The translations under genes were made by a program, and so were the position numbers. Shown in pieces: positions 1 through 64,000 of a DNA stretch of 64,000 nucleotides. A model generated the notes under the pieces. The model saw only the letters and a program-made list of their open reading frames with translations, was not told the origin of the DNA and searched no databases. The stretch comes from Squalus acanthias (taxonomy: Eukaryota), in NCBI GenBank assembly GCA_030390025.1, contig CM059453.1, positions 7,130,001-7,194,000 on the forward strand, in the 5' to 3' direction. The first letter of the stretch is position 1. The number at the start of each line of letters is the position of its first letter.

Positions 1-2244
1 CAGGAGGTTAAAGGCTGCAACAGCCGCTGTGTCTAGTGGGAATGTGCTGGCCTTCAGTAGAGGTTGGATTCGGTCCGAGAAGTTAGGAATCCATTTAGCA
101 TAGTATGCAAACAGGCCGAGGGCTCGGCGCAAGGAGGCTGGATTCTTAGGTGGCGGGAGTTCTTGGAGTGGGCGAAGCCTTTCAGGGTCAGGTTTAATGA
201 TGCCATTGCCCACACAATAGCCAAGGATGTTGATGGTTGGTTGTGACTCAATGGATTTAGCCGCATTTAATGTCAAATTACGGTGCTGGAGTGCATCCCA
301 AAATCGTTGGAGATTGGCGTCATGTTCCCGCTGATTGCGACCTGCGACAGTAATATTGTCCAGATAAGGAAACGTATCCTTTAAGTCTACCTGTTTGACC
401 AGGTCATCCATTGCTCGCTGGAAGACAGCCACTCCATTAGTGACCCCAAAGGGGAGGCGACGAAATTGATACAGCCGTCCATTGGCTTCAAAGGCCGTAT
501 ACTGCTTGTCTGAGACCTTCAAGGGTACCTGATGATAGGCACTTTTCAGATCATATGTTGAGAACACCGTGTACTCAGCCAGTTTATTAACCATATCATC
601 GATGCGCGGCAATGGGTATGCGTCCAAGTCCGTATATTGATTGATGGTCTGTGAATAGTCAATGCACAGCCGTTTCTTGTGAGGTTGTAGAGGGTTCTTA
701 ACAATAACGACCTGGGCGCGCCATGGCGACGAACAAGGCTCGATGATATCCTCTGCTAAAAACCGAGAAATCTCAGCCGCAATAAAAGACTGGTCTTCCT
801 GACTGAAACGTCGTGACTTTGTTATAATCGGTTTGCATCGAGGAGGGATACTGGTAAACAGTGAGGGTTCATCCAGTGAAGCTGCTGACAATGCACAGAA
901 CGGTAATCGAGGTCGTATATTAGAAATAGTGAGTTCAGGTTTGGATCCGCCGAACTCAATGGTGAGCTTCTTATGCTGCTTTTGAAAATCTAGCCCTAAG
1001 ATAAGATCACTACATAAGTCCTTGAGCACCGAAAGCCGGGTGGAGGGAAACCTGTGACCATTAAGTGTTATTTCAACCATACAAAAGCCAGAAATTCTGG
1101 TATTAAGTGATGACTGAGCCATCGCAATTGCCTGGTCCGATGGGAAAACATGTAGCTTTAACTCTGCAACAATCTGTTCCCTAATGAAACTATCAGTGCT
1201 ACCTGAGTCAATTAAGGCATCTAAAGTATGTCCATTAATTGATGCTTTTGTAGCTGCATGGAATAGGTTCTGAGGACAAGCAGCTGTAATTGGTGTCGTT
1301 GCACAAAGAGTGGCTGAAACTCTAGGTGTGTTTCTTCGAGAGAAAACCCGAGAGGAAGCACGATAGATTTTAGCCGGAACATCTTGATAGGCCCTTACCG
1401 GGGCAGTTCGGTAGGACTTAGCTTGATAAGCCCTCGTAGAGGCTCTTGATAGGCAAACCTTTGCAAAATGACCCTTTTTGTTGCAATGACTGCAAAACGC
1501 ATTGCGAGCAGGGCAGAATTTCCGAGGGTGAAACTCATCACCACAAAAGAAGCATTTCTTAGATTGCCAAGAGGCTGCCACAGTGGGATCATCATCCTCT
1601 TCATCAGTGAAGTCATCAGATTGATCGTCAGGGATAAAGTCCTCCCTAATAGAGTTCACCTGTGGCCTCTTAAATTGCCTGACTGTAGTTAAGGCAGCAG
1701 ACCGAGGTCTGGGCACTGTATAAAGGTCTGCATTTCTTTTTGCCAGATCTAGAGAGCAAGCCATGTCATAAGCTCTCTGAAGCTCAAGTGTCTTACTTTC
1801 CAGTAGACGCTGGCGTATAAATGGGGAGGCAAGCCCGCAGATGAAAGCATCACGGATCATTTCTTCACGGTACAGCTCAGCTGAGGCCGCCTGAAAGTTA
1901 CAGTCCATACTAAGTCTGCGAAGCTCTTGGAGGAATTTATCAATGGATTCCTCCGGCCCTTGTTGGGCTGTAGCTAGTAGATGTCTGGCATAGACCTCAT
2001 TCGCTGTCTTAGTATATAGTCTTTTAAGCGTCCGAATTGCCTCCTCGTAACTGCCCCATTCCTCGACATACTGAAATACATTCGGGGTGACACAGTTGAT
2101 GAGTATCCGCAATTTTGAGTCATCATCAGCCTTGCAATATTCGAGAAAATTGTCAAACGTGCGATACCAGTGTTTCCACACCTTACCGGCTGCTGGGGTG
2201 TTTGGGTCCAAGTCAAGACGCGATGGTTTAAGGATGTTTTCCAT
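1..2244 (-). CDS. Gypsy LTR retrotransposon 1 gag-pol polyprotein, running off the left edge
   Basis: Starts MENILKPSRLDLDPNTPAAGKVWKHWYRTFDNF. Contains a zinc knuckle (CFFCGDEFHPRKFC...CSHCNKKGHFAKVC), protease LIDSG and RT PYLDNI. Spot-checked codons at 2244, 1560, 366 and 3 are in one frame, and the ORF track reports no stop-terminated ORF in that frame. Confidence 0.9.
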   Translation of the reverse strand, partial: MENILKPSRLDLDPNTPAAGKVWKHWYRTFDNFLEYCKADDDSKLRILINCVTPNVFQYVEEWGSYEEAIRTLKRLYTKTANEVYARHLLATAQQGPEESIDKFLQELRRLSMDCNFQAASAELYREEMIRDAFICGLASPFIRQRLLESKTLELQRAYDMACSLDLAKRNADLYTVPRPRSAALTTVRQFKRPQVNSIREDFIPDDQSDDFTDEEDDDPTVAASWQSKKCFFCGDEFHPRKFCPARNAFCSHCNKKGHFAKVCLSRASTRAYQAKSYRTAPVRAYQDVPAKIYRASSRVFSRRNTPRVSATLCATTPITAACPQNLFHAATKASINGHTLDALIDSGSTDSFIREQIVAELKLHVFPSDQAIAMAQSSLNTRISGFCMVEITLNGHRFPSTRLSVLKDLCSDLILGLDFQKQHKKLTIEFGGSKPELTISNIRPRLPFCALSAASLDEPSLFTSIPPRCKPIITKSRRFSQEDQSFIAAEISRFLAEDIIEPCSSPWRAQVVIVKNPLQPHKKRLCIDYSQTINQYTDLDAYPLPRIDDMVNKLAEYTVFSTYDLKSAYHQVPLKVSDKQYTAFEANGRLYQFRRLPFGVTNGVAVFQRAMDDLVKQVDLKDTFPYLDNITVAGRNQREHDANLQRFWDALQHRNLTLNAAKSIESQPTINILGYCVGNGIIKPDPERLRPLQELPPPKNPASLRRALGLFAYYAKWIPNFSDRIQPLLKASTFPLDTAAVAAFNLL

Positions 2245-2322
2245 GATGGGAGATTCCCTGGATCCTTAGTTCCGAGTTCGTCCAAAAAGTTTGAGTGCGA
2301 AGATTTTCAAAGTTGATTAAAT

Positions 2323-2516
2323 TGTCGTAAGAATGAGCCTTACGCGTGGTGAACTTAAAGTAAGCTTTAATCAACTAAAAAGGTGCTACATACAAAAGAG
2401 GTCTTACTCTATGCCTCTCCAGGATCCAACTGATCAGCCCAGTATTTATCCTGGACTAATCACAGGAAGTGATGTAATAAAGTTCGAGTCACAGGAAGCT
2501 GTATTGTGTTACCACA
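2323..2516 (-). mobile_element. 5' LTR of Gypsy element 1 (194 bp, TG...CA)
   Basis: On the minus strand it reads TGTGGTAAC...CTTACGACA with GATAAATA and ATTAAA, upstream of gag. It interrupts a CR1 RT fragment that resumes at 2517. Confidence 0.8.
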
Positions 2517-5500
2517 TATAGTGTATTCATTTGCCTTGTTAGCCCTCCCTAAATGCATTATCTCACACTTCTCCAGAATGAATTCCATTTGCCACTGTTC
2601 TGCCCAACTGACCAGTCCATTGATATCTTCTTGCAGTCCACAGCTTTCTTCTTCATTCTCAACCACACGGCCAATTTTTGTATCATCTGCAAACTTCTTA
2701 GTCATACTTCCTACATACAAGTCCAAATCATTGATATATACCACAAACAGCAAAGGACCAAGTACTGAGCCTTGCGGAATCCCACTGGAAACAGCCTTCC
2801 AGCCACAAAAACACTGAAGTGCAGGAACATTTTAGTCCAACACAAAGGTAGATAAAGACAAAAACTGATCAGAAGTTATTGAAATGTTTAGCAGAAATTA
2901 CATGTTGGAGTATTTAGCCAGATTTGTTTACAAGGTTGTAACTCGGAAATCCTCACAACATAACAGCATTTGAACATAAGAATTAGGAGCAGGAATTGGC
3001 CATTCCGCTCCTCGAGCCTGCTCCGCCATTCATTCAGGTCATGGCTGACCTTTGACATCAACTCCACATCCCGCCCGATCCCCATATCCCTTTCTCTCCC
3101 TAGAATCCAAAAATCTATCTATGTCAACCTTGAATATAATCAACGACTCAGCATCCACAGCGCTTTGGGGTGGAAAATTCCATATATTTGCAACCCTCTG
3201 AGTGAAGAGATTCTTCCTCATCTAAGTCAGAAGAAGATAAGAACATAAGAAATAGGAGCAGGAGTAGGCTATATGGCCCCTCGAGGCTGCTCAGCCATTC
3301 AATAAATCATGGGTGATCATCGACCTCAACTCCACTTTCCCGCCCGATCTCCATATCCCATTGATTCCTTATGAGTCCAAAAATCTGCCTGTCTCTGCCT
3401 TTTATACATCCTCAAAGACTCAACATTCACAGCCCTCTGGGGCAGGGAATTCCAAAGATTCACAACCCTCTGAGTGAAGAAATGTCTCCTCATCTCAGTC
3501 GTAAATCGCCTACCCCTTCACCTGAGACTTTGACCCCCGGTTCTAGAGACACCAGCCTGGGCGAAACATCCTCTCAGCATCTGCCCTATCTTTCCCCTTC
3601 AGAATCTTCTATACTTCAATGAGATCACCTGTCATTTTTCTAAACTCCTTTCTCCACCCATACTGATTATATTTCCAGATCTTCCGAGCCAAGATCATTT
3701 TTCTCTACTGTCCATATGTTATCCTTTATAATCAGGGCTATTCACCCTCCTTTCCATTCCGTCGGTCTTTTTGAAACGTCAAGTACCCTGGAATATTTAG
3801 TTCCCAACCTTGGTCACCTTGCAACCACGTTTTTGAAATGGCTATTAGATCAAACCTATTTTATTCTATTTGTGTCACTAGTTCGTCTATCTTGTTACGA
3901 ATGCTTCGTGCTTTCAGATAAAGAGCCTTTAATTTAATTTGTTACCATTATTCCCTGCTTTGACCTTATTCTCTGCTGCACTGCTCCCGTTAAACTCTCT
4001 GTCACTTCCTGTCACACTCTGCTAATATTTACCCAAATCACTACACTGCTCTATTGCCTTGAGCTTTCTTTTTAGATTTCTAAATTTCCCCTCACCTGAT
4101 CCACTCCCCCTTTTTTAGTTTAAAGCCCTATCTACAGCCCTAGTGAAGACGCTTGTCCCAGCCCGGTTTAGGTGGAGCCCTTACTAATGGAACAGCTCCC
4201 TCTTTCCCCAGTACTGATGCCAGTGCCCCATGAATTGAAACCCTTCTTCTCACACCACTTTCTGAGCCAAGCATTTAGGTATCCGATCTGCTTCACCCTA
4301 TGCCAATTTGAACGTGGCTCAGGTAGTAAACCAGAGATTATTACCCTTGAAGTTGCGCTTAATAACTTAAACCCAAGCACCTCGAACTCCCTCAGCAGAA
4401 ACGAATTATTTGTTCTACCTATGTCGCTGGTTCCTACATGGAGCACGACAACTGGATCCTCCCCCTCCCACTCCAAATTCTTCTCCAGCCGCGTGGAGAT
4501 ATCCTTAACCCTGGTATCGGGCAGGCAACACAGCCTTCGGGACTCTCTTTCACAGCTGCAGAGAACAGTATCTATTCCCCTGATTATACTGTTCCCTACT
4601 AACTACCACATTCCTTCCTTCTCCCCCCACTTGTTGGCCCCCTGTACCACAGTGCCATGGTCAGTTTTCCTATCCTCCGTGCAGTCCTTTTCCTTATCCA
4701 TACAGGTAGCAAGTACCTCGTACCTATTGGACAAGGTCCAGGGCTGAGGCTCATCCACCACTACATGCTGGGTCACCATACCTTCCTGACTCGCAGTCAT
4801 ACCTTCCTTTCCCTGACCACTGACGAACTCTAAAGTAGTACTGAACTGAAAGGTTGTTGCTGCCATCTGGAACAAAGTGTCCAGGTAATTCTCCCCCTCC
4901 CTGATGCATCGCAATGTCTGCAGCTCGTACTCCAGCTCAACAATTCTGAGCCGAAGTTCCTCGAGTTGCAGACACTTACTGCAGATGTGGTTGGTCAGAA
5001 TCGCGTTGCACTCCAGAGAAGCCCACATACTGCAGTTGCGACACACCTGCTGCCCCGCCATCTCTAACCTTGTTTTATTTATTAATTCATTAGTGAAAGC
5101 TTTTATTCAATCGATATTTCAGTTTTATTGTTTCATTATTTTATCTAGTCTAAGTTATCAATTTAATAAGTATTGGAAGTTAGATTTTCTCAGCTCAAAA
5201 TTTAATGCATTCCCTAAGTTAGAGAGCAAAAAAGAGCTGAAATATTCACCAACCAATCACCTACCTGCTCTGCTGTGACTTTACTTTGATGTTTTTGTTG
5301 TTTTTGAATCGGAGGCTCGCCGCTGCCGCTGTTCGAAATGGCCGATCCCTCATCCTGAGACTATGGCCCCTAGTTCGAGATTCCCCCACGAGGGAAAACA
5401 GCCTCTCAGCATCTACCCTGTCAATCCCCCTCAGAATCTTATATGTTTCAATGAAATCACCTCTCATTCTTCTAAACTCCAGAGAGTTAGGCCCAATCTA

Positions 5501-5535
5501 CTCAATCTCTTCTCATTGGACAACCCTCTCATCAG
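2517..5535 (-). mobile_element. Stack of CR1 LINE fragments (RT piece, 3' ends, ORF1 region)
   Basis: KFADDTKIG RT motif at 2517-2815. CR1 3' tails (AGAACATAAGAA..GGAGCAGGA) near 2973 and 3235. ORF1 esterase-like VVVLHVGTSD and CxxC-rich N-terminus at 4168-5061. Confidence 0.85.
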
Positions 5536-5795
5536 ACATGTTGCTCCAGGAAATATATGGATTAATTGACTGCTCATTGGCTCGATGCAATTTCATACCT
5601 GAGTTATTGCCTTGCTAGAAATTAGGGGAAAGGAAAGTCTGATGAAGCATTAAATGAATACAAGATGAACTGGTTCTAATCAAACTCGTTATGTGCAGTG
5701 ACCTCTCTGCTTAATCTAAACGCCGAAGTTGGTTCTATTTAAACACTGCAAACTGCTGTATGGAGTTATCTCAAGCTGGCTTCACTTTTTTTTAG

Positions 5796-6083
5796 ATAAA
5801 CCCACAATAGTATCAGGCCTGACCTGCACCAGCTCTGAGGGTGTGGTTCATTGCACATGCAGTGTCAGAGCCAACCCCCAAGCAAACATCACCTGGGGCA
5901 TCAATGGGAGAAACATCACTGCGAACAGTTCAGATAACAATATCCTCTCCTCGGGGTTGAAAAGTCACCTGGTGAAGAGCTCCCTGACACTGACTCAACC
6001 AACTGCAACTGAACGCCTGATCTCATGTTTTGGAGTGAACGAGCATGGCGTTACTGTCGGAAAATACCAGCTCCAATCTGGAG
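5796..6083 (+). CDS. Gene A (Siglec-like receptor): membrane-proximal Ig (C2-like) exon
   Basis: tttag/ATAAACCC...GGAG/gtatat, 288 nt, phase 1-1. Encodes KPTIVSGLTC...HCTCSVRANP..NITW...ISCFGVNEHG. About 90% identical to 31018-31305. Upstream exons presumably lie left of the window. Confidence 0.9.
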
Positions 6084-6714
6084 GTATATATTGCATTTTC
6101 CTGTAATTTAATTACTGCGAATGTTTCTGTCCATCACCTGTCAGTGACTAACTCAACGGTGTTAGTGTCAGCATGTTCCAGTTCCACTGAGCTGAAATAT
6201 CATTCTTATCTGCAAAGTAGGACTGAATCCAATTTTAATTTCAGTAGTGTTTGGGACTGGTTCATGACTGAGCGCTACCTCACTGAAAGTTAGGATGGGA
6301 ATAATTCATGTAAAGTTTAGAGTCTGGTATCTGAATTTGATTATTGTCGCCTTGTTTTTGTGAAGATAGGAGGGTTAAGATAAAACACTAGTAGCAGCGT
6401 GTGATCTTTCATAAAATAAACCCTTCTGACTTAGTGACACACTCGATGAAATCATGTTTCCTCTCATTGTAACGGTAGTGGGGTACAGTCGATCAGTTCA
6501 ACATATTTTCACAGATATTTCAGCCGACTGCCGGTTTTGTTATGCTGACGATATTCTGAAAGAACTATACAGTGCGATAACACTGACAATGGAGCCAGGA
6601 GAACTTCGATAACTGAAAGAGCCGGTTATAGACTGAATAAAATTATCGGATAGCAAGCGAGCAGATCCGAGTATGCGGCGTGGATTGATGCAGTCTCTCA
6701 GGGAGACTGCGTTA

Positions 6715-6960
6715 TTTAATGGTTTGAAGAAGAGCAGGGGAGTTCTGTCTGGTGCCCTGGCCAATATTTATCCCTAAACCAATAACACCGAAACAGTTTT
6801 ATCTGCTGATTTACTTTATGGCTGTTTCTGGGATCTTGCTGCGCGCAATTTTGCGGCCACGTTCCCTATATTACAACGGTGACGACACTTCAAAAGTACT
6901 TCATTGGCTGTAAAGCGCTTTAGACGTCGGCAAAAGCGCTATGTAAAAACAAGTTCATTT
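6715..6960 (+). mobile_element. Deu-domain SINE fragment (SacSINE1/AmnSINE-like)
   Basis: GAAGAAGAGCAGGGGAGTTCT...CCTGGCCAATATTTATCCCT core. Related copies at about 35840-36180, 36605-37295 and 40355-41960. Confidence 0.65.
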
Positions 6961-7060
6961 TGTTCTTAACAGCTTCCCGTACATGCTGTTAAATGTTATG
7001 TTGAATCTTGGTATAATCTTAGAGCAATAATGAAGAGCACGATTTTTTTTTATATTTTAG

Positions 7061-7182
7061 GATCATTTTGGAGAATTGTCATGCTAATCAGAGCCGCCGT
7101 CGCAGTTCTCATTCTGATTGGCATCATTGTCTTGGTGACGATAGAGACTCATTCACACAGATATGGTTCATATTACTTATAG
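7061..7182 (+). CDS. Gene A transmembrane exon with TM arginine and read-through short tail
   Basis: Acceptor atattttag/GA matches the gene B TM exon. Encodes GSFWRIVMLIRAAVAVLILIGIIVLVTIETHSHR. The donor position reads CAG/atatgg instead of CAG/gtatgt, so the frame continues YGSYYL to TAG at 7180-7182. Confidence 0.75.
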
Positions 7183-7957
7183 TCGTGCTTTAATAAGACA
7201 GATTTCAAAAGAACGTGACATCAGGATTTCAGCCCATGAGCAAATATTGCTTAATGTAATTAACCCCAGATATCATTGAACCTGAATCTCAGCGAAGAGT
7301 TGACAAGGGAATGCTTGCTGGAGTTCGGGTGTCTTGTGAAGGGAAAGTAGGAGAATGTCAGAAGTTCAGCGTCCCATGTCTGGTCTTTCACTTCTTAGTT
7401 CAAAGATTGTACATCAGGGCCAGTGCAGAAATTGGGTGCAAAATCTAGACTGTCACTTAAGCGGAGGCGCCGTATTTCATACCAGACAATTTGAGCTGAA
7501 CACGGTTTGGCAGCTCAAAGCCCCCGTGGCCATATTGGCGGTAGACCTCATGACTCAGGAGGTCATAAACTGCTCCACAGAACCATTGCTGGACACGAAA
7601 GGGCAAATTCCGGTGCATTTTTAAGACTTGGCGGAAATTGCTATGGTTATTCTGCACCAGTAGAGGCCGCTCGCTTAGCATCCATAAAATGTTCAGTGAA
7701 CACTGAATTTGTCAGAGCAGATCAAGATAGATATAACCAGCTTCATCAGATAGAGAGAATGCTTTCTTTGGAATTAGGAAAGTGTAGAGATAGAAAAGAA
7801 ACGGGTATTAAATCTGGTCGCAGCCAATCAGGAAACCTTAACAAGAACGAGTTACTATAGAGCGCCCCCTGTGGTTCAACACAGGGACACTGGGTGTTGT
7901 ATTGAAGCGAATTATCTGTAATTAGGAGACGTTAATCATTTGTATTCAATGTTTCAG

Positions 7958-8043
7958 GAAGAAGGTAAATATCCCTGTTGGGGTCTCTCCTACAGACAAG
8001 GGGGCAGCGATTTACTGTGTGTTGCAGAACCCACTGAAATGAG
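7958..8043 (+). pseudogene. Gene A first cytoplasmic exon (probably a relic; ends in a stop)
   Basis: ttcag/GAAGAAG...TGAG/gtaagt encodes RKKVNIPVGVSPTDKGAAIYCVLQNPLK*. It aligns to 38456-38543 with a 2-nt deletion that creates TGA. Confidence 0.7.
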
Positions 8044-9029
8044 GTAAGTGAGGAGATGGATTGATGAGAACATTGTCTGGGATCACATTACAGACACATC
8101 CAAGGGTTAAACAGATGTTATAGCAACTGGTTTGACGGTGTTCTTAAAGGGTGGAATAGCCTCCTCACCCCATGAACAGGGAAATGTTGCAGTGGCAATT
8201 GTGTGCATTGATCAGGCAAATGGGATCATGGACATTTTCTCAGGTCTGGACTTATTTTGAAATGAGTCGGTCTAAAATAACACCTTCACAATTAATTAGA
8301 CACATCACCCAGAGCAATGAATACTCCCCGACTATATTATCTCTTGCGGTTAAAATTCTAAACACATAGTGTGAGGCCAGAGCAGGGCCAAATCGCATTG
8401 CATTTCTCCAGCATTTTGTGAATATTCCGCCATGTGTCTTGGTGTCAGTTTGGCTGATATGGTAGCGTGCACTCTCTGAGGCTGAAGGTTGTGGGTTACA
8501 ACCTCACGTCAGGATTTGAGCCTTTGTCGTACTCCGGGCGTGTCGCATTGTTGGAGCTGCGGCATTTCCGATATAGCGAGGCTTTGGCTCCAGCTCGATG
8601 TTCTCAATGCCATACACTGTGAGAAGGAAAGTACAGACTCCTCCACACATCTTAAGCCAGGCCCAGGCTGCCTGTTCTATTGGTTCAGGTGGATGTTAGA
8701 AATCTCATGCACTAATGCAAGAAGAATAGGGATTGCACCACACGTGGTGGTTAGAACTCCTCCAAAGCCAGCAAATTGTGACTGCTTGGCCATTAATCTC
8801 ATTTGCTGTTTGCAGTCGCTTGTTTTGAGCAGGTTTACTGTAGCACGTCCATTGTAATGCATTGGGTACAAGGTATTGCTGTCCTGATAATTCGCCAGAT
8901 GAAAACCTAAAGCTATTTTAGATATCTGATGGTTTTTCTTTACCCAGGGGCTCATCGACACTTGTAATAAGTTATCGGCTCTTGTGATGAGTGCGAATTC
9001 GCTGCAACAATTCAAAAAGAAACTGGACC

Positions 9030-9485
9030 AACATAAGAACATAAGAAACAGGAGCAGGAATAGGCCAATTGGCCCCTCGAGCCTGCTCCGCCATTCAATA
9101 AGATCATGGCTGAGCTTGGGCTCAAAGCCACTTCCTCACCCGTTCCCCATAACCCTTCAATCCCTTATCATGCAAAAATCTGTCTATCTCCACCTTACAT
9201 GTATTTAATGACCCAGCCTCCGCAGCTCTCTGGGGCAGAGAATTCCACAGATTTACGACCCTCTGAGAGAAGAAATTCCTCCTCATCTCAGTTCTAAAAG
9301 GGCGATCCTTTATTCTGAAAATATGCCCCCGTGTTCTAGATTTCCCCACGAGGGGAGACATCCTCTCTGCATCGACCTTGTCGAGCCCCCTCAGTATCTT
9401 ATATGTTTCAATAAGATCACCTCTCATTCTTCTAAACTCCAGTGAGTATAGGCCCAACCTGCTCAACCTTTCTTCATAAGTCATA
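9030..9485 (-). mobile_element. CR1 LINE 3' fragment
   Basis: YEERLSRLGLYSLEFRRMRGDLIETYKI...WNSLP plus CR1 tail. Confidence 0.9.
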
Positions 9486-9860
9486 AGGACAAATTCCTTC
9501 CTTTGGCTAATATCAGTGTATACAAATCTTAGGTGGGATGTTGGGTGATCTACCTCATGGACACTGTTATCCCCTTGGAACTCGTTTTGTTCATCTTCGG
9601 GGTCGGAGAAGAATTTTGCAGATTACTGAATTGGCCGAGTGCTGTTTACATATGTTTGCCTCCCGCGAGAGGTTGCAATGTGGTGAGAGGGAATACTGTC
9701 GTCATGGTGCATTGTTGCGTCTTGACTGTTTTGGATAGGCTCATTGACCAGTCGATTATTTCCTGTTCGTCTTTTCAGACGACTGTATGTTCCAAAGCTC
9801 AGAATGAGTCCCTCCCTGAGTGAGAACAATGAAAAATGATCAGAGAAGCGAGAAAGAGGG

Positions 9861-12800
9861 TGTCATAAATCGCAAGTAACAACTCAGGAAGTACTACTGT
9901 GTGGCCAGCTGGGGCGCCGTCCAGGGAGTATAAATACTCAGGCATGGGCCCACCTTGGGCAGAGACAATCTGGAAACAGGAAGCTAGTGACTGCTAACTA
10001 GACCTCCATGTTTTGTTACAAGTTGATTAAAGCCTTGCTTTATGTTCAAGTGCGTAGTGAGTCTTTATTACGTCAATTTAATCAACTTGATATCGTCTCC
10101 ACGCTTTGGGTGATTCGGAACAACCAGCTGCAACTCGAACCACAGAAGGGAACTTGGGCAAGAAACTGATCCATCATGGAAAAACTCCTTAGACCCGCTC
10201 GTCTCGACCTGGACCCGAATGCACCTGCGGCAGCAAAGGTATGGAAGCATTGGTTTCGTACCTTTAGCAACTTTCTTGAAGAATGTGGGGCGGATGTCCC
10301 TAATAAGTTACGAATGCTTATCAACTACGTGTCTCCTCATGTGTATGATTATATTGAGGACTGTATAGACTATGACACTGCTATCGAAATCTTACAGCAG
10401 CTATATGTCAAGTCCCCAAATGAAATCATTGCTTGACACCTACTGGCCACAACTCGGCAGCAGCCTGGGGAATCACTCGATGAATTTCTCCAGAAACTTC
10501 GCAGGCTCAGCAAGGATTGTAACCTTAAAGCAGTTTCAGCTGAACAGTATCAAGAGGAACTAATCCGCGATTCCTTTATCAATGGAATCACGTCCCCTTT
10601 TATACGTCAGCGCCTGCTGGAAAATAAAACGCTCAATTTACGGGCTGCTTATGACCAGGCGTGTTCCTTGGACTTGGCCAAGAAAAATGCAGACACTTAT
10701 CTCCCACCACGTGCACGGGCGGCGGCTATCTCCTTTAATGAGTCTTTCGGTAGGTCTCGGGCGGATGCCCCCACTGATGTTGACTCTACTCTAACAGACG
10801 ACGACCCTACCCTAGAGGCCTTCGCTGATGACGACCCCGCCCTAGCAGCATCTTGGCAATCAGGAAGAAAGTGTTTCTTTTGTGGAGGGGCGGCCATCAC
10901 AGAAAATTTTGCCCGGCTCGTAATGTGACCTGCAATCATTGCAGCAAGAAAGGACACTTTTCCAAGTTATGCCAGTCACGGGCCTCTGCTAACAAGAAAG
11001 GCCGCTCCTCTAAAGTATACCGGTCGAGAGCTCCTGTTAGCTTCACAGCTGCTATCTATGGAGCTGCTCCTCCCCCAGGAACCACTGTTAAGGCTGCAGT
11101 TGCCGAAGGGAAAATTGCCCCTCCTCCCATCACGGCTGTTTTTCCCCAAAGTTTGTCCCATGCAGCCACGAAGGTTTCAGTAAATGGGCACACTCTAAGT
11201 GCGCTAATCGACTCCTGCAGCTCTGACAGCTTCATTAGTAAGCGGGCTGTCAACACGTTAAAACTGCACATTTATCCCTCGGACAGGGAGATTGCAATGG
11301 CTCTGACGACTCTGACCACCAATTCTTCTGGCTTCTGTCTGGTCAACCTCATCCTCAACGGCCGCACGTATCTCTCCACCCGGCTCGGAGTACTCACAAA
11401 CTTATGCAGCGATGTGCTTCTGGGACAGAACTTCCAGAAGCAGCACAAGAAGATCACTTTTGAGTTTGGAGGGTCAAGGCCGGAGCTTACCATTTCTAAG
11501 GTGCCGTTTTGTGCACTCTCGGCGGCCTTACTCGGTGAACCCTCCCTGTTTGCCAATCTTCCCCCCCGCTGTAAACCCATAGCCACCAAATCGCGGCGCT
11601 TTAGCCAAGATGATCGAGCGTTTATTGAGGCGGAAATCTCTCGCCTTTTAGTCGACGGTATTATCGAGCAATGTTCATCTCCCTGGCGGGCTCAGGTCGT
11701 CATCGTGAGGAATCCCTTAAAACAAAATAAAAAACGTCTGTGTATCGATTATTCGCAGACTATTAATCTATATACCGATCTGGATGCCTACCCGCTGCCA
11801 CGCATAGATGACATGGTCAACAACCTTGCCAAATACAAGGTATTCTCGACCTTCGATTTAAAAAGCGCGTACCATCAGGTGCCACTGCAAGACTCCGACA
11901 AGAAGTATACGGCCTTTGAGGCCAATGGTCGGCTTTTCCAGTTTCACCGCCTTCCATTCGGGGTCACCAATGGGGTGGCCGTCTTCCAACGGGCCATGGA
12001 TGGCCTAGTCCGGCAAGAGAACTTGACGGATACCTTTCCGTATTTAGACAATATCACTATTGCCGGCCATGATCAAAAGGAGCATGACGCCAATCTTCAG
12101 AGATTTTTTGACGCACTCCGCCGTCGCCACTTAACATTAAACGAATCCAAATCGGTGAAGTCGGTGCCATCGGTGAACATTCTTGGCTGCTGGGTGGGCA
12201 ACGGTGTTATTAAACCAGACCCAGAGCGACTTCGTCCACTTCAGGAGCTCCCTCCCCCGACGAACCTCGGCTCTCTTCGTCGGGCACTTGGCATGTTTGC
12301 TTATTACGCAAAATGGATACCACACTTCTCCGATAAAATACAGCCCCTGCTCCATGCAAAGTCTTTTCCATTGGAAGCTATGGCTATTTCTGCCTTCAAC
12401 CTCCTCAAACGACAGCTGGAGAAAGCCACGCTTCGCTCCATTGACTAAAATCTTCCTTTTGTGGTCGAATGCGATGCATCGGAGGTGGCGATCTCCGCTA
12501 CCTTGAATCAAGGTGGCCGACCCGTGGCATTCCTATCCAGAACCTTGCAGGGTAGCGAGCTCCATTACCCCCCCCCCCCGTCGAGAAGGAGGCTACGGCC
12601 ATCATCGAGGCTGTACGCCAATGGGGTCATTTTCTTGCTCGGCGTCATTTTACGCTTATAACTGACCAGCGCTCTGTGGCCTTCATGTTGGATAACCGGA
12701 GGCGCACGAAAATCAAAAATAATAAAATTCAACTCTGGAGGATGGAGCTGGCTGCCTTTGGATATACTATCTGTTACCGACCCGGCAAACAGAACGTGGC

Positions 12801-14374
12801 CCCAGATACCTTCACACGGGCATTTTGCTCCTCAATGTCAACGTCGACTCTGGCGGATTTGCATATGGACTTATGCCATCCTGGTGTGACCCGCATGTTG
12901 CACATTGTGCGCTCCAAAAATCTACCATTTTCAACCGAGGACGTAAAGAAAACATGCTCCTCCTGTAGGATTTGTGCAGAATTGAAACCACAATTCTTTC
13001 GCCCATCAGATGGCTTACTCATACATGCAATGCAGCCTATGCAGAGGCTCAGCATAGACTTTAAAGGGCCATTGCCTTCGTCGACAAGGAACACCTACCT
13101 ACTTACGATGGTGGACGAGTATTCACGCTTTCCCTTCGCCTTCCCCTGCCCTAATATGCTTACCTCTACAGTAATTAAATGCCTCGATCAGGTCTTTTCC
13201 CTTTGCGGGACGGCCAATTTTATCCACACTGATCGGGGTCCCTCCTTTATGTCGAGTGAACTTAAAAGTTATCTCTCCCAACGGGGAATCGCCTCAAGTA
13301 GGACGACACCATATCACCCAATCGGTAACGGACAGGTTGAACGATACAATGCCATCATCTGGAACGCTGTCCGTCTGGCACTAAGGTCACGCAACCTGCC
13401 GGACCAGCAGTGGGAAACGGTGCTCCCCGACGCGTTACACTCTATCAGGTCTCTTCTCTCCACATCTACTAATGTCACGCCTCATGAGCGATTCTTCAAA
13501 TTCCGGCGTCGCTCTACACATGGGACGTCTCTACCGTCATGGTTGGTGGCTCCAGGCCCGGTACTACTCCGGAGGTTCGTCCGGTCTGCCAAAAACGACC
13601 CTCTCCTTGACGAGGTGGAGTTAACGGAGTTAAACCCCACGTATGCGCACGTACGTTACCCTGATGGCCGGGAGACCACCGTCTCGCTCCGAGATCTGGC
13701 TCCCTGCCCAACCGGTCACACGGGCCCGAATGATGAAGGATCCCCCGACAATGATATCAACACTCCGCACCCCTATGAAAATGACGCCCCGCCTGGGACA
13801 TCGGGGGATCTGCCGGCAACGCTACCGGATCAACTCAGGGAGCTGGACGCTCCCCGTAGGATGGCCACCCGAAACCAGGACGCCGGACAATCTCCAGCCA
13901 CGACCCGGGATGAGGCCAGCTCAGCACCTGTGGGGACCCGCACCCGGAGTCATGATATTCCCAGTCCTCCACAGGATGATCAAGATGACGCGGACTCTAC
14001 TGACTTACCGGTACGGGCCAAGCGACCCAGGGACCAGGACATGGTCCGGGGAGACGTGCCTTCCAGTCACAAGCAGAGAGCTAAACGTCTGCGGCTATTT
14101 CTGGTCCGCTTAGTCCGTTAAAGGAAGACTGGACTTCCAAACCTGTTAGGGAGGAAGAATGTCATAAATCGCAAGTAACAACTCAGGAAGTACTACTGGG
14201 TGGCCAGCTGGGGCGCCGTCCAGGGAGTATAAATACTCAGGCATGGGCCCACCTTGGGCAGAGACAATCTGGAAACAGGAAGCTAGTGACTGCTAACTAG
14301 ACCTCCATGTTTTGTTACAAGTTGATTAAAGCCTTGCTTTATGTTCAAGTGCGTAGTGAGTCTTTATTACGTCA
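9861..14374 (+). mobile_element. Full-length Gypsy LTR retrotransposon 2 (4514 bp)
   Basis: 215-bp LTRs at 9861-10075 and 14160-14374 (TG...CA, one mismatch T9900/G14199). 5-bp TSD GAGGG at 9856-9860 and 14375-14379. Polypurine tract AGGGAGGAAGAA at 14148-14159. Order gag-PR-RT-RH-IN. Confidence 0.97.
10176..14121 (+). pseudogene. Disrupted gag-pol of Gypsy element 2
   Basis: Gag, zinc knuckle, LIDSC protease, YLDN RT, RNase H ECDAS and integrase (HPG..CxxC, IDF/TDRG/VER). Broken by TGA at 10434, a 1-nt deletion near 10890, TAA at 12446 and a poly-C frameshift near 12568-12579. Confidence 0.92.
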
Positions 14375-14452
14375 GAGGGTTATTCTGATCGAGGAAGCGC
14401 CCTCATACCCGTATCACTTGCTCCCTCTCTTATCCACTCCTTTCTGTTACAG

Positions 14453-14617
14453 AGCCAAGACCAGTATCGAAATATTGCTATCAGATGATCTACATCCAGC
14501 AATCATCGCAGAGTGTAGAGGTTCTGCTCGCAATCGGTGAATATTTGAAGTCTTCACAAACATGAAGGAGATCTCCAGAATGAGGAGTACAGTGTATAGA
14601 CCGCGATTAAGTTTAAA
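14453..14617 (+). pseudogene. Decayed terminal (ITIM/ITSM) exon of gene A
   Basis: ttacag/AGCCAAGACCAGTAT aligns with gene B ttacag/AGACAAGACAAGTAT and CTCCAGAAYGAGGAG. It has an in-frame TGA, frameshifts, no ITIM Tyr, and the distal Tyr codon is TAG at 14597-14599. Confidence 0.75.
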
Positions 14618-15225
14618 TCAAATCCAGTGGGATTTAATCCTTTTGGACTGTTGGAGCTCATCAATATCTCAACACAACCGGTTCATGAGATAGAAAAAAA
14701 CCTCACATTCCAGGGACTGCTGTGAAAATGAGTATATTTCGCAGATTAATTGTTAGCATTTTTCAATTCTGCTTGTTGCGTTTTAAATTTACAATCCCGC
14801 ACATGTTTTCATTCAAAACACATGTCTGAAATGCTTTGGGCTTTAAAGGTCAGAGTAAATTTGAAACAGTTTTTGATGTGCTTTAATAGAACAGCAGTCT
14901 TCCTAAGTAATGTTAACAGTGTTTTCATTGCAGAGCTCCCTCTGTTACATTCATAGACAACCCTGGCGATCAACGATGAACCTCTCTATCGTCAGCTGGA
15001 TTAATTTGTCAGCCTCTGCCAGCCCAGTATAATAAACCTTCACATCTCACTGCCAGTTCCCATCAGTTTCCTTTACAACAGCCGAACTTTTATCAACATT
15101 TGAATTCTATAAGAGACTTTCAGAATCAGTTTACAGTGTAAGCAAAACATTATAAATAATGGATCTGGGTATTTTGTCAAGTATTGCTGCACGCATTAGA
15201 TTCCGCTCATTATCAAACTGTACAG

Positions 15226-15597
15226 AACATAAGAACATAAGAAATAGGAGCAGGAGTAGGCCATTCGTCCCCTCGAGCCTGCTCCGCCATTCAATAAGAT
15301 CATGGTTGATCTGATCTTGGTCTCAACTTCACTTTCCTGTCCGCTCTCCATCACCCTTGACTCCCCGATAGTTCAACAATCGGTCTATCTACACCTTTAC
15401 TATATTCAATTACTCAGCCTCCATAGTTCTCTGGGGAAGAGAATTTCAAGATTCACGACCCTCTAAGAGAAGAAATTCCTCCTCATCTCCGTTTTAAATG
15501 GGAGACATATTATTCTGAAACTATGACCCCTAGATCTAGATTCCTCCTCGAGGGGAAACACCCTCTCTGCTTCCACCCTGACGAGCCCCCTCAGAAA
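15226..15597 (-). mobile_element. CR1 LINE 3' fragment
   Basis: AGAACATAAGAAATAGGAGCAGGAGTAGGCC tail and the end of ORF2. Confidence 0.85.
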
Positions 15598-16964
15598 ATT
15601 GATTCTTGTTCAAAAATGGCGAGGCCAGTGTTAGAAGAGAATCACGATGTAACACATAATTTGTCATTGTTTAGTGTATCCAATGCTTTATTAAAAAGTC
15701 ATAAATCATTTCCCTTGTTATCTGTTACTTGAGCTCAGTGGAGCTGAGAGTGGAACACTTGACATACATTCAAAATAATCATCCAACTTTCCCCGGTCAG
15801 GCTCAGTGCAGTCAACTGAAGGAATAGTCTCCTGTTAAGGCTTCTGTACAACAACTGCAAATCATCCCCTTTTATCTGTTTGTGGTCCTGACAGTGTGAA
15901 TATTTCTGGGGGATTATATTTAGTTGGTGACATTGCAAATGCACATCGTGAACACTTCCCTCTTCAGTATCTCCACTGAAATCGCAAACGTTCCCTGGGT
16001 GTTATGATTGCAATAGAAATAAACCTTACCATGAGGGTCACACTGTGACTAAAGCACAGCCACCGGAGGAATATTCCGACAATCTGCTTCATATGACTCT
16101 CTGCTTCAGGTCAAGAGAGGCCAACCGAACAACTAAGATTATAAAATATGTTATAATAATAGGACTCTGGTTATTTCTACCTCTTTATCAGTGGTGCAAT
16201 ATCAGCTCACTTTTCACTATTGTCTGTCAGGTCAGTGGTATTTAGCATATATATTAGATTATGTATTTCCACTGTTGTAAATTAGCACAACAATTCCGCT
16301 GGATTTCGAAGAATGGATATATGAGCGTGTCCCAAACCAGCATCCCCAGCTCCCAGTGCGAGATACAATGAACAATCTTCATCTCCCCACCGTTATCAAT
16401 TAGCCAACCATAATGTGAGATTCAATGGATGAGCCACTGGGCATCAGGGATAATCAATAACTGCTCCCACTGTACGACACAATAGGTACATTACACATCG
16501 CCACAGGTAGTCGATTCAGACCACCCACTCTGAGATACAATGCGTGGTTCAGGTGCCCTCAGGAAAGTTCATTTGAAAGCACCGTCTGCAATATTCAATG
16601 GGAAATCTACATGTGTCCATTGGCAATCCACTAACTCCCGCCAATGTGAGATATATTGGGTGATGTACAACCTCTTATGAAAATCAAATTCAACATAGTG
16701 CCTTGAAGTATAAAACGTCCTGAAGCGCTTTCAGATTTCATAGCAAGAGAAGTACATTCCAAGACAGTGGAGAAAGTTTAAGAGATTTAGAGAGAGAGTA
16801 AATTGCAGGCTAGGACCAAAATATGACGTTGAAGGATGATAGAGACCTAGAGAGGGTAAGTGGATATAATGGGGGGTTCCACAAGGCCGAGGCAACAGAA
16901 AGTCCTGGGAACAAATGGTGGGATGCATGGAAAGGAGATATGCACAGGACGCCACAATTATTAT

Positions 16965-17390
16965 TTTTTGATTCATGTGATGTGGGCGTCGCTGACAAGG
17001 CCAGCATTGATTGCCCATACCTAATTGCCCTTGAGAAGGTGGCGGTGAGCCTCCTTCTTGAATGGCTGCAGTCTGTGTGGTGAAGTTACTCCCCCAGTGC
17101 TGTTAGGAATGGAGTTCCAGGATTTTGACCCAGCGACGATGAAGGAACGGCGATATAATTCCAAGTCAGGGTGGTGTGTGACTCGGAGGGGAACTTGGAG
17201 GTGGTTTTGCTCCAATGCGCCTGCTGCCCTTCTCCTTCTAGGTGGAAGGGGCCTCTGGTTTGGGAGTAGCTGCCAAAGAAGCCTTGGCGAGTTGCTGCAG
17301 TGCATCTTGTAGATGGTACACACTGCAGCCACGATACGCCGGTGGTGGAGGGAGTGAATGTTTAAGGTGGTGGATGGGGTGACGATCAAA
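16965..17390 (-). mobile_element. L2/CR1-group LINE 3' fragment (second family)
   Basis: AAVCTIYKMHCSNSPRLL...WNSIPNS. Same family at about 18735-18990 (-), 27330-28012 (+) and 44020-44200 (-). Confidence 0.75.
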
Positions 17391-19139
17391 CATGCAGAAC
17401 ACTACAAGGTGCTGGAATGTAAATTTTGGAAAAAATTGCAGAGTATAAACGGAGAATTGTTATGACATGGAATGCACTGCCTGAAGCTGTGATAGTATCA
17501 ATTTCAATAGTATCTTTCTAAAGTGAACTGGAGTTATACTTTAAAAGGAATAATTTGCAGGGTCATGGAGAAAGAACAGGCGCATGGGACTGACTGGATA
17601 TCTCTTTCAAAGAGACGGCACAGGCACGATGGGGTGAATAATTACCTTCTGTACTGTATTATTCTATGATTCTACCAATAAACTTCAGAACAGGAATGTT
17701 GGAGAGGCGGGTTAGTCGGGTTTCCTGAAACTCAGTGCAAAAATCAACAGTAACTTATTTACCATCACTGTCTAACAGATTGCAATGTTCCAATTCAATT
17801 TGAAAATCACCTTGATTTCCATAAAATCACACTGTGTTCCAAGCATCAAACAGAAGAATTTGCATGAAATGTCGCAACGAGTCACCTAACCAAACTCCAC
17901 ACGCTACTATAATTCAACTTAATACACCCAGACTCTGTATGCCAGTAAGAGCAGAGTGTCTTAACAAGAGGAATATAGCAAGCTTCAAAACTTGTTCCGC
18001 ATGCGTTTAGCTTGGATAACATAAGATTCATGGGTCTGGTCTCCAAAGTGATTGAAGTGGCAGTTGGTGCTCTTCCTTCTATTGAGAGGATGTGTGGAAA
18101 TCGACCAGATCACAATACGTATCACATCTTTTGTTCAATGGTGGAATGTGCATTGCATCAGGAAGAAGACATTATCCAGCCACAGCTGCTTCGTTCTGCA
18201 CACGCTGTAACAACTTTCGATAGTCTATGTTGGGAGGGTGAGGTGGACTCGAAGTTTATCTTGGCATGATACAGGATGTCTGCCTCAGTTGGGCTCGGAT
18301 GTGTCTGATGATACAGTAATACCGGCGGTCGGCCACTGTGTGGCGCTGTTGGATTTAGACGCTTCTCTCAATCACACTGAGCATAAGGAACAAACATGAC
18401 TTCAGGCTACAGAAGGAATCAGAGAAATTGCAACAAATAGCAATTCAAAATGCAATTGCAGATTTTCCAGCACACTGAAAATCCAAGGAACAATTCAGCC
18501 ATTAGTATTTCGCCATCCAGGCTAACCTGGGACAGGCACTTAAAGATCAGTCAGGGCCCTCTCTCCGGTCTAACATCCCACATACACTCTTTATTAGGCT
18601 TGCAAGTTAAAAATGGGTAATTGTTTGAGGTACTGGTGGGAATGTATTTTAATAATGGGCAACAATTTCATAACCGGGGCAGAATTGCAACATGGGAGGG
18701 GCATGGAAAAATAAAGGGGCATATTTTTAATTCATTATTGGTATGTGGGCGTCACTTGCAGGTCCTCGTTTATTGCCCATCCCTAGTTGCTCTTCAGAAG
18801 GTGGTGGTGAGCCTTCTTCTTGAACCGCTGCAGTCCGTGTGGCGAAGGTGCTCCCACAGTGCTATTCGGGAGAGAGTTCCAGGATTTTGACACAGCGATG
18901 TAGAAGGGACGGTTGTATATTTCCAAGTCAGGGTGGGTTGTGACTTGGATGGGAACTTGGAGTTGATGGACCTCCAATGCACCTATTGTCCTGATATAGA
19001 GGGAGTGACATCTTCCTTGTATCTTACTTTCTGATGATAGGGATAAATGCACAATCCCATTCTCCAAGCAGTGGGCCGAACATGCAGCGATGGTTGGTCA
19101 GAGAATCGCGCTCAGTGTTGCGGCATATCTCCGACCCGT

Positions 19140-20325
19140 CCTTTCAAAAGGCTTTCGATAAGGTCCTGAGTAAGAGATTAGCGTGTAAAGTTAAGGCACA
19201 TGGGATTGAGGGCAAGGTATTGACTTAGATAGAGAACTGGTTGGCAGACAGAAAGCAAAGAGTTGGAATAAGCGGGTCTTTTTCCGAGTGGCAGGCAGTG
19301 ATTTTGGGGTAACCCAGGGATCGGTCGTTGGACCCCAGCTATTCACAATATATATTAATGATGTAGACAAGGGAACTCGATGTAATAACTCCAAGTTTGC
19401 AGACGACACAAAGCTGGCTGGGCGTGTGTGCTGTGAGGAGGATGCCGAGAAACTCCAGGATGATTTGGACAGGTTGGTGACTGGTCAGAAGCATGGCAGA
19501 TGCAATATAAATGCGAGGTTATCCACTTTGGTGTCAAAAACAGGAAGGCAGATTATTATCTGAATGGCAATAGATTGGGAGAAGGGGAAGTGCAATGAGA
19601 CCTGGGTGTCCTTGTGCACTAGTTGCTGAAGGTAAGCATGCAGGTGCAGCAGGCGGTTAAGAAGGCAAATGGTATGTTGGCCTTCGTAGCGAGCGGGTTT
19701 GAGTACAGGAACAAGGATGTCTTGCTGCAGTTTTACAGGGCCTTGGTGAGACCCCATCTTGAGTATTGTGTGCAGTTTTGGTCGCCTTATCTGAGGAAGG
19801 AGGATCTTGCCATGGAAGGAGTTCAGCGAAGATTCACCAGGCTGATACCTGGGATGGCAGGAATGACGTATGAGGAGAGATTGGGTCGATTGGGCTTGTA
19901 TTCGCTTGAGTTTAGAAGAATGAGAGGGGATCTCATTGAAACTTATACAATTCTGACAGGACTGGACAGACTAGATGCAGGAAGGATGTTCCCGATGATA
20001 GGAGAATCCAGAACCAGGGGTCACAGTCTAAGGATAAGGGGTAAGCCATTTAGGACAGAAATGAGGAGGAATTTCTTCACCCAGAGAGTAGTGAACCTGT
20101 GGAATTCTCTATCACAGAAGGCAGTAGAGGCCAATTCATTAAATATATTCAAGAAGGAGTTGAATATATTTCTTAAGGCAAAAGGGATCAAGGGATATGG
20201 GGAGAAAGCAGGGACAGGGTTCTGAATTTGGATGATCAGCCATGAGCGCATTGAATGGCAGAGCAGGCTAGAGCGGCCGAATGGCCTACTCCTGCTACTA
20301 TCTTCTATGATTCTATGTTTCCTGT
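19140..20325 (+). mobile_element. CR1 LINE ORF2 3' part
   Basis: FQKAFDKV, QGSVVGP, KFADDTK, RPHLEYCVQFWSP and CR1 tail TTCTATG, with frameshifts. Confidence 0.92.
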
Positions 20326-20825
20326 AATTCATCTGTCAACTCTGAGCACTCATTTTGCAGTACAGTTTAAACACAGAGCTGCAAACACAACAAGTCATTT
20401 CAAGATGCAGCATAGTGTATAAGCGGATGGTGCCTCATCACATATAAACTCATTCTGGTTCCATTGTCCAGAATGATTCACACCCAAGAACGTCACAGAT
20501 AGCAGCAGGCTGACGGCTGTTGTAACCACAGCTACAGGGGCTCTAAATAGAACCCAGCACTTCACACCTCTGCGCTGGTGCTATACCGGCACACGGTGTA
20601 AGTAAATCCACCTCGGTGCAGCCACACTGAATGAGACACTGAGCAGACACCAAGGAACATTCTGTGTTAACCATGAACTTTGTCCCGAAGTTGACCACAC
20701 ATCACATCACCTGACGTTCTCAAAGCCAACTGGGTCTTGTTTGGGGCATAATTGAGCAGAATGCACTGCACCAACCTCCACTCTGGGATTGACCAGACAT
20801 TCGGCATCATCTGTGGTTAATACAA

Positions 20826-21500
20826 AACTGGGCCCTGGAGCTGAACACATATCCCTAATTGAGTCCCTAAAACCCAACTGGGCCCTGGATCTGCACAGAC
20901 ATTTCTCATCCAGACAGTCAAAACCAAGCGGTGGCCTGGATTGAACACACATTCAATAAACTAGTCAAGAAACAACCAAAAGAAAAAGCAATAAAAAAAC
21001 AAGTGCAGTCCTCAATCTGAACACACATCCCTAAATGTGTCCATAAAACCCAAAGGGTCTCTGGGCCTGAACATATATATTTCATACTAGTCACTAAAGC
21101 CAAGCTGAGACCTGGGTCTGAACACACATCCCTAAACTAGTCAGTAAACCAAGCAGAGATCTGGGTCTGAACAGATATCCCTAAACTAGTCAGTAAAGCC
21201 AAGCTGAGACCTGGTTCTGAACACACATCCCTAAACTAGTCAGTAAAGCCAAGCTGAGACCTGGGTCTGAACACACATCCCTAAACTAGTCAGTCAAACA
21301 AAACTTGGCCCGCAAAGTGAATAGAAAAACAAACAAACTAGGCCCTGGATCTGTACCCAAGCCCAACAACACACACACACATAAAGCAACGGGTGTCCCC
21401 ACTTATGCTATTATCATTTTATTTGTTTAACAAGAAAAACTGGGCCCTGGAACTGAACGCACATCCATAAACTAACTTGTAAATCCAGTCTGTGACATGG
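20826..21500. repeat. About 50-bp minisatellite
   Basis: Unit CTGAACACACATCCCTAAACTAGTCAGTAAAGCCAAGCTGAGACCTGGGT, best conserved at 21060-21295 and degenerate on both sides. Confidence 0.85.
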
Positions 21501-22010
21501 ATCTTAGCACGCATTCCCTGTCTCCATCTTTCTCTGTCATATTCTCTCTCACAGGCTTTCTCTCTCTCACTCTTTATTCTGTAGAAAACCTAATAGATAC
21601 CATGAACATTTGAACTTAAGAAGCTAAGATTCTTAAAGTAAATAGTGGCCTAATATTTATGTTATTAAATAGAGTGTAAGAACTCTATTTAATATTTACA
21701 GCAACAGGTGGTACTAGGAAGTTACCAGGTGCAGCAAGAACTGTGAGCGAAATTAAGCGGGGTAGAATTTGATATTCTCAGTGGCATAAAGAAATTAAGG
21801 GAACTGCTTAAATCAACAACAGGATCGTGCTTAAGAAAACCAGCAAAAAGCACACAGAATACCTACAATGAGATAATAAATACATGACAAGAAATAGAAA
21901 ATGAAGACTATTAATACAGTGTGAAGGAAATCAGTGCAATTTGGAATATCATAGCTGGTGGAAGTAGGTTGTGGCGGAGGGGTGGGCGTGGAGATTATTC
22001 CCGAGACACC

Positions 22011-25000
22011 AGAAAAAATAAGTAATTTGCTCAGGAAATTGTAATCGATTTCAGATTTAGAATTGTGAAAATGGAAAAGAGTGAGTTGTTCAAACTGCAC
22101 GAGGCTCATCCGAGGTGCTTTACTGAGATCTATAAGGTAAGGTATCGATTGATCACTAACCCCTTCATGGTAGCAGTGATACGGTCCTCTTATCTTCCAA
22201 CTAATCTGAACTAATTCTGCTTCTTAATCTGATTCCAAATGCGCCCAGTTTGAAGCTGGACTGTGTTCGAATGAGGTTCCCGTTTGTATCCAGGATTTGA
22301 TCCCACTGATCAATTTGCAGGCATTTCACCCGTAGATAAAAATATCCACATTGTTTCCAGCAGCATTAACACACTAATCTGAAAGCTCACGACACACGTC
22401 AAAGTTCTAGCACTAAAGTCAGAATCTTCATAAACACGTCATTGTAGCAACTCGGATCTCAATGAGTTAATTTCAGCAGATTTCATCTCGCTGGACTGTT
22501 AATTTAAGCAGCTGAAGTCACTTCTGAAAATGGCACTTTAAAAACTTGAAACTGTTTACTGATAAACTCTTTCGTATCTTTTGACATTTCAGATACGTGT
22601 TGTGTCCCCGAACTTCTGAAGGTGATCAACCCACACGTCTGCAGACAACGGCTACAGGACTAACCACAGCTTCACACTTAAAACACTCGCAGTTCAAGGG
22701 CTGATAAATAGCTCAGTGTTTGGGAGTTGTTTGTCGGGGCTTCTAAAGCTGGTGGAGAGTCCAGGTTAGATATTGCCATCTGAAGTAACATATACCCTAC
22801 AATTAGTGTCAGCACCGATTGTAAGAAAATTAGCTGAGCGGGTGAATGATTATTGGTCGCGTGGACGCTGCAACTTGCCCGTGTGCATTTCACTCTTACT
22901 GACTCTCATTCACTTATTTAATATCATTGAGGGAGTGGAAAAACCACGAGGCACTCCCGAGAAGGCACTGTTTGCTTTCCGGAATTCCCAAACCCAGAGA
23001 TAGTCCAGAGAAATTGGCATTGCACCGGGACTGCATGTTCAATTTAGTGCGTATATATCCTAGAATGTTAAAAACAGTCACATTCAGAAAGTCACATGGT
23101 GTATTCCTGCTGGACAATTATCATCCTCTGTACCGATTGAACATTCCTCAGTTCTTATATTGTGTTTCCATTCACTGCCCGATGATATTTTATATGTTGT
23201 AACAGCCTTGTACTAACTGGTTTGTAAGCCAGTGATCCTCATCCTGCAATGTGGGCCTCTGTTGTCTCGTCAGGGCTTCTTCTTTCTGGCTTTACTAAAC
23301 AGTTTGATTACCTTCCGTTTTCAATTCTGATTAATTCTTTACAAAAAATGTTCACTGATATCTTCATCCAACAGATAGCGACTGACCTGTTTTGCCTTGT
23401 CAACGGTTCCTGGTGCTCTACAAGGCTTTGGTTGCCCGGGATGTTCAGGAGCCCTGATCTATCTGTCGCGGCTGCCGAGCCCCTCTTCTGGTAAGCTTCA
23501 GAAAAAGCCGGAGTATTAAATATCTTTCCTGTGTGGAGAAGTCCAATTAGTATGAATAGAACGCTCAACATATTGTAATGGGAGAGCGCCAGAAAAATAA
23601 GCAATTTCCTCAAGAAAGTGTTACGGATTTCAGATTTAGAATTGTGAAAATGGAAAAGCGTGAGATGTTCAAACTGCACGAGGTTCATCCGAGGAGCTTT
23701 ACTGAGATCTATAAGGTAAGGTAGCGATTGATCACTTACCCCTTCATGGTAGCAGTGATACGGTCCTCTTATCTTCCAACTAATCTGAACTGATTCTGCT
23801 TCATAATCTGATTCCAAATGCGCCCAGTTTGAAGCTGGACTGTGTGCGAAAGAGGTTCCCGTATGGATCCAGGATTTGAGCCCAATGATCAATTTGCAGG
23901 CATTTCTTACTGTAGATAAATATATCCACATTGTTTCCAGCAGCATTGACAGTCCAATCTAAATGCTCAATCACACCTCACAGTTCTAGCACTGAAGTCA
24001 GAATCTTCATAAACCCGTCATTGTAGCAACTCGGGTCTCAATGAGTTAATTTCAGCAGATTTCATCTCGCTGCAGTGTCAGTATAAACAGCTGAAGTCAC
24101 TTTTAAAAATGGCACTTTACCCACTTGAAACTGTTTACTGATAAACTCCTTTGTATCGTTTGACATTTCAGATACGTGTTGTGTCCACGAACTACTGAAG
24201 GTGATCAACCCACATGTCTGCAGACAACGGCTACAGGACTAACCACAGCTTCACACTTCAAACACTCACAGTGCAAGGGCTGATAAATAGCTCAGTGTGT
24301 GGGAGTTGTGAGTCGGGGCTTCTAAAGCTGGTGGAGAGACGATTTTAGATATTGCAATCTAAAGTACCATATACCCTACAATTATTGTCAGCACCGATTG
24401 TAAGACAATTAGTTGAGCGGGTGAATGACTATTGGTCGCGTGGACGCTGCAACTTGCCCGTAGCATTTCACTCTCACTGACTCTCATTCACTTATAAATA
24501 TCCTTGAGGGAGTGGAATAACCACGAGGCACACCCGCGAAGGCACTGTTTGCTTTCCGGAATTCCCAATCCCAGAGATAGTCCAGAGAAATTGGCATTGC
24601 ACCGGGACTGCATGTTCAATTTAGTGCGTGTATATCCTGGAATGTTAAAAACAGTCACATTCAGAAAGTCACATGGTGTGTTCCTGCTGGACAATTATCA
24701 TCCTCTGTACCGAGTGCACATTCCTCAGTTCCTATATTGTATTTCCATTCACTGCCCGATGATATGTAATATGTTATAACAGCCTTGTACTAACTGGTTT
24801 GTAAGCCAGTGATCCCCATCCTGTAATGTGGGCCTCTGTTGTCTCGTCAGGGCTTCTTCTTTCTCGCTTTACAAAACAGTTTGACAATCTTTGGTTTTCA
24901 ATTCTGCTGTATTCTTCTCCAAAATATTCACTGATATCTTCACCCCACAGACAGCAACTGACCTGTTTTGCCTTTTCAACAGTTCCGGGTGTTCTACAAG

Positions 25001-25898
25001 GCTTTGTGTGCCCGGGATGTTCAAGAGCCCTGATTTATCAGTCGCGGCTGCCGAGCCCCTCTCATTGTGTGCGTTGGAAAAACCCAGATAATTAAATATC
25101 TTTCCTGTGTGAAGAAGTCCAATTAGTATGAATAGAACGCTCAACATATTGTAATGGGGGAGCGGCAGAAAAATAAGCAATTTCCTCAGGAAAGTATAAC
25201 GGATTTCAGATTTAGAATTGTGAAAATGGGAAAGATGAGTTGTTCAAACTGCACGAGGCTCATCCGAGGTGCTTTACTGAGATCTATAAGCTAAGGTAGC
25301 GATTGATCACTAACCCCTTCATTGTAGCAGTGATACGGTCCTCTTATCTTCCAACTAATCTGGACTGATTCTGCTTCTTAATCTGATTCCAATTGCGCCC
25401 AGTTTGTATTCAGGATTTCATTCCATTGATCAATCCGCAGAGATTTGTTCCCGTAGATAAAAAAAATATCCATGTTGTTTCCAGCAGCATTGGCACTTCA
25501 ATCTAAAAGATCAAGACACACCTCTCAGTTCCAGCACTAAAGTCAGAAATTTTATAATCTCGGATCTCAATGAGTTAATTTCAGCAGATTTCATCTCGCT
25601 GCAGTGTCAGTATAAACAATTGAAGTGACTTCTAAAAATGGCACTTTACCCACTTGAAACTCTTGAAAGATAAACTCTTTTGTGTCTTTTGACATTTCAG
25701 ATACGTGTTGTGCCCCCGAACTACTGAAGGTGATCAACCCACACGTCTGCAGACAACGGCTGCAGAGCTAACCACAGCTTCACACTTCAAAGACTCGCAG
25801 TTCAAGGGCTGTTAAATAGCTCCGTGTGTGGGAGTTGGGAGTCGGGGCGTCGAAAGCTGGTGGAGAGGCTATTTTAGATATTGCAATCTAAAGTGCCA
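22011..25898. repeat. Tandem repeat of an about 1.58-kb unit (about 2.5 copies)
   Basis: AGAAAAATAAG(C/T)AATTT(C/G)CTCA recurs at about 22011, 23591 and 25168 with colinear internal sequence. The ORF pair 22927/24504 has offset 1577. Confidence 0.92.
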
Positions 25899-26264
25899 CT
25901 GCCTGTCCTGTAACTGTACAGATGAATAGGGGGCTGGGTTCATCTCTGCTCAGGGTTAATCAGCAGTAACCGGGCCTCATTATATCCTGTAACTGAGGGC
26001 AAATCACTGATGCACAATGTCATACTCGAAGTGGCTCAGATTTCCAGCAGTTTTAATCGCCAACATTTGAGAAGTGGCGCAAGCTGTCTGAGCTACCACG
26101 GTTCCCAATGATTGGTGGGTGGCGAACTGCTGACCTCCTAATACTCTGATTCGATTCGCTGTGAACTGCAGTCTATTACCGACGAATGGAATCTAGAAAC
26201 CTGATTAATTATATCTGTGATAAAAACAATTTCGACATTCTGACATCGTCAACCGCCTCCAGTC

Positions 26265-26307
26265 ATGAAGAGTATTAGATTGATCTCCCTTCTGATATTT
26301 AGCGAAG
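26265..26307 (+). CDS. Gene B exon 1: signal peptide
   Basis: gtcATG, MKSIRLISLLIFSE, G/gtataa in phase 1. Joins in frame to VVHSSRW of the V exon. Confidence 0.8.
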
Positions 26308-26703
26308 GTATAATATTCATTTTAATAATTAATATAGAAGCGATTTCCATTGTGTGGCAAATCAACACGTTCATTGTTTGTGGAGATAGTACATGTTTAG
26401 TTGGAAATTTACAAATGACCGATTTGCCCATTTAATGTATATTTCATTCGAAAAATTATCTTATATTTTATAAGATTGATCTAATATTTACTCTATGGTT
26501 TATCGACTTTCAATGGAATACTTAATGGAATCTAAAGAGTTTTAATGAAACTTTCACGAGTTTTAATGGATGTACTAATGAATTTGTTTGTGGATGTTTA
26601 TTAAAGGTTAAATTAACAGTATTTAACTTGACGATCAGGGTATGTTTAAATTGCGATATTATTGCGGATTTCATTGGGTTTTTAATTTCTGTTTTTTCAC
26701 CAG

Positions 26704-27084
26704 TTGTCCATAGTTCACGATGGTCTCTGAAGGTGCCGTGGAAGGTCTCGGCGGTAAACGGGACATGTGCAGAAATCCCGTGTACATTTGATTATCCCGC
26801 CTATGGCCGCAGTCCACAGGGTATGTGGTTAAAGGGGGGTCCTAAACCTGGTACCTCAGGGGTGTCGATTATCTGTGATTCCCGGAATTCAGACAACGTG
26901 CCCTTGAACTACAGAGGGCGAGCTCAGTTCACCGGCGAATTTGAAAAGAAACAATGTTCCTTACAGTTAAAGGACATCAGGAAGATCGATGAAGGTGTTT
27001 ATTATTTCAAATTGGAGATCATCAATGCCCAGAATAAGAGAGAAGGATATTCTACCGAATCTAAGGTCACTCTTTCTATTTTAG
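26704..27084 (+). CDS. Gene B exon 2: Siglec-type V-set Ig domain
   Basis: caccag/...TTAG/gtaggt, 381 nt. WSLKVPWKVSAVNGTCAEIPCTFDYP...W...YRGRAQFTG...CSLQLKDIRKIDEGVYYFKLE shows the CD22/CD33/MAG cysteine pattern (GxCxxIPCxF, CSL). Confidence 0.92.
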
Positions 27085-28256
27085 GTAGGTTTTTTGATCT
27101 GTTCCTTATGTAGTTTATATTCCATCGCGCCAGTGCCATTTAATTTTAGCATAAAATGGAAAGATTTCGTGTTACTCTTGCCCCATGTCACAGGCTACAC
27201 CGGCAGGACTGGTCCATTGTGTAATACCCAGGTGTGTGTTATATTTCGACTTGAACTGAAATGGGGCGCTGGCCTTCATAGTAACTTACAGAAGCACCCT
27301 CTGTTGATCAGTCAGTAAGTGCAATACTAGATGGCATTACCATCATTGGTGTCACCATTGACCAGAAACGTATTTGAACCAGCCACATCAATACTGTGGC
27401 AAAAAGAGCAGGTCAGAGGCTGGGTATTCTGTAGCGAGTGTCTCACCTCCTGACTCGCAAAGCCTTTCCACCATCAACAAGGCACAAGTCAGGAGTGTGA
27501 TGGAATACTCTCCACTTGCCTGGATGAGTGCAGCACCAACAACACTCAAGAAGCTCGACGCCATGCAGGACAAAGCAGCCCGCCTGATTGGCACCCCATC
27601 CACCACCTTAGACATTCACTCCTCCACCACCAGCGTACCATGGCTGCAGTGTCTACCATCTACAAGATGCACTGCAGCAACTCGCCAAGGCTTCTTCGGC
27701 AGCACCTCCCAAACAGGCGACCTCTTCCACCTCGAAGGACAAGGGCAGCAGGCGCATGGGAACACCACCATCTCCAAGTTCCCCTCCAAGTTACACACCA
27801 TTCTGACTTGGAAATATATCGCCGAACTTTCGTCGTCGCTGGGTCAAATCCATGGAACTGCCTCCCTAACAGCACTGTGGGAGTACCTTCAGCACATGGA
27901 CTGCAGCGGTTGAAGAAGGTGGCTCAGCACCTCCTTCTCAAGGGCAATTAGGAATGGGTAATAAATGCTGGCCTTGTCAGCGACGCTCACATTCCATGAA
28001 TCAATAAAAGAAAAGACCGGTTTGTCAAAATTCAATCCCTCAAAGATATGGTTAATTAAATCAAGATTTGTACTTCTAATGGACAGGTCAGAGGACATGG
28101 TCAATACTTAGGAGGGATTGCTTCAATCTGATCATTTACAGGCCCCCATATCATAGGGTCGTGTTTCAAATTCTTTCGGCTAAATCAACTTTCACACACT
28201 TGGCCATTATTTAAATTAAAATCTACTGTAACGCGAATGTCCTTCTCTCGTTACAT

Positions 28257-28568
28257 ATAAACCATGGATATCAGTCTCTGGGGAATTGATTGCAGGAACG
28301 CCAGCACACCTGACCTGCTCAGTCACCCACAGTTGCCCGTCCGCCAACCTTGAATTGATGTGGACCCATGACAATGTTGTACCTCCATTTCTGCCAGAGA
28401 TTAAAACTTCAAAAGGACATGATAACAGTTTCGACGATTCCCAGAAGGTTTCATCCACTTTCAACTTCAGCCCATCACTGGACCATCATGCGAAGAAGCT
28501 GGGATGTAAACTTATAGTCGACGGTGTCACAGCTACTGATGAAGAAACTCTTACACTGGATGTTAAAA
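28257..28568 (+). CDS. Gene B exon 3: C2-set Ig domain (expected acceptor reads AT, not AG)
   Basis: KPWISVSGELIAGTPAHLTCSVTHSCP...W...STFNFSPSLDHHAKKLGC...LDVK with donor A/gtaagt. This is the typical Siglec second domain with the extra Cys. Confidence 0.85.
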
Positions 28569-28854
28569 GTAAGTGCCTGCTCTACGCTTCATTCAACCAA
28601 CTTATTGATGAACCGGTTCAATAGATATCTGTATGCTAAATATAGTGGTAGCTCGCCTGGACAATTGAAGCTTCTTGTAAGTCACATTATTTCACATTTG
28701 CCCCAGAACCATGGAGTAAGTTGGTCACTCCAGGGGTGTGGTTTATATGAAAAATAATTGCAAATGCTTCCAACACCTGATTTTTGTTCAGCCACAGAGT
28801 AACTGGAACATACAGGCCAAGGAGAGTGCATTCATGGTCTGAGCTAACTCACAT

Positions 28855-29530
28855 ATATACATAGGTCATACGGCAGAGAAACAGGTCATTGGGCCCAACC
28901 AGTCCATGCTGGCGTTTATGCTCCACTCGAGCCTCCTCCCGTCTTTCCTCATCTAAATCTATCAGCCTAACCCGCTATTCCCTTCTCCCTCATATGCTTG
29001 TCCACCCTCACCTTAAATGCATCTCTACTTTTCGCTTCAACCACTCCCTGTGGTAGCGAGTTCCTCATTCTCACCACTCTCTGGGTAAAGAAGTTTTTTC
29101 TGAATTCCCTATTGGATTTCTTGCTGACTATCTTATATTGATGGCCTCTAGTTATCTTCTTCTCCACAAGTGGAAACATTCTCTCTGTATCTGCTCTATG
29201 AATGCCTTTCATAATTTTAAAGATCACTATTAGGTCACCCCTCAGCCGTCTTTTTTCAAGACAAAAAAGACTCAGCCTGTGCATCCTTCCCTGATATGTA
29301 TACCCCCGCATTTCTGGTATCATCCTTGCAATTCTTCTCTACCCCCTCTCCAGTGCCTCTATATCATTTTATAATATAGCGGCCAGAATTGCATGCAGTA
29401 CTCTAAATGTGGTCTAACCGAGGTTCGATATAGATTTAGCATAACTTTCCTACTTTTTAATTTTATCCAGCTCGGAATAAACCCTAGTGCTTGGTTTGCT
29501 TTTTTCTGGTCTTGCTAACCTGTGGCGCAA
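28855..29530 (-). mobile_element. CR1 LINE 3' fragment
   Basis: LEKRRLRGDLI...FFTQRVV..NSLP. Confidence 0.85.
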
Positions 29531-29896
29531 TTTAGCTGGGGCGGTGTTCGGGATTCTACAATTAGCCTCACCACCACTGTGTAAGAGATGGGAAAGTCCG
29601 CCCTACTTATTCTGGGAGGAATGGCCTCTTGGTTGATGTACCGGAGGAATAGAACCTTATGCGGGAAAACATATAACTCTTCAAATCCTTGAAGATAAGA
29701 AGGAAAAGAAGGCTTAGTTTTGAAATAAGCTTATCATCTAGGGCGTAAAAGTCATGTGCTGCATTTTTAATTCATAGTTTACAAGAAAACCAACATATCT
29801 AAGTTTAATATTCTTCTTTAGTTGTCACATATATTGTTTTATTTTCCTCATCCGCACTGATAACGCATTTAGAAACAATGGCATTATCTCTTCCAG

Positions 29897-30154
29897 ATGG
29901 CCCACAAAAACCAGGCATCAATTCCTCTATAGCGGCAGTGGAAGGGAGCTCTTTATTATTATACTGCACGGCCAGGGGGACCATACCGAGCAACTTAACC
30001 TTGGTCCGAAATGGTGAGGAGATCAGCAAGTCTTCCACTGGTGAACTGAAGCACATATTCCACAACATTAGTTTTGAATATAACGGTGAATATTGGTGCG
30101 TGGCTGATAATAACTTGGGCAAAGCGAACAGCTCCTCACAGATTTCTGTACAAT
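29897..30154 (+). CDS. Gene B exon 4: C2/I-set Ig domain
   Basis: ttccag/ATGGC...CAAT/gtaagt, 258 nt. EGSSLLLYC...GEYWCVADNNLG. Confidence 0.92.
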
Positions 30155-30409
30155 GTAAGTGCTGTGTCAACCTATCAAATGTATATTGGGACATCAATCC
30201 GTCTTACAGTGATTAGGCCTCGGTGTTTTCCCCCCAGTGTTCACACAACTTTCTCAAAATCCGTAGTAATATTGCCTGAAATGTCAGTAAAAGGAGAGTT
30301 GAACCAAATTCATTGAGTAAAAGACACTTTAAAAAAAAACTGGACACCCCGATACACAACTCCAGGTAAAATGTATCTCTGATTGGTTAAAACCAACTGA
30401 ATGAATATG

Positions 30410-30765
30410 TGGGATCTCCATATCCCTTGATTCCCCTAGAGTCCAAAAATCTGTCTATCTCAGCCTTGAATATGCTCAATGACTCAGCATCCACAACCCT
30501 TTGGGGAAGAGAATTCCAAAGATTTACTACCCTCTGAGTGAAGAAATTCCTCCTGATCTCAGTCTCAAATGGCCGTCCCCTTATCCTGAAACGATGCCCC
30601 CTAGTTTTCAGCTCTCCGGACAGGGGAAACAATCTTTCAGCATCTACCCTGACAATCCCCCTCAGAATATCATGTTTCAATGAGGTCATCTCTCATTCTT
30701 CTAAACTCCAGCGAGTATAGGTCCAAACTACTCAATCTCTACTCAAAGGACAACCGACTGATCCC
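30410..30765 (-). mobile_element. CR1 fragment at the position equivalent to 5335-5535 in gene A
   Basis: CR1 ORF2 end. Its junction with the unique intron sequence (GGACAACC...ACATG...CCAGGAAATATATGGAT) is shared with gene A. Confidence 0.8.
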
Positions 30766-31017
30766 ACATGATTTTCCAGGAAATATATGGATCAATTGAC
30801 TGCTTGATGCAATTTTATATCTTATTAATTGCCTTGCTAGAAATAGGGGAAAGGAAAGTCTGATGAAGCATGAAATGAAAGTAACATTGAATGGTTCTAA
30901 TTAAACTCGTTATGTGCAGTGACCTCTCTTCTTAATCTAATCGCCGAAATTGGTTCTATTTAGACACTGCAAACCGCTGCATGGAAACAATTTCAATATG
31001 ACTTCACTTTTTTTTAG

Positions 31018-31305
31018 ATAAACCGACAGTAGTATCAGGCCCGACCTGCACCAGCTCTGAGAGTGGGGTTCATTGTACCTGCAGTATCAGAGCAAACCCC
31101 CCAACAAACATCACCTGGGGCATCAATGGGAGAAACATCACTGTGAACAGTTCAGATATCAATATCCTATCCTCGGATTTGAATAGTTACCTGGAGCAGA
31201 GCTCCCTGACACTGACTCACCCAACTGGAACTGGACACCTGATCTCATGTTTTGGAGTAAACGAGCATGGCGTTACTGTCGGAAAATACCAGCTCAAAAC
31301 TGAAG
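31018..31305 (+). CDS. Gene B exon 5: membrane-proximal Ig domain
   Basis: tttag/ATAAACCG...GAAG/gtatat, 288 nt, open frame. Paralog of 5796-6083. Confidence 0.92.
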
Positions 31306-31564
31306 GTATATATTACATTTTACTGTAAAATAAGTACGGCGGACGGTTTGGTCCATCACCTGTCAGTGACTAACTGAACGGTGTTAATGTCAGCAAATAA
31401 CAGTTCCATTCGATAGCTGCATGCCAAATCCATTGGTAATTTAAGTCTGAATCCATGGATTTTTGGAGTAGTTTATGGTCTGGCCAACATCTCGTTGAAA
31501 GTTGCGATGGGAATAATGAATGCATTTAAAATCTGTCTCTCATTTCCGGGTCTGTTTATATACT

Positions 31565-34500
31565 AATTAGGAGCAGGAGTAGGCCACTCGGCCCCTCGAG
31601 TCTGTTCCACCTTTCAATAAGATCATGGCTGATCTGATTACTCCACATTCCCTGCTAACCCCGATAACCTTTCACCCCCTTGCTAATCAAGAATATATCT
31701 ACCACTGCCTTAAAATATTCAAAGACTCTGCTTCCACCGCCCTCTGAGGAAGAGAGTTCCAAAGACTCACGACCCTCTCTGAGAAAAACATTCTCCTCAT
31801 CTCAGTCTTAAATGGCCGACCCCTTATTTTTAAACAGTGACACCTAGTTCTAGATTCTCCCACAAGAGGGAACATCCTCTCCACATCCACCCTGTCAAGA
31901 CTCCTCAGGATCTTATATGTTTCTTGTCGCCTTGTTTTTGTCTCGAATGGAAAGGATTAATATAAAGCAATAGAAGCGGCCCGCAATCGTTAATAAAACA
32001 GAAACTTCTGAATTAATTAAACTCTTTAAGATGTCAGGTTTCCTCTCAGTCTAACGGTAGCCGGCAGCAGTCTATCATTTAATTGAACTTGCAAAGTTTT
32101 AGTCTCGTTTTCTGAGGAAGGATATACTTAGAGGCGGTGCGAGGAAGCTTCAGTAAATTGATACCTGGAATGAGAGAGTTGACCTATGATGTGAGATTGA
32201 GCAGACTAGGCCTATACTCTCTGGAGTTTAGAAGAATGAGAGGTGATCTCAGTTAAATATATAAGCTTCTGAGGGGATTGACAGGGAAAGAACATAAGAA
32301 GTAGGAGCAGGAGTCGGCCATACGGCCCCTCGAGCCTGCTCCGCCATTCAATAAGTTCATGACTGATCATCGACCTCAACTCCACTTTACTGTCCGATCT
32401 CCAAATAGATGCGGAGCGGTTGTTTCCCCTGGTAGATGTGGAGAGGCTATTTAACCTGGTTTGAGTGCCCAGAACTAGGGGGCATATTCTCAGGATAAGG
32501 CGTGGGCCATTAAAGACTGAGATGAGGAGGCATTTCTTAAGTCAGAGGATTGTGAAGTTTTGGAATTCTCTACCCCAGAGGGTTGAGGAGGCTGAGATCG
32601 ATAGATTTTTGGACTGCAGGAGAATTAAGGGATATGGGGATCGGGCGGGAAAGTGGAGTTGTGGTCCAAGATCAGCCATGATCTTATTGAATGGCGGAGC
32701 AGGTTGGAGTGGCCGTAGCACCGACTCCTGCTCCTAATTCTTAAGTTATTTTGTTCTTATGAACTTGGTAGTTTTGAACATTTAGTTCAACTTTTTCACC
32801 TCGCTCAATAAAACACTTTTTAGAGCTATTTCAGATAGCCCCTGGATAGTTGTCATGGAGATATTATGAGAAGATAACATGAGATAATCCTGAAAATTGA
32901 GCGAAATATTTGGGATAATTGAAAGAGCAGAAACTAGATTGATTTGAAGTATTGGATAGCAGGCGAACAGATCCGAGTGTGCAGCGAGGATATAGGTAGG
33001 CTGTCGTGGTTATACCTTGAATCATATATTTAGTCAGATCATTAATCACATGTTTTCAAGATTGATGGTCCCATGCAATTCAAAAATCGTATCGTATGAA
33101 GAGGAGTCGCGAGTTCTTTAAGGCCCAATTTTGCAAAACATCTCAGTTAGAATCACAGAAATTTACGGCACAGAAGCAGACCATTCGGCTATTCGTGTGT
33201 GTGGCGGCCGAAAAAGAACTATCCAGCCCAATCCCACTTTCCAGTTCTTGGTCCGTAGCTTTGCAGGTTACGGTGCATCAAGTGCATATCCAAGTACTTT
33301 TGAAATGCAATGAGGGTGTCTGCATCTATCATTCTTTCAGGCAGTGAGTTCCATTCGCCCAGAACCCTCTGGGTGAAATAGGTTCCACTCAAATCAACTG
33401 TAATCCTTCCACCAATTACTTTAAATCTATGCCCCCTGGATTTTGACATCTCACCTAAGGGAAATAGATCCTTCCTATCCACTCTTTCTAGGATCCACAT
33501 AAATTTATACACGAACAATTTGCATTAAATGAATCAACATGCGTTACCAATGCTAAGATGTGGACCGGGTATTGTTTATTTACATTTTCTTATTTTGTTT
33601 TCTTTTGAATTTAACATAGGGGAGGTACCAGAGGACTGGAGGTCAGCTAAGGTAGTACCATTATTCAAGAAGGGTAGTTGGGATAAACCAGGGAATTTAC
33701 AGGCCAGTGAGCCTAACATCAGTGGTAGGGAAATTATTGGAAACAATTCTGAGGGACAGAATTAGTCTCCAATTGGAGAGCCAAGGATTAATCAAGGATA
33801 GTCAGCATGGCTTTGTCAGGGGGTGATCATGTCTAACCAATTTGATTGAATTTTTCGGGGGGATGACTTGGTGTGTGTTTGAGGGTAGTGCAGTTGATGT
33901 AATCTACATGGACTTCAGTAAGGCTATTGACAAAGTCCAGCATGGGAGACTGGTCAAGAAGGTAAGAGCCCATGGGATCCAGGGCAATTTGGCACATTGG
34001 ATCCAAAAATTGTCTTATTGGCAGGAGGTAGAGGGTTATGGCTGAAGGTTGTTTTTGTGACTGGAAGCCTGTGTCCAATGGTGTACCGCAGGGATCGGTG
34101 CTGGGTCCCTTGCTGTTTGTAGTGTACATTCATGAATTAGATATGAAATTATCAGGTATGATCAGTAAGTTCGCAGATGACACGAAAATTGGTGGTGTGG
34201 TAAATAGCGAGGAGTGAAGCCTCAGGCTACAGGCCGATATAGACGGTTGGTCAGATGGGCAGAACATTGGCAAATTTAATTTAACCCTGAAAAGTGTGAG
34301 GTGATGTATTTTGGGAGGACTAACAAGGCAAGGGAATAAACAATGAATGGTAGGACCTTATGAAGGACAGAGTATCAGTGGGACCTTGATGTGCTTGTAC
34401 ATAGATCCCTGAAGGCAGCAGGACAGTTGGATAAGGTGGTTAAGAAGGCATATGGGATACTTGCCTTCATGTGCCGAGATATAGAATATTAGAGAGGGTG

Positions 34501-34980
34501 CAGAGGAGATTCACCAGGATGTTACCTGGGCTGGAGCGTTTCAGCTATGGTAAGACTGGACAGGCTGGGGTTGTTTTCCTTGGAGCAGAGAAGGCTGATT
34601 GAGGTGTCCAAATTATGAGGGGCATAGATAACCTAGATAGAAAGTAACTTTTCCCCTTAGCAGAGGGATCACTAACCAGGGGGCATAATTTCAAGGTAAG
34701 GGGCAGGAGGTTTAGAGGGGAATTGAGGAAAAACTTTTTAACCTGGAGGGTGATTGGAACCTGGAACTCACTGCCTGAAAGGGTGGTAGAGGCGGGAACC
34801 CTCACAACATTGAAGAAGCATTTAGATGAGCACTTGAAACGCCATAGCATACAAGGCTACGGACAAAGTGCTGGAAAATTGGTTTATAATAGACAGGGCT
34901 TGATGGCCGGTGCGGACACGATGTGCCGAAGGGCCTCTTTCTGTGCTGTATAACTCGATGACTCTATGACTATGACTCTA
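31565..34980. mobile_element. Cluster of CR1 fragments in both orientations (gene B intron 5)
   Basis: About 31565-31925 (-), 32100-32760 (+, with a nested tail), 33150-33515 (-) and 33615-34980 (+, RT motifs and GACTCTAT tail). Unique sequence is interspersed. Confidence 0.85.
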
Positions 34981-35360
34981 TATAGGACAGCAATCTTAAG
35001 ACAATTATTTCAAATTTAGACAAGGGACAAATCCATTGCTGAAATTCAGTGTTAGTCTTTGGAAAGAGAAATCGGTTCAAATGATGCTCTCTCTGTGTCG
35101 AGGGAACATTGCCCAATAAATGAATAAAATATAATAAGGATTTGTAGGGAGATTAGATTTGGGGTCATTTCCAAGTCCTCCATCTTCTGATAGTCGGGTC
35201 AGTGTCCTGTCTTTTTAGGAATGGATAGAAATACTGAACTCTTACTTTTAAGATGAGAATTTCGAGGAAACTTGCCTACACAAGCTGACAAAAGTTATCC
35301 TTAAACCATGATGTAATCTTAGAGCAATGATAAACAGCAAAGTCTTTTTGAATATTTTAG

Positions 35361-35445
35361 GAACATTTCCCTGGGAAATTGTCATCTCAGTCCTAGCAGC
35401 CGCGGCAGTTATTCTTTTGATCCTGATCGTGGTGATGGTGCACAG
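35361..35445 (+). CDS. Gene B exon 6: transmembrane segment (uncharged core)
   Basis: ttttag/GA...CAG/gtatgt. GTFPWEIVISVLAAAAVILLILIVVMVHR, phase 1 to 2. Confidence 0.88.
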
Positions 35446-36604
35446 GTATGTGTGATTCATAATTACTTAAACTATTGTGTAAATCACAGATTTGATAGGG
35501 GCCATGACATCAGGATATCTGCCTGTGAGAAACTATTGTTTCAAATAATTAACCCATGAGAGCATTGACCCTGAACCTCAGCTAAGATTTGTATAGGGGA
35601 GTATTAAAGAGGTCAAGTGCTTCTGTGGTGCAAGTATGGAAGTGTTAAAGGCTCACTTGCCCCTGTTCGCTCTATGGCCAGTCTATCGCTGGTCTATCGC
35701 CGGCCTATCGCTTCTCCCAGCTCCAATAACACCAGAATAGTGGTTCTCTAGCCTTTGCTCCAATAGCTTTCGCTTCCATGTCCAAACCTTTTGGGTTCAA
35801 GCATTAAACCAAAACATGAGAACCACTTCTGGTCTGACATTGTGGTGGAGAGCGGCATTGTTGGAGATGCCGTCTTTCATACCAGACATTTAATCAGAAA
35901 CACCATTTGCCTGCTCAAGTGGATATTAAAGATCCCATGACAATATTAGTGGAAGAGCAGTGAAGTTCTCCCTGTGTCACGGCAAACATATATTCCCCAA
36001 TCACTCCAGGAAAGCAGATTAACTCTTCATTTGTCTTATTGTTGTTTGTGGGATATTGCTGTGCTCAAAATGGCTTCCATGTTTGTCTATAAAACTAGTT
36101 TCAAATCATAATTCATTGGCTGCGGAATGCCTTGTGAAGATCCTGAGGTAAAGGCACTATATAATTGCAAGTTTATTCTTCTGGATTTGGCCTTCCACAG
36201 CTAACCAACAACTTGCATTCCTATAGCATCTTGTAAGAACAGTTGCAAAGGCTTCACAAGGGAACATAACTCGGACACCAATTCAAAGAAGCTGATGTAA
36301 TGATCAGTGATTTAAATCTTGGTCAATGATGGGGTGTTTAAGTAGGGTCTGAATGGAGAAGAGGGAAGTGGAGCCGCGGTGGATTCCAAGGAGATAATTC
36401 CAGAGTGTGTGGGCTGAGTGATGGAAGGCACGGCCGCCAATGGAGGGTGATCGAAAGAGGGAACAAGAGGCTGGGATCAGAACATCGGAGATTTGGAACC
36501 GGTGCCGATTGTTGTAGGAACAGAGGCCGTTACAGAGGCATGTGTGGGGGCCACGGATGGTTTTATAGAAATATTAATCTCTCCAATATTAAGAAAGTAA
36601 AGAA

Positions 36605-37295
36605 AGAGTTGCATTTATACATCGCCTTTCACTGACTCAGGACGTCTGAAAGCGCTTTACAGCCAATTAAATCCTTTTGAAGTGTAGTCACTGATGTAAT
36701 GCAGGAAACGCAGCAGGCAAATTGCGCTCATAGAAACATAGAAGATAGGAGCAGGAGTAGGCCATTCGGCCCCTCAAGCCTGCTCCGCCATTCGATGAGA
36801 TCATGTCTGATCATCCAAACTCATTACCCTGTACCTGCCTTCTCCCCATATCCCTTGATACCTTTAGCTTTAAGAAATATATCTAACTCATTCTTGAATA
36901 TATTTAATGACTTGGCCTCAACTACCTTCTGTCTTAGAGAATTCAACAGGTCACCACAGCAAGCTCCCACAAACAGCAATCTGACAATGACCAGATAATC
37001 TGCTTTAGTGATGTTGATTGAGGGATAAATATTGGCCCAGGACACTGGGGATAACGCCCATGCTCTTCTTCGAAATGGTGCCATGGGATCTTTCACGTCC
37101 ACCTGAGAGAGCAGACGGGGCCTCGGTTTAACGTCTCTTCCGAAAGACGGCACTTCCGACAGTGCAGCGCTCCCTCAGTACTGCAGTGGAGTGTAGGCCA
37201 TGATTTTGGTGCTCCAGTCCCTGGAGTGAGACTTGAACAGACAACCTTCTGACTCAGTGGCGAGGGTGCTGTACACTGAGACACGGCTGACAAGC
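36605..37295 (-). mobile_element. Deu-domain SINE interrupted by a CR1 3' fragment (about 36730-36950)
   Basis: Deu core CGTCCACCTGAGAGAGCAGACGGGGCCTCGGTTTAACGTCTC, with a tRNA-like head at the right end. It carries a single copy of the unit expanded at 40674-41925. Confidence 0.75.
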
Positions 37296-38455
37296 TAACA
37301 GCCGAAAGCTGGTAGCAAGTTCTCAGAGTATATTTTTACATTAGTTATTAGGGTGTAATAGAAAAACAGCGGAATTTGTAGAAACGTGTTATTCTTATCT
37401 GTCACTCTTTCTTCTGAAGCTGTTTAGTTTCACTATGTATCTTCCAAGGGTATTGCCAGAATGTCTCAATTGAAAAAAGGTAGGTTGTGAAATGCCATCA
37501 TCAAAGAAACAGGAAGCAAGTGACTTTAAATAAATCGACAATTAAAAAGAAGCAGCTAATACAAAGATATTTTAAATTATCACAGAAGAAGTCTGTGTTT
37601 GAAAAGAAAGACTCGGCTCTTTCCTCAGGCCCATGCCTGACAACAACCATAGACTGTGCAGCAAGTGTATCTCCATGAGCTCCAATAATCCTGTTTGAGT
37701 GAAGCTGCTTGTTATCTACAATTTAACATGAGAGTATCAGAACAAAAACAATAACTAACTAAGTTTAAATACACAATCATTCGTTTTAGTCACAGAATCA
37801 AGAACACAGAATCCAAGCTTTCAAACTAAATCAAAAAGGAAATTCCTTTCTCCATCATTTCACAACACCAATGGACCAGAATTAAGCTGTGTAATATCAG
37901 GAATTAACGTGTTACCGCAACTACATGGCAGTCCCGTCTGCAATTATCAAATGTCGTTCTGATTTTGCATTAAACTCTTCCGTCTGTTCTTCAGATAGCG
38001 TGTTAAGCCAATGTGTGCACATCGTGTCTATTTAACAAGGTGTGAACACATTTTATGAAACACTTGTCTGCTTAATAGGGTGTTAAGACAATGTGTGAAA
38101 CTCATGCCTGCCGTTCAAACACAGTCTTAATAAACAGCAACATTCCCCTGTCAGATACTTACTCGGTGTGCACGCACTTTACAAAACTCCTCTATTTGCT
38201 GTTTAAATAGTGTTACCTTAGTGTGCGGAATTCCTGTGTCTTATTTGAATAGGTGCGAACAAACTCTCTACAATTGTGATGAACCATTGTACAGGCTGAA
38301 CATTCCTCTCAGTGCGGACTGCACCAAGTCATTAACCAATTCCTTGAGATAGTGACGGCTGGAAATATGCAATGACCTGAATTTCCGAACGGATTTATTA
38401 GAGATAATTTTAATCAATTATGTGATGTGACTTAATTGCATTTTTTTTGAATCAG

Positions 38456-38504
38456 GAAGAAGACAAGAGCTACCACTGGTGTCCCCCTTACCAACCACGA
38501 TTCG
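38456..38504 (+). CDS. Gene B exon 7: cytoplasmic
   Basis: atcag/GAAGAAG...TCG/gtgagt. RKKTRATTGVPLTNHDS, phase 2 to 0, compatible with both neighbours. Confidence 0.78.
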
Positions 38505-39144
38505 GTGAGTTAATTTGTGGCGTAGACCCCGTTTAACACCGAGATAAGTGAGGGCATGGCAACGGCCCAGCATCCGATGGAGTTACCCCTGCCTGATATT
38601 GGCACTGTTTGTAACCAGAGTGAGCCACATTAACCGTGCAGTTCAACGGGTCAACACGTGTTCTGGACACCTGTTTGACGGAGTTTATAATGGATACAAT
38701 GAGCCCCTCACACGACTAACAGAAAGTAATGCGCTGGTCATGTCCTGATAAATGCATCATGCATTTTCTCTGTAGTGGATTTCTATTGAATTCAAAGTGG
38801 GTCTGAGAAAACCGATTGACCGTGTCACTACATGTATTAAACAGAATAATGTTTACGCTCCCCTCTCACACCACATTACCTCCGCTGGTTTAAATAATCA
38901 ACAAGATCACGTAGTATGAGGGCTTTGAGAGGGTCAAATAGCATGGCATTTTTGCTGGGATTATTAACATTGTCCTCCCTGGATTTTATGGCTCTATTTT
39001 ACCGCGAGGCGGCAACATTCCGTGCGAGGGGCCTGGGTGAGCAATAGGCTGGCATGACCAAGACCGGACAAATTTTAAATCCGGGATCTTAATTCAATAT
39101 CCAGCCCCGACTCCCACCCGAACCAGACTGAAACCATTGGCTAT

Positions 39145-39655
39145 AATAAAAACTGAAAATGCTGGAAATAGTCAGCAGTTCAGGCAGCGTCTGTGGAGAG
39201 AGAAACAGAGTTAACGTTTCAGGTCGATGACTTTTCGTCAGAACTGGAAACGATTCGAGAAGTAACAGATTTTAAGCAAGTGCAGATGCAGGGAAAGGAG
39301 GATAGGAAAAAAGGGAAGTTCTGTGATAGGGTGGAAGGCAGGAGATATTAAATGACAAAAGAGATGCTGGTGCAAGGCAAAAGGAGATGGTATTGGGCAA
39401 GTAAAGCAACATAAATTGGGTCTAGAGGAGGTGTAAATGGCAACGGCAGAACCATTACCAACAACTACCGTCCGAAACAATGGGGCAGTGGTGACGATCG
39501 GAAATTGTTGAACTCAATGTCGAGCCTGCAAGGCGGATAAATGCCTCATCGGAAGAGGAGGTGCCGTTCCTCGAGTTTCCGTTGAGTTTCATTGGAACAG
39601 TGTAAGAGGCCGAGGTCAGAGAGGTCAGAGTGGGAGTGGAGCGGAGAACTAAAAT
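39145..39655 (-). mobile_element. Penelope-like retroelement 3' fragment
   Basis: LLHCSNETQRKLEERHLLFR (end of the GIY-YIG region) and the terminal motif AATGCTGGAAATA..CAGCA. Confidence 0.7.
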
Positions 39656-39908
39656 CAAGCTGGCCCAGGGGGACACAGCGGGAACTGCCCCCCAGCAGTC
39701 GGGTAAGTGTTGAGGAGGGGGGAATACTATCGGCGCGGCGGTTCTCGGGGCCAGGGGAAGCCCACGGTTTCCTTTTCGAGGCAGAACGAGTTGAATAGGA
39801 CAATTAGAATGGTGGCAGTGATGGAATAAAGCGGGTTATTCTGGTACAGTAAACACACTCTCACCCGGTTCAGTATCTCCACATCTAACGCACTGCTTTC
39901 TTTTACAG

Positions 39909-40076
39909 AGACAAGACAAGTATGGAAAAACTGGTGTGAGAGGGGCTCCATCAAACGAGTCAGCTCAAAGTGAAGAGCTCCTGTATGCAGCTGTCAGTGT
40001 TTCAAAGGTTCGAAAGCAGGAGAGATATCTCCAGAACGAGGAGTCCTGTGAATACGCCGCAATTAAATGCAATTGA
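39909..40076 (+). CDS. Gene B exon 8: inhibitory tail with ITIM and ITSM-like motif
   Basis: ttttacag/ RQDKYGKTGVRGAPSNESAQSEELLYAAVSVSKVRKQERYLQNEESCEYAAIKCN*. LLYAAV fits the ITIM consensus and CEYAAIK mirrors the distal TEYSEIK-type motif of CD33-related Siglecs. The exons sum to 1584 nt (527 aa plus stop). Confidence 0.9.
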   Translation, partial: RQDKYGKTGVRGAPSNESAQSEELLYAAVSVSKVRKQERYLQNEESCEYAAIKCN

Positions 40077-40354
40077 AAATCAGCGGCATTCACCCTATTC
40101 TGACAGATGGAACTGTTCCAGGAAGTGCTGTGATAATGGAGATCTCTCAGCGAGTGATAGCTAACATGTTAAAATCGCTTCCTGAGAGAGTTTGATTTAC
40201 AATCCCAAAGATTGTCCACTACAAGAATACTTCCGAAACGGTGCAGGAAGGGGACGTGAATGGTCAATGTAATTTTAAACTTTTTTATCTGCTTTAATAA
40301 TAAAATAACTATTTCCCTAATTCGAAATTTGCTTTTCTTTCCGAGCAAAAAGAA

Positions 40355-41960
40355 CAGAAAGGCTTGCATTTCTATAGCGCCTTTCAGGACATCCCAAAGT
40401 TCTTTACAGCCAATTAAGTACTTTTGAAGTGTGGTCACTGTTGTAATGTAGGAAATGTGGCAGCCAGTATGCGCACAGCAAGCTCCCAAAAACCCCAATG
40501 TGATAATGACCAGATCGTCTGTTTCTGTTATGTTGACAGAGGGATAAATATTGGGCCCAAGACACCGGGGAGAACTCCCCCTGCTCATCCTCGAAATAGT
40601 GGCCTTGGGATCGTTTACGTCCACCTGAGAGAGCAGACGGTTTAATGGCTCCTCTGAAACACGGTACCTCCAACAGTGCGGCGCTCCCTCAGCACTGCCC
40701 CTAAGACCGTGCAGCGCTCCCTCAGTACTGCCCCTCCGACAGTGCAGCACTCCCTCAGTACCGCTCCTCCGACAGTGCGGCGCTCCCTCAGTACTGCCCC
40801 TCCGACAGTGCAGCGCTCCCTCAGTACTGCCCCTCCGACAGTGCGGCGCTCCCTCAGTACAACCCCTCAGACATTGCAGCAGTCCCTCATTATTGCCCCT
40901 CCGACAGAGTAGTGCTTCCCCAGCACTGCCCCTCCGACAATGCAGCGCTTCCTCAGTACTGCCCCTCCGACAGTGCAGCAATCCCTCAGAACTGCCCCCC
41001 CGAAAGTGCAGCGCTCCCTCATTACTGCCCCTCCGACAGTGTGGCACCTACTCAGTACAACCCCTCCGACAGTGCAGCGCTCCCTGAGTACTGCCCCTCC
41101 GACGGTGCGGCGCTCCCTCAGGACTGTCCCTCCGACAGTGCGGCACTCTCTCAGTACTGCCCCTCCGACAGTGCAGCACTCCCTCAGAACTGCCCCTCCA
41201 ACAGTGCAGTGCTCCCTCAGTACTGCCATTCCGACAGTGCAGCGCTCCCTCAGTACTGCCCCTTCGACAGTGCAGCGCTTCCTCAGTACTGCCCCTCCGA
41301 CAGTGCGGCGCTCCCTCAGTACTGCGCCTCCGACAGTGCAGCGCTCCCTCAGTACTGCCCCTCCGACAGTGCGGCGCTCCCTCAGTACTGCCCCTCCGAC
41401 AGTGCAGCGCTCCCTCAGTACTGCCCCTCTGACAGTGCAGCGCTCCCTCAGTACTGCCCCTCCGACAGTGCAGCACTCCCTCAGAACTGCCCCTCCAACA
41501 GTGCAGTGCTCCCTCAGTACTGCCATTTCGGCATTGCAGCGCCCCCTCAGTACTGCCCCTCCGACAGTGCAGCGCTTCCTCAGTACTGCCCCTCCGACAG
41601 TGCGGCGCTCCCTCAGTACTGCCCCTCCGACAGTGCAGCGCTCCCTCAGTACTGCCCCTCCGACAGTACGGCGCTCCCTCAGTACTGCCCCTCCGACAGT
41701 GCAGCGCTCCCTCAGTACTGCCCGTCCGACAGTGCAGCGCTCCCTCAGTACTGCCCCTCCGACAGTGCAGCGCTCCCTCAGTACTGCCCCTCCGACAGTG
41801 CGGCGCTCCCTCAGTACTGCCCCTCCGACAGTGCGGCACTCCCTCAGTACTGCCCCTCTGACAGTGCAGCGCTCCCTCAGTACTGCCCCTCTGACAGTGC
41901 AGCGCTCCCTCAGTACTGCACTGGAGTGTCAGCCTAGATTTTTGTGCTCAAGTCTCTGGA
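40355..41960 (-). mobile_element. Deu-domain SINE with an internal minisatellite expansion
   Basis: Colinear with 36605-37295 on both sides of the array. Confidence 0.8.
40674..41925. repeat. 33-bp minisatellite, about 38 copies
   Basis: Unit CAGTGCAGCGCTCCCTCAGTACTGCCCCTCCGA. Confidence 0.97.
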
Positions 41961-42061
41961 GGGGACCCCACCCTATTATGTTGTTAAATAGCCCTGCCGG
42001 ATACCGTTGAGTCTCTCTGTCGGTTGTGGAGTTAGATGTGCAAACTATCGCAGGCCAGTGT

Positions 42062-42067
42062 AATAAA
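42062..42067 (+). terminator. Candidate polyadenylation signal of gene B
   Basis: AATAAA in the context CCAGTGTAATAAATCTTCAC, conserved with CCAGTATAATAAACCTTCAC downstream of gene A (15031-15036). A non-conserved AATAAA also lies at 40299. Confidence 0.5.
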
Positions 42068-42479
42068 TCTTCACCTTTCTGTCAACTTCCACCAGTTTCC
42101 TTCATTACAGCAGCTAAAATTTCAGAAATAGTTATTCTGATTCCATCGTTATCCTTCTGAAAGGATGGAATTATAAAGAGGCGGGTCTGCGATTAATTCA
42201 AATTGAGCTTCATGCTGAGAATATTTTTCGACACGCTACCTAGACATACCATGTCAAATAATGTATTTCATGCTGATTCGAAACTGCGCTGAGCTTGATT
42301 CGACTGAGTGGCATTCACCAGCTACAAGGTCACTCTCTGAGATTCCAGCTTATTTCCGTGCAGATTTGTAAAACCTGCATTCACATTCTCAAACTGTCAT
42401 GTTTGGATTTGAACTCTTGTTCTCTCGATTACTCTCACTGCATTCCCTACCGGTTTGTACAGTAAGAAGCAAACTTTAA

Positions 42480-43030
42480 TTCAGCTCCCCATTCCCACTC
42501 TGACCTCTCTTTCCTCCGCCTCCTACAATGTTCCAATGAAGCTCAATGGAAGCTCGAGGAACAGAACCTCTTCTTTCGATTTGGCACTTTACAGTCCTCC
42601 AGACTCAACATTGAGTTCCACTTTTCAATTCATTACTTCTGCCCGTATTTTTTCGTAAGGAAGCTATTGCTGGTGATTCTGCTATTCCCATTTACACCTC
42701 CTCTAAATCCATCTTCTGTTTATTTACTTGCTCCATTACCACCTCCTTTCGCCTCGCACCATCATGCTTTTTGTCATAAAATCTCGCCTGCCTTCCACCC
42801 TTTCACAGATCTTCCCTTTTGTTCTTTACTCCCCTCCCCCTTTCCCTGCATCTGCACTTGCTTATACCTGTTACATCTCAAAGGTTTTCCAGATCTGACG
42901 AAAGCTCATCGACCTGAAACGCTAACTCTGTTTCTCGCTCCACGGATGCTGCCTGAGCTGCTGAGTATTTCCAGCATTTTTTGTTTTAATTTCAGATTTC
43001 CAGCCTCCACAATAATTTGCTTTTGTATTT
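42480..43030 (+). mobile_element. Penelope-like retroelement 3' fragment
   Basis: Reverse-complement homolog of 39145-39655 (GAAGCTCAATGGAAGCTCGAGGAACAG...GCTGAGTATTTCCAGCATTT). Confidence 0.7.
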
Positions 43031-45427
43031 TTTTTACAATAATTTATTTGCCGTCACAGTGTAACAGATTCAAATGTCCCAGTGACATTTAAAAAGCAGG
43101 TTGATTGCCAGAAAATGACTCTGTGTTCAAACTGCAAACAGATAGTATGCATGAAGTGAAGCAAAGAGTCACCTTGGTAAATCGCCAAATTTAGCTTTCA
43201 TTCAACATAATACACCCAGGAGGTATTGCTGAACGGAACAGGCATTCCGACAGGACCTTTACAAGAATTAGTGCGTTTCCTGGTTAAGATTCCCTTCAGC
43301 TAACTGAAGCTTCCTGTGCTTGCTCTGCAAATTGGTTCAAATGGTCTTTTGCGCTTGGAGAGGTTGTGCACAAAGCGACCAGATCACAGCGCACGCCATC
43401 TAACGGACAAAGGAAGCAAGTGCATCGCATCAAGCAGAGCACATTCTCCAGCCGCATCTGCTTCGGTCAACGCACCTGTACATACTTAAACAGTCTATGT
43501 TGGGTTGGGTGAGGTAAACTAGCAGTTTGTCTGCGCAAGATGCGGGATTTCTGCCCCTGTTGGACTCAGATGTGTCTGATGATACAGTGACAGATCGCCT
43601 ATGTAATGCTGTCGGCCTGCCACTGTGTGGCGCTATTGGATTGCGAAGCCTTCATTCACACAGAACATGGAACAAGCAAAACCTCGGGCTGCAGGAGGAA
43701 CCAGAGAAATTATAATAAACTGCAATTTAAATTGCAATTGTAGATTGTCCAACATTCTGAAAAACCAAGAACCAATACAGCAATTAGCCTGTCCGCTGTC
43801 TCGCTCAACTGGGCTAGGCACTTAAAGGTCAGTCAGGGCTCCCGCTCCTGTTAAAAATCCCGCCGACACTCGCTTTGAGGCTTGCAAGCTAAGATCTGAT
43901 CATTTGAGAGCTGCCGGCGGGAATCACATTTCAACAAGAAACAAAATGTTCAGAAGGGGGGCATAATTGGAAAATTGGCCGTGGAAAAATGCAGGGACAT
44001 TTTTTAAATAGCTCTCGGCTGTGGGCGTCGTTGGCAAAGCCGGCATTTATTGCCCATCCCTAGTTTCCCTTGAGAAGGTGGTGTTTAGCCGCCTTCTTGA
44101 ACAGATGCAATATATTGTTTTTATTCATTCACGGGATGTGGGCGTCGCTGTCCAGGCCAGCATTTATTGCCTATCCCTAATTGCCCAATCACTGAGTGAC
44201 TTGCTCCGCCATTTCAGAGTGCAGTTAAGAGTTTAACACATTGCTGTGGTTCTGGTGTCACATGTCGGCCAGACCGGGTAAGGACGTCAGATTTCTTTCC
44301 CTAAAAAACATTAGTGAACCAGTTGGGTTTTTACGACAATCCTGTACTTTCCTGGTCAGCATTACTGATACTAACTTTTTATTCCAGGTTAATTTGTTTA
44401 ACTCAATTTAAATTCCCCCAGCATCCGTGGTGGGAGTTGAAAACATGTCTCTGGATCATTAATCCAGGCCTTTGGTTTACTACACCAGTAACATAACCAT
44501 AATATGGCCCTGAAAATTGCCAAACAAATATTTACTAACCAACCTTACAGTGAAAGCGCTTTAATAATCCGGTTGGCTCTCCTGTTTAATAGTCTATTAA
44601 TACATTGCATAATATGTTTGAAAGCAGCTGAGAGTGATTCAATAACAGGCAATAGTCAACACAAAGAAAGTAGCTTGAATTTTATTGTGTTCACAGGCCG
44701 CAACATGGGTCTGCACTGCACCGATTGGTCCAAGCCTTCAATCAGTGTACAGCTTGTTTAACATGTCTAATCAGATCAGAAGACTTTGAAGTGTCCGTCA
44801 GATTTCCTTTACACTCTATCTATCGGTGGGACAATCGGAAATGTAGCATTATGGAGATCAGAGTGCACGGTTTCCCGTTCCTCCCCATTCCTTCGTCCGC
44901 GGACGCTTCCTCCTTAGGTAATAAATCAGCATTAGGTTAACGGGGGGTTGGCAATGCGTTGCTTTTACCGATGCACTTGTGCAATGCAGCTCCGAAAGTA
45001 ATCAATTCGCCCATTGATCAATCTCGGCTGAGGGAATCCAAATGCACTCGGAGCCCCGGGTTGGAGAGGGGCAATTCATCCATAGTCTTTATCGCTGTTC
45101 GGTGAACCCTGATGCAAGTAGCCTTTTCGAAATCCAATGAGTACAGGAGCAGACACCGGGGTATTGGGCCTCGGGACAAACCTCATGGTGAAGGGAGGTA
45201 TCTGCAAAAATAGCAGCTTAAGCGAGAGATTGGAGAAATCGAACTCCAGCAAGCGTTCAATTTGGAAGTGGAGAATATTGGGGCAAATACTGCAAGCAAG
45301 AACAACGAGTGTTTCCAAAGTCTTGATTGTAAAAACGTGTCGTATCTCTTCGTTGTTATAATTGGTCCATTTGGAAAAAGAAACATTTGAGATTCAGAGA
45401 AGCGTCCTCTCCAAGTTCTGGTCCTTT

Positions 45428-45589
45428 TCAGGCAAATTTAATAGCTGCATATTCGCTCATCTCCATCCTCTGTACATATCCGTGCCCTTGAGGAATATTT
45501 GAAAAGATCACAGTGGTGTAAGTAATTTCTTCCTTCTGCTAAGTTGAGTTGGATATCACTTCCCTGCCGTCACTGTCTGGATGATCCCT
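45428..45589 (-). pseudogene. Gene C: terminal ITIM/ITSM exon of a third Siglec-like paralog with a premature stop
   Basis: ttctgttgcag/ RDHPDSDGREVISNST*QKEEITYTTVIFSNIPQGHGYVQRMEMSEYAAIKFA*. Same phase, similar length and motif spacing as gene B exon 8. TAG at 45539-45541. Confidence 0.82.
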
Positions 45590-45603
45590 CTGCAACAGAA
45601 ACA

Positions 45604-45858
45604 ACACGTGCAGCGTATAAAAGAGGACACGTGGTACAGATACAGAAATAAAACGGGGTACAGGTAGACAAAGAAAACTTGGTACAGATACACCAAGAAC
45701 ACGTGGTACCGATCCAATAAGAACACGTGGTACAGATACACAAAAGACACGGGATACAGGTACACCAAGGACACGTGTTACAGATCCAATAAGAACACGT
45801 TGTACAGATAGACAAAGAACACGTGGTACAGATACACAAAGAACACGTGGTACAGCGA
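45604..45858. repeat. 24-bp minisatellite, about 10 copies
   Basis: Unit GAACACGTGGTACAGATACACAAA. Confidence 0.9.
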
Positions 45859-45981
45859 TACCAAGAAGGTTTTCTGCTTCGATTTTAACAGAATCAATTT
45901 TGCAAACACAAAATAGGGGGATAGAGAGACTCACACTGGTCTCTCTTACCTTTACATTCTGTGTGTTAGCGACATGTAAAT

Positions 45982-48370
45982 AGTCCAGAAATTCGGCTCC
46001 CTGGCTTCCCGCGCTTGCAAGGAAAGCGCGCGCACCTACCTACAGTGCCTGCCGTTGACCTCTGGGCCCACAGGGACTTCGGCTCCTGGGCCTCCCCGAA
46101 CTGCCGGCGCGCAGATCTTGTGTATCCCAGGGGCATAGTTAGTGCGATGCAGCCCCTGGGATCACGTGGGCCAGGGAGAGCCAATGGCAGCAGACCATCT
46201 TTCATTCAAATCTAGGAATACAGATCGGCCCCAAAACATCCCTAAAACTAGAACTATTTTTTTTTAAAAATCACATTTTTAAATTAACTATAAATTACAT
46301 TAATTAACTATTTTAAATAAAAATAAAAATTTTTGAAAAAATTAATTACGTTTTTTAACGATGCTAAAATTAAACTTACCTTTCTATAAAGTAATTAAAA
46401 AATATAATCTGTGAAAAAGATGTTTAAATTTTAATAAAATCAACACTTACCTTATTAAAAGAAGGCCTTGCACATCCTTTTGCAATGGCCCAAAAAATCG
46501 GCCGAACACGGGAGAGTACCAGCTGCGTGCTCACCCGTATTCGTTCCCGAAGTGCCGGTTTCCTGCATCCACTGCTCATGCACGGGAAACCTGCACTTCC
46601 GGTAGGGAGAAGGGGGCGGTTCCTAGCTGAACCGCGTGCGCACTAAAGGCTGCGCGCACGCAGCACACTTCGGTTTTTTTTCAGGTTTCAATGCGAGGGT
46701 AAGTATGGAAGATTCTACACAAGTAAAAAGGAGGCTTAAGACCCCTTTTGAACAAGGTAAGTAGTTAATTAAGTATAATTTTAAATTTTTTTCAACAGGT
46801 TTATCTTTTTTAGAGATTTTAAAGAAAGGTAAGTTTATTTTTATAACGTTGAAAAAGAATTTAAATTTTTTCAATAATTTAAATTTTTGTTTAAAGTGGT
46901 TAATTTATTTAACTATAGTTATTTTATTAATATGATGGATTTTTTTTAAATTTATTTGAGGTTTAGCTGTTCTTTTGGGGCCGATTTCAATTCACAGATT
47001 TGACATCCTGTCAAATCTATGAATGAAAGATGGTCTGCTGCCATTGGCTCTCCATGGCCCACGTGATCCCAGGGATCGCATCGCACTAACTGCGCCCCTG
47101 GGACACGCAAGCACTGCGCGCCGGCACTAGGGAAAGGCCCAGGACCCGAAGTTACTGTGGGCCCGAAACACAATGGCAGGCGCGGTAGGTAAGAGCGCGC
47201 GCAATCCTTACCCCCGCGGCAAGCCGGCCACCCGAATTGGCCAATGTGTATCTTCTCCGCGCTTACCTTCACGGAGGAACCTGCATAATATCCCGAAATG
47301 AGAGACGAACGCGCTGGCGCTCTGGCGTGGCCGTTCGACCTCTCAACCCCTTTCCTCAGGGGAACAGAAGTGCCGGTTTTCCGCGCATGCGCATTGCATT
47401 CAAGAAAACGGCACTTTCGTTCAGTCCACGGGCAAGTGCACAGTGCGGACTCACCCGACAACTGACGAATTTCTGCCCACCAGTTATTATGGCGAATTCG
47501 GATGAATGTGCAGTTTCTGGCTATGGCCAGTAGGTGGCGCGGTGTAGCCACTGTATTTAATGCCATGACACACTGTCAGTACACGGGAGATCTAATGCTA
47601 CTTCTAACTAACTGTCTGTTCTTGTCAGTTCCCAATGTATCCTTCCGTTTCTGAACACGTTGGAGTAGGATTTGTCTTGGACGGAAGCGCAAAACGGAAC
47701 GGCCGACTGTTATATGCCCATTTTACTATTTAGTTCCCTGCGATGCGATAACGCCAGTTTTAGGGTAGCGCCTGCGATTAATTTCTACTGTGGCTAGCGC
47801 ACGGTTCAATTGTTCTCTTGGATCCAGTTGGCCCAAAAATTCGGCCGTTCCAGGGTGAGTACACAATCCGTACTCACCCGTATTCATTCCCGAAGTGCCG
47901 GTTTCCTGCATGCACTGCGCTTGGTGCGGGAAACCGGAACTTCCGGTCTGGTGAAGGGGGCGGTTCCTAGGTGAACCGTGAGCGCGCTAGAGCCTGTGAG
48001 CACGCAGCACACTTAGATTTTTTTTCAGGTTTCAACGCGAGGGTATGTATTGAAGATTCTACGCTTGTAAAAAGGAGGGGTAAGACCCCTTTTGAACAAG
48101 GCAAGTAGTTAATTAAGCAAAATTTTAATTTTTAGATACTTTAAAGGAAGGTAAGTTTATCTTTTTAACTTTTAAAAAGTATTTTAACTTTTTCAAAAAA
48201 TAAAATTTTTGTTTAAAGTGGTTAATTTATTTAACTATAGTTCTTTTATAACTGTGATGATTTTTTTTTAATTTATTTGAAATTTAGCTGTTCTTCTGGG
48301 GCCGATTTCAATTCACAGATTTGACAGATCCTTACCCCCGCGCCAAGCCGGTCACGCGAATTTCTAGGCC
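45982..48370. mobile_element. Nested non-autonomous DNA transposons (MITE-like, probably PIF/Harbinger)
   Basis: Inner copy 46487-47242 with AAT TSD inside an oppositely oriented outer copy (about 45982-47478). A further internally deleted copy at 47830-48370. Termini GGCCCA(G/A)AAATT...AATTTCTAGGCC, AT-rich cores. Superfamily inferred from the 3-bp TSD and GGC termini. Confidence 0.65.
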
Positions 48371-48699
48371 ATTGTTAACTCAAGCGCACTGACTGCCAGT
48401 GGGCTCCGTGCACACAGTTGTGCCTGGCCCTGGGCTTACCCAGTTAAGATACGTGCCCAGTGACGCGTTGGGAAGGGGTCACTCAGTAGTGATCAGGAAT
48501 TGGATCACTGGCTGTTTCATTCCATTTAGCGTCGATGTCATTCATAGTGTGGCAGCTGCCAGCCTTGCACAGATCTGCGATTGAAGCATGGGTTCAGCTT
48601 ATACCTGGCGCAGACTTCACCCTCAGAAACGCATTTGTTAGCTCGGATATAAACCAGTGAGGCAATTAGAACATAATTAATCAATGGGTTGCGCAGCAC

Positions 48700-49370
48700 T
48701 TTCTATATATAAACCGCCCGGACCCCTCGATTAGATTCCTGCCTGTAACACACTACCCGAGTATCCGTTATTCTATATATAAACCACCCGAAACTCAAGA
48801 TTAGTTTCCAGCCTGTAACTCACTCCCGGGTTTCTGTTATTCTGTATATAAAACACCCGAAACCCTCGATTAGATTCCAATTTGTAACTCATTCCCCACT
48901 GTCGGTTATTCAATATATAAACCCTCCCCCGAACCCTTCGATTAGATTCCAGCCTGTAACTCACTCCTGGGTATCTGTTATTCTATATACACACCAAACT
49001 GAATCCCCTCGATTAGAATCCAGCCTGCAACTCACTCCCAGTTATCTGTTATTCTTTGTATAACGCCGACCCACCCCCGAACTCCTCGATTAGATTTCAG
49101 CCTGTAACTCACTCCCGGGTATCTGTTATTCTATATATAAACCCTCCCCCGAACCCCTCGATTCGATTCCAGCCTGTAACTCACGCACGGGTAGCTGGTA
49201 TTCCATATACAAACCTCACTGAAACCCCTCGATTATATTCAGATCTGTAACTCACTCCCAGTTATCTGTTATTCTTTATATAACCCCGCACTCACCCGAA
49301 CTCCTCGATTAGATTACAGCCTGTAACTGACTCCCGGGTATCCGTTATTCTACATATAAACTACCCAAAA
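48700..49370. repeat. About 72-bp satellite/minisatellite, about 9 copies
   Basis: Recurring CCCCTCGATTAGATTCCAGCCTGTAACTCACTCCCGGGTATCTGTTATTCTATATATAAAC. Confidence 0.9.
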
Positions 49371-50224
49371 CAATATATCAAAATCCAATCGCGAAGTCAT
49401 TGTTGGGTATGTGTTAATGTACACATGAGCCATTAGAACCTCTTCGTTATATTTCAGCCTGTGACCTACATTTAACTGTCCATTTCCCTACTTATAAACA
49501 GTAGAAACTACTAGATTGTATCCATTAGCTTATATTTTGGCTGGTATGTGGCCTGCCTTCAACTCTTTACGATTTCACTGAGAATACAAATTGGAGATAA
49601 TCATCAGGAACCATTGCTGGTGTCAAGGCACACATCACACGGTGCATCTCTTGTCTCAGTTCCGCTTTCAACAGTCGCAGTTCAACAGCTCTCCTGCACA
49701 GCTTTGACGTTTAAATAGTTTCATGCCTTTGTAGCCTCGATCTGAATTACTGTCCGTTTAACGATGAATTAAAGATGACCAATTTTGATATTTGTACCAT
49801 TCCCTATCCAAGGTACTGCTCAAACTCTCCATATCAAACTCTTATATCTAACAACAAAAAGCGATCCTATCGCATTTCACTTAGTGAGTTTTCAATTGGT
49901 GAAGGTAGGTGATGTAGAAATTCGTTAACTCACTTTGCTCTCACAGTGCCCTTTAGACACAATAATGAGGCAGAAATTCCGATCCCTACGGGTGTGTACG
50001 CGCTGTATACTCACCCGCAGAGACATCGGAAATGCCGGTTTCAGGCATGCACTGCGCATGCGCTGGAAACCGGAATTTCCGATCTGTCAAGAAAGCACTT
50101 GACAGATCCTCCGGCTGCCCTGGAGCAGTGCCTGTGCGGGTGGAGAGTTCCGTTTTTTGGAGACCCTCAGCCCGCAGAAAACACATACAATTCTAGCGCC
50201 TGTGAAAGCAGGTGCAAGGACTGC

Positions 50225-50578
50225 TTTTTTTTTGTAACTAAATAAAACTTTAAAGGAAACTTAACAAATCAAATTAAAATTTGGTAGTCCGGGGTGACGA
50301 TGCACTCCAGCCCCCGCGGCGCCCACCGGTCGCGGAAAAACTCAAGCGTGCCGGCGGACACCGCGTGCTCCATCTCCAGGGCCACCCGGGCGCGAACATG
50401 GCCGCGGAAGAGAGGCAGGCAATCGAGCCGAACGACCCCCTCGACCGCCCGCTGCCTGGACCAATTAATGGCTTTCTTAGCCAGGCCCAGGAGCAGTCCC
50501 ACGAGGAGGTCCTCTGACCTGCCCGCTCCCCTCCGCACCGGGTGACCGTAGATCAGGAGCGTGGGGCTGAAGTGCAAC
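50225..50578 (-). mobile_element. Tx1/L1-clade LINE 3' fragment with poly(A)
   Basis: ORF2 C-terminus FSPTLLIYG...LLLGLAKKAI..SR...F.DRW, a short 3' UTR, and an A-tail (T-run at 50225-50233). Confidence 0.75.
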
Positions 50579-50592
50579 TATAACAATGCAAA

Positions 50593-50664
50593 TAGCAGAG
50601 GATGGTTTCGATCAATCGATCTCTTGGTTACGGGCAGAGCACGCTTCCGCTGCGCCATCCTGCT
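50593..50664 (-). pseudogene. Initiator tRNA-Met pseudogene
   Basis: AGCAGGATGGCGCAGCGGAAGCGTGCTCTGCCCGTAACCAAGAGATCGATTGATCGAAACCATCCTCTGCTA. About 64/72 identical to vertebrate tRNA-iMet as I recall it, with the initiator-specific GATCGAAAC T-loop. Anticodon CAT>CGT and broken stems. Confidence 0.92.
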
Positions 50665-51167
50665 TTTAACAGGCTAAGAGTTGAAAAACGTAAAAAAAAT
50701 ATTTTTTCCACTGATTTATCATTTTAAAATACTTTAAAGAAAGGTAAGTTAATTTTTAGCACTGTTAAAAACTTTAATAATTATTTTCAAAAATTTAAAT
50801 TTGTGTTTAAAATAGTTAATTTATGTAATTTATAGTCATTTTAAAAATGTGATTTAAAAAAAATGTATTTGAAGTTTTACTTATGTTTTGGAGGAGATCG
50901 ATATTCATAGATTTGACAGGTCTTCCTGTCAAATCTATGAATGGAGATTCCCTGCTCTGATTGGCTACCCATGGCGCACGTGATCCTAGGGACGCTTCGA
51001 ACTGACTGCGCCCCTGGGATACGCGTGCCCTGCTTGAAGTTTGAAGAGGCCCAGCAACGGATATTTGCGACACCCGGGAGCCCTCCGTTCGAGCCGGAGA
51101 TTTTTCCAAATCGCAGCCCTCAGCCCGCGGTAGGGCTGTGAAAGGAATTTCTAGGCCAATCCTATAC

Positions 51168-53089
51168 TGGCCCGGATTTTGTTGTCGGTGTTGCGGGTTA
51201 GCGTACGGTTTAATTGCTCCTTTGAAATCCACCGCAAGTTCAGGATTTCTGCATGCGCTTTCTGGATCTTGCGGTCTGTCAGTTTACGTGTTGACAGGCC
51301 AGCCGCGTGGACCAAGAGAAAGCAATTGCTGGCCAGAAATTGCACACGGAAATTTTACGGTTGATGCAAACAGGCGAAGGGTATGTTTGCATCTCTGTAT
51401 AGGGATTTTTCAGGCATGATTGAAATATTTTAATATCGTGAATTATACACATACACTGCATAAAATGAATTTTCGCAAATATTGGCCCAGATTAGAGTTT
51501 TAAAGATGTTGAAAATTATTATGAAAAAATTACATTTTTACTGAGGTTGGTGGAATGATGCAAATTACGATTTAAATTCCAATTCTGTGAATTGTAATTA
51601 GATTAGATTTCGGGATTCTATTACATCTCATTGCTAGATTCCCTTCGGAAATGATTAAAATCGAATTCTGCTTTGTGATTGGAGGAACAGGCCCACGTGA
51701 CCCCAGGTAAACTTCCGCAACGCCTGCGTCCCTGGGATCGCAAAGCCCTTTCACTGCCCTCCGCCTTGCATCGTCAGACAGCAAGTTTTCGCAACCTCGC
51801 CGCCATCAGGTAGATGCATAATTATTTTACCGGTCGGAGGCGTACGCTGGAAGTACACCTCCAAGCGCAATTTTTTTCCCATTAGACCCAGTCTTTTCCT
51901 GGATTAAAACTATTAATAATAATCGACAATAGTCGCATTAGTTTATTGCTGTCTCTGCATTTCCAACATGCAGCAGTCCAGAGATTTATGAACAGTCAAA
52001 ATGAAAATCGATGTGCTCAAAGTTTCATTCAAGGGACACAGACGGAATTCTTCTCTTTCGTTTATCGAGTTTTGTTTGCATGATAAGAAATGGAAAATTT
52101 GCAGCCTTTAAATTATATTGTTTGATCATGTACAAGTACAGGAGTGATTTTAAATGTCCCAGTGTGATAGTTGTGCATGAATAATTTACTAGGCTCAGAT
52201 TAATACTGTGTGATAATAACTTACGAATGTTAAAAACATACACAACTTGAAATGGCACACTGAGATTCGGTACAAGGGAGAAACTAGTGTTGAGATGTCA
52301 CTGTGTCAGAATACCGTTGGAATTCTAAACAGCACATTAAAAAGACATCGGTGTATATTATTAACATGAGCGCGGCCGTTGTAATTGGAATGTCCATAAG
52401 TATTAAACAAATTAACGCGGAATTCACAGCTCCAATTTTGTGCCGGGGTGTAATTGATGATATAGCACAGAGGATTACTTATTCATTGGCCCAGATATTT
52501 GACTCGGAGGCTTGCCGCGGGGGTAAGGATCGCGGGCGATCGAACCTACCGCGCCTGCCGTTGTGTTTCGGGCCCGTGGAACTTCGGGTCCTGGGCCTCT
52601 CCCTGGTGCCGGAGACCTGTCAAATCTATGAATACAAATTGCCCCCAAAAGAACAGCTAAATCTCAAATAATTCTTTTTAAAAAACCATCACATTAATAA
52701 AATAACGATAGTTAAATAAATTAATCACTTTAAACAAAAATTAAAATTTTTGAAAATATTTAATTTGTTTTAAAACGTTATAAAAATAATCTTACCTTTC
52801 TTTAAACTCTCTAAAAAAGATAAACCTGTTGAAAAAAAATTAAAATTATACTTAATTAACTACTTACCTTGTTAAAAGGGGGTCTTACACCTCCTTTTTT
52901 CGTGTGTAAATTCTTCAATACTTACCCTCGCGTTGAAACCTGAAAAAAAACGCACGAGTTTCACCCGGGAACCGCCCCCTTCGCCATACCGGAAGTGCCG
53001 GTTTCCCACGCATGCGCAGTGAATGCAGGAAACCGGCACTTCAGGAGGCCTTGCGGGTGAGTAAACAATGCGTACTCACCCGGCAAGTG
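51168..53089. mobile_element. Further MITE-like copies (about 51168-51885 and 52487 to the gap)
   Basis: GGCCC(A/G)GA termini. 52487-53089 is a reverse-complement homolog of 46487-47242. Confidence 0.6.
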
Positions 53090-53344
53090 NNNNNNNNNNN
53101 NNNNNNNNNNNNNNNNNNNNNNNNNNNNNNNNNNNNNNNNNNNNNNNNNNNNNNNNNNNNNNNNNNNNNNNNNNNNNNNNNNNNNNNNNNNNNNNNNNNN
53201 NNNNNNNNNNNNNNNNNNNNNNNNNNNNNNNNNNNNNNNNNNNNNNNNNNNNNNNNNNNNNNNNNNNNNNNNNNNNNNNNNNNNNNNNNNNNNNNNNNNN
53301 NNNNNNNNNNNNNNNNNNNNNNNNNNNNNNNNNNNNNNNNNNNN
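53090..53344. other. Assembly gap
   Basis: Run of N. Confidence 1.
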
Positions 53345-54059
53345 GGAGACTATCCCCGCCTGTTACGTTGGAGACCTAAGTTCAGTTCCCAGATGGAGGG
53401 CACGATTTTTCCGGCATGGAGTCGCTGGCCGAATGGTCTCCTTCCTTGCCGTTATGACTATCTATCTTTCTATCTCTCCATCTAACTATCTATCTATCGA
53501 TCTATTTATTTATCATCGGCTGTCTTTCTGGTTTACTTCTATATTGTAAAGTAATTGCCATTCCTCAAAAAAAGTTTTATTTTGAAATCAAACAATTCAT
53601 CATTTAGGGAAAGAAAGAGGAAAGGAGGATAGGAACGTGAGAGAAAGGAGCCCGGGAAAACAAGTTGCGAGAGAGGGAGCTCTGATTTTACCCATGTGAA
53701 AAACTATTCCAGTGAACGGACGTTTAAGAAAGGAGCAAGTGGAAGTTGACAGATTTATGGGTAATTCTAGTAGTGTGGCGATTATAGAAAAGTGAGTGGA
53801 GCAGTGGGAACTTGACGGGGTAGGCGATGTGATTGGAGTGAACAGATTGGGGAAGCATAAATGATTAGCTAACAGATGGGAAGGGAATTGTTGTCGCCGC
53901 ATTTTCCTTGAATTTGTCATGACAAATTCAAAATACAGGCATTGGTGACTCCTTTCCGCAGCCGGACCATGCAATACCAATGACACTGAAAGGACACAAA
54001 AAAGTTACGGAAATATAGAGAATCAGACGGGGGCGAGACAGAAGTGGAAAGAGTTAATA

Positions 54060-57000
54060 ATAAGAACATAAGAAATAGGAGCAGGAGTAGGCTAATCGGC
54101 CCCTCGAGCCTGCACCGCCATTCAATAAGATCATGGCTGATCTGATCCTAACCTCAAATCTAAAGAACACAAGAAGTAGGAGCAGCACCCGGTAACTCAG
54201 CACCTGGGCCTGCTCCGCCACCCACAGGGCCTTGACCGATCCGAACTCAGCCTCATGTCCAATTTCCTGCCCGCTCCCCGTAATCCCTAATTCCCCTTAC
54301 TTCTGGGAAACTGTCTATTTCTGTTTCAAATTTATTTAATGATGTAGCTTCCACAGCTTCCTGGGGCAGCAAATTCCACAGACCTACTACCCTCTGAGTG
54401 AAGAAGTTTCTCCTCATCTCAGTTTTGAAAGAGCATCCCCGTATTCTAAGATTATGCCCCCTAGTTCCAGTTTCACCCATCCTTGGGAACATCCTTACCG
54501 CATCCACCCGATCAAGCCCCTTCACAATCTTATATGTTTCAATAAGATCGCCTCTCATTCTTCTGAACTCCAATGTGTAGAGTCCCAATCGACTCAACCT
54601 CTCCTCATATGTCCACCCCCTCATCCCCGGGATTAACCGAGTGAACCTTCTTTGTACTGCCTCGAGAGCAAGTATGTCTTTTCTTAAGTATGGACACCAA
54701 AACTGTATGCAGTATTTCAGGTGCGGTCTCACCAATACCTTATATAACTGCAGCAATACCTCCATGTTTTTTTAATCTATCCCCCTAGCAATAAAAGCCA
54801 ACATTCCGTTGGCCTGCTTGATCACCTGCTGCACCTGCATACTAACTTTTTGATTTTCTTGCATTAGGACCCCCAGATCCCTTTTATACTGCAGCACTTT
54901 CCAGTTTCTCGCCATCAAGATAATAACTTGCTCTCTGATTTCTCCTGCCAAAGTGCATAATCTCACAATTTCCAATATTGTATTGCATCTGCCAAATCTC
55001 CGCCCACTCACCCAGCCTTTCTATATCCACTTGTTGTTTTTTTATGTCCCCCTCACTTTCAACTTTCCCTCCCATCTTTGTATCATCTGCAAACTTTGAT
55101 ATGTTACACACGGTCCCCTCCTCCAAATCGTTAATATAGATTGTAAAGAGTTGGGGACCCAGCACCGACCCCTGCGGAACACCACTGGCTAATGGTTGCC
55201 AGTCCGAGAATGAACCATTTATCCCAACTCTCTGCTTCCTGTTAGATAACCAATCCTCCACCCATGCCAGAATATTACCCCCAATCCAGTGATTTTTTAT
55301 CTTGAGCAATAATCTTTTATGTGGCACCTCGTCGAATGCCTTCTGGAAGTCGAAATACACTACGTCCACTGGTTCCCCTTTATCCACCCTGTACGTTTTT
55401 TCCTAAAAGAACTCAAACAAATTTGTCAGACATGACTTCCCCTTCATAAAGCCATGCTGAATTTGTCCTATTGAATTATGTTTATCTAAATGTTCCGTTA
55501 CTGTCTCCTTAATGATAGACTCCAAAATTTTACCCACCACAGATGTTAGGCTAACTGGTCTATAATTTCCAGCCTTCTGCCTACTAACCTTTTTAAATAA
55601 GTGTGTAACATTAGCAGTATTCCAATCTGCCGGGACCTTTGCTGAGTACAGGGAATTTTGGAAAATTATTACCAAAGCATCCACAATCCCTTCTGCCACT
55701 TCCCTCAAGACCCTAGGATGTAAGCCATCAGGTCCAGGGAATTTATCCGCCTTGAGTCCCATTATTTTACTGAGTACCAATTCCTTAGTGATTTTAATCG
55801 TATTTAGTTCCTCCCCCGCTAGAGCCCCCTGTTTGTCCAGTGTTGGGATATTCTTAGTGTCCTCTACCGTAAAGACTGAAACAAAATATTTGTTCATCAT
55901 TTTTGCCATCTCCATGTTTCCCACCATTAATTTCCCGGTCTAATCCTCTGAGGGACCTACTTTTGCCTTAGCCAACCTTTTTCTTTTTATATAATTATAG
56001 AAACTCTTGCTGTCTGTTTTTATATTTTTTGCTAATTTATTTTCATAATCTATCTTCCCTTTCTTAATCAGTCCTATAGTTACTTTTTGCTGTCTTTTGA
56101 AGACTTCTCAATCTTCCATCCTCCCACTAAGTTTGGCTACCTTATATGTCCTTGTTTTTAGTCGGACACTATCCTTAATTTCTTTACTTAGCCACGGATT
56201 GCTGTCATTTCTCTTACACCCTTTTTTCCTCAGTGGAATATATATTTTTTGAAAGTTGTAAAGTAATTCGTTAAATGAACACCACTGCTCATGTACCGTC
56301 TTACCCTTTAATCAATTTTCCCAGTCCACTTTAATCAATTCCGCTCTCATACCATCATAGTCTCCTTTATTTATGTTCAGTACGCTTGTTTGAGAAGCAA
56401 CCTTCTCACCCTCTAATTGGATATGGAATTCAACCATGTTATGGTCACTCATTCCAAGCGGATCCTTAACTAGGACATTTTTAATTAATCCTGACTTATT
56501 ACACAAGACCAGGTCCAAGGTTGCCTGCCCCCTTGTAGGATCAGTTACATACTGCTCAAGAAATGCATCCCTAATACACTCAATAAACTCTTTCTCCAAG
56601 CTGCTTTGCCCAATTTGATTTGTCCAGTTAATATGATAGTTACAATCTCCCATAAGTATAGCTGTTCCCTTATTACATGCCCCAACTATTTCCTGATGAA
56701 TACTTCTCCAGCAGAGTTGCAAATATTAGGAGGCCTATATACTACTCACACTAGTGTTTTTTTGCCCTTATTATTCCTTATCTCCACCCAAACTGTTTCA
56801 TTATCCTGATCCTTTGACCCAATATCATTTCTCTGTATTTCAGTAATTCCTTCCTTTATTAACATAGCCAGCCCACCTCCCCTTCATCCCTGCCTGTCCT
56901 TCCAGATTGTTAAATACCCTGGCATATTTAATTCCCAGTCGTTGTCACCCTGCAGCCATGTTTCTGTAATGGCCACAAGATCATACCCATACGTAGTTAT

Positions 57001-57200
57001 TTGTGCCGTTAACTTGTCCATTTTGTTACGAATGCTACGTGCATTCAGATAAAGAACGTTCAAATATGTTTTGTGACACTTCGTTCCTGCTTTTTCCTTT
57101 TTTTAAACTTTACATTTTACTCCATACCTTCTGTCCCTAACTGAGATGCTCTCCTCTGTCTCCCTACTCAGGTGCCCAACCCCCTGCCACTTTAGTTTAC
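54060..57200 (-). mobile_element. CR1 LINE, nearly complete degraded ORF2
   Basis: APE endonuclease (MGDCN, SDHN), RT (FQKAFD, PQGSVLGP, KFADD) and 3' tail, with stops and frameshifts. Confidence 0.95.
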
Positions 57201-57329
57201 AGATGAGAAGCAAAAGAGTTCAGAGAACGAGTGAACGAGAGAGTGAGAGTAGCGAAAGAGGAGATAGAGGAAGCAAAATCGCAATTTGAAGTCCTCAGAC
57301 AAACGTAACAGAGACTGCACTCTTTGTCC

Positions 57330-60300
57330 TGACCAGGGGAAGGCACCAGCAGCCAGGTTCACGCCACCATGGCAGGCTCTGCTGCACAGCAGGGCGGGAA
57401 AAAGAATGGTAGAGCTATAGTGATAGGGGACTCAATTGTCAGGGGAATAGACAGGAGTTTCTGTGGACGCAACCGAGATTCCAGGATGGTATGTTCCCTC
57501 CCTGGTGCAAGTGTCAAGGATGTCTCGGAGCGACTGTAGAACATTCTGGAAAGGGAGGGTGAAGGGCCAGCTGTCGTGGTGCATGTAGGTACCAACGATA
57601 TAGGTAAAAATAGGGAAGAGGTCCCACTAGCAGAATTAGGGAGCTAGGAGCTAAATTGAAAAGTAGGACCTCAAAGATGGCAATCTCTGGGTTGCTACCA
57701 GTGCCACGTGCTAATCAGAGTAGCATGAACAGGATATCGAGATTAAACACTTGGCTTGAGCAGTGGTGCAGGAGGGAGGGATTCAAATACCTGAGGCACT
57801 GGAACCAGTTCTGGGGGAAGTGGACCTGTACAAAAGGGACGGTCTGCACTTCGGCAGGACAGGAACAGATGTCCTTGGGGTAATGTTTGCTAAGGCAGTT
57901 CGGGAGGATTTAAACTAATATGGCAGGGGAATGGGAACCTATGTAGCGAAACAGGGGGAAGTAATATGCAGTCAGAAACAAATGTTAGAAGGGTGAGAAA
58001 CAATAAGGGAAATCCGAGTAAACAAAGGCAAGAAACACAAAGGGCCATACTAAATCATAAGTCTAAATGGACAAAGGGTGTTAATAAAACAAGCCTAAAG
58101 GCTCTGTGTCTTAATGCAAGGAGTATCCGTAATAAGGTGGATGAATTGACTGTGCAAATTCATGTTAACGGATATAATGTGATTGGGATTACAGAGACGT
58201 GGCTCCAGAATAATCAAGGCTGGGAACTGAATATCCAGGGGTATTCAACATTCAGGAAGGATAGAATAAAAGGAAAAGGGGGTGGGGTAGCATTGCTAGT
58301 TAAAAAGGAGATTAATGCTATAGCTAGGAAGGACATTAGCTTGGAGGATGTGGAATCAATATGGGTTGAGCTGCAGAACACCAAAGGGCAGAAAACGTTA
58401 GTGGGGGTTGTGTACAGACCTCCAAACAGTAGTAGTGAGGTGGGGGAGGGTATGAAACAGGAAATCAGAGGTGCATGCAAAAAAGGCGCGGCAGTTATCA
58501 TGGGTGACTTTAATATGCATACAGATTGGGCTACTGAAACTGGAACCAATACGGAGGAGGAGGATTTCCTGGAGTGTTTAAGAGATGGTTTACTAAACCA
58601 ATATGTTGAGGAACCAACTCGAGGGGAGGCCATCCTGGACTGGATGTTGTTTAATGAGGAAGGACTAATCAGCAATCTTGTGGTGCGAGGCCCCTTGGGG
58701 AAGAGTGACCATAGTATGGTGGAGTTCTACATTAGGATGGAGAAAGAAACAGTTAATTCAGTGACCATGGTCCAGAACTTAAATAAGGGCAACTTTGAGG
58801 GTATGAGGCGTGAATTGGCGAGGTTAGATTGGCAAGCGATATTTAATGGGTTATCAGTGGAAGGGCAATGGCAGATATTTAGAGATCGCATGGATGAACT
58901 ACAGCAATTGTACATCCCTGTCTGGCATAAAAATAAAAAAGGGAAGGTGGCTCAACAATGGCTAACAAGGGAAATCAGGGATAGTATTAAATGCGAGGAA
59001 ATGGAATACAAATTGGACAGAAGTAGCAGCAAACCCGGGGACTGGGAGAACTTTAAAACTCAGCAGAGGAGGGCGAAGGGTTTGATTAGGGCAGGGAAAA
59101 AAAATATGAAAGGAAGCTTGCGGAGAACATTTAAACGGATTGCAAAAGCTTCTATAAATATGTAAAAAGAAAGAGGTTAGTAAAAACAAACGTAGGTCCC
59201 CTGCTGTCAGAAACAGGGGAAGTCATAATGGGGAACAAAGAAATGGCAGATCAATTGAACAAGTACTTTGGTTTGGTGTTTACTGTGGAGGACGCAAACA
59301 GCCTTCCGGAAATAAAAGAGATCAAATGATCTGGTAAGAGGGAGGAGCTGAGGGAAATCGTTATCAGTCGTTAAAAGGTGTTGGGGAAATTGAGGGGACT
59401 GAAGGCTGATAACTCCCCAGGGCCTGATGGTCTGCATCCCAGAGTACTTTAGGAGGTGTCCTTGGAAATAGTGGATGCATTGACGATCATTTTCCAACAT
59501 TCCTTAGACTCCGGATCAGTTGCGAAGGAGTGGAGGTTGGCTAATGTAACCCCTCTTTTTAAGAAAGGAGGGAGGGAGAAAGCAAGGAATTATAGACCGG
59601 TCAGCCTGACATCGGTGGTGGGTAAAATGATGGAACCAATTATTAAAGATGTCGTAACAGATCTTTCTAAAGTGGCTACATGATAGGTCCAAGTCAGCAT
59701 GGATTTCTGAAAGGGAAATCATGCTTGACAAATCTTCTGGAATTTTTTGAGGATGTTTCCAATAGGGTGGACGGGGGGGAACCAGTAGATGTGGTGTATT
59801 TGGACTTTCAGAAAGCCTTCGACAAGGTCCCACACAAGAGATTGGTGTGCAAAGTTAAAGCACATGGGATTGGGGGTAATGTGTTGACGTGGATTGAGAA
59901 CTGGTTGGCACACAGGAAACAAAGAGTAGGAGTAAATGGGTACTTTTCAGAATGGCAGGCAGTGACCAGCGGGGTACCGCACGGTTCGGTGCTGGGGCCC
60001 CAGCTGTTTACATTATATAGTAATGATTTGGACGAAGGGATTAATTGTAATATCTCCAAATTGGGAGGCAGTGTGAACAATGAGGTCGATGCTAGGAGGC
60101 TACAGAGTGACTTGGACAGGTTGGATGAATGGGCAAATGTATGGCAGATGAAGTACAATGTGGATAAATGTGAGGTTATCCACTTTGGTGGTACAAATAG
60201 GGAGGCAGACTATTACCTGAATGGTGGCAGATTAGGTGCAACGAGACCTGGGCGTCACCGTACATCAGTCACTGAAGGTGGGAAGGCAAGTGCAGCAGGC

Positions 60301-60940
60301 AGTCAAGAACGCAATTGGCATGATGGCCTTCATAGCAAGGGGATTTGAGTACAGGAGTAGGGAGGTGATGCTACAGTTGTACAGGGCCTCGGTGAGGCCA
60401 CACCTGGAGTATTGTGTGCACTTTTGGTCTCCTAACTTGAGGAAGGACATTCTTGCTATTGAGGGAGTGCAATGAAGGTTCACTAGATTGATTCCTGGGA
60501 TGGCCAGACTGACATATCAAGAAAGACTGGATCAACTGAACTTGTATCCTCTGGAGTTCAGAAGAATGAGGGGGGATCTTATAGAGACGTTTAAAATCCT
60601 GACTGGTTTAGACAAATTAGATGCGGGCAGAATGTTTCCAATGTTAGGGAAAACTAAAACCAGTGGTCACAGTCTAAGACTCAGATGAGGAGGAACTTCT
60701 TCACCCAGAGAGTGTTGAATCTGTGGAATTCTCTACCACAGAAGGTTGTTGATGCCAGTTCGCTAAATATATTCAAAAGGGAGTTAGATATAATACTCAC
60801 AACTAGGGGGATCAAGGGGTATGGCGAGAAAGCAGGAATGGGGTACTGAGGTAGCATGTTCAGACATGAACGCATTAAATGGCGGTGCAGGCTCGAAGGA
60901 CCGAATGGTCTACTCCTTCACCTATTTTCTATGTTTCTAT
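57330..60940 (+). mobile_element. CR1 LINE, ORF1 esterase plus degraded ORF2
   Basis: GDS/HVGTND esterase, LNARSIRNK/GITETW/MGDFN/SDH endonuclease, RT motifs and TTTCTATG tail. Head-to-head with the preceding LINE. Confidence 0.95.
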
Positions 60941-61277
60941 GCGTCGAGTGACTGGGAAGATCGAATAAGAATATATTTCGAAAATGTATCTGATGCAATG
61001 ACAACCAACATTTCCCACCATAACTTCCTGTGGGCTGATTTCTATTGGAACCTGTCTGTCTGAACTGATCAAACTGTAATTACACCCTCCCGAAATTTCA
61101 CCTGGGTGCATGGCCAGCTATGCGGGCGGAGCCTGATTGGAGATAATTAAATCGTCCAAAAAAGCAGAAAGTCACGTGTTGTTGTGAGTGAGCGGAAAAC
61201 AGATTACCAGGACGTGAGATTTTTTTTTAGCCCAGATGCACAATCAGTGCTCAAATCAAATACGTCTGAATAAATGA

Positions 61278-63560
61278 TGGGCTGGAAATACGCCTCCGAC
61301 CCGCCAACCAATTACGAAATTACCTGCAGGAGCCAGGCTGCCAAAAGTTGCGGTCTCAGGCCACGTGGCAGAGGTCAGCGTAATGGCCCATGGAATGCCA
61401 AGGGCACAGGCCGTGCGGAAGCGTACTTGGGAATCACATGGGCCTGGTCCTCCAATGACAAACGAGGATTCCATTGCATTCATTCACAAAGGGAATTCCC
61501 TAATGACATTCAGTGGAATCCCAATAATGAAACTTACACAATTAACAGAATTGGAATTTTATTCATAATTACCTTCCTTCCACCAAACTCAATGGGCCAG
61601 AATTTATGGTGTCTTTGACGGCATACGCTCAGCCTATGCCCTCCTGATCCTTCAGTTTGGATCCCGCAAATTCCGGGTCAACAAATGTATTGCGCATGTG
61701 CGCAAACGCGGAACTTGCGATCCGTCGAGGTACGCGTGGACAGATCTAAAAAAAACGACAGATAAATCACATGCGCTGGCGCACATTTGAGCTATTTGCC
61801 CAACTACTGCCCAGCAATTGCCCACCAAACACTGATGGTCAGGAAACGCAGGCGTAGGGCTTGCTTTCACTTGTGTATCGGTTAAAATAAATCTTGATTC
61901 AAAAATGTAAAAATAAAAAAAAGATACACAGATACTTAAAATTCGTTTATGCAAATATTGGCCGGGCTTAAAAAGTTTACAATTATTTTTCAAAAAAATA
62001 TTTATTTGTATCGTTTGGTGTGATTGAGGGACTTTTAATTAAATTTGAAAAAAATAACATTTATATTTATTAGAATTGTCTGAATTGTAAAATTATTTGT
62101 GGATTGCGTTGCATATCATTAGCGGATTCCCTTCGTAAATGACGGCAATGGAATCCGCCACTCTCATTGGAGGACCCGGCCTTCTCGATCCCACAGACGC
62201 TCCCGGACTGTCTGCGTCCCTGGGATCCAGGATCCTTTAGCAGGCGTACGCCGCGTGGCCCAGGATCCGAATTCTCCGTAGCTGTGAAGCCAATGTGTAA
62301 GTTCAGAAATGTTTCGCAGGTGAGCGGTGTACTCCGGAACTACACCTCCGACCCCAAATTCAGGGCCAATAATAATATATTTATTTGATAATAATTTCAT
62401 ACATCTTCAAAACTAACTGGTATCGGGCCAGTATTTGCATAAACACATTTAATACAGTGTATGTGCATACAATTTGGATTTTCAAATGTTTTATTTGAGC
62501 CTTAGATATGTCCTTACACTGATGTACACAGGCTCTTTGCGTGCATCAACCTTAAGACTTACATGAACAATTCCTGGGCAGTCGCTGGCCAAATAGCCGA
62601 AATCAGCGCCAGCGATTGCATCATCAGAGCCCCTGCGGATGGCCAGTCAATACTTAGGTTCACAGGTCGCAAGTACCAGAAATCTGGAATTACTGCACAT
62701 CTCAAAGGGATTACGATGGCATACTCTACCATCTCAGACAACGCAATTCCAGGGCTGACAACTTAAAATTATTTGGATCTCTCGCCAGAACTCGTCTGTG
62801 CGCATAATTATGGATCTCTTTAAATTAGCACCAGATTTTTAGGCGCCGAATTTGGCGACCCCTACTGGTGCGTACGAGATGTGTACGCATCTGTCGGGTC
62901 ATGCGAAGCGAATGCGCTAATACCCGGCACTTGCGATCTGTCAAAAATCTTTTTGACAGATCCTCCACATCACCGGGAGATGGGCCCCTGCGGGTGGAGA
63001 GTTATGCTTTTTGCACAACTTACACCCGCTGAAAGGCCATAGAATTCTTACGCCCAGTGTAAGATTTTAAAATAACGTTAACAATATTTTTTTAATTATT
63101 TAAACATTAAAAAACCTTTGCAGTAATGTAAGGTTAATTTAGCTGATTTAAAACATTTAGTTTTTATTTTCAAAAAATGTAATTTTTGTTTAAAATATTT
63201 AATAAAATGGCAATTTAATTAATTTTTCATTTGTAATGGTTTTTCTTTATTTCTTTCAGTGTGTTGGTGCATTTTTGTAGTCATCCCCATTCATACTTTT
63301 GACAGTTCTGTGCTGACGGAACACTCAAAAGGATGAAGGGGGATTCGTTTATTCCATTGGTTAGCCCAGCCCACGTTATCGCAGGGGCGCTTGCGAAGCG
63401 CATGCGCCCATTGGGATACCTGGGTCTCTGCGCATTATGAAGAGGAGAGGCCCAGGATCGCAAGCCTCGGTATCTATGGAACCATCAGGTAAGATGTTAG
63501 ATATTTTTCCGATCGGAGGCATCCGCCCGCAGGAAGCCTCCGAACGGAAATGCAGGGCCA
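61278..63560. mobile_element. Cluster of nested MITE-like elements
   Basis: Termini GGGCTGGAAAT (61278), GGGCCAGAATTT (61594), AATTCAGGGCC (about 62367) and AAATGCAGGGCC (about 63560). AT-rich cores related to 49967-51885. Confidence 0.55.
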
Positions 63561-64000
63561 TTGTCTCTGGTGTTTCATTGCAAGCTTTATTGGTAACCTG
63601 GTCCCCGGTTGTGAGTGTTCATACTGTGGACCAATGGATTTCAATAGATTAACAGACAGATACGATCTTAGAAATAGTTTGTAAAATTGTTATTTTCAAA
63701 GAATATATGAAAAAATTTGAAAAGTTACATTAATGAAAAATTCACACTGTCAAACCTACTACAATGAACTCGAACTTGGGAACGTAAATCAAAACATGCG
63801 ACCCATTTTCTGAACGCCCAACATTCTCATAGTCCTTGTTGCAATGCAAAGGTGTTTGATTTACTTTATGTTATCAGGTGTTTTAAAGTATTGTCAGTCT
63901 CAATACCAACCGCGCTGACAGTATAACTCCTGTTCACTTTCAGTTCGGTTAAATTGCTGCATATTCGCAGGTCTCCTCATTTTGAATATATTGATGATGT

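Follow-up and report, generated by a model that had tools for sequence, protein, structure and literature searches.

In LTR reverse transcription the primer site lies directly behind the 5' LTR. The 64,000-nt stretch of Squalus acanthias DNA analysed here, called the window (contig CM059453.1 of assembly GCA_030390025.1, forward-strand positions 7,130,001 to 7,194,000), carries two LTR retroelements in which that place holds a short stretch complementary to the element's own LTR and no TGG. This raises the question of what primes their minus-strand DNA. The initial annotation answered with self-priming, on the grounds that an 11-nt pairing recurred in sequence and spacing in two elements with otherwise dissimilar LTRs. 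We find that the self-priming signature is real and clade-wide, and that its least solid support is the identity of the 11-mer between two neighbours, which adds little alone.

Element 1 is on the minus strand, with only its 5' end in the window. The coordinates and letters first given for its pairing are exact: the plus strand reads AGTTGATTAAA at 2311-2321 and TTTAATCAACT at 2366-2376, with a spacing of 44 nt. In the sense of the element, a 5' LTR of 194 nt (2323-2516, TG...CA) ends in ...ACGACA at 2323 and is followed by a one-base spacer, A (2322), and by the primer-binding position TTTAATCAACT (2311-2321), which lacks TGG and is complementary to the LTR arm AGTTGATTAAA (2366-2376), the candidate self-primer. 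Because the element's own 3' LTR is outside the window, we infer both LTR ends, including the boundary at 2323, from element 2 with its target-site duplication (TSD) GAGGG and from the 23 TSD-defined elements (element 2 included), most of which read CA-A-TTT at the LTR end. The final six bases of the arm (2371-2366) are ATTAAA, a variant of the poly(A) signal. A small hairpin, GCTTA/TAAGT (2353-2365, minus strand), opens at the first base past the arm and represents the RCCT...AGGY hairpin of the clade. Another hairpin is predicted in U5 immediately inside the LTR end (2326-2344, minus strand), and in element 2 too; clade-wide, such a U5 hairpin was not significant (mean z -0.57; below -1.5 in 4 of 33 families). 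A putative TATA-like box, GATAAATA (2443-2450, minus strand), lies 85 nt upstream of the 3' end of the arm. The gag ATG is found at 2244, 77 nt past the first base of the primer site, and the gag-pol frame (1-2244, minus strand) stays open for 748 residues to the window edge, encoding a Gag with two CCHC knuckles (CX2CX4HX4C), a protease and an RT with the motif YLDN. In the predicted fold, 10 of the 11 duplex pairs have a pair probability of 0.85-1.0, and when the 194-nt LTR was shuffled 3,000 times with its dinucleotides preserved, a perfect complement never appeared. Rfam gave no match over positions 2200-2560 of the window, and ARAGORN found nothing.

Element 2 is complete (9861-14374, plus strand). 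It is flanked by the duplication GAGGG on the left (9856-9860) and right (14375-14379), and its 5' LTR of 215 nt (9861-10075) is identical to the 3' LTR (14160-14374) at 214 of 215 positions. A polypurine tract (14148-14159) precedes the latter. The damaged gag-pol (10176-14121) contains stops and frameshifts and encodes protease, RT, RNase H and integrase, with no chromodomain. The TG...CA LTRs, the TSD and the polypurine tract are hallmarks of Ty3/gypsy elements, and the domain order Gag-PR-RT-RH-IN is that of Ty3/gypsy LTR retrotransposons. The arm CAAGTTGATTAAA (10019-10031) pairs over 13 nt with the primer-binding position TTTAATCAACTTG (10077-10089) across a loop of 45 nt. The 11-mer of element 1 is present within this pairing (10021-10031 and 10077-10087), and a third copy, at 14320-14330 in the 3' LTR, has no complementary site behind it. 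The window contains five exact copies of the 11-mer in total, all of them inside the two retroelements.

Elsewhere, the window harbours a plus-strand LINE remnant with endonuclease and RT frames (57894-60348) and, from 2968 on, many dispersed short 3' fragments, all probably of the CR1 type. At 22014-25800, a unit of about 1.58 kb is present in three tandem copies that are 69-95% alike. At 40667-41919 a 33-nt unit is repeated in 38 tandem copies that are open in several frames on both strands; its Pfam matches (mucin-like, colipase-like) are probably compositional. A plus-strand frame at 26526-27113 with an immunoglobulin V-set/CD22-like domain probably belongs to a host receptor gene as one of its exons.

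What, then, is the shared 11-mer worth? The RTs of elements 1 and 2 are 78% identical and sisters in the RT tree (SH-aLRT 96), and their internal DNA is about 68-73% identical. Their LTRs, initially described as otherwise dissimilar, align globally with a score of 89, against a shuffled mean of 29.6 (sd 9.8, max 62, n=300). From the arm to the LTR end the two are clearly homologous; upstream of the arm the similarity is borderline (31 against 14.6, sd 8.0, max 42). Since two sister families whose LTR ends are homologous are being compared, the 11-mer is not independent evidence, and its identity between them can be plain inheritance. It is the commonest 11-mer of the clade and is carried by a third family, L007, in the set of relatives based on the best 80 of 272 confirmed loci. 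A pairing of exactly 11 nt with a 44-nt loop is correct for element 1 but does not hold as a constant. Element 2 has 13 and 45 nt, and since perfect runs vary from 5 to 19 nt and loops from 24 to 68 nt across 33 families, neither 11 nor 44 is fixed. The argument that conserved sequence and spacing imply function likewise falls, as these families have 31 different 11-mers. The conclusion drawn from it, a functional pairing and self-priming, survives on other grounds, namely covariation across families.

To collect relatives, a Gag alignment of 22 of 57 sequences was used for searching. On metagenome contigs 272 loci were confirmed, of which the best 80 were retained, and genome contigs added five more; many of the loci are sister copies. 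Together with the two window elements, these 85 loci make 87 sequences, which fall into 41 families at 80% gag DNA identity. Five sequences with less than 95 nt upstream of gag and ten without CA-N-TT(T/A) within 130 nt were dropped, leaving 72 sequences and 35 evaluable families, with six families left out. A Gag search of viral contigs found no relative. The named clade members from the Gag and RT searches come from cnidarians, crustaceans, molluscs, flukes, nematodes, insects and rays. L081-L085 are animal retrotransposons whose five contigs come from bins of bacterial genomes (GTDB MAGs), most likely misbinned host DNA. Leaders are short in many relatives, gag starting 14-50 nt after the first base of the primer site (77 and 99 nt in the window elements), and in some families gag begins right at the end of the duplex.

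Pairing with the own LTR is far from lacking in most family members. In the set based on the best 80 of 272 loci, with the first member of each family taken blind, it reached at least 11 of 13 positions in 33 of the 35 evaluable families, against 52 of 1,190 cross-family pairs. In the same best-80-of-272 set, perfect runs of at least 9 were found in 30/35 own and 43/1,190 cross-family comparisons, the own LTR was strictly the best partner in 30 of 35 families, and the 33 paired families held 31 distinct 11-mers, that of the window in three of them. RT identity to element 1, where RT is present, ranges from 42 to 78%. L054 and L075 were evaluable, yet match at 10 of 13 positions. As the CA-N-TT(T/A) anchor contains letters of the site itself, the test was repeated, blind to the motif, on elements defined by their LTR pair and TSD: with ends fixed by the TSD, 21 of 23 elements (6 families) match at 11 positions or more of 13. 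The TSD is 5 bp long in 23/23, and a tRNA-type TGG behind the LTR was found in none of these 23. A wider search of the dropped sequences detected the pairing in L008, L040 and L055 and found none in L052/L053, L064, L076/L080, L084 and L002. In L052/L053, L064 and L084, which make up three of the six families left out, 260-7,000 nt of upstream DNA showed no convincing pairing; these copies may be truncated or may form a side branch with other priming.

The anatomy of the duplex was followed in 33 families of the best-80-of-272 set, with positions counted from the inner edge and the register chosen on Watson-Crick matches. Positions 1-13 are Watson-Crick pairs in 29-33 of 33 families, positions 14-16 in 19-23, and positions 17-19 in 8-10 of 32, which is chance. 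The core duplex of the clade is 13 nt long, and its positions 5-13 show three or four pair types across families. What is conserved is the matched complementarity, the inner duplex edge ...AAA|RCC and, behind CA, the spacer of a single base (CAA in 31/33). The arm ends in AAA; its last hexamer is ATTAAA in 13 families, AATAAA in 9 and non-canonical in 11. Directly past the arm come GCCT (17 families), ACCT (6) or GCCA (3), and from the first of these bases a hairpin of at least 4 bp opens in 24 of 33 families, against a shuffle mean of 5.5 and a maximum of 11 (n=500). Among the 455 duplex cells of the first members, 436 are Watson-Crick, 3 are G-U and 16 are other combinations. The adjacent hairpin opens with G-U in 12/24 cases, in a search that allowed G-U. 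Given that G-U is nearly absent from the duplex and frequent in the hairpin beside it, the duplex looks templated, beyond what selection as an RNA structure would give. In L025, a member of a young family whose gag is 99% identical to those of its sisters, a single change is common to the two LTR arms and is compensated in the primer site; in L024 both LTRs carry an altered arm that the primer site does not match, the intermediate predicted by templating; and L043, L045 and L046 share a change in the 5' arm without a match in the primer site. Read from sequence, these few events, with one compensated copy, would fit copying of the primer into the primer site.

One host tRNA cannot serve such a site, because it lacks TGG, varies by family and tracks the own LTR. 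At the point where the minus strand starts, one base past CA, about 13 bases are complementary to an arm located 24-68 nt upstream in the same family. We place the two elements in a large and still unnamed clade of Ty3/gypsy elements that is found in animals and is non-chromoviral, and consider it likely that minus-strand DNA is primed there by an LTR-derived RNA. Towards the strict Tf1 form, in which the primer would be the 5' end of the RNA and be cut by RNase H, we lean with less assurance. In this form, the 5' end of the genomic RNA would fold back and the arm would pair with the primer site. A cut at AAA|RCC, for which the element's own RNase H is the likeliest agent, as in Tf1, would leave the arm with a 3'-OH; RNase H domains were found in intact relatives. 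We infer both the transcription start and the cut at AAA|RCC. RT would extend the arm through U5 and the remaining R and then jump to the 3' R, and plus-strand synthesis would later copy the primer, thereby writing changes of the LTR arm into the primer site. Such copying would explain why pairing is perfect despite a fast turnover of sequence. Since the arm ends in AATAAA or ATTAAA in two thirds of the families, the fold probably also hides the 5' poly(A) signal, and occlusion may well act alongside priming.

The position of the transcription start deserves a closer look. The initial annotation had the pairing begin at the A of an initiator-like TTAGTT. A purine followed by G stands at this +1 position in 17/33 families, and pairing usually extends at least two bases further upstream. 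Of 29 families, 8 have a TATA-like box, at positions that vary between -45 and -161 when counted from the arm end. Those of the window elements, 85 and 103 nt upstream of the arm end, would point to a start 50-75 nt further upstream than the arm, and L049 is the only family whose box would place the start at the arm. The TATA positions, as read here, do not support the proposed initiator. Placing the start by means of these boxes was rejected, their positions being inconsistent across families. A primer made by splicing, an idea prompted by a T-rich run and an AG in the arm, was rejected too: the unspliced pairing spans the AG and continues upstream of it, with positions 10-13 paired in 29-32 of 33 families. 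Public contigs from three runs have loose ends before 9861; contigs cannot show where transcripts start or end.

The TATA-like boxes of the two window elements, at -85 and -103, would suit a form of self-priming in which the LTR-derived primer is not the 5' end of the RNA. Transcription would then start 50-75 nt upstream, with a longer 5' piece being cut, or else just past the hexamer, which would make R very short, leave the arm only at the 3' end of the RNA and have it pair end-to-end or in trans in a dimer. Most families lack a TATA at the distance typical of Tf1, and the helices of the Tf1 'pretzel' were not found, both of which speak for this form. The extent of the complementarity does not: it fades at positions 14-16 and reaches chance by 17, whereas copying of a long primer by RT would be expected to produce longer inverted repeats, and L021, L029, L032 and L033, members of one family, keep a mismatch at position 14 with positions 1-13 perfect. 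Moreover, cutting of the 3' copy would presumably cost the R needed for strand transfer. We regard a primer of this kind as unlikely.

Alternatively, the duplex might serve solely as a switch that hides the poly(A) hexamer at the 5' end and leaves it free at the 3' end, priming being ensured by something else. In favour of this, the arm ends in ATTAAA or AATAAA in 22/33 families, 24-68 nt before the primer site, and the complement is present solely behind the 5' LTR. However, the elements would then be left without a primer site, in spite of their fixed spacer behind CA. A structural helix should also tolerate G-U pairs and a drifting register, but only 3 of 455 cells are G-U and the inner edge is fixed, and 11 of the 33 hexamers are non-canonical. 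In addition, the arm of element 2 is predicted to be largely paired in the context of the 3' LTR too, so that folding alone shows no clean switch. Occlusion as the sole role of the duplex thus appears quite improbable to us.

We give very little credence to priming by a host tRNA, a tRNA half or another small RNA, with the match to the LTR being secondary. Passages of PMC6317226 describe half-tRNA priming without TGG as known in some Ty1/copia lineages, and the variable primer-binding sites (PBSs) of Saci2 are interpreted as tRNA switching in the part of PMC12471100 that deals with them. Against such primers, each of the 31 different 11-mers in 33 families tracks its own LTR, TGG was seen in 0/23 TSD-defined elements, and the Rfam search of 2200-2560 was without a match. 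A neutral inverted repeat, common to two related elements by chance or simple inheritance, would need no selection for an 11-mer shared by sister families with homologous LTR ends, but it is refuted by the cross-family control, with 0/3,000 shuffles and matched changes in 33 families at 42-78% RT identity, and retains next to no probability.

To our knowledge, self-priming has been proven only in Tf1 of fission yeast, and within Ty3/gypsy it counts as a hallmark of Tf1/sushi chromoviruses. Our literature search, whose scope was without Repbase and most of the subscription literature, found no report of it in a non-chromoviral animal gypsy clade. If the reading proposed here is true, a second, unrelated and very widespread clade, in animals, would have it, and tRNA-free priming would either have several origins or go back further than has been assumed; hairpin priming was speculated to be ancestral in a passage of PMC3601003. 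It would also explain the failure of PBS finders on these elements, and the geometry would be a different one, with a primer overlapping the poly(A) signal and a hairpin at the cut site. Going further, and much more tentatively, we propose that an animal-wide Ty3/gypsy branch evolved self-priming apart from Tf1/sushi, using its own poly(A) signal as the primer. A single fold would hide the 5' AAUAAA/AUUAAA and present AAA|RCC, with the duplex stacked on the hairpin, for cutting; it would stay perfect because RT recopies it at each cycle; and it would do so with an RT that usually has asparagine in place of the second catalytic aspartate.

Regarding the placement of the clade, a quick RT tree of 52 rows, one per family with RT and with no Tf1 or sushi sequence included, groups 27 RT rows in a clade of their own (SH-aLRT 99, stem 1.07), apart from a 5-row group of chromovirus type (98). 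No chromodomain was detected in 6/6 proteins scanned with E up to 0.05, nor was PF00385 found among 120 listed relatives. The motif FGVTNG is present in 107 of 118 listed clade proteins. In both window elements and in intact young relatives, YxDN takes the place of the catalytic YxDD; among 118 listed relatives, 81 have YxDN, 30 YxDD and 7 neither. A literature search on this topic found no paper on YLDN in retrotransposons.

Several known groups share some of these features. Like CsRn1, Mag (A/B/C), Cigr-1 and MolGy/PolGy, the clade is non-chromoviral and has a wide range of animal hosts and short LTRs. Membership of CsRn1, compared by description in the passages of PMC2582038 on it, was rejected, as its tRNA-Trp PBS and CHCC Gag motif are absent here. 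The RT motifs of the clade had no match in the supplements of PMC2774666, PMC6238403 and PMC8556966, though these files may not contain any sequences. A tentative assignment to the Mag C-clade drew no support and was dropped. Possibly the clade is identical to one of the MolGy groups, for which the passages concerned describe no PBS. As portrayed in parts of PMC12471100 and PMC2582038, the Saci2/lennie clade of flatworm Ty3/gypsy elements resembles it in having a single Gag-Pol frame, in being non-chromoviral and in LTRs and PBSs that vary between families. Membership of Saci2 was also rejected by comparison with these descriptions: Saci2 has a 4-bp TSD and a CCCH Gag, against a 5-bp TSD (23/23) and two CCHC knuckles here. 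The TAR lineage of plant Ty1/copia elements (Houba, Osr-1) is, in the relevant passages of PMC6317226, another case outside Tf1/sushi in which self-priming is predicted from complementarity between LTR and PBS; unlike the present clade, TAR has the copia order and plant hosts.

The closest parallel in mechanism is offered by Tf1, Tf2, Tj1 and the Tf1/sushi group, Ty3/gypsy chromoviruses that prime themselves and inhabit fungi, vertebrates and non-seed plants. Both they and the clade described here lack a tRNA site, have a site past the 5' LTR that is complementary to their own LTR, and follow the Ty3/gypsy domain order. According to a passage of PMC7175516, Tf1 RNA pairs with the PBS through its first 11 bases and is cleaved by RNase H between bases 11 and 12; the primer lengths are thus similar, with 11 nt in Tf1, 11 in element 1 and 13 in the clade core. 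A copied PBS is reported on about half of Tf1 cDNA in a passage of PMC11042837. Tf1/sushi elements are presented, in the parts of bioRxiv 10.1101/2022.12.06.519325 and PMC6317226 that concern them, as chromoviruses with a chromodomain and a three-duplex pretzel. In a crude test for the side helices of this pretzel, duplex energies were alike for own and cross-family combinations (-8.3 vs -8.3 and -3.2 vs -3.1 kcal/mol). Unlike Tf1/sushi, the present clade has no chromodomain, no pretzel helices detected and a separate RT clade (in a tree without Tf1/sushi). It also differs in the hairpin right past the arm, the poly(A)-signal-like hexamer at the arm end, an RT that mostly has YxDN, and named hosts that are cnidarians, crustaceans, molluscs, flukes, nematodes, insects and rays. 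The best reading, to judge by these sequence features, is that the clade would work like Tf1/sushi and be no member of that group.

Follow-up and report, generated by a model that had tools for sequence, protein, structure and literature searches.

The window (the whole stretch of DNA analysed, 64,000 nucleotides long) holds two forward-strand genes of a MAG/Siglec-like receptor family, here called gene A and gene B. Gene B spans 26265-40076 and consists of ectodomain exons at 26265..31305 (signal 26265-26307; V-set 26704-27084; C2 28257-28568; C2 29897-30154; last Ig 31018-31305), a neutral transmembrane (TM) exon with an intact GT donor (35361..35445), and an in-frame tail encoded at 38456..40076 (exons 38456-38504 and 39909-40076) with two tyrosine motifs, LLYAAV and EYAAI; we read it as the inhibitory partner. 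When a profile of ten family proteins was compared with solved structures, MAG was best (E 7e-68), including its membrane-proximal domain, followed among Siglecs by Siglec-8, CD22, Siglec-5, and CD33. The N-terminal V-set and C2 domains, present in the family and in gene B, are homologous to those of MAG/CD22/CD33. The V-set of gene B has a Lys (AAA, 27009-27011, in YYFKLE) at the site of the essential Siglec Arg, and this F-strand sialic-acid Arg is kept in 8/16 matched family V domains, including those of the shark proteins P0013 and P0014. In gene B, the acceptor of the first C2 exon is AT, not AG (28255-28256), and the ancestral cytoplasmic donor is also AT (38544-38545); a new GTGAGT donor at 38505 drops the membrane-proximal tyrosine motif with the frame preserved.

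The sole ectodomain exon of gene A inside the 64-kb window (5796..6083, plus strand, phase 1-1) encodes a membrane-proximal Ig domain homologous to MAG domain 5 and is 90% identical in nucleotides to gene B 31018-31305; tblastn with eight, then four family proteins found no further gene A exons in 1-5795. The first-pass annotation had described the ectodomain as Siglec-like, which for gene A rests on paralogy, the gene's own evidence in the window being this last Ig exon. Downstream, an acceptor AG at 7059-7060 opens a phase-1 exon (7061..7182, plus strand) whose direct reading gives GSFWRIVMLIRAAVAVLILIGIIVLVTIETHSHRYGSYYL-stop, i.e. a TM and a short read-through tail without a YxxL/V motif. 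The same reading confirms the previously noted Arg (AGA, 7090..7092, at W+7), a candidate adaptor-binding residue also present in P0013 and P0014, and the Glu at the inner end of the helix (GAG, 7144..7146, R+18), which is Asp in P0014 and non-acidic in P0013 and P0023. An apolar run from Ile 7075 places five apolar residues ahead of the Arg, and 17 apolar residues separate it from the Glu. A second Arg beside the Trp (7072-7074) is Asp in the Mustelus model, i.e. it is not conserved.

Sliding hydropathy windows of 19-23 residues put the Arg within the predicted helix, at position 2-6, or specifically at position 6 if a 23-residue helix begins at Ile 7075, which agrees with the membrane placement first suggested; the position weighting was our own, so all such positions are approximate. 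In 1/6 of these approximate windows the Arg of P0013 falls just outside the helix. Neither Pfam nor the solved structures contained a relevant match to the gene A TM, and its best score in the Atlas comparison (0.80) was under the Atlas threshold. Past the Glu, the Ser-His-Arg at 7153..7161 (R+21..23), kept in Arg-type TMs, lies within the 15 nt by which the exon is longer than its neutral counterpart (100 vs 85 nt). At the family splice donor site, gene A has CACAG followed by AT (7161..7162), where gene B has CACAG followed by GT (35445/35446); the donor score is -0.28, compared with 4.7-11.8 for five correctly placed GT donors. Both the AT in place of GT and the short tail were correctly reported before, the latter ending at TAG 7180-7182. 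Of the cryptic donors considered, one at 7135 (score 3.7) was rejected as the main form, as its use would remove the conserved S-H-R.

Beyond this stop, gene A retains pieces of an older tail. A candidate polyadenylation signal, ATTAAA (7807..7812, plus strand), lies 5' of the first cytoplasmic exon, whose remnant (7958..8043, plus strand) keeps its acceptor, its GTAAGT donor (8044), and a membrane-proximal tyrosine motif, AIYCVL, and is open in the family frame until a stop at its end that results from a 2-nt loss. The dead ITIM or ITIM-like last exon (14453..14617, plus strand) retains its acceptor and is identical to gene B exon 39909-40076 at 113/164 nucleotides; it carries four family-frame stops and compensating 1-nt indels, and both tyrosine codons are gone. 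Because this exon is retained, gene A is, to judge from its remnants, derived from an ITIM-bearing MAG/Siglec-like inhibitory ancestor. Even given a GT donor, gene A would be without distal ITIMs and its product would still end in cytoplasmic exon 1. The AT at the donor need not be the cause of the tail loss, nor a conserved change; the ITIM exon is dead long since in any case. A young Gypsy-type LTR retrotransposon encoding protease, RT, RNase H, and integrase occupies the old gene A intron (9861..14374, plus strand; LTRs identical at 213/215 positions, with a 5-bp target duplication). Its insertion was rejected as the cause of tail loss, since LTRs that are 99% identical, set against the many lesions of the heavily damaged ITIM exon, make the element younger than the decay. 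An older Gypsy relative, with about 70% identity and on the opposite strand, is found at 1-2250 in the upstream intron of gene A.

The closest database proteins come from Heptranchias and Heterodontus, with about 62-64% identity. Our sample comprised 18 shark proteins and 150 listed representatives, 14 of the latter being screened and 10 kept; P0005, P0007, P0010, P0018, and P0058, which lack a usable TM, and the remaining TMs of P0004, a fused model, were left out. Among the resulting 27 family TMs (genes A and B included), four have an Arg with S-H at +21/22, i.e. gene A, P0013 (basking shark, Cetorhinus), P0014 (smooth-hound, Mustelus), and P0023. The Arg is at W+7 in the first three and at W+5 in P0023, three to five apolar residues lie ahead of it, and its spacing to S-H is constant in all four. 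S-H-R follows 21-23 residues past the Arg in P0013 and P0014 as it does in gene A, and the recurrence of both the Arg at W+7 and S-H-R at R+21..23 makes the pattern more than chance. The aligned TMs show the Arg TM conserved in at least two other sharks, whereas the Leu-Ile-Arg triplet originally highlighted is found in gene A only, with P-I-R in P0013 and P0014. None of the seven TMs from Heptranchias is of the Arg type, despite this being the closest-matching species, and when a TM-only profile of the three Arg TMs was run against 1823 candidates, it recovered nothing beyond the two database members from which it had been built.

The tails of these proteins vary. P0014 ends three residues beyond S-H-R, and P0013 is modelled with a spliced tail of 53 residues, without tyrosine. 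Read-through of the donor also occurs in some neutral models (P0023 and P0085), so that, with P0013 spliced, neither the donor loss nor the read-through tail is assignable to Arg-type genes as a group. Other outer basic residues are a Lys at W+5 in P0011, which has an ITIM tail, and a Lys at W+8 in P0031 and P0045, both with short tails. In P0045, the combination of Lys at W+8 with a short tyrosine-free tail may represent a second activating form, of the DAP12 type, or an artefact of the model.

The last-Ig tree places every Arg gene next to a gene with a neutral TM: gene A with gene B (support 88/70) and, all at starred support, P0014 with P0015, P0013 with P0003, and one half of P0023 with the other. 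Identities of the last Ig are 78% for A-B, 95% for P0014-P0015, 96% for the P0023 pair, and 85% for P0013-P0003 (different species), and 48-60% among the Arg genes. As a group on this tree, the Arg genes appear in 0% of 200 bootstrap trees, and a forced grouping of three of them is rejected (AU p 4.9e-5). By contrast, three Arg TMs group on the TM tree (94/84; below the starred threshold, with 28-31 columns), and the group is still there, weakly (80/55), once the Arg columns and three long-branch rows are taken out. Nucleotide identity between A and B is 83-90% around the Ig exon vs 58-76% from the TM onward. The dN/dS of the Ig exon between the two genes is about 1.06 (6.5 and 21.5 changes), without sign of purifying selection; on so few changes, this value does not tell a fast-evolving receptor from a decaying copy. 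Within one cluster, A and B join ectodomains that are alike to signalling ends of opposite kind, as do P0014/P0015 and the two TMs of P0023. Arg genes that stand with neutral paralogs at the Ig and together at the TM are, as read from these trees, the paired-receptor pattern, and they fit an old activating TM/tail module whose ectodomains were homogenised towards inhibitory neighbours.

The first-pass annotation likened the gene A TM to the LILRA/GPVI motif. In passages of PMC2413239 and PMC6557307, the LRC FcR-gamma TM is defined by NxxR, an N-terminal DYT, and an acidic C-end, and Xenopus FcR-gamma-coupled receptors have TM and short tail in a single exon; NxxR TMs are also used there by unrelated FCRL- and SLAM-like families (PMC6557307, in part). 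The shark TMs were compared with this published textual definition. An outer Arg is present (position 2-6 in approximate windows; W+7 in three sequences), and the acidic C-end is found in two of four (E in gene A and D in P0014, absent from P0013 and P0023). TM and short tail share one exon in the genomic reading of gene A (7061-7182), whereas P0013 is modelled otherwise. All four shark Arg TMs lack the NxxR Asn at R-3 (M, L, F, and I instead) and DYT, their exons opening with GSFW, GSFW, GPFW, and GMQFW. Furthermore, the gene A TM exon and both flanks align with the neutral TM exon of gene B (68%, 76%, 75%), and the Pro-Val/Ile context at W+5/6 recurs in neutral paralogs. A comparable His-Ser follows the TM in FcalphaRI, LILRA, and GPVI. 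Given that Asn and DYT are absent and that the exon has its homolog in the neutral TM exon native to the family, the likeness is probably convergent, i.e. the gene A TM probably works like an LRC TM from outside the LILRA/GPVI module. What remains of the original comparison is the outer Arg, its match to FcR-gamma partners, and the one-exon tail; membership is lost for want of the NxxR Asn and DYT.

Siglec-14 is the Arg-bearing Siglec that uses DAP12. Published work gives position rules for adaptor choice: according to parts of PMC1440944, FcalphaRI pairs with FcR-gamma through an Arg at position 3, human type I partners of DAP12 have a Lys at position 7-12, the surrounding TM sequence matters little for pairing, and a Lys-to-Arg change reduced KIR assembly to 15%. 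The same parts describe type II proteins in which Arg is used, i.e. NKG2D with DAP10 and rodent Ly49 with DAP12. The KIR2DL4 Arg is at position 4, in the FcR-gamma class (PMC1440944 and PMC8102735, in part), and macaque KIRs with Arg at position 4 bound FcR-gamma and not DAP12 (PMC8102735, in part). The rule for DAP12-coupled Siglecs, a basic residue (usually Lys) at position 7-12, does not describe gene A, which has no Lys and an Arg at approximate position 2-6 when judged by the published rule. The type and outer depth of this Arg fit FcR-gamma rather than DAP12 by these position rules, although position 6, in the 23-residue window, is close to the DAP12 range of 7-12. The reading of this TM as one of activating type, carried by a member of a MAG/Siglec-like family, is upheld, the outer Arg matching FcR-gamma partners (FcalphaRI 3, KIR2DL4 4). 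By contrast, the clean split that equated Siglecs with DAP12 and Lys is not: passages of PMC6890642 and PMC9404585 describe the activating Siglecs 14, 15, and 16 as DAP12-coupled, and DAP12-paired Siglecs as using lysine or arginine. A search of the open literature on shark FcR-gamma/DAP12 found nothing relevant, and adaptor words had zero occurrences in the elephant shark supplement (PMC3964593), possibly a limit of text extraction.

We propose, with a probability of about 0.55, that gene A is an activating member of a paired shark MAG/Siglec-like family, its Arg pairing with an FcR-gamma/CD3-zeta-type dimer. The sequence shows the family's own neutral TM exon altered by an Arg acquired in the outer turns and by five added codons that end in S-H-R, the tyrosine-motif exons dropped from use, and the gene A TM exon reading through into a short tail. 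The trees suggest that gene conversion or repeated recombination keeps the ectodomain exons like those of the inhibitory neighbour and that the Arg TM is common to shark lineages. By mammalian rules, the Arg would pair with the outer Asp pair of the FcR-gamma/CD3-zeta-type ITAM dimer, engagement of the ectodomain would trigger Syk-family kinase signalling through it, and the ligands would probably be sialylated or pathogen-derived. Likeness to LILRA/GPVI/FcalphaRI would then be convergent. The expression of gene A, its activating function, gene conversion, and FcR-gamma/zeta use are what we infer from sequence.

The same paired activating receptor might instead bind DAP12 or DAP10, like activating mammalian Siglecs, which we regard as unlikely. 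Siglecs 14, 15, and 16 do couple to DAP12 through lysine or arginine (PMC6890642 and PMC9404585, in part), the type II proteins NKG2D and rodent Ly49 do use Arg with DAP10 and DAP12, respectively (PMC1440944, in part), and the gene A Arg is at approximate position 6 in the 23-residue window; however, DAP12 prefers a central Lys in type I receptors, the Lys-to-Arg KIR assembled to 15% (PMC1440944, in part), and the macaque KIR Arg at position 4 binds FcR-gamma, not DAP12 (PMC8102735, in part). Only 17 apolar residues run from Arg to Glu, and the Pro at R-2 in P0013 and P0014 suggests the first helical turn, both of which also count against DAP12 or DAP10. Slightly more doubtful is the idea that the Arg TM is a true family feature and gene A a decaying pseudogene, its AT donor being a lesion or an assembly error. 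Gene A does lack another ectodomain exon in 1-5795, its Ig dN/dS is about 1, its cytoplasmic exon 1 still has good splice sites, and lesions are common in the cluster (the AT acceptor, the AT donor at 38544, and the V-set Lys of gene B). Yet both the Ig exon and the TM exon are open and keep their acceptors, distant sharks share the TM residues even as four stops built up in gene A's own ITIM exon, P0014 likewise ends a few residues past S-H-R, and a GT donor would only move the end of the product into cytoplasmic exon 1.

It is improbable that the Arg does no more than anchor to head groups on the outer face of the membrane, in a tail-less decoy or adhesion receptor that uses no adaptor. The 17-19 residues past the Arg are near the 18-21 of neutral paralogs, the P0013 Arg lies just outside the helix in one window, and a Lys is found about as deep in P0011, which has an ITIM tail; against this, the Arg comes after three to five apolar residues, keeps one spacing to S-H across the four Arg TMs, and accompanies paired ectodomains and the loss of tyrosine tails. 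We give very little credence to shared ancestry between the shark Arg TM and the LRC NxxR exon, which would place an FcR-gamma-coupling TM on a Siglec-like receptor in the jawed-vertebrate ancestor and, if true, link the Siglec and LRC families. Least probable is true homology between the TM and the LRC NxxR exon, by shuffling onto a Siglec-like gene or by descent from a common ancestor: alignment with the neutral TM exon of gene B along exon and flanks (68%, 76%, 75%), the absence of Asn and DYT in 4/4, and the Pro-Val/Ile at W+5/6 shared with neutral paralogs all oppose it, even though the NxxR module is mobile, occurring in unrelated Xenopus FCRL-/SLAM-like families (PMC6557307, in part), and the acidic C-end and single TM-plus-tail exon match.

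As a proposed paired activating receptor, gene A has several partial counterparts. Siglec-5/Siglec-14 and Siglec-11/Siglec-16 resemble the shark pair in setting beside an ITIM receptor a partner with a similar Siglec-type ectodomain, a short tail, and a basic residue in its TM. They differ in that the mammalian partners use DAP12, whereas the shark family is independent and closest to MAG in architecture, with the sialic-acid Arg in only 8/16 matched V domains. LILRA2, PIR-A, GPVI, OSCAR, FcalphaRI, NKp46, and Xenopus XFL TM1 have, like gene A, an outer Arg in a type I TM and a tail in the TM exon, and their acidic inner end recurs in gene A and P0014; however, gene A has no NxxR Asn, no DYT, a non-LRC ectodomain, and a family-derived TM exon. 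Macaque activating KIRs and KIR2DL4 offer a further parallel (an Arg near 4, a splice-site mutation that shortens the tail, and ectodomain recombination), although they have a KIR ectodomain and demonstrated FcR-gamma binding, which for gene A is predicted. Siglec-15 and mouse CD33/Siglec-H are likewise activating with a basic TM residue, but theirs is a Lys with DAP12, whereas gene A combines an outer Arg with a dead ITIM exon.

Background on Siglecs and paired receptors was drawn from parts of PMC13358205, PMC6288428, PMC8198044, PMC4345914, PMC13233462, PMC6941304, PMC4536121, and PMC7226832. In these parts, Siglec-15 is conserved to fish (PMC6941304, PMC7226832) and activating Siglecs are described as DAP12-coupled (PMC6288428, PMC7226832), while relevant passages of PMC6557307 follow the FcR-gamma Arg TM back no further than amphibians. 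The word 'cartilaginous' was absent from the searched portions of PMC13358205, PMC6941304, PMC4536121, and PMC7226832, and within the open-access literature (subscription literature being outside our scope) we found no report of shark MAG/Siglec-like activating/inhibitory pairs. If our reading of gene A is true, paired Siglec-like receptors extend to cartilaginous fish, with a dead ITIM exon recording the switch, and FcR-gamma coupling had a further independent origin, on a Siglec-family lectin in sharks. Gene A would also allow a direct test, on a small scale, of whether the identity and depth of an Arg suffice to determine the adaptor when the NxxR Asn is missing.

Other parts of the window contain further members of the cluster and several repeats. 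On the minus strand, 45431-45590 belongs to another receptor gene and is its last exon, with the tyrosine motifs ITYTTV and EYAAI, 58% identity to the end of Heptranchias P0004 and an in-frame stop 5' of the motifs; tblastn with family proteins found no other exons of this gene in the window. At the window edge, 63950-64000 (minus strand, opposite orientation) holds the end of one more ITIM exon of the family, with EYAAI. A tandem repeat with units of about 1.6 kb that are 82-89% identical occupies 22009-25898 and has minus-strand open frames, one of which was tested and had no Pfam match. At 40630-42010, a long short-period tandem repeat array gives rise to spurious open frames, and a 255-base assembly gap lies at 53090-53344.

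Follow-up and report, generated by a model that had tools for sequence, protein, structure and literature searches.

Self-priming of reverse transcription has been described for Ty3/Gypsy elements of the Tf1/sushi chromovirus group (10.1101/2022.12.06.519325, PMC4600332, PMC5341516, PMC6934838, PMC3601003, as far as the accessible parts of these papers go), and in the literature read self-priming among Gypsy elements is tied to that group. Tf1 and Tf2 of S. pombe, Tj1 of S. japonicus and sushi resemble the lineage described here in lacking a tRNA site and in having a post-LTR site that complements their own LTR, and according to the accessible text the primer of Tf1/Tf2 and Tj1 arises by cutting of this LTR stretch (10.1101/2022.12.06.519325, PMC4600332, PMC5341516). 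In the part of a further paper that was available, self-priming is predicted for plant Tcn1 (gypsy) and TAR/Houba/Osr-1 (copia), with complementarity of at least 10 bp located 0–5 bp after the LTR (PMC6317226). These are likewise proposed outside Tf1/sushi on the same kind of evidence, and differ from the present lineage in their plant hosts and in having a chromovirus or copia RT.

The window, which is the whole 64,000 nt stretch of Squalus acanthias DNA analysed, contains at 9861–14374 a young Ty3/Gypsy element that probably primes minus-strand synthesis with a stretch of its own RNA rather than with a tRNA, as judged from sequence comparison. The TG...CA LTRs (215 bp, one mismatch within the pair), the 5-bp target duplication, the polypurine tract and the pol order protease, RT, RNase H, integrase identify it as Ty3/Gypsy (Metaviridae), and the best solved-structure match to its RT is the Ty3 RT (E 2e-34). 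The features of the element are as follows.

9856–9860, plus strand: left target-site duplication, GAGGG
9861–10075, plus strand: 5′ LTR, 215 bp, TG...CA, 1 mismatch relative to the 3′ LTR
9929–9936, plus strand: TATA-like box, with the paired segment 90 nt downstream and a start predicted near 9958–9962
10019–10031, plus strand: likely self-primer segment, its last six bases being the poly(A)-signal-like ATTAAA
10030/10031 or 10031/10032, plus strand: predicted cut in or at the self-primer segment
10052–10073, plus strand: predicted U5 hairpin of 9 bp, adjoining the primer site
10077–10089, plus strand: primer-binding-site position, complement of 10019–10031, without TGG
10090, plus strand: first base beyond the duplex, unusually variable among copies
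10176–14121, plus strand: gag-pol, with two CCHC knuckles, protease, RT, RNase H plus integrase
12041–12052, plus strand: RT active-site motif YLDN, aligning to YLDD of the Ty3 RT
14148–14159, plus strand: polypurine tract
14160–14374, plus strand: 3′ LTR
14375–14379, plus strand: right target-site duplication, GAGGG

The family of this element is young and large, with 696 junction matches in the genome, and many sister copies have a single open frame of approximately 1315 aa. The gag-pol of the window copy is broken by stops at 10434–10436 and 12446–12448 and by frameshifts near 10890 and 12570, and neither a chromodomain nor an env was present in the window ORFs examined. Another copy approximately 154 kb away (L002, G000:C30:6985886) has an identical left flank and early stop, and the locus was therefore probably duplicated.

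The segment CAAGTTGATTAAA (10019–10031) is the exact reverse complement of TTTAATCAACTTG (10077–10089) over 13 nt, with 45 nt in between, which agrees with the original prediction, and the stem cannot be extended at either side. The 5′ LTR ends with CA at 10075 and is followed by a single A (10076) and then by the primer-site position, where the TGG is absent, again as claimed from the first inspection of the sequence. The pairing was placed correctly, but the duplex begins with CAAG at 10019, two bases before the AGTT that had been proposed as the transcription start. None of 2000 dinucleotide shuffles of the LTR matched the first post-LTR bases at such length. Folding of 10015–10095, which had been proposed as a check, gave −20.4 kcal/mol (z −3.74), with 1/200 shuffles equally good, and the pairing was present in all of the 30 best copies of the window family, these copies having been chosen by likeness to the query. 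We also detected a second element of the same lineage on the minus strand, from 2516 to below position 1, which bears out the plural in the original prediction of self-priming Gypsy elements and carries an 11-bp version of the pairing.

2323–2516, minus strand: 5′ LTR of the second element (family 2), whose RT is 77% identical, with the paired segment at 2376–2366
2311–2321, minus strand: primer-site position of the second element, an 11-bp complement of its own LTR

This second element (window 1–2516) sits inside a LINE-like repeat. Its family has 2165 junction matches in the genome and a duplex of only 11–12 bp. One further locus (L341) has a 5′ LTR without the paired segment and an intact primer site.

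A scan of metagenome contigs yielded 80 loci related to the window element, 13 of which have an LTR pair around the RT; these 13 are spread over five contig sets, with a single assembly supplying eight of them. In all 13 the first post-LTR bases match the element's own LTR over 11–17 bp, and the pairing is kept in different letters at an RT identity of 45–54%. In a cross matrix the primer sites matched the LTR of their own element but no LTR of another sequence type, and nine or more distinct primer-site sequences agree with the LTR that they belong to, down to single-base subfamily changes. When 10 sequence types were placed in a 13-bp register, 127 of the 130 cells were Watson-Crick pairs and 8 of the 13 pairs changed on both sides, with AG and the final AAA being invariant, so that the covariation proposed as a check was indeed found; the total of 127 was reached in 0 of 10000 row shuffles, a control which ignores relatedness. 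Within the genome of S. acanthias itself, 20 stretches were fetched and 17 had a usable LTR pair, with 16 of these displaying an exact match of 11–13 bp and an old copy (L124) having no exact match. Four Gypsy elements of the YLDD lineage in the same genome (RT identity 27–30% to the window lineage) have TGG-type sites, and the match of these to their own LTR reaches just 4 bp.

Matching changes were also detected within families, as self-priming predicts, the primer being copied into the site during plus-strand synthesis. In a third host family (283 matches) the duplex is 12 bp long, with a matching change on both sides, and one copy (L061) departs from three sister copies at the paired position in its primer site as well as in its two LTRs. 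A sister subfamily (36 copies), to which a variant in a contig run pointed, was selected solely by a G for A at one primer-site position, and among the 30 copies fetched the partner position of the 5′ LTR was C in 21, T in 8 and G in 1. Thirteen of these copies lack the exact C-form 11-mer; a 3′ LTR was within range in 11 of the 13, nine of which have the C form there, which argues that most of the discordance is CpG decay after insertion. Two copies have T in both LTRs. The pairing is thus real and conserved, and very likely functional.

Rearranged inserts were obtained from two of 30 loci examined and from all four matches of a targeted pattern. Two of them, L323 (249 bp, perfect 5-bp target duplication GGGGT) and L353 (348 bp, perfect 5-bp target duplication CGCAC), are members of two different families, and both start with the reverse complement of the LTR 3′ end (inverted U5/R), although the searches that yielded them did not use this left part. 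The inverted piece extends over the whole part of the LTR that lies 3′ of the paired segment and over one base more, after which it departs from the LTR; next come a template switch, the end of U5, the primer site and an inverted U3. The left ends look like minus-strand strong-stop DNA made on an RNA template that ended at the 3′ edge of the segment, as would be expected if the RNA was cut there; a tRNA-primed strong-stop would continue to the cap site. By rough arithmetic, with ends free to lie at any place along the approximately 115 nt back to the TATA-predicted start, the chance of two ends falling within one base of the edge is about 0.001. Cutting of the RNA at the 3′ edge of the primer by the RNase H of the RT is a Tf1/sushi trait; the two inserts end one base inside the segment, whichever enzyme may have made the cut. 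The extra T that they carry points to cutting at 10030/10031, with a spacer of 2 nt then left following the CA of the LTR, although an untemplated T may also explain it. The argument from these fossils draws on two inserts, a small sample. Three further events (L331, L352 and L354/L355) join an LTR and primer site to an inverted U3, as would be expected for plus-strand DNA that ended in the primer site and then folded back. L331 spans 390 bp, bears two U3 ends and shows a 5-bp duplication in which one base does not match, while L354 and L355 are near-identical neighbours on the same contig. A search with a like pattern for fold-back inserts in family 2 gave 0 matches. In L334 an internal deletion has brought the RNase H region right up against the end of the primer site.

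The covariation, the compensated sister subfamily, the TGG-type controls and the two inserts ending at the predicted cut all support the original proposal of self-priming. In the mechanism that we envisage, the RNA would fold so that 10019–10031 pairs with 10077–10089. Cleavage would follow at the segment's 3′ edge (10030/31 or 10031/32), with the element's own RNase H as the probable enzyme, as in Tf1. The new 3′ end would then be extended by RT across U5 and the short remainder of R, and later plus-strand synthesis would copy the primer back into the primer site, which would keep segment and site in register and may leave an error-prone base beyond the duplex. The primer could be either the capped RNA 5′ terminus or a piece from within the RNA, preceded by a leader of approximately 60 nt.

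Given self-priming, an upstream start with an internal primer has in our judgement a slightly better than even chance. A TATA-like box is located upstream of the register, by 90 nt in family 1 and by 72–73 nt in family 2, and the block around it (9926–9957) is common to related elements in other contig runs. Set against the original prediction of a start at AGTT are this box, the beginning of the duplex two nt earlier, and the pairing of 16–17 nt in three relatives (L050, L057 and L047), which goes beyond a start at AGT. A Tf1-like arrangement, in which transcription begins at 10019–10021, give or take a base or two, and the capped RNA 5′ end is the primer, falls somewhat short of an even chance and is a serious contender nonetheless. 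The AG located 11 nt from the segment's 3′ end is invariant in all ten sequence types, the duplexes of the host families begin at a C-A or T-A step, the variable base tracks the duplex end, and in six metagenome sequence types of invertebrate type there is no TATA-like box upstream; against it stand the box in the host families, with its shared surrounding block, and the longer pairings. In the single raw-read run examined, 0 reads fell on the stretch.

In 30 subfamily copies the base directly after the duplex takes all four forms (A, G, C, T) or is missing, and its entropy is the highest of all 1408 columns. The 92 listed copies of the main family have G there in 19 cases and A in 73, with the neighbouring positions varying in no more than two of these copies, and approximately ten other sites in this family are equally polymorphic. 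In the 12-bp family the variable base is located one place further in (G 20, A 8, T 2 of 30), and in family 2a it is found four places beyond the duplex. By analogy with Tf1, whose RT adds untemplated bases to cDNA ends (PMC11042837, in the part available), this variation fits an error-prone junction at the far end of the primer, and would fit a cap or a cut end equally. Use of the variable base as a marker of the start site was dropped, as capped and trimmed or cut ends fit alike and the base is offset in family 2a. The suggestion that RT geometry alone sets the 13 bp (the active sites of Ty3 RT are approximately 13 bp apart in the accessible text of PMC5371799) was also rejected, as it leaves the 12-bp family unexplained.

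Alternatively, the hairpin may only regulate 3′-end formation by hiding the poly(A) signal of the 5′ LTR, with another molecule acting as primer, which we regard as improbable. The paired segment does end in an A-rich hexamer in every family (ATTAAA, AATAAA, GTTAAA or TTAAAA), and folding predicts the AUUAAA to be paired in the 5′ LTR. Folding predicts the hexamer to be mostly paired in the 3′ LTR too, and so gives no support to the earlier suggestion that the signal is masked only in the 5′ LTR. Furthermore, the partner always begins a single base past the LTR, at the position required of a primer, there is no TGG at that place, and both of the rearranged inserts end at the paired segment. 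The two roles can be compatible with each other.

Priming by a tRNA half or another small host RNA, with the LTR match being secondary, is very unlikely. Half-tRNA priming exists in copia-type elements (PMC6317226, in the part available), and the comparison of the primer site with tRNAs, a check proposed with the original prediction, was a narrow one, covering only tRNA-Lys(TTT) and tRNA-Cys from 30 loci. The longest match to these was 5–6 nt, and a host RNA would have to account for the nine or more primer-site sequences that each track their own LTR down to single-base changes. A chance inverted repeat in an AT-rich segment, or a one-off rearrangement inherited by one family, is scarcely credible and is refuted by the covariation, with 0–1 of 2000 shuffles per family as good across families and pairing in different letters at 45–55% RT identity.

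Named relatives of the window element were found in crustaceans, cnidarians, tunicates, a mollusc, a spider and an aphid, and a scan of viral contigs for relatives found none. The 120 full-length relatives listed have a mean length of 1196 aa, and two CCHC knuckles are present in 92 of these; the chromodomain PF00385 was listed for none of these 120 and was detected in the control P0343. A quick RT tree of 72 rows placed all 38 rows of the lineage together (SH-aLRT 100), separately from 12 chromovirus-type rows of algae and plants (support 99). The lineage was weakly sister to Mag-like rows (support 80–89, on a long stem and with no named reference sequences), a label which we assign from sequence motifs. 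The RT trees are quick trees without Tf1, sushi, Cigr-1 or named Mag sequences, and retrovirus-like RTs from an SH3 search served as outgroup only. When the lineage and the chromoviruses were forced into one clade (33 rows), the tree was 15.4 log-likelihood units worse, with p-AU 0.075, and was not rejected. A position outside the chromoviruses, as originally suggested, is supported by the missing chromodomain and the separate RT clade, but the AU test leaves a joint clade unrejected; the RT phylogeny proposed as a check gave a well-supported clade in a tree without Tf1 and sushi. Chromovirus controls in the genome of S. acanthias comprised 16 chromodomain matches, none with an adjoining integrase.

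The size of the element and its single ORF of approximately 1200 codons resemble, we presume, those of Cigr-1 of Ciona. Clades named Cigr-1 and MolGy appear in PMC6238403, whose accessible text says nothing of primer sites. Mag typically has two CCHC arrays (PMC2577118, in the part available), as in the window lineage, whereas the Mag-like elements of the same genome have TGG-type sites and an RT identity of 27–30%. Kuafuorterviruses (Troyka) were considered and rejected, as they have an IADD/VADD/LADD motif and a length of 5–6 kb (PMC11673190, in the part available) versus YLDN and 4.0–4.5 kb here. Another young Gypsy family (L178–L196) has a 1335-aa open frame, a TGG-type site and an LTR end of AA rather than CA.

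The last place of the YxDD motif is N in 83 of 120 RT-region matches listed (D in 22, no call in 15), and in 71 of the 120 full-length relatives listed (D in 39, no call in 10). The N is nested inside the clade in the tree, with D again in some members, and self-pairing is therefore older than the change to YxDN; members with YLDD, such as L075, also pair, so self-pairing and YxDN are not tied. In the accessible text on the yeast elements, the D214N change in Ty3 RT retains polymerase activity and is lethal to transposition (PMC5371799), and D211N in Ty1 abolishes transposition, with partial rescue by RNase H suppressors (PMC2148107). The families with YxDN nonetheless include copies with identical LTRs. 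A natural YVDN is reported in nematode BEL/Pao elements Cer7-12 and Atlas (PMC554778, PMC9094657, in the parts available), which share with the window lineage the Asp-to-Asn change at the last place of YXDD and differ in belonging to another superfamily. No Ty3/Gypsy case of a natural YxDN was found in the literature searched.

Elsewhere in the window, tandem arrays were observed at 40535–42010 (33-bp unit), 45602–45912 (24-bp unit), 22014–25800 (unit of approximately 1.58 kb) and 20809–21487 (unit of approximately 50 bp). A dispersed SINE-like repeat is present in eight copies (2968, 3237, 9033, 15229, 31552, 32286, 36730 and 54060), which we take to resemble the HER1 type of cartilaginous fish.

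The window element would work like Tf1 self-priming and fails the chromodomain test for the Tf1/sushi group. Compared with Tf1/sushi, its lineage is without a chromodomain, has two CCHC knuckles and forms a separate RT clade; its duplex is mostly 13 bp and ends in a poly(A)-signal-like hexamer, most members have YxDN, and the primer may be internal. Structure prediction gives a central duplex with local hairpins in the loop, the structure described for Tf1/sushi being a pretzel of three duplexes. Our search of open papers did not find a self-primed animal Gypsy clade other than chromoviruses, and the clade may already have an entry in repeat databases such as Repbase, Dfam or GyDB. Taking all observations together, we tentatively propose, at rather less than even confidence, a widespread clade of animal Gypsy elements that would self-prime apart from the chromoviruses, using an internal piece of R with the poly(A) signal as primer and a YxDN RT that would be dead in Ty1 or Ty3, with integrated by-products mapping the cut to the base.

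If true, this would be a second large clade, in animals, and independence from tRNA would then have arisen more than once or would be old, and annotation tools that seek a tRNA site would miss or misfile such elements. Through the integrated by-products, genome sequence by itself can serve to locate the sites of priming and cleavage. Finally, a clade that was mobile recently and has Asn where the third catalytic Asp would stand provides a natural case for the question raised by Ty1 D211N and Ty3 D214N, which polymerise without transposition.
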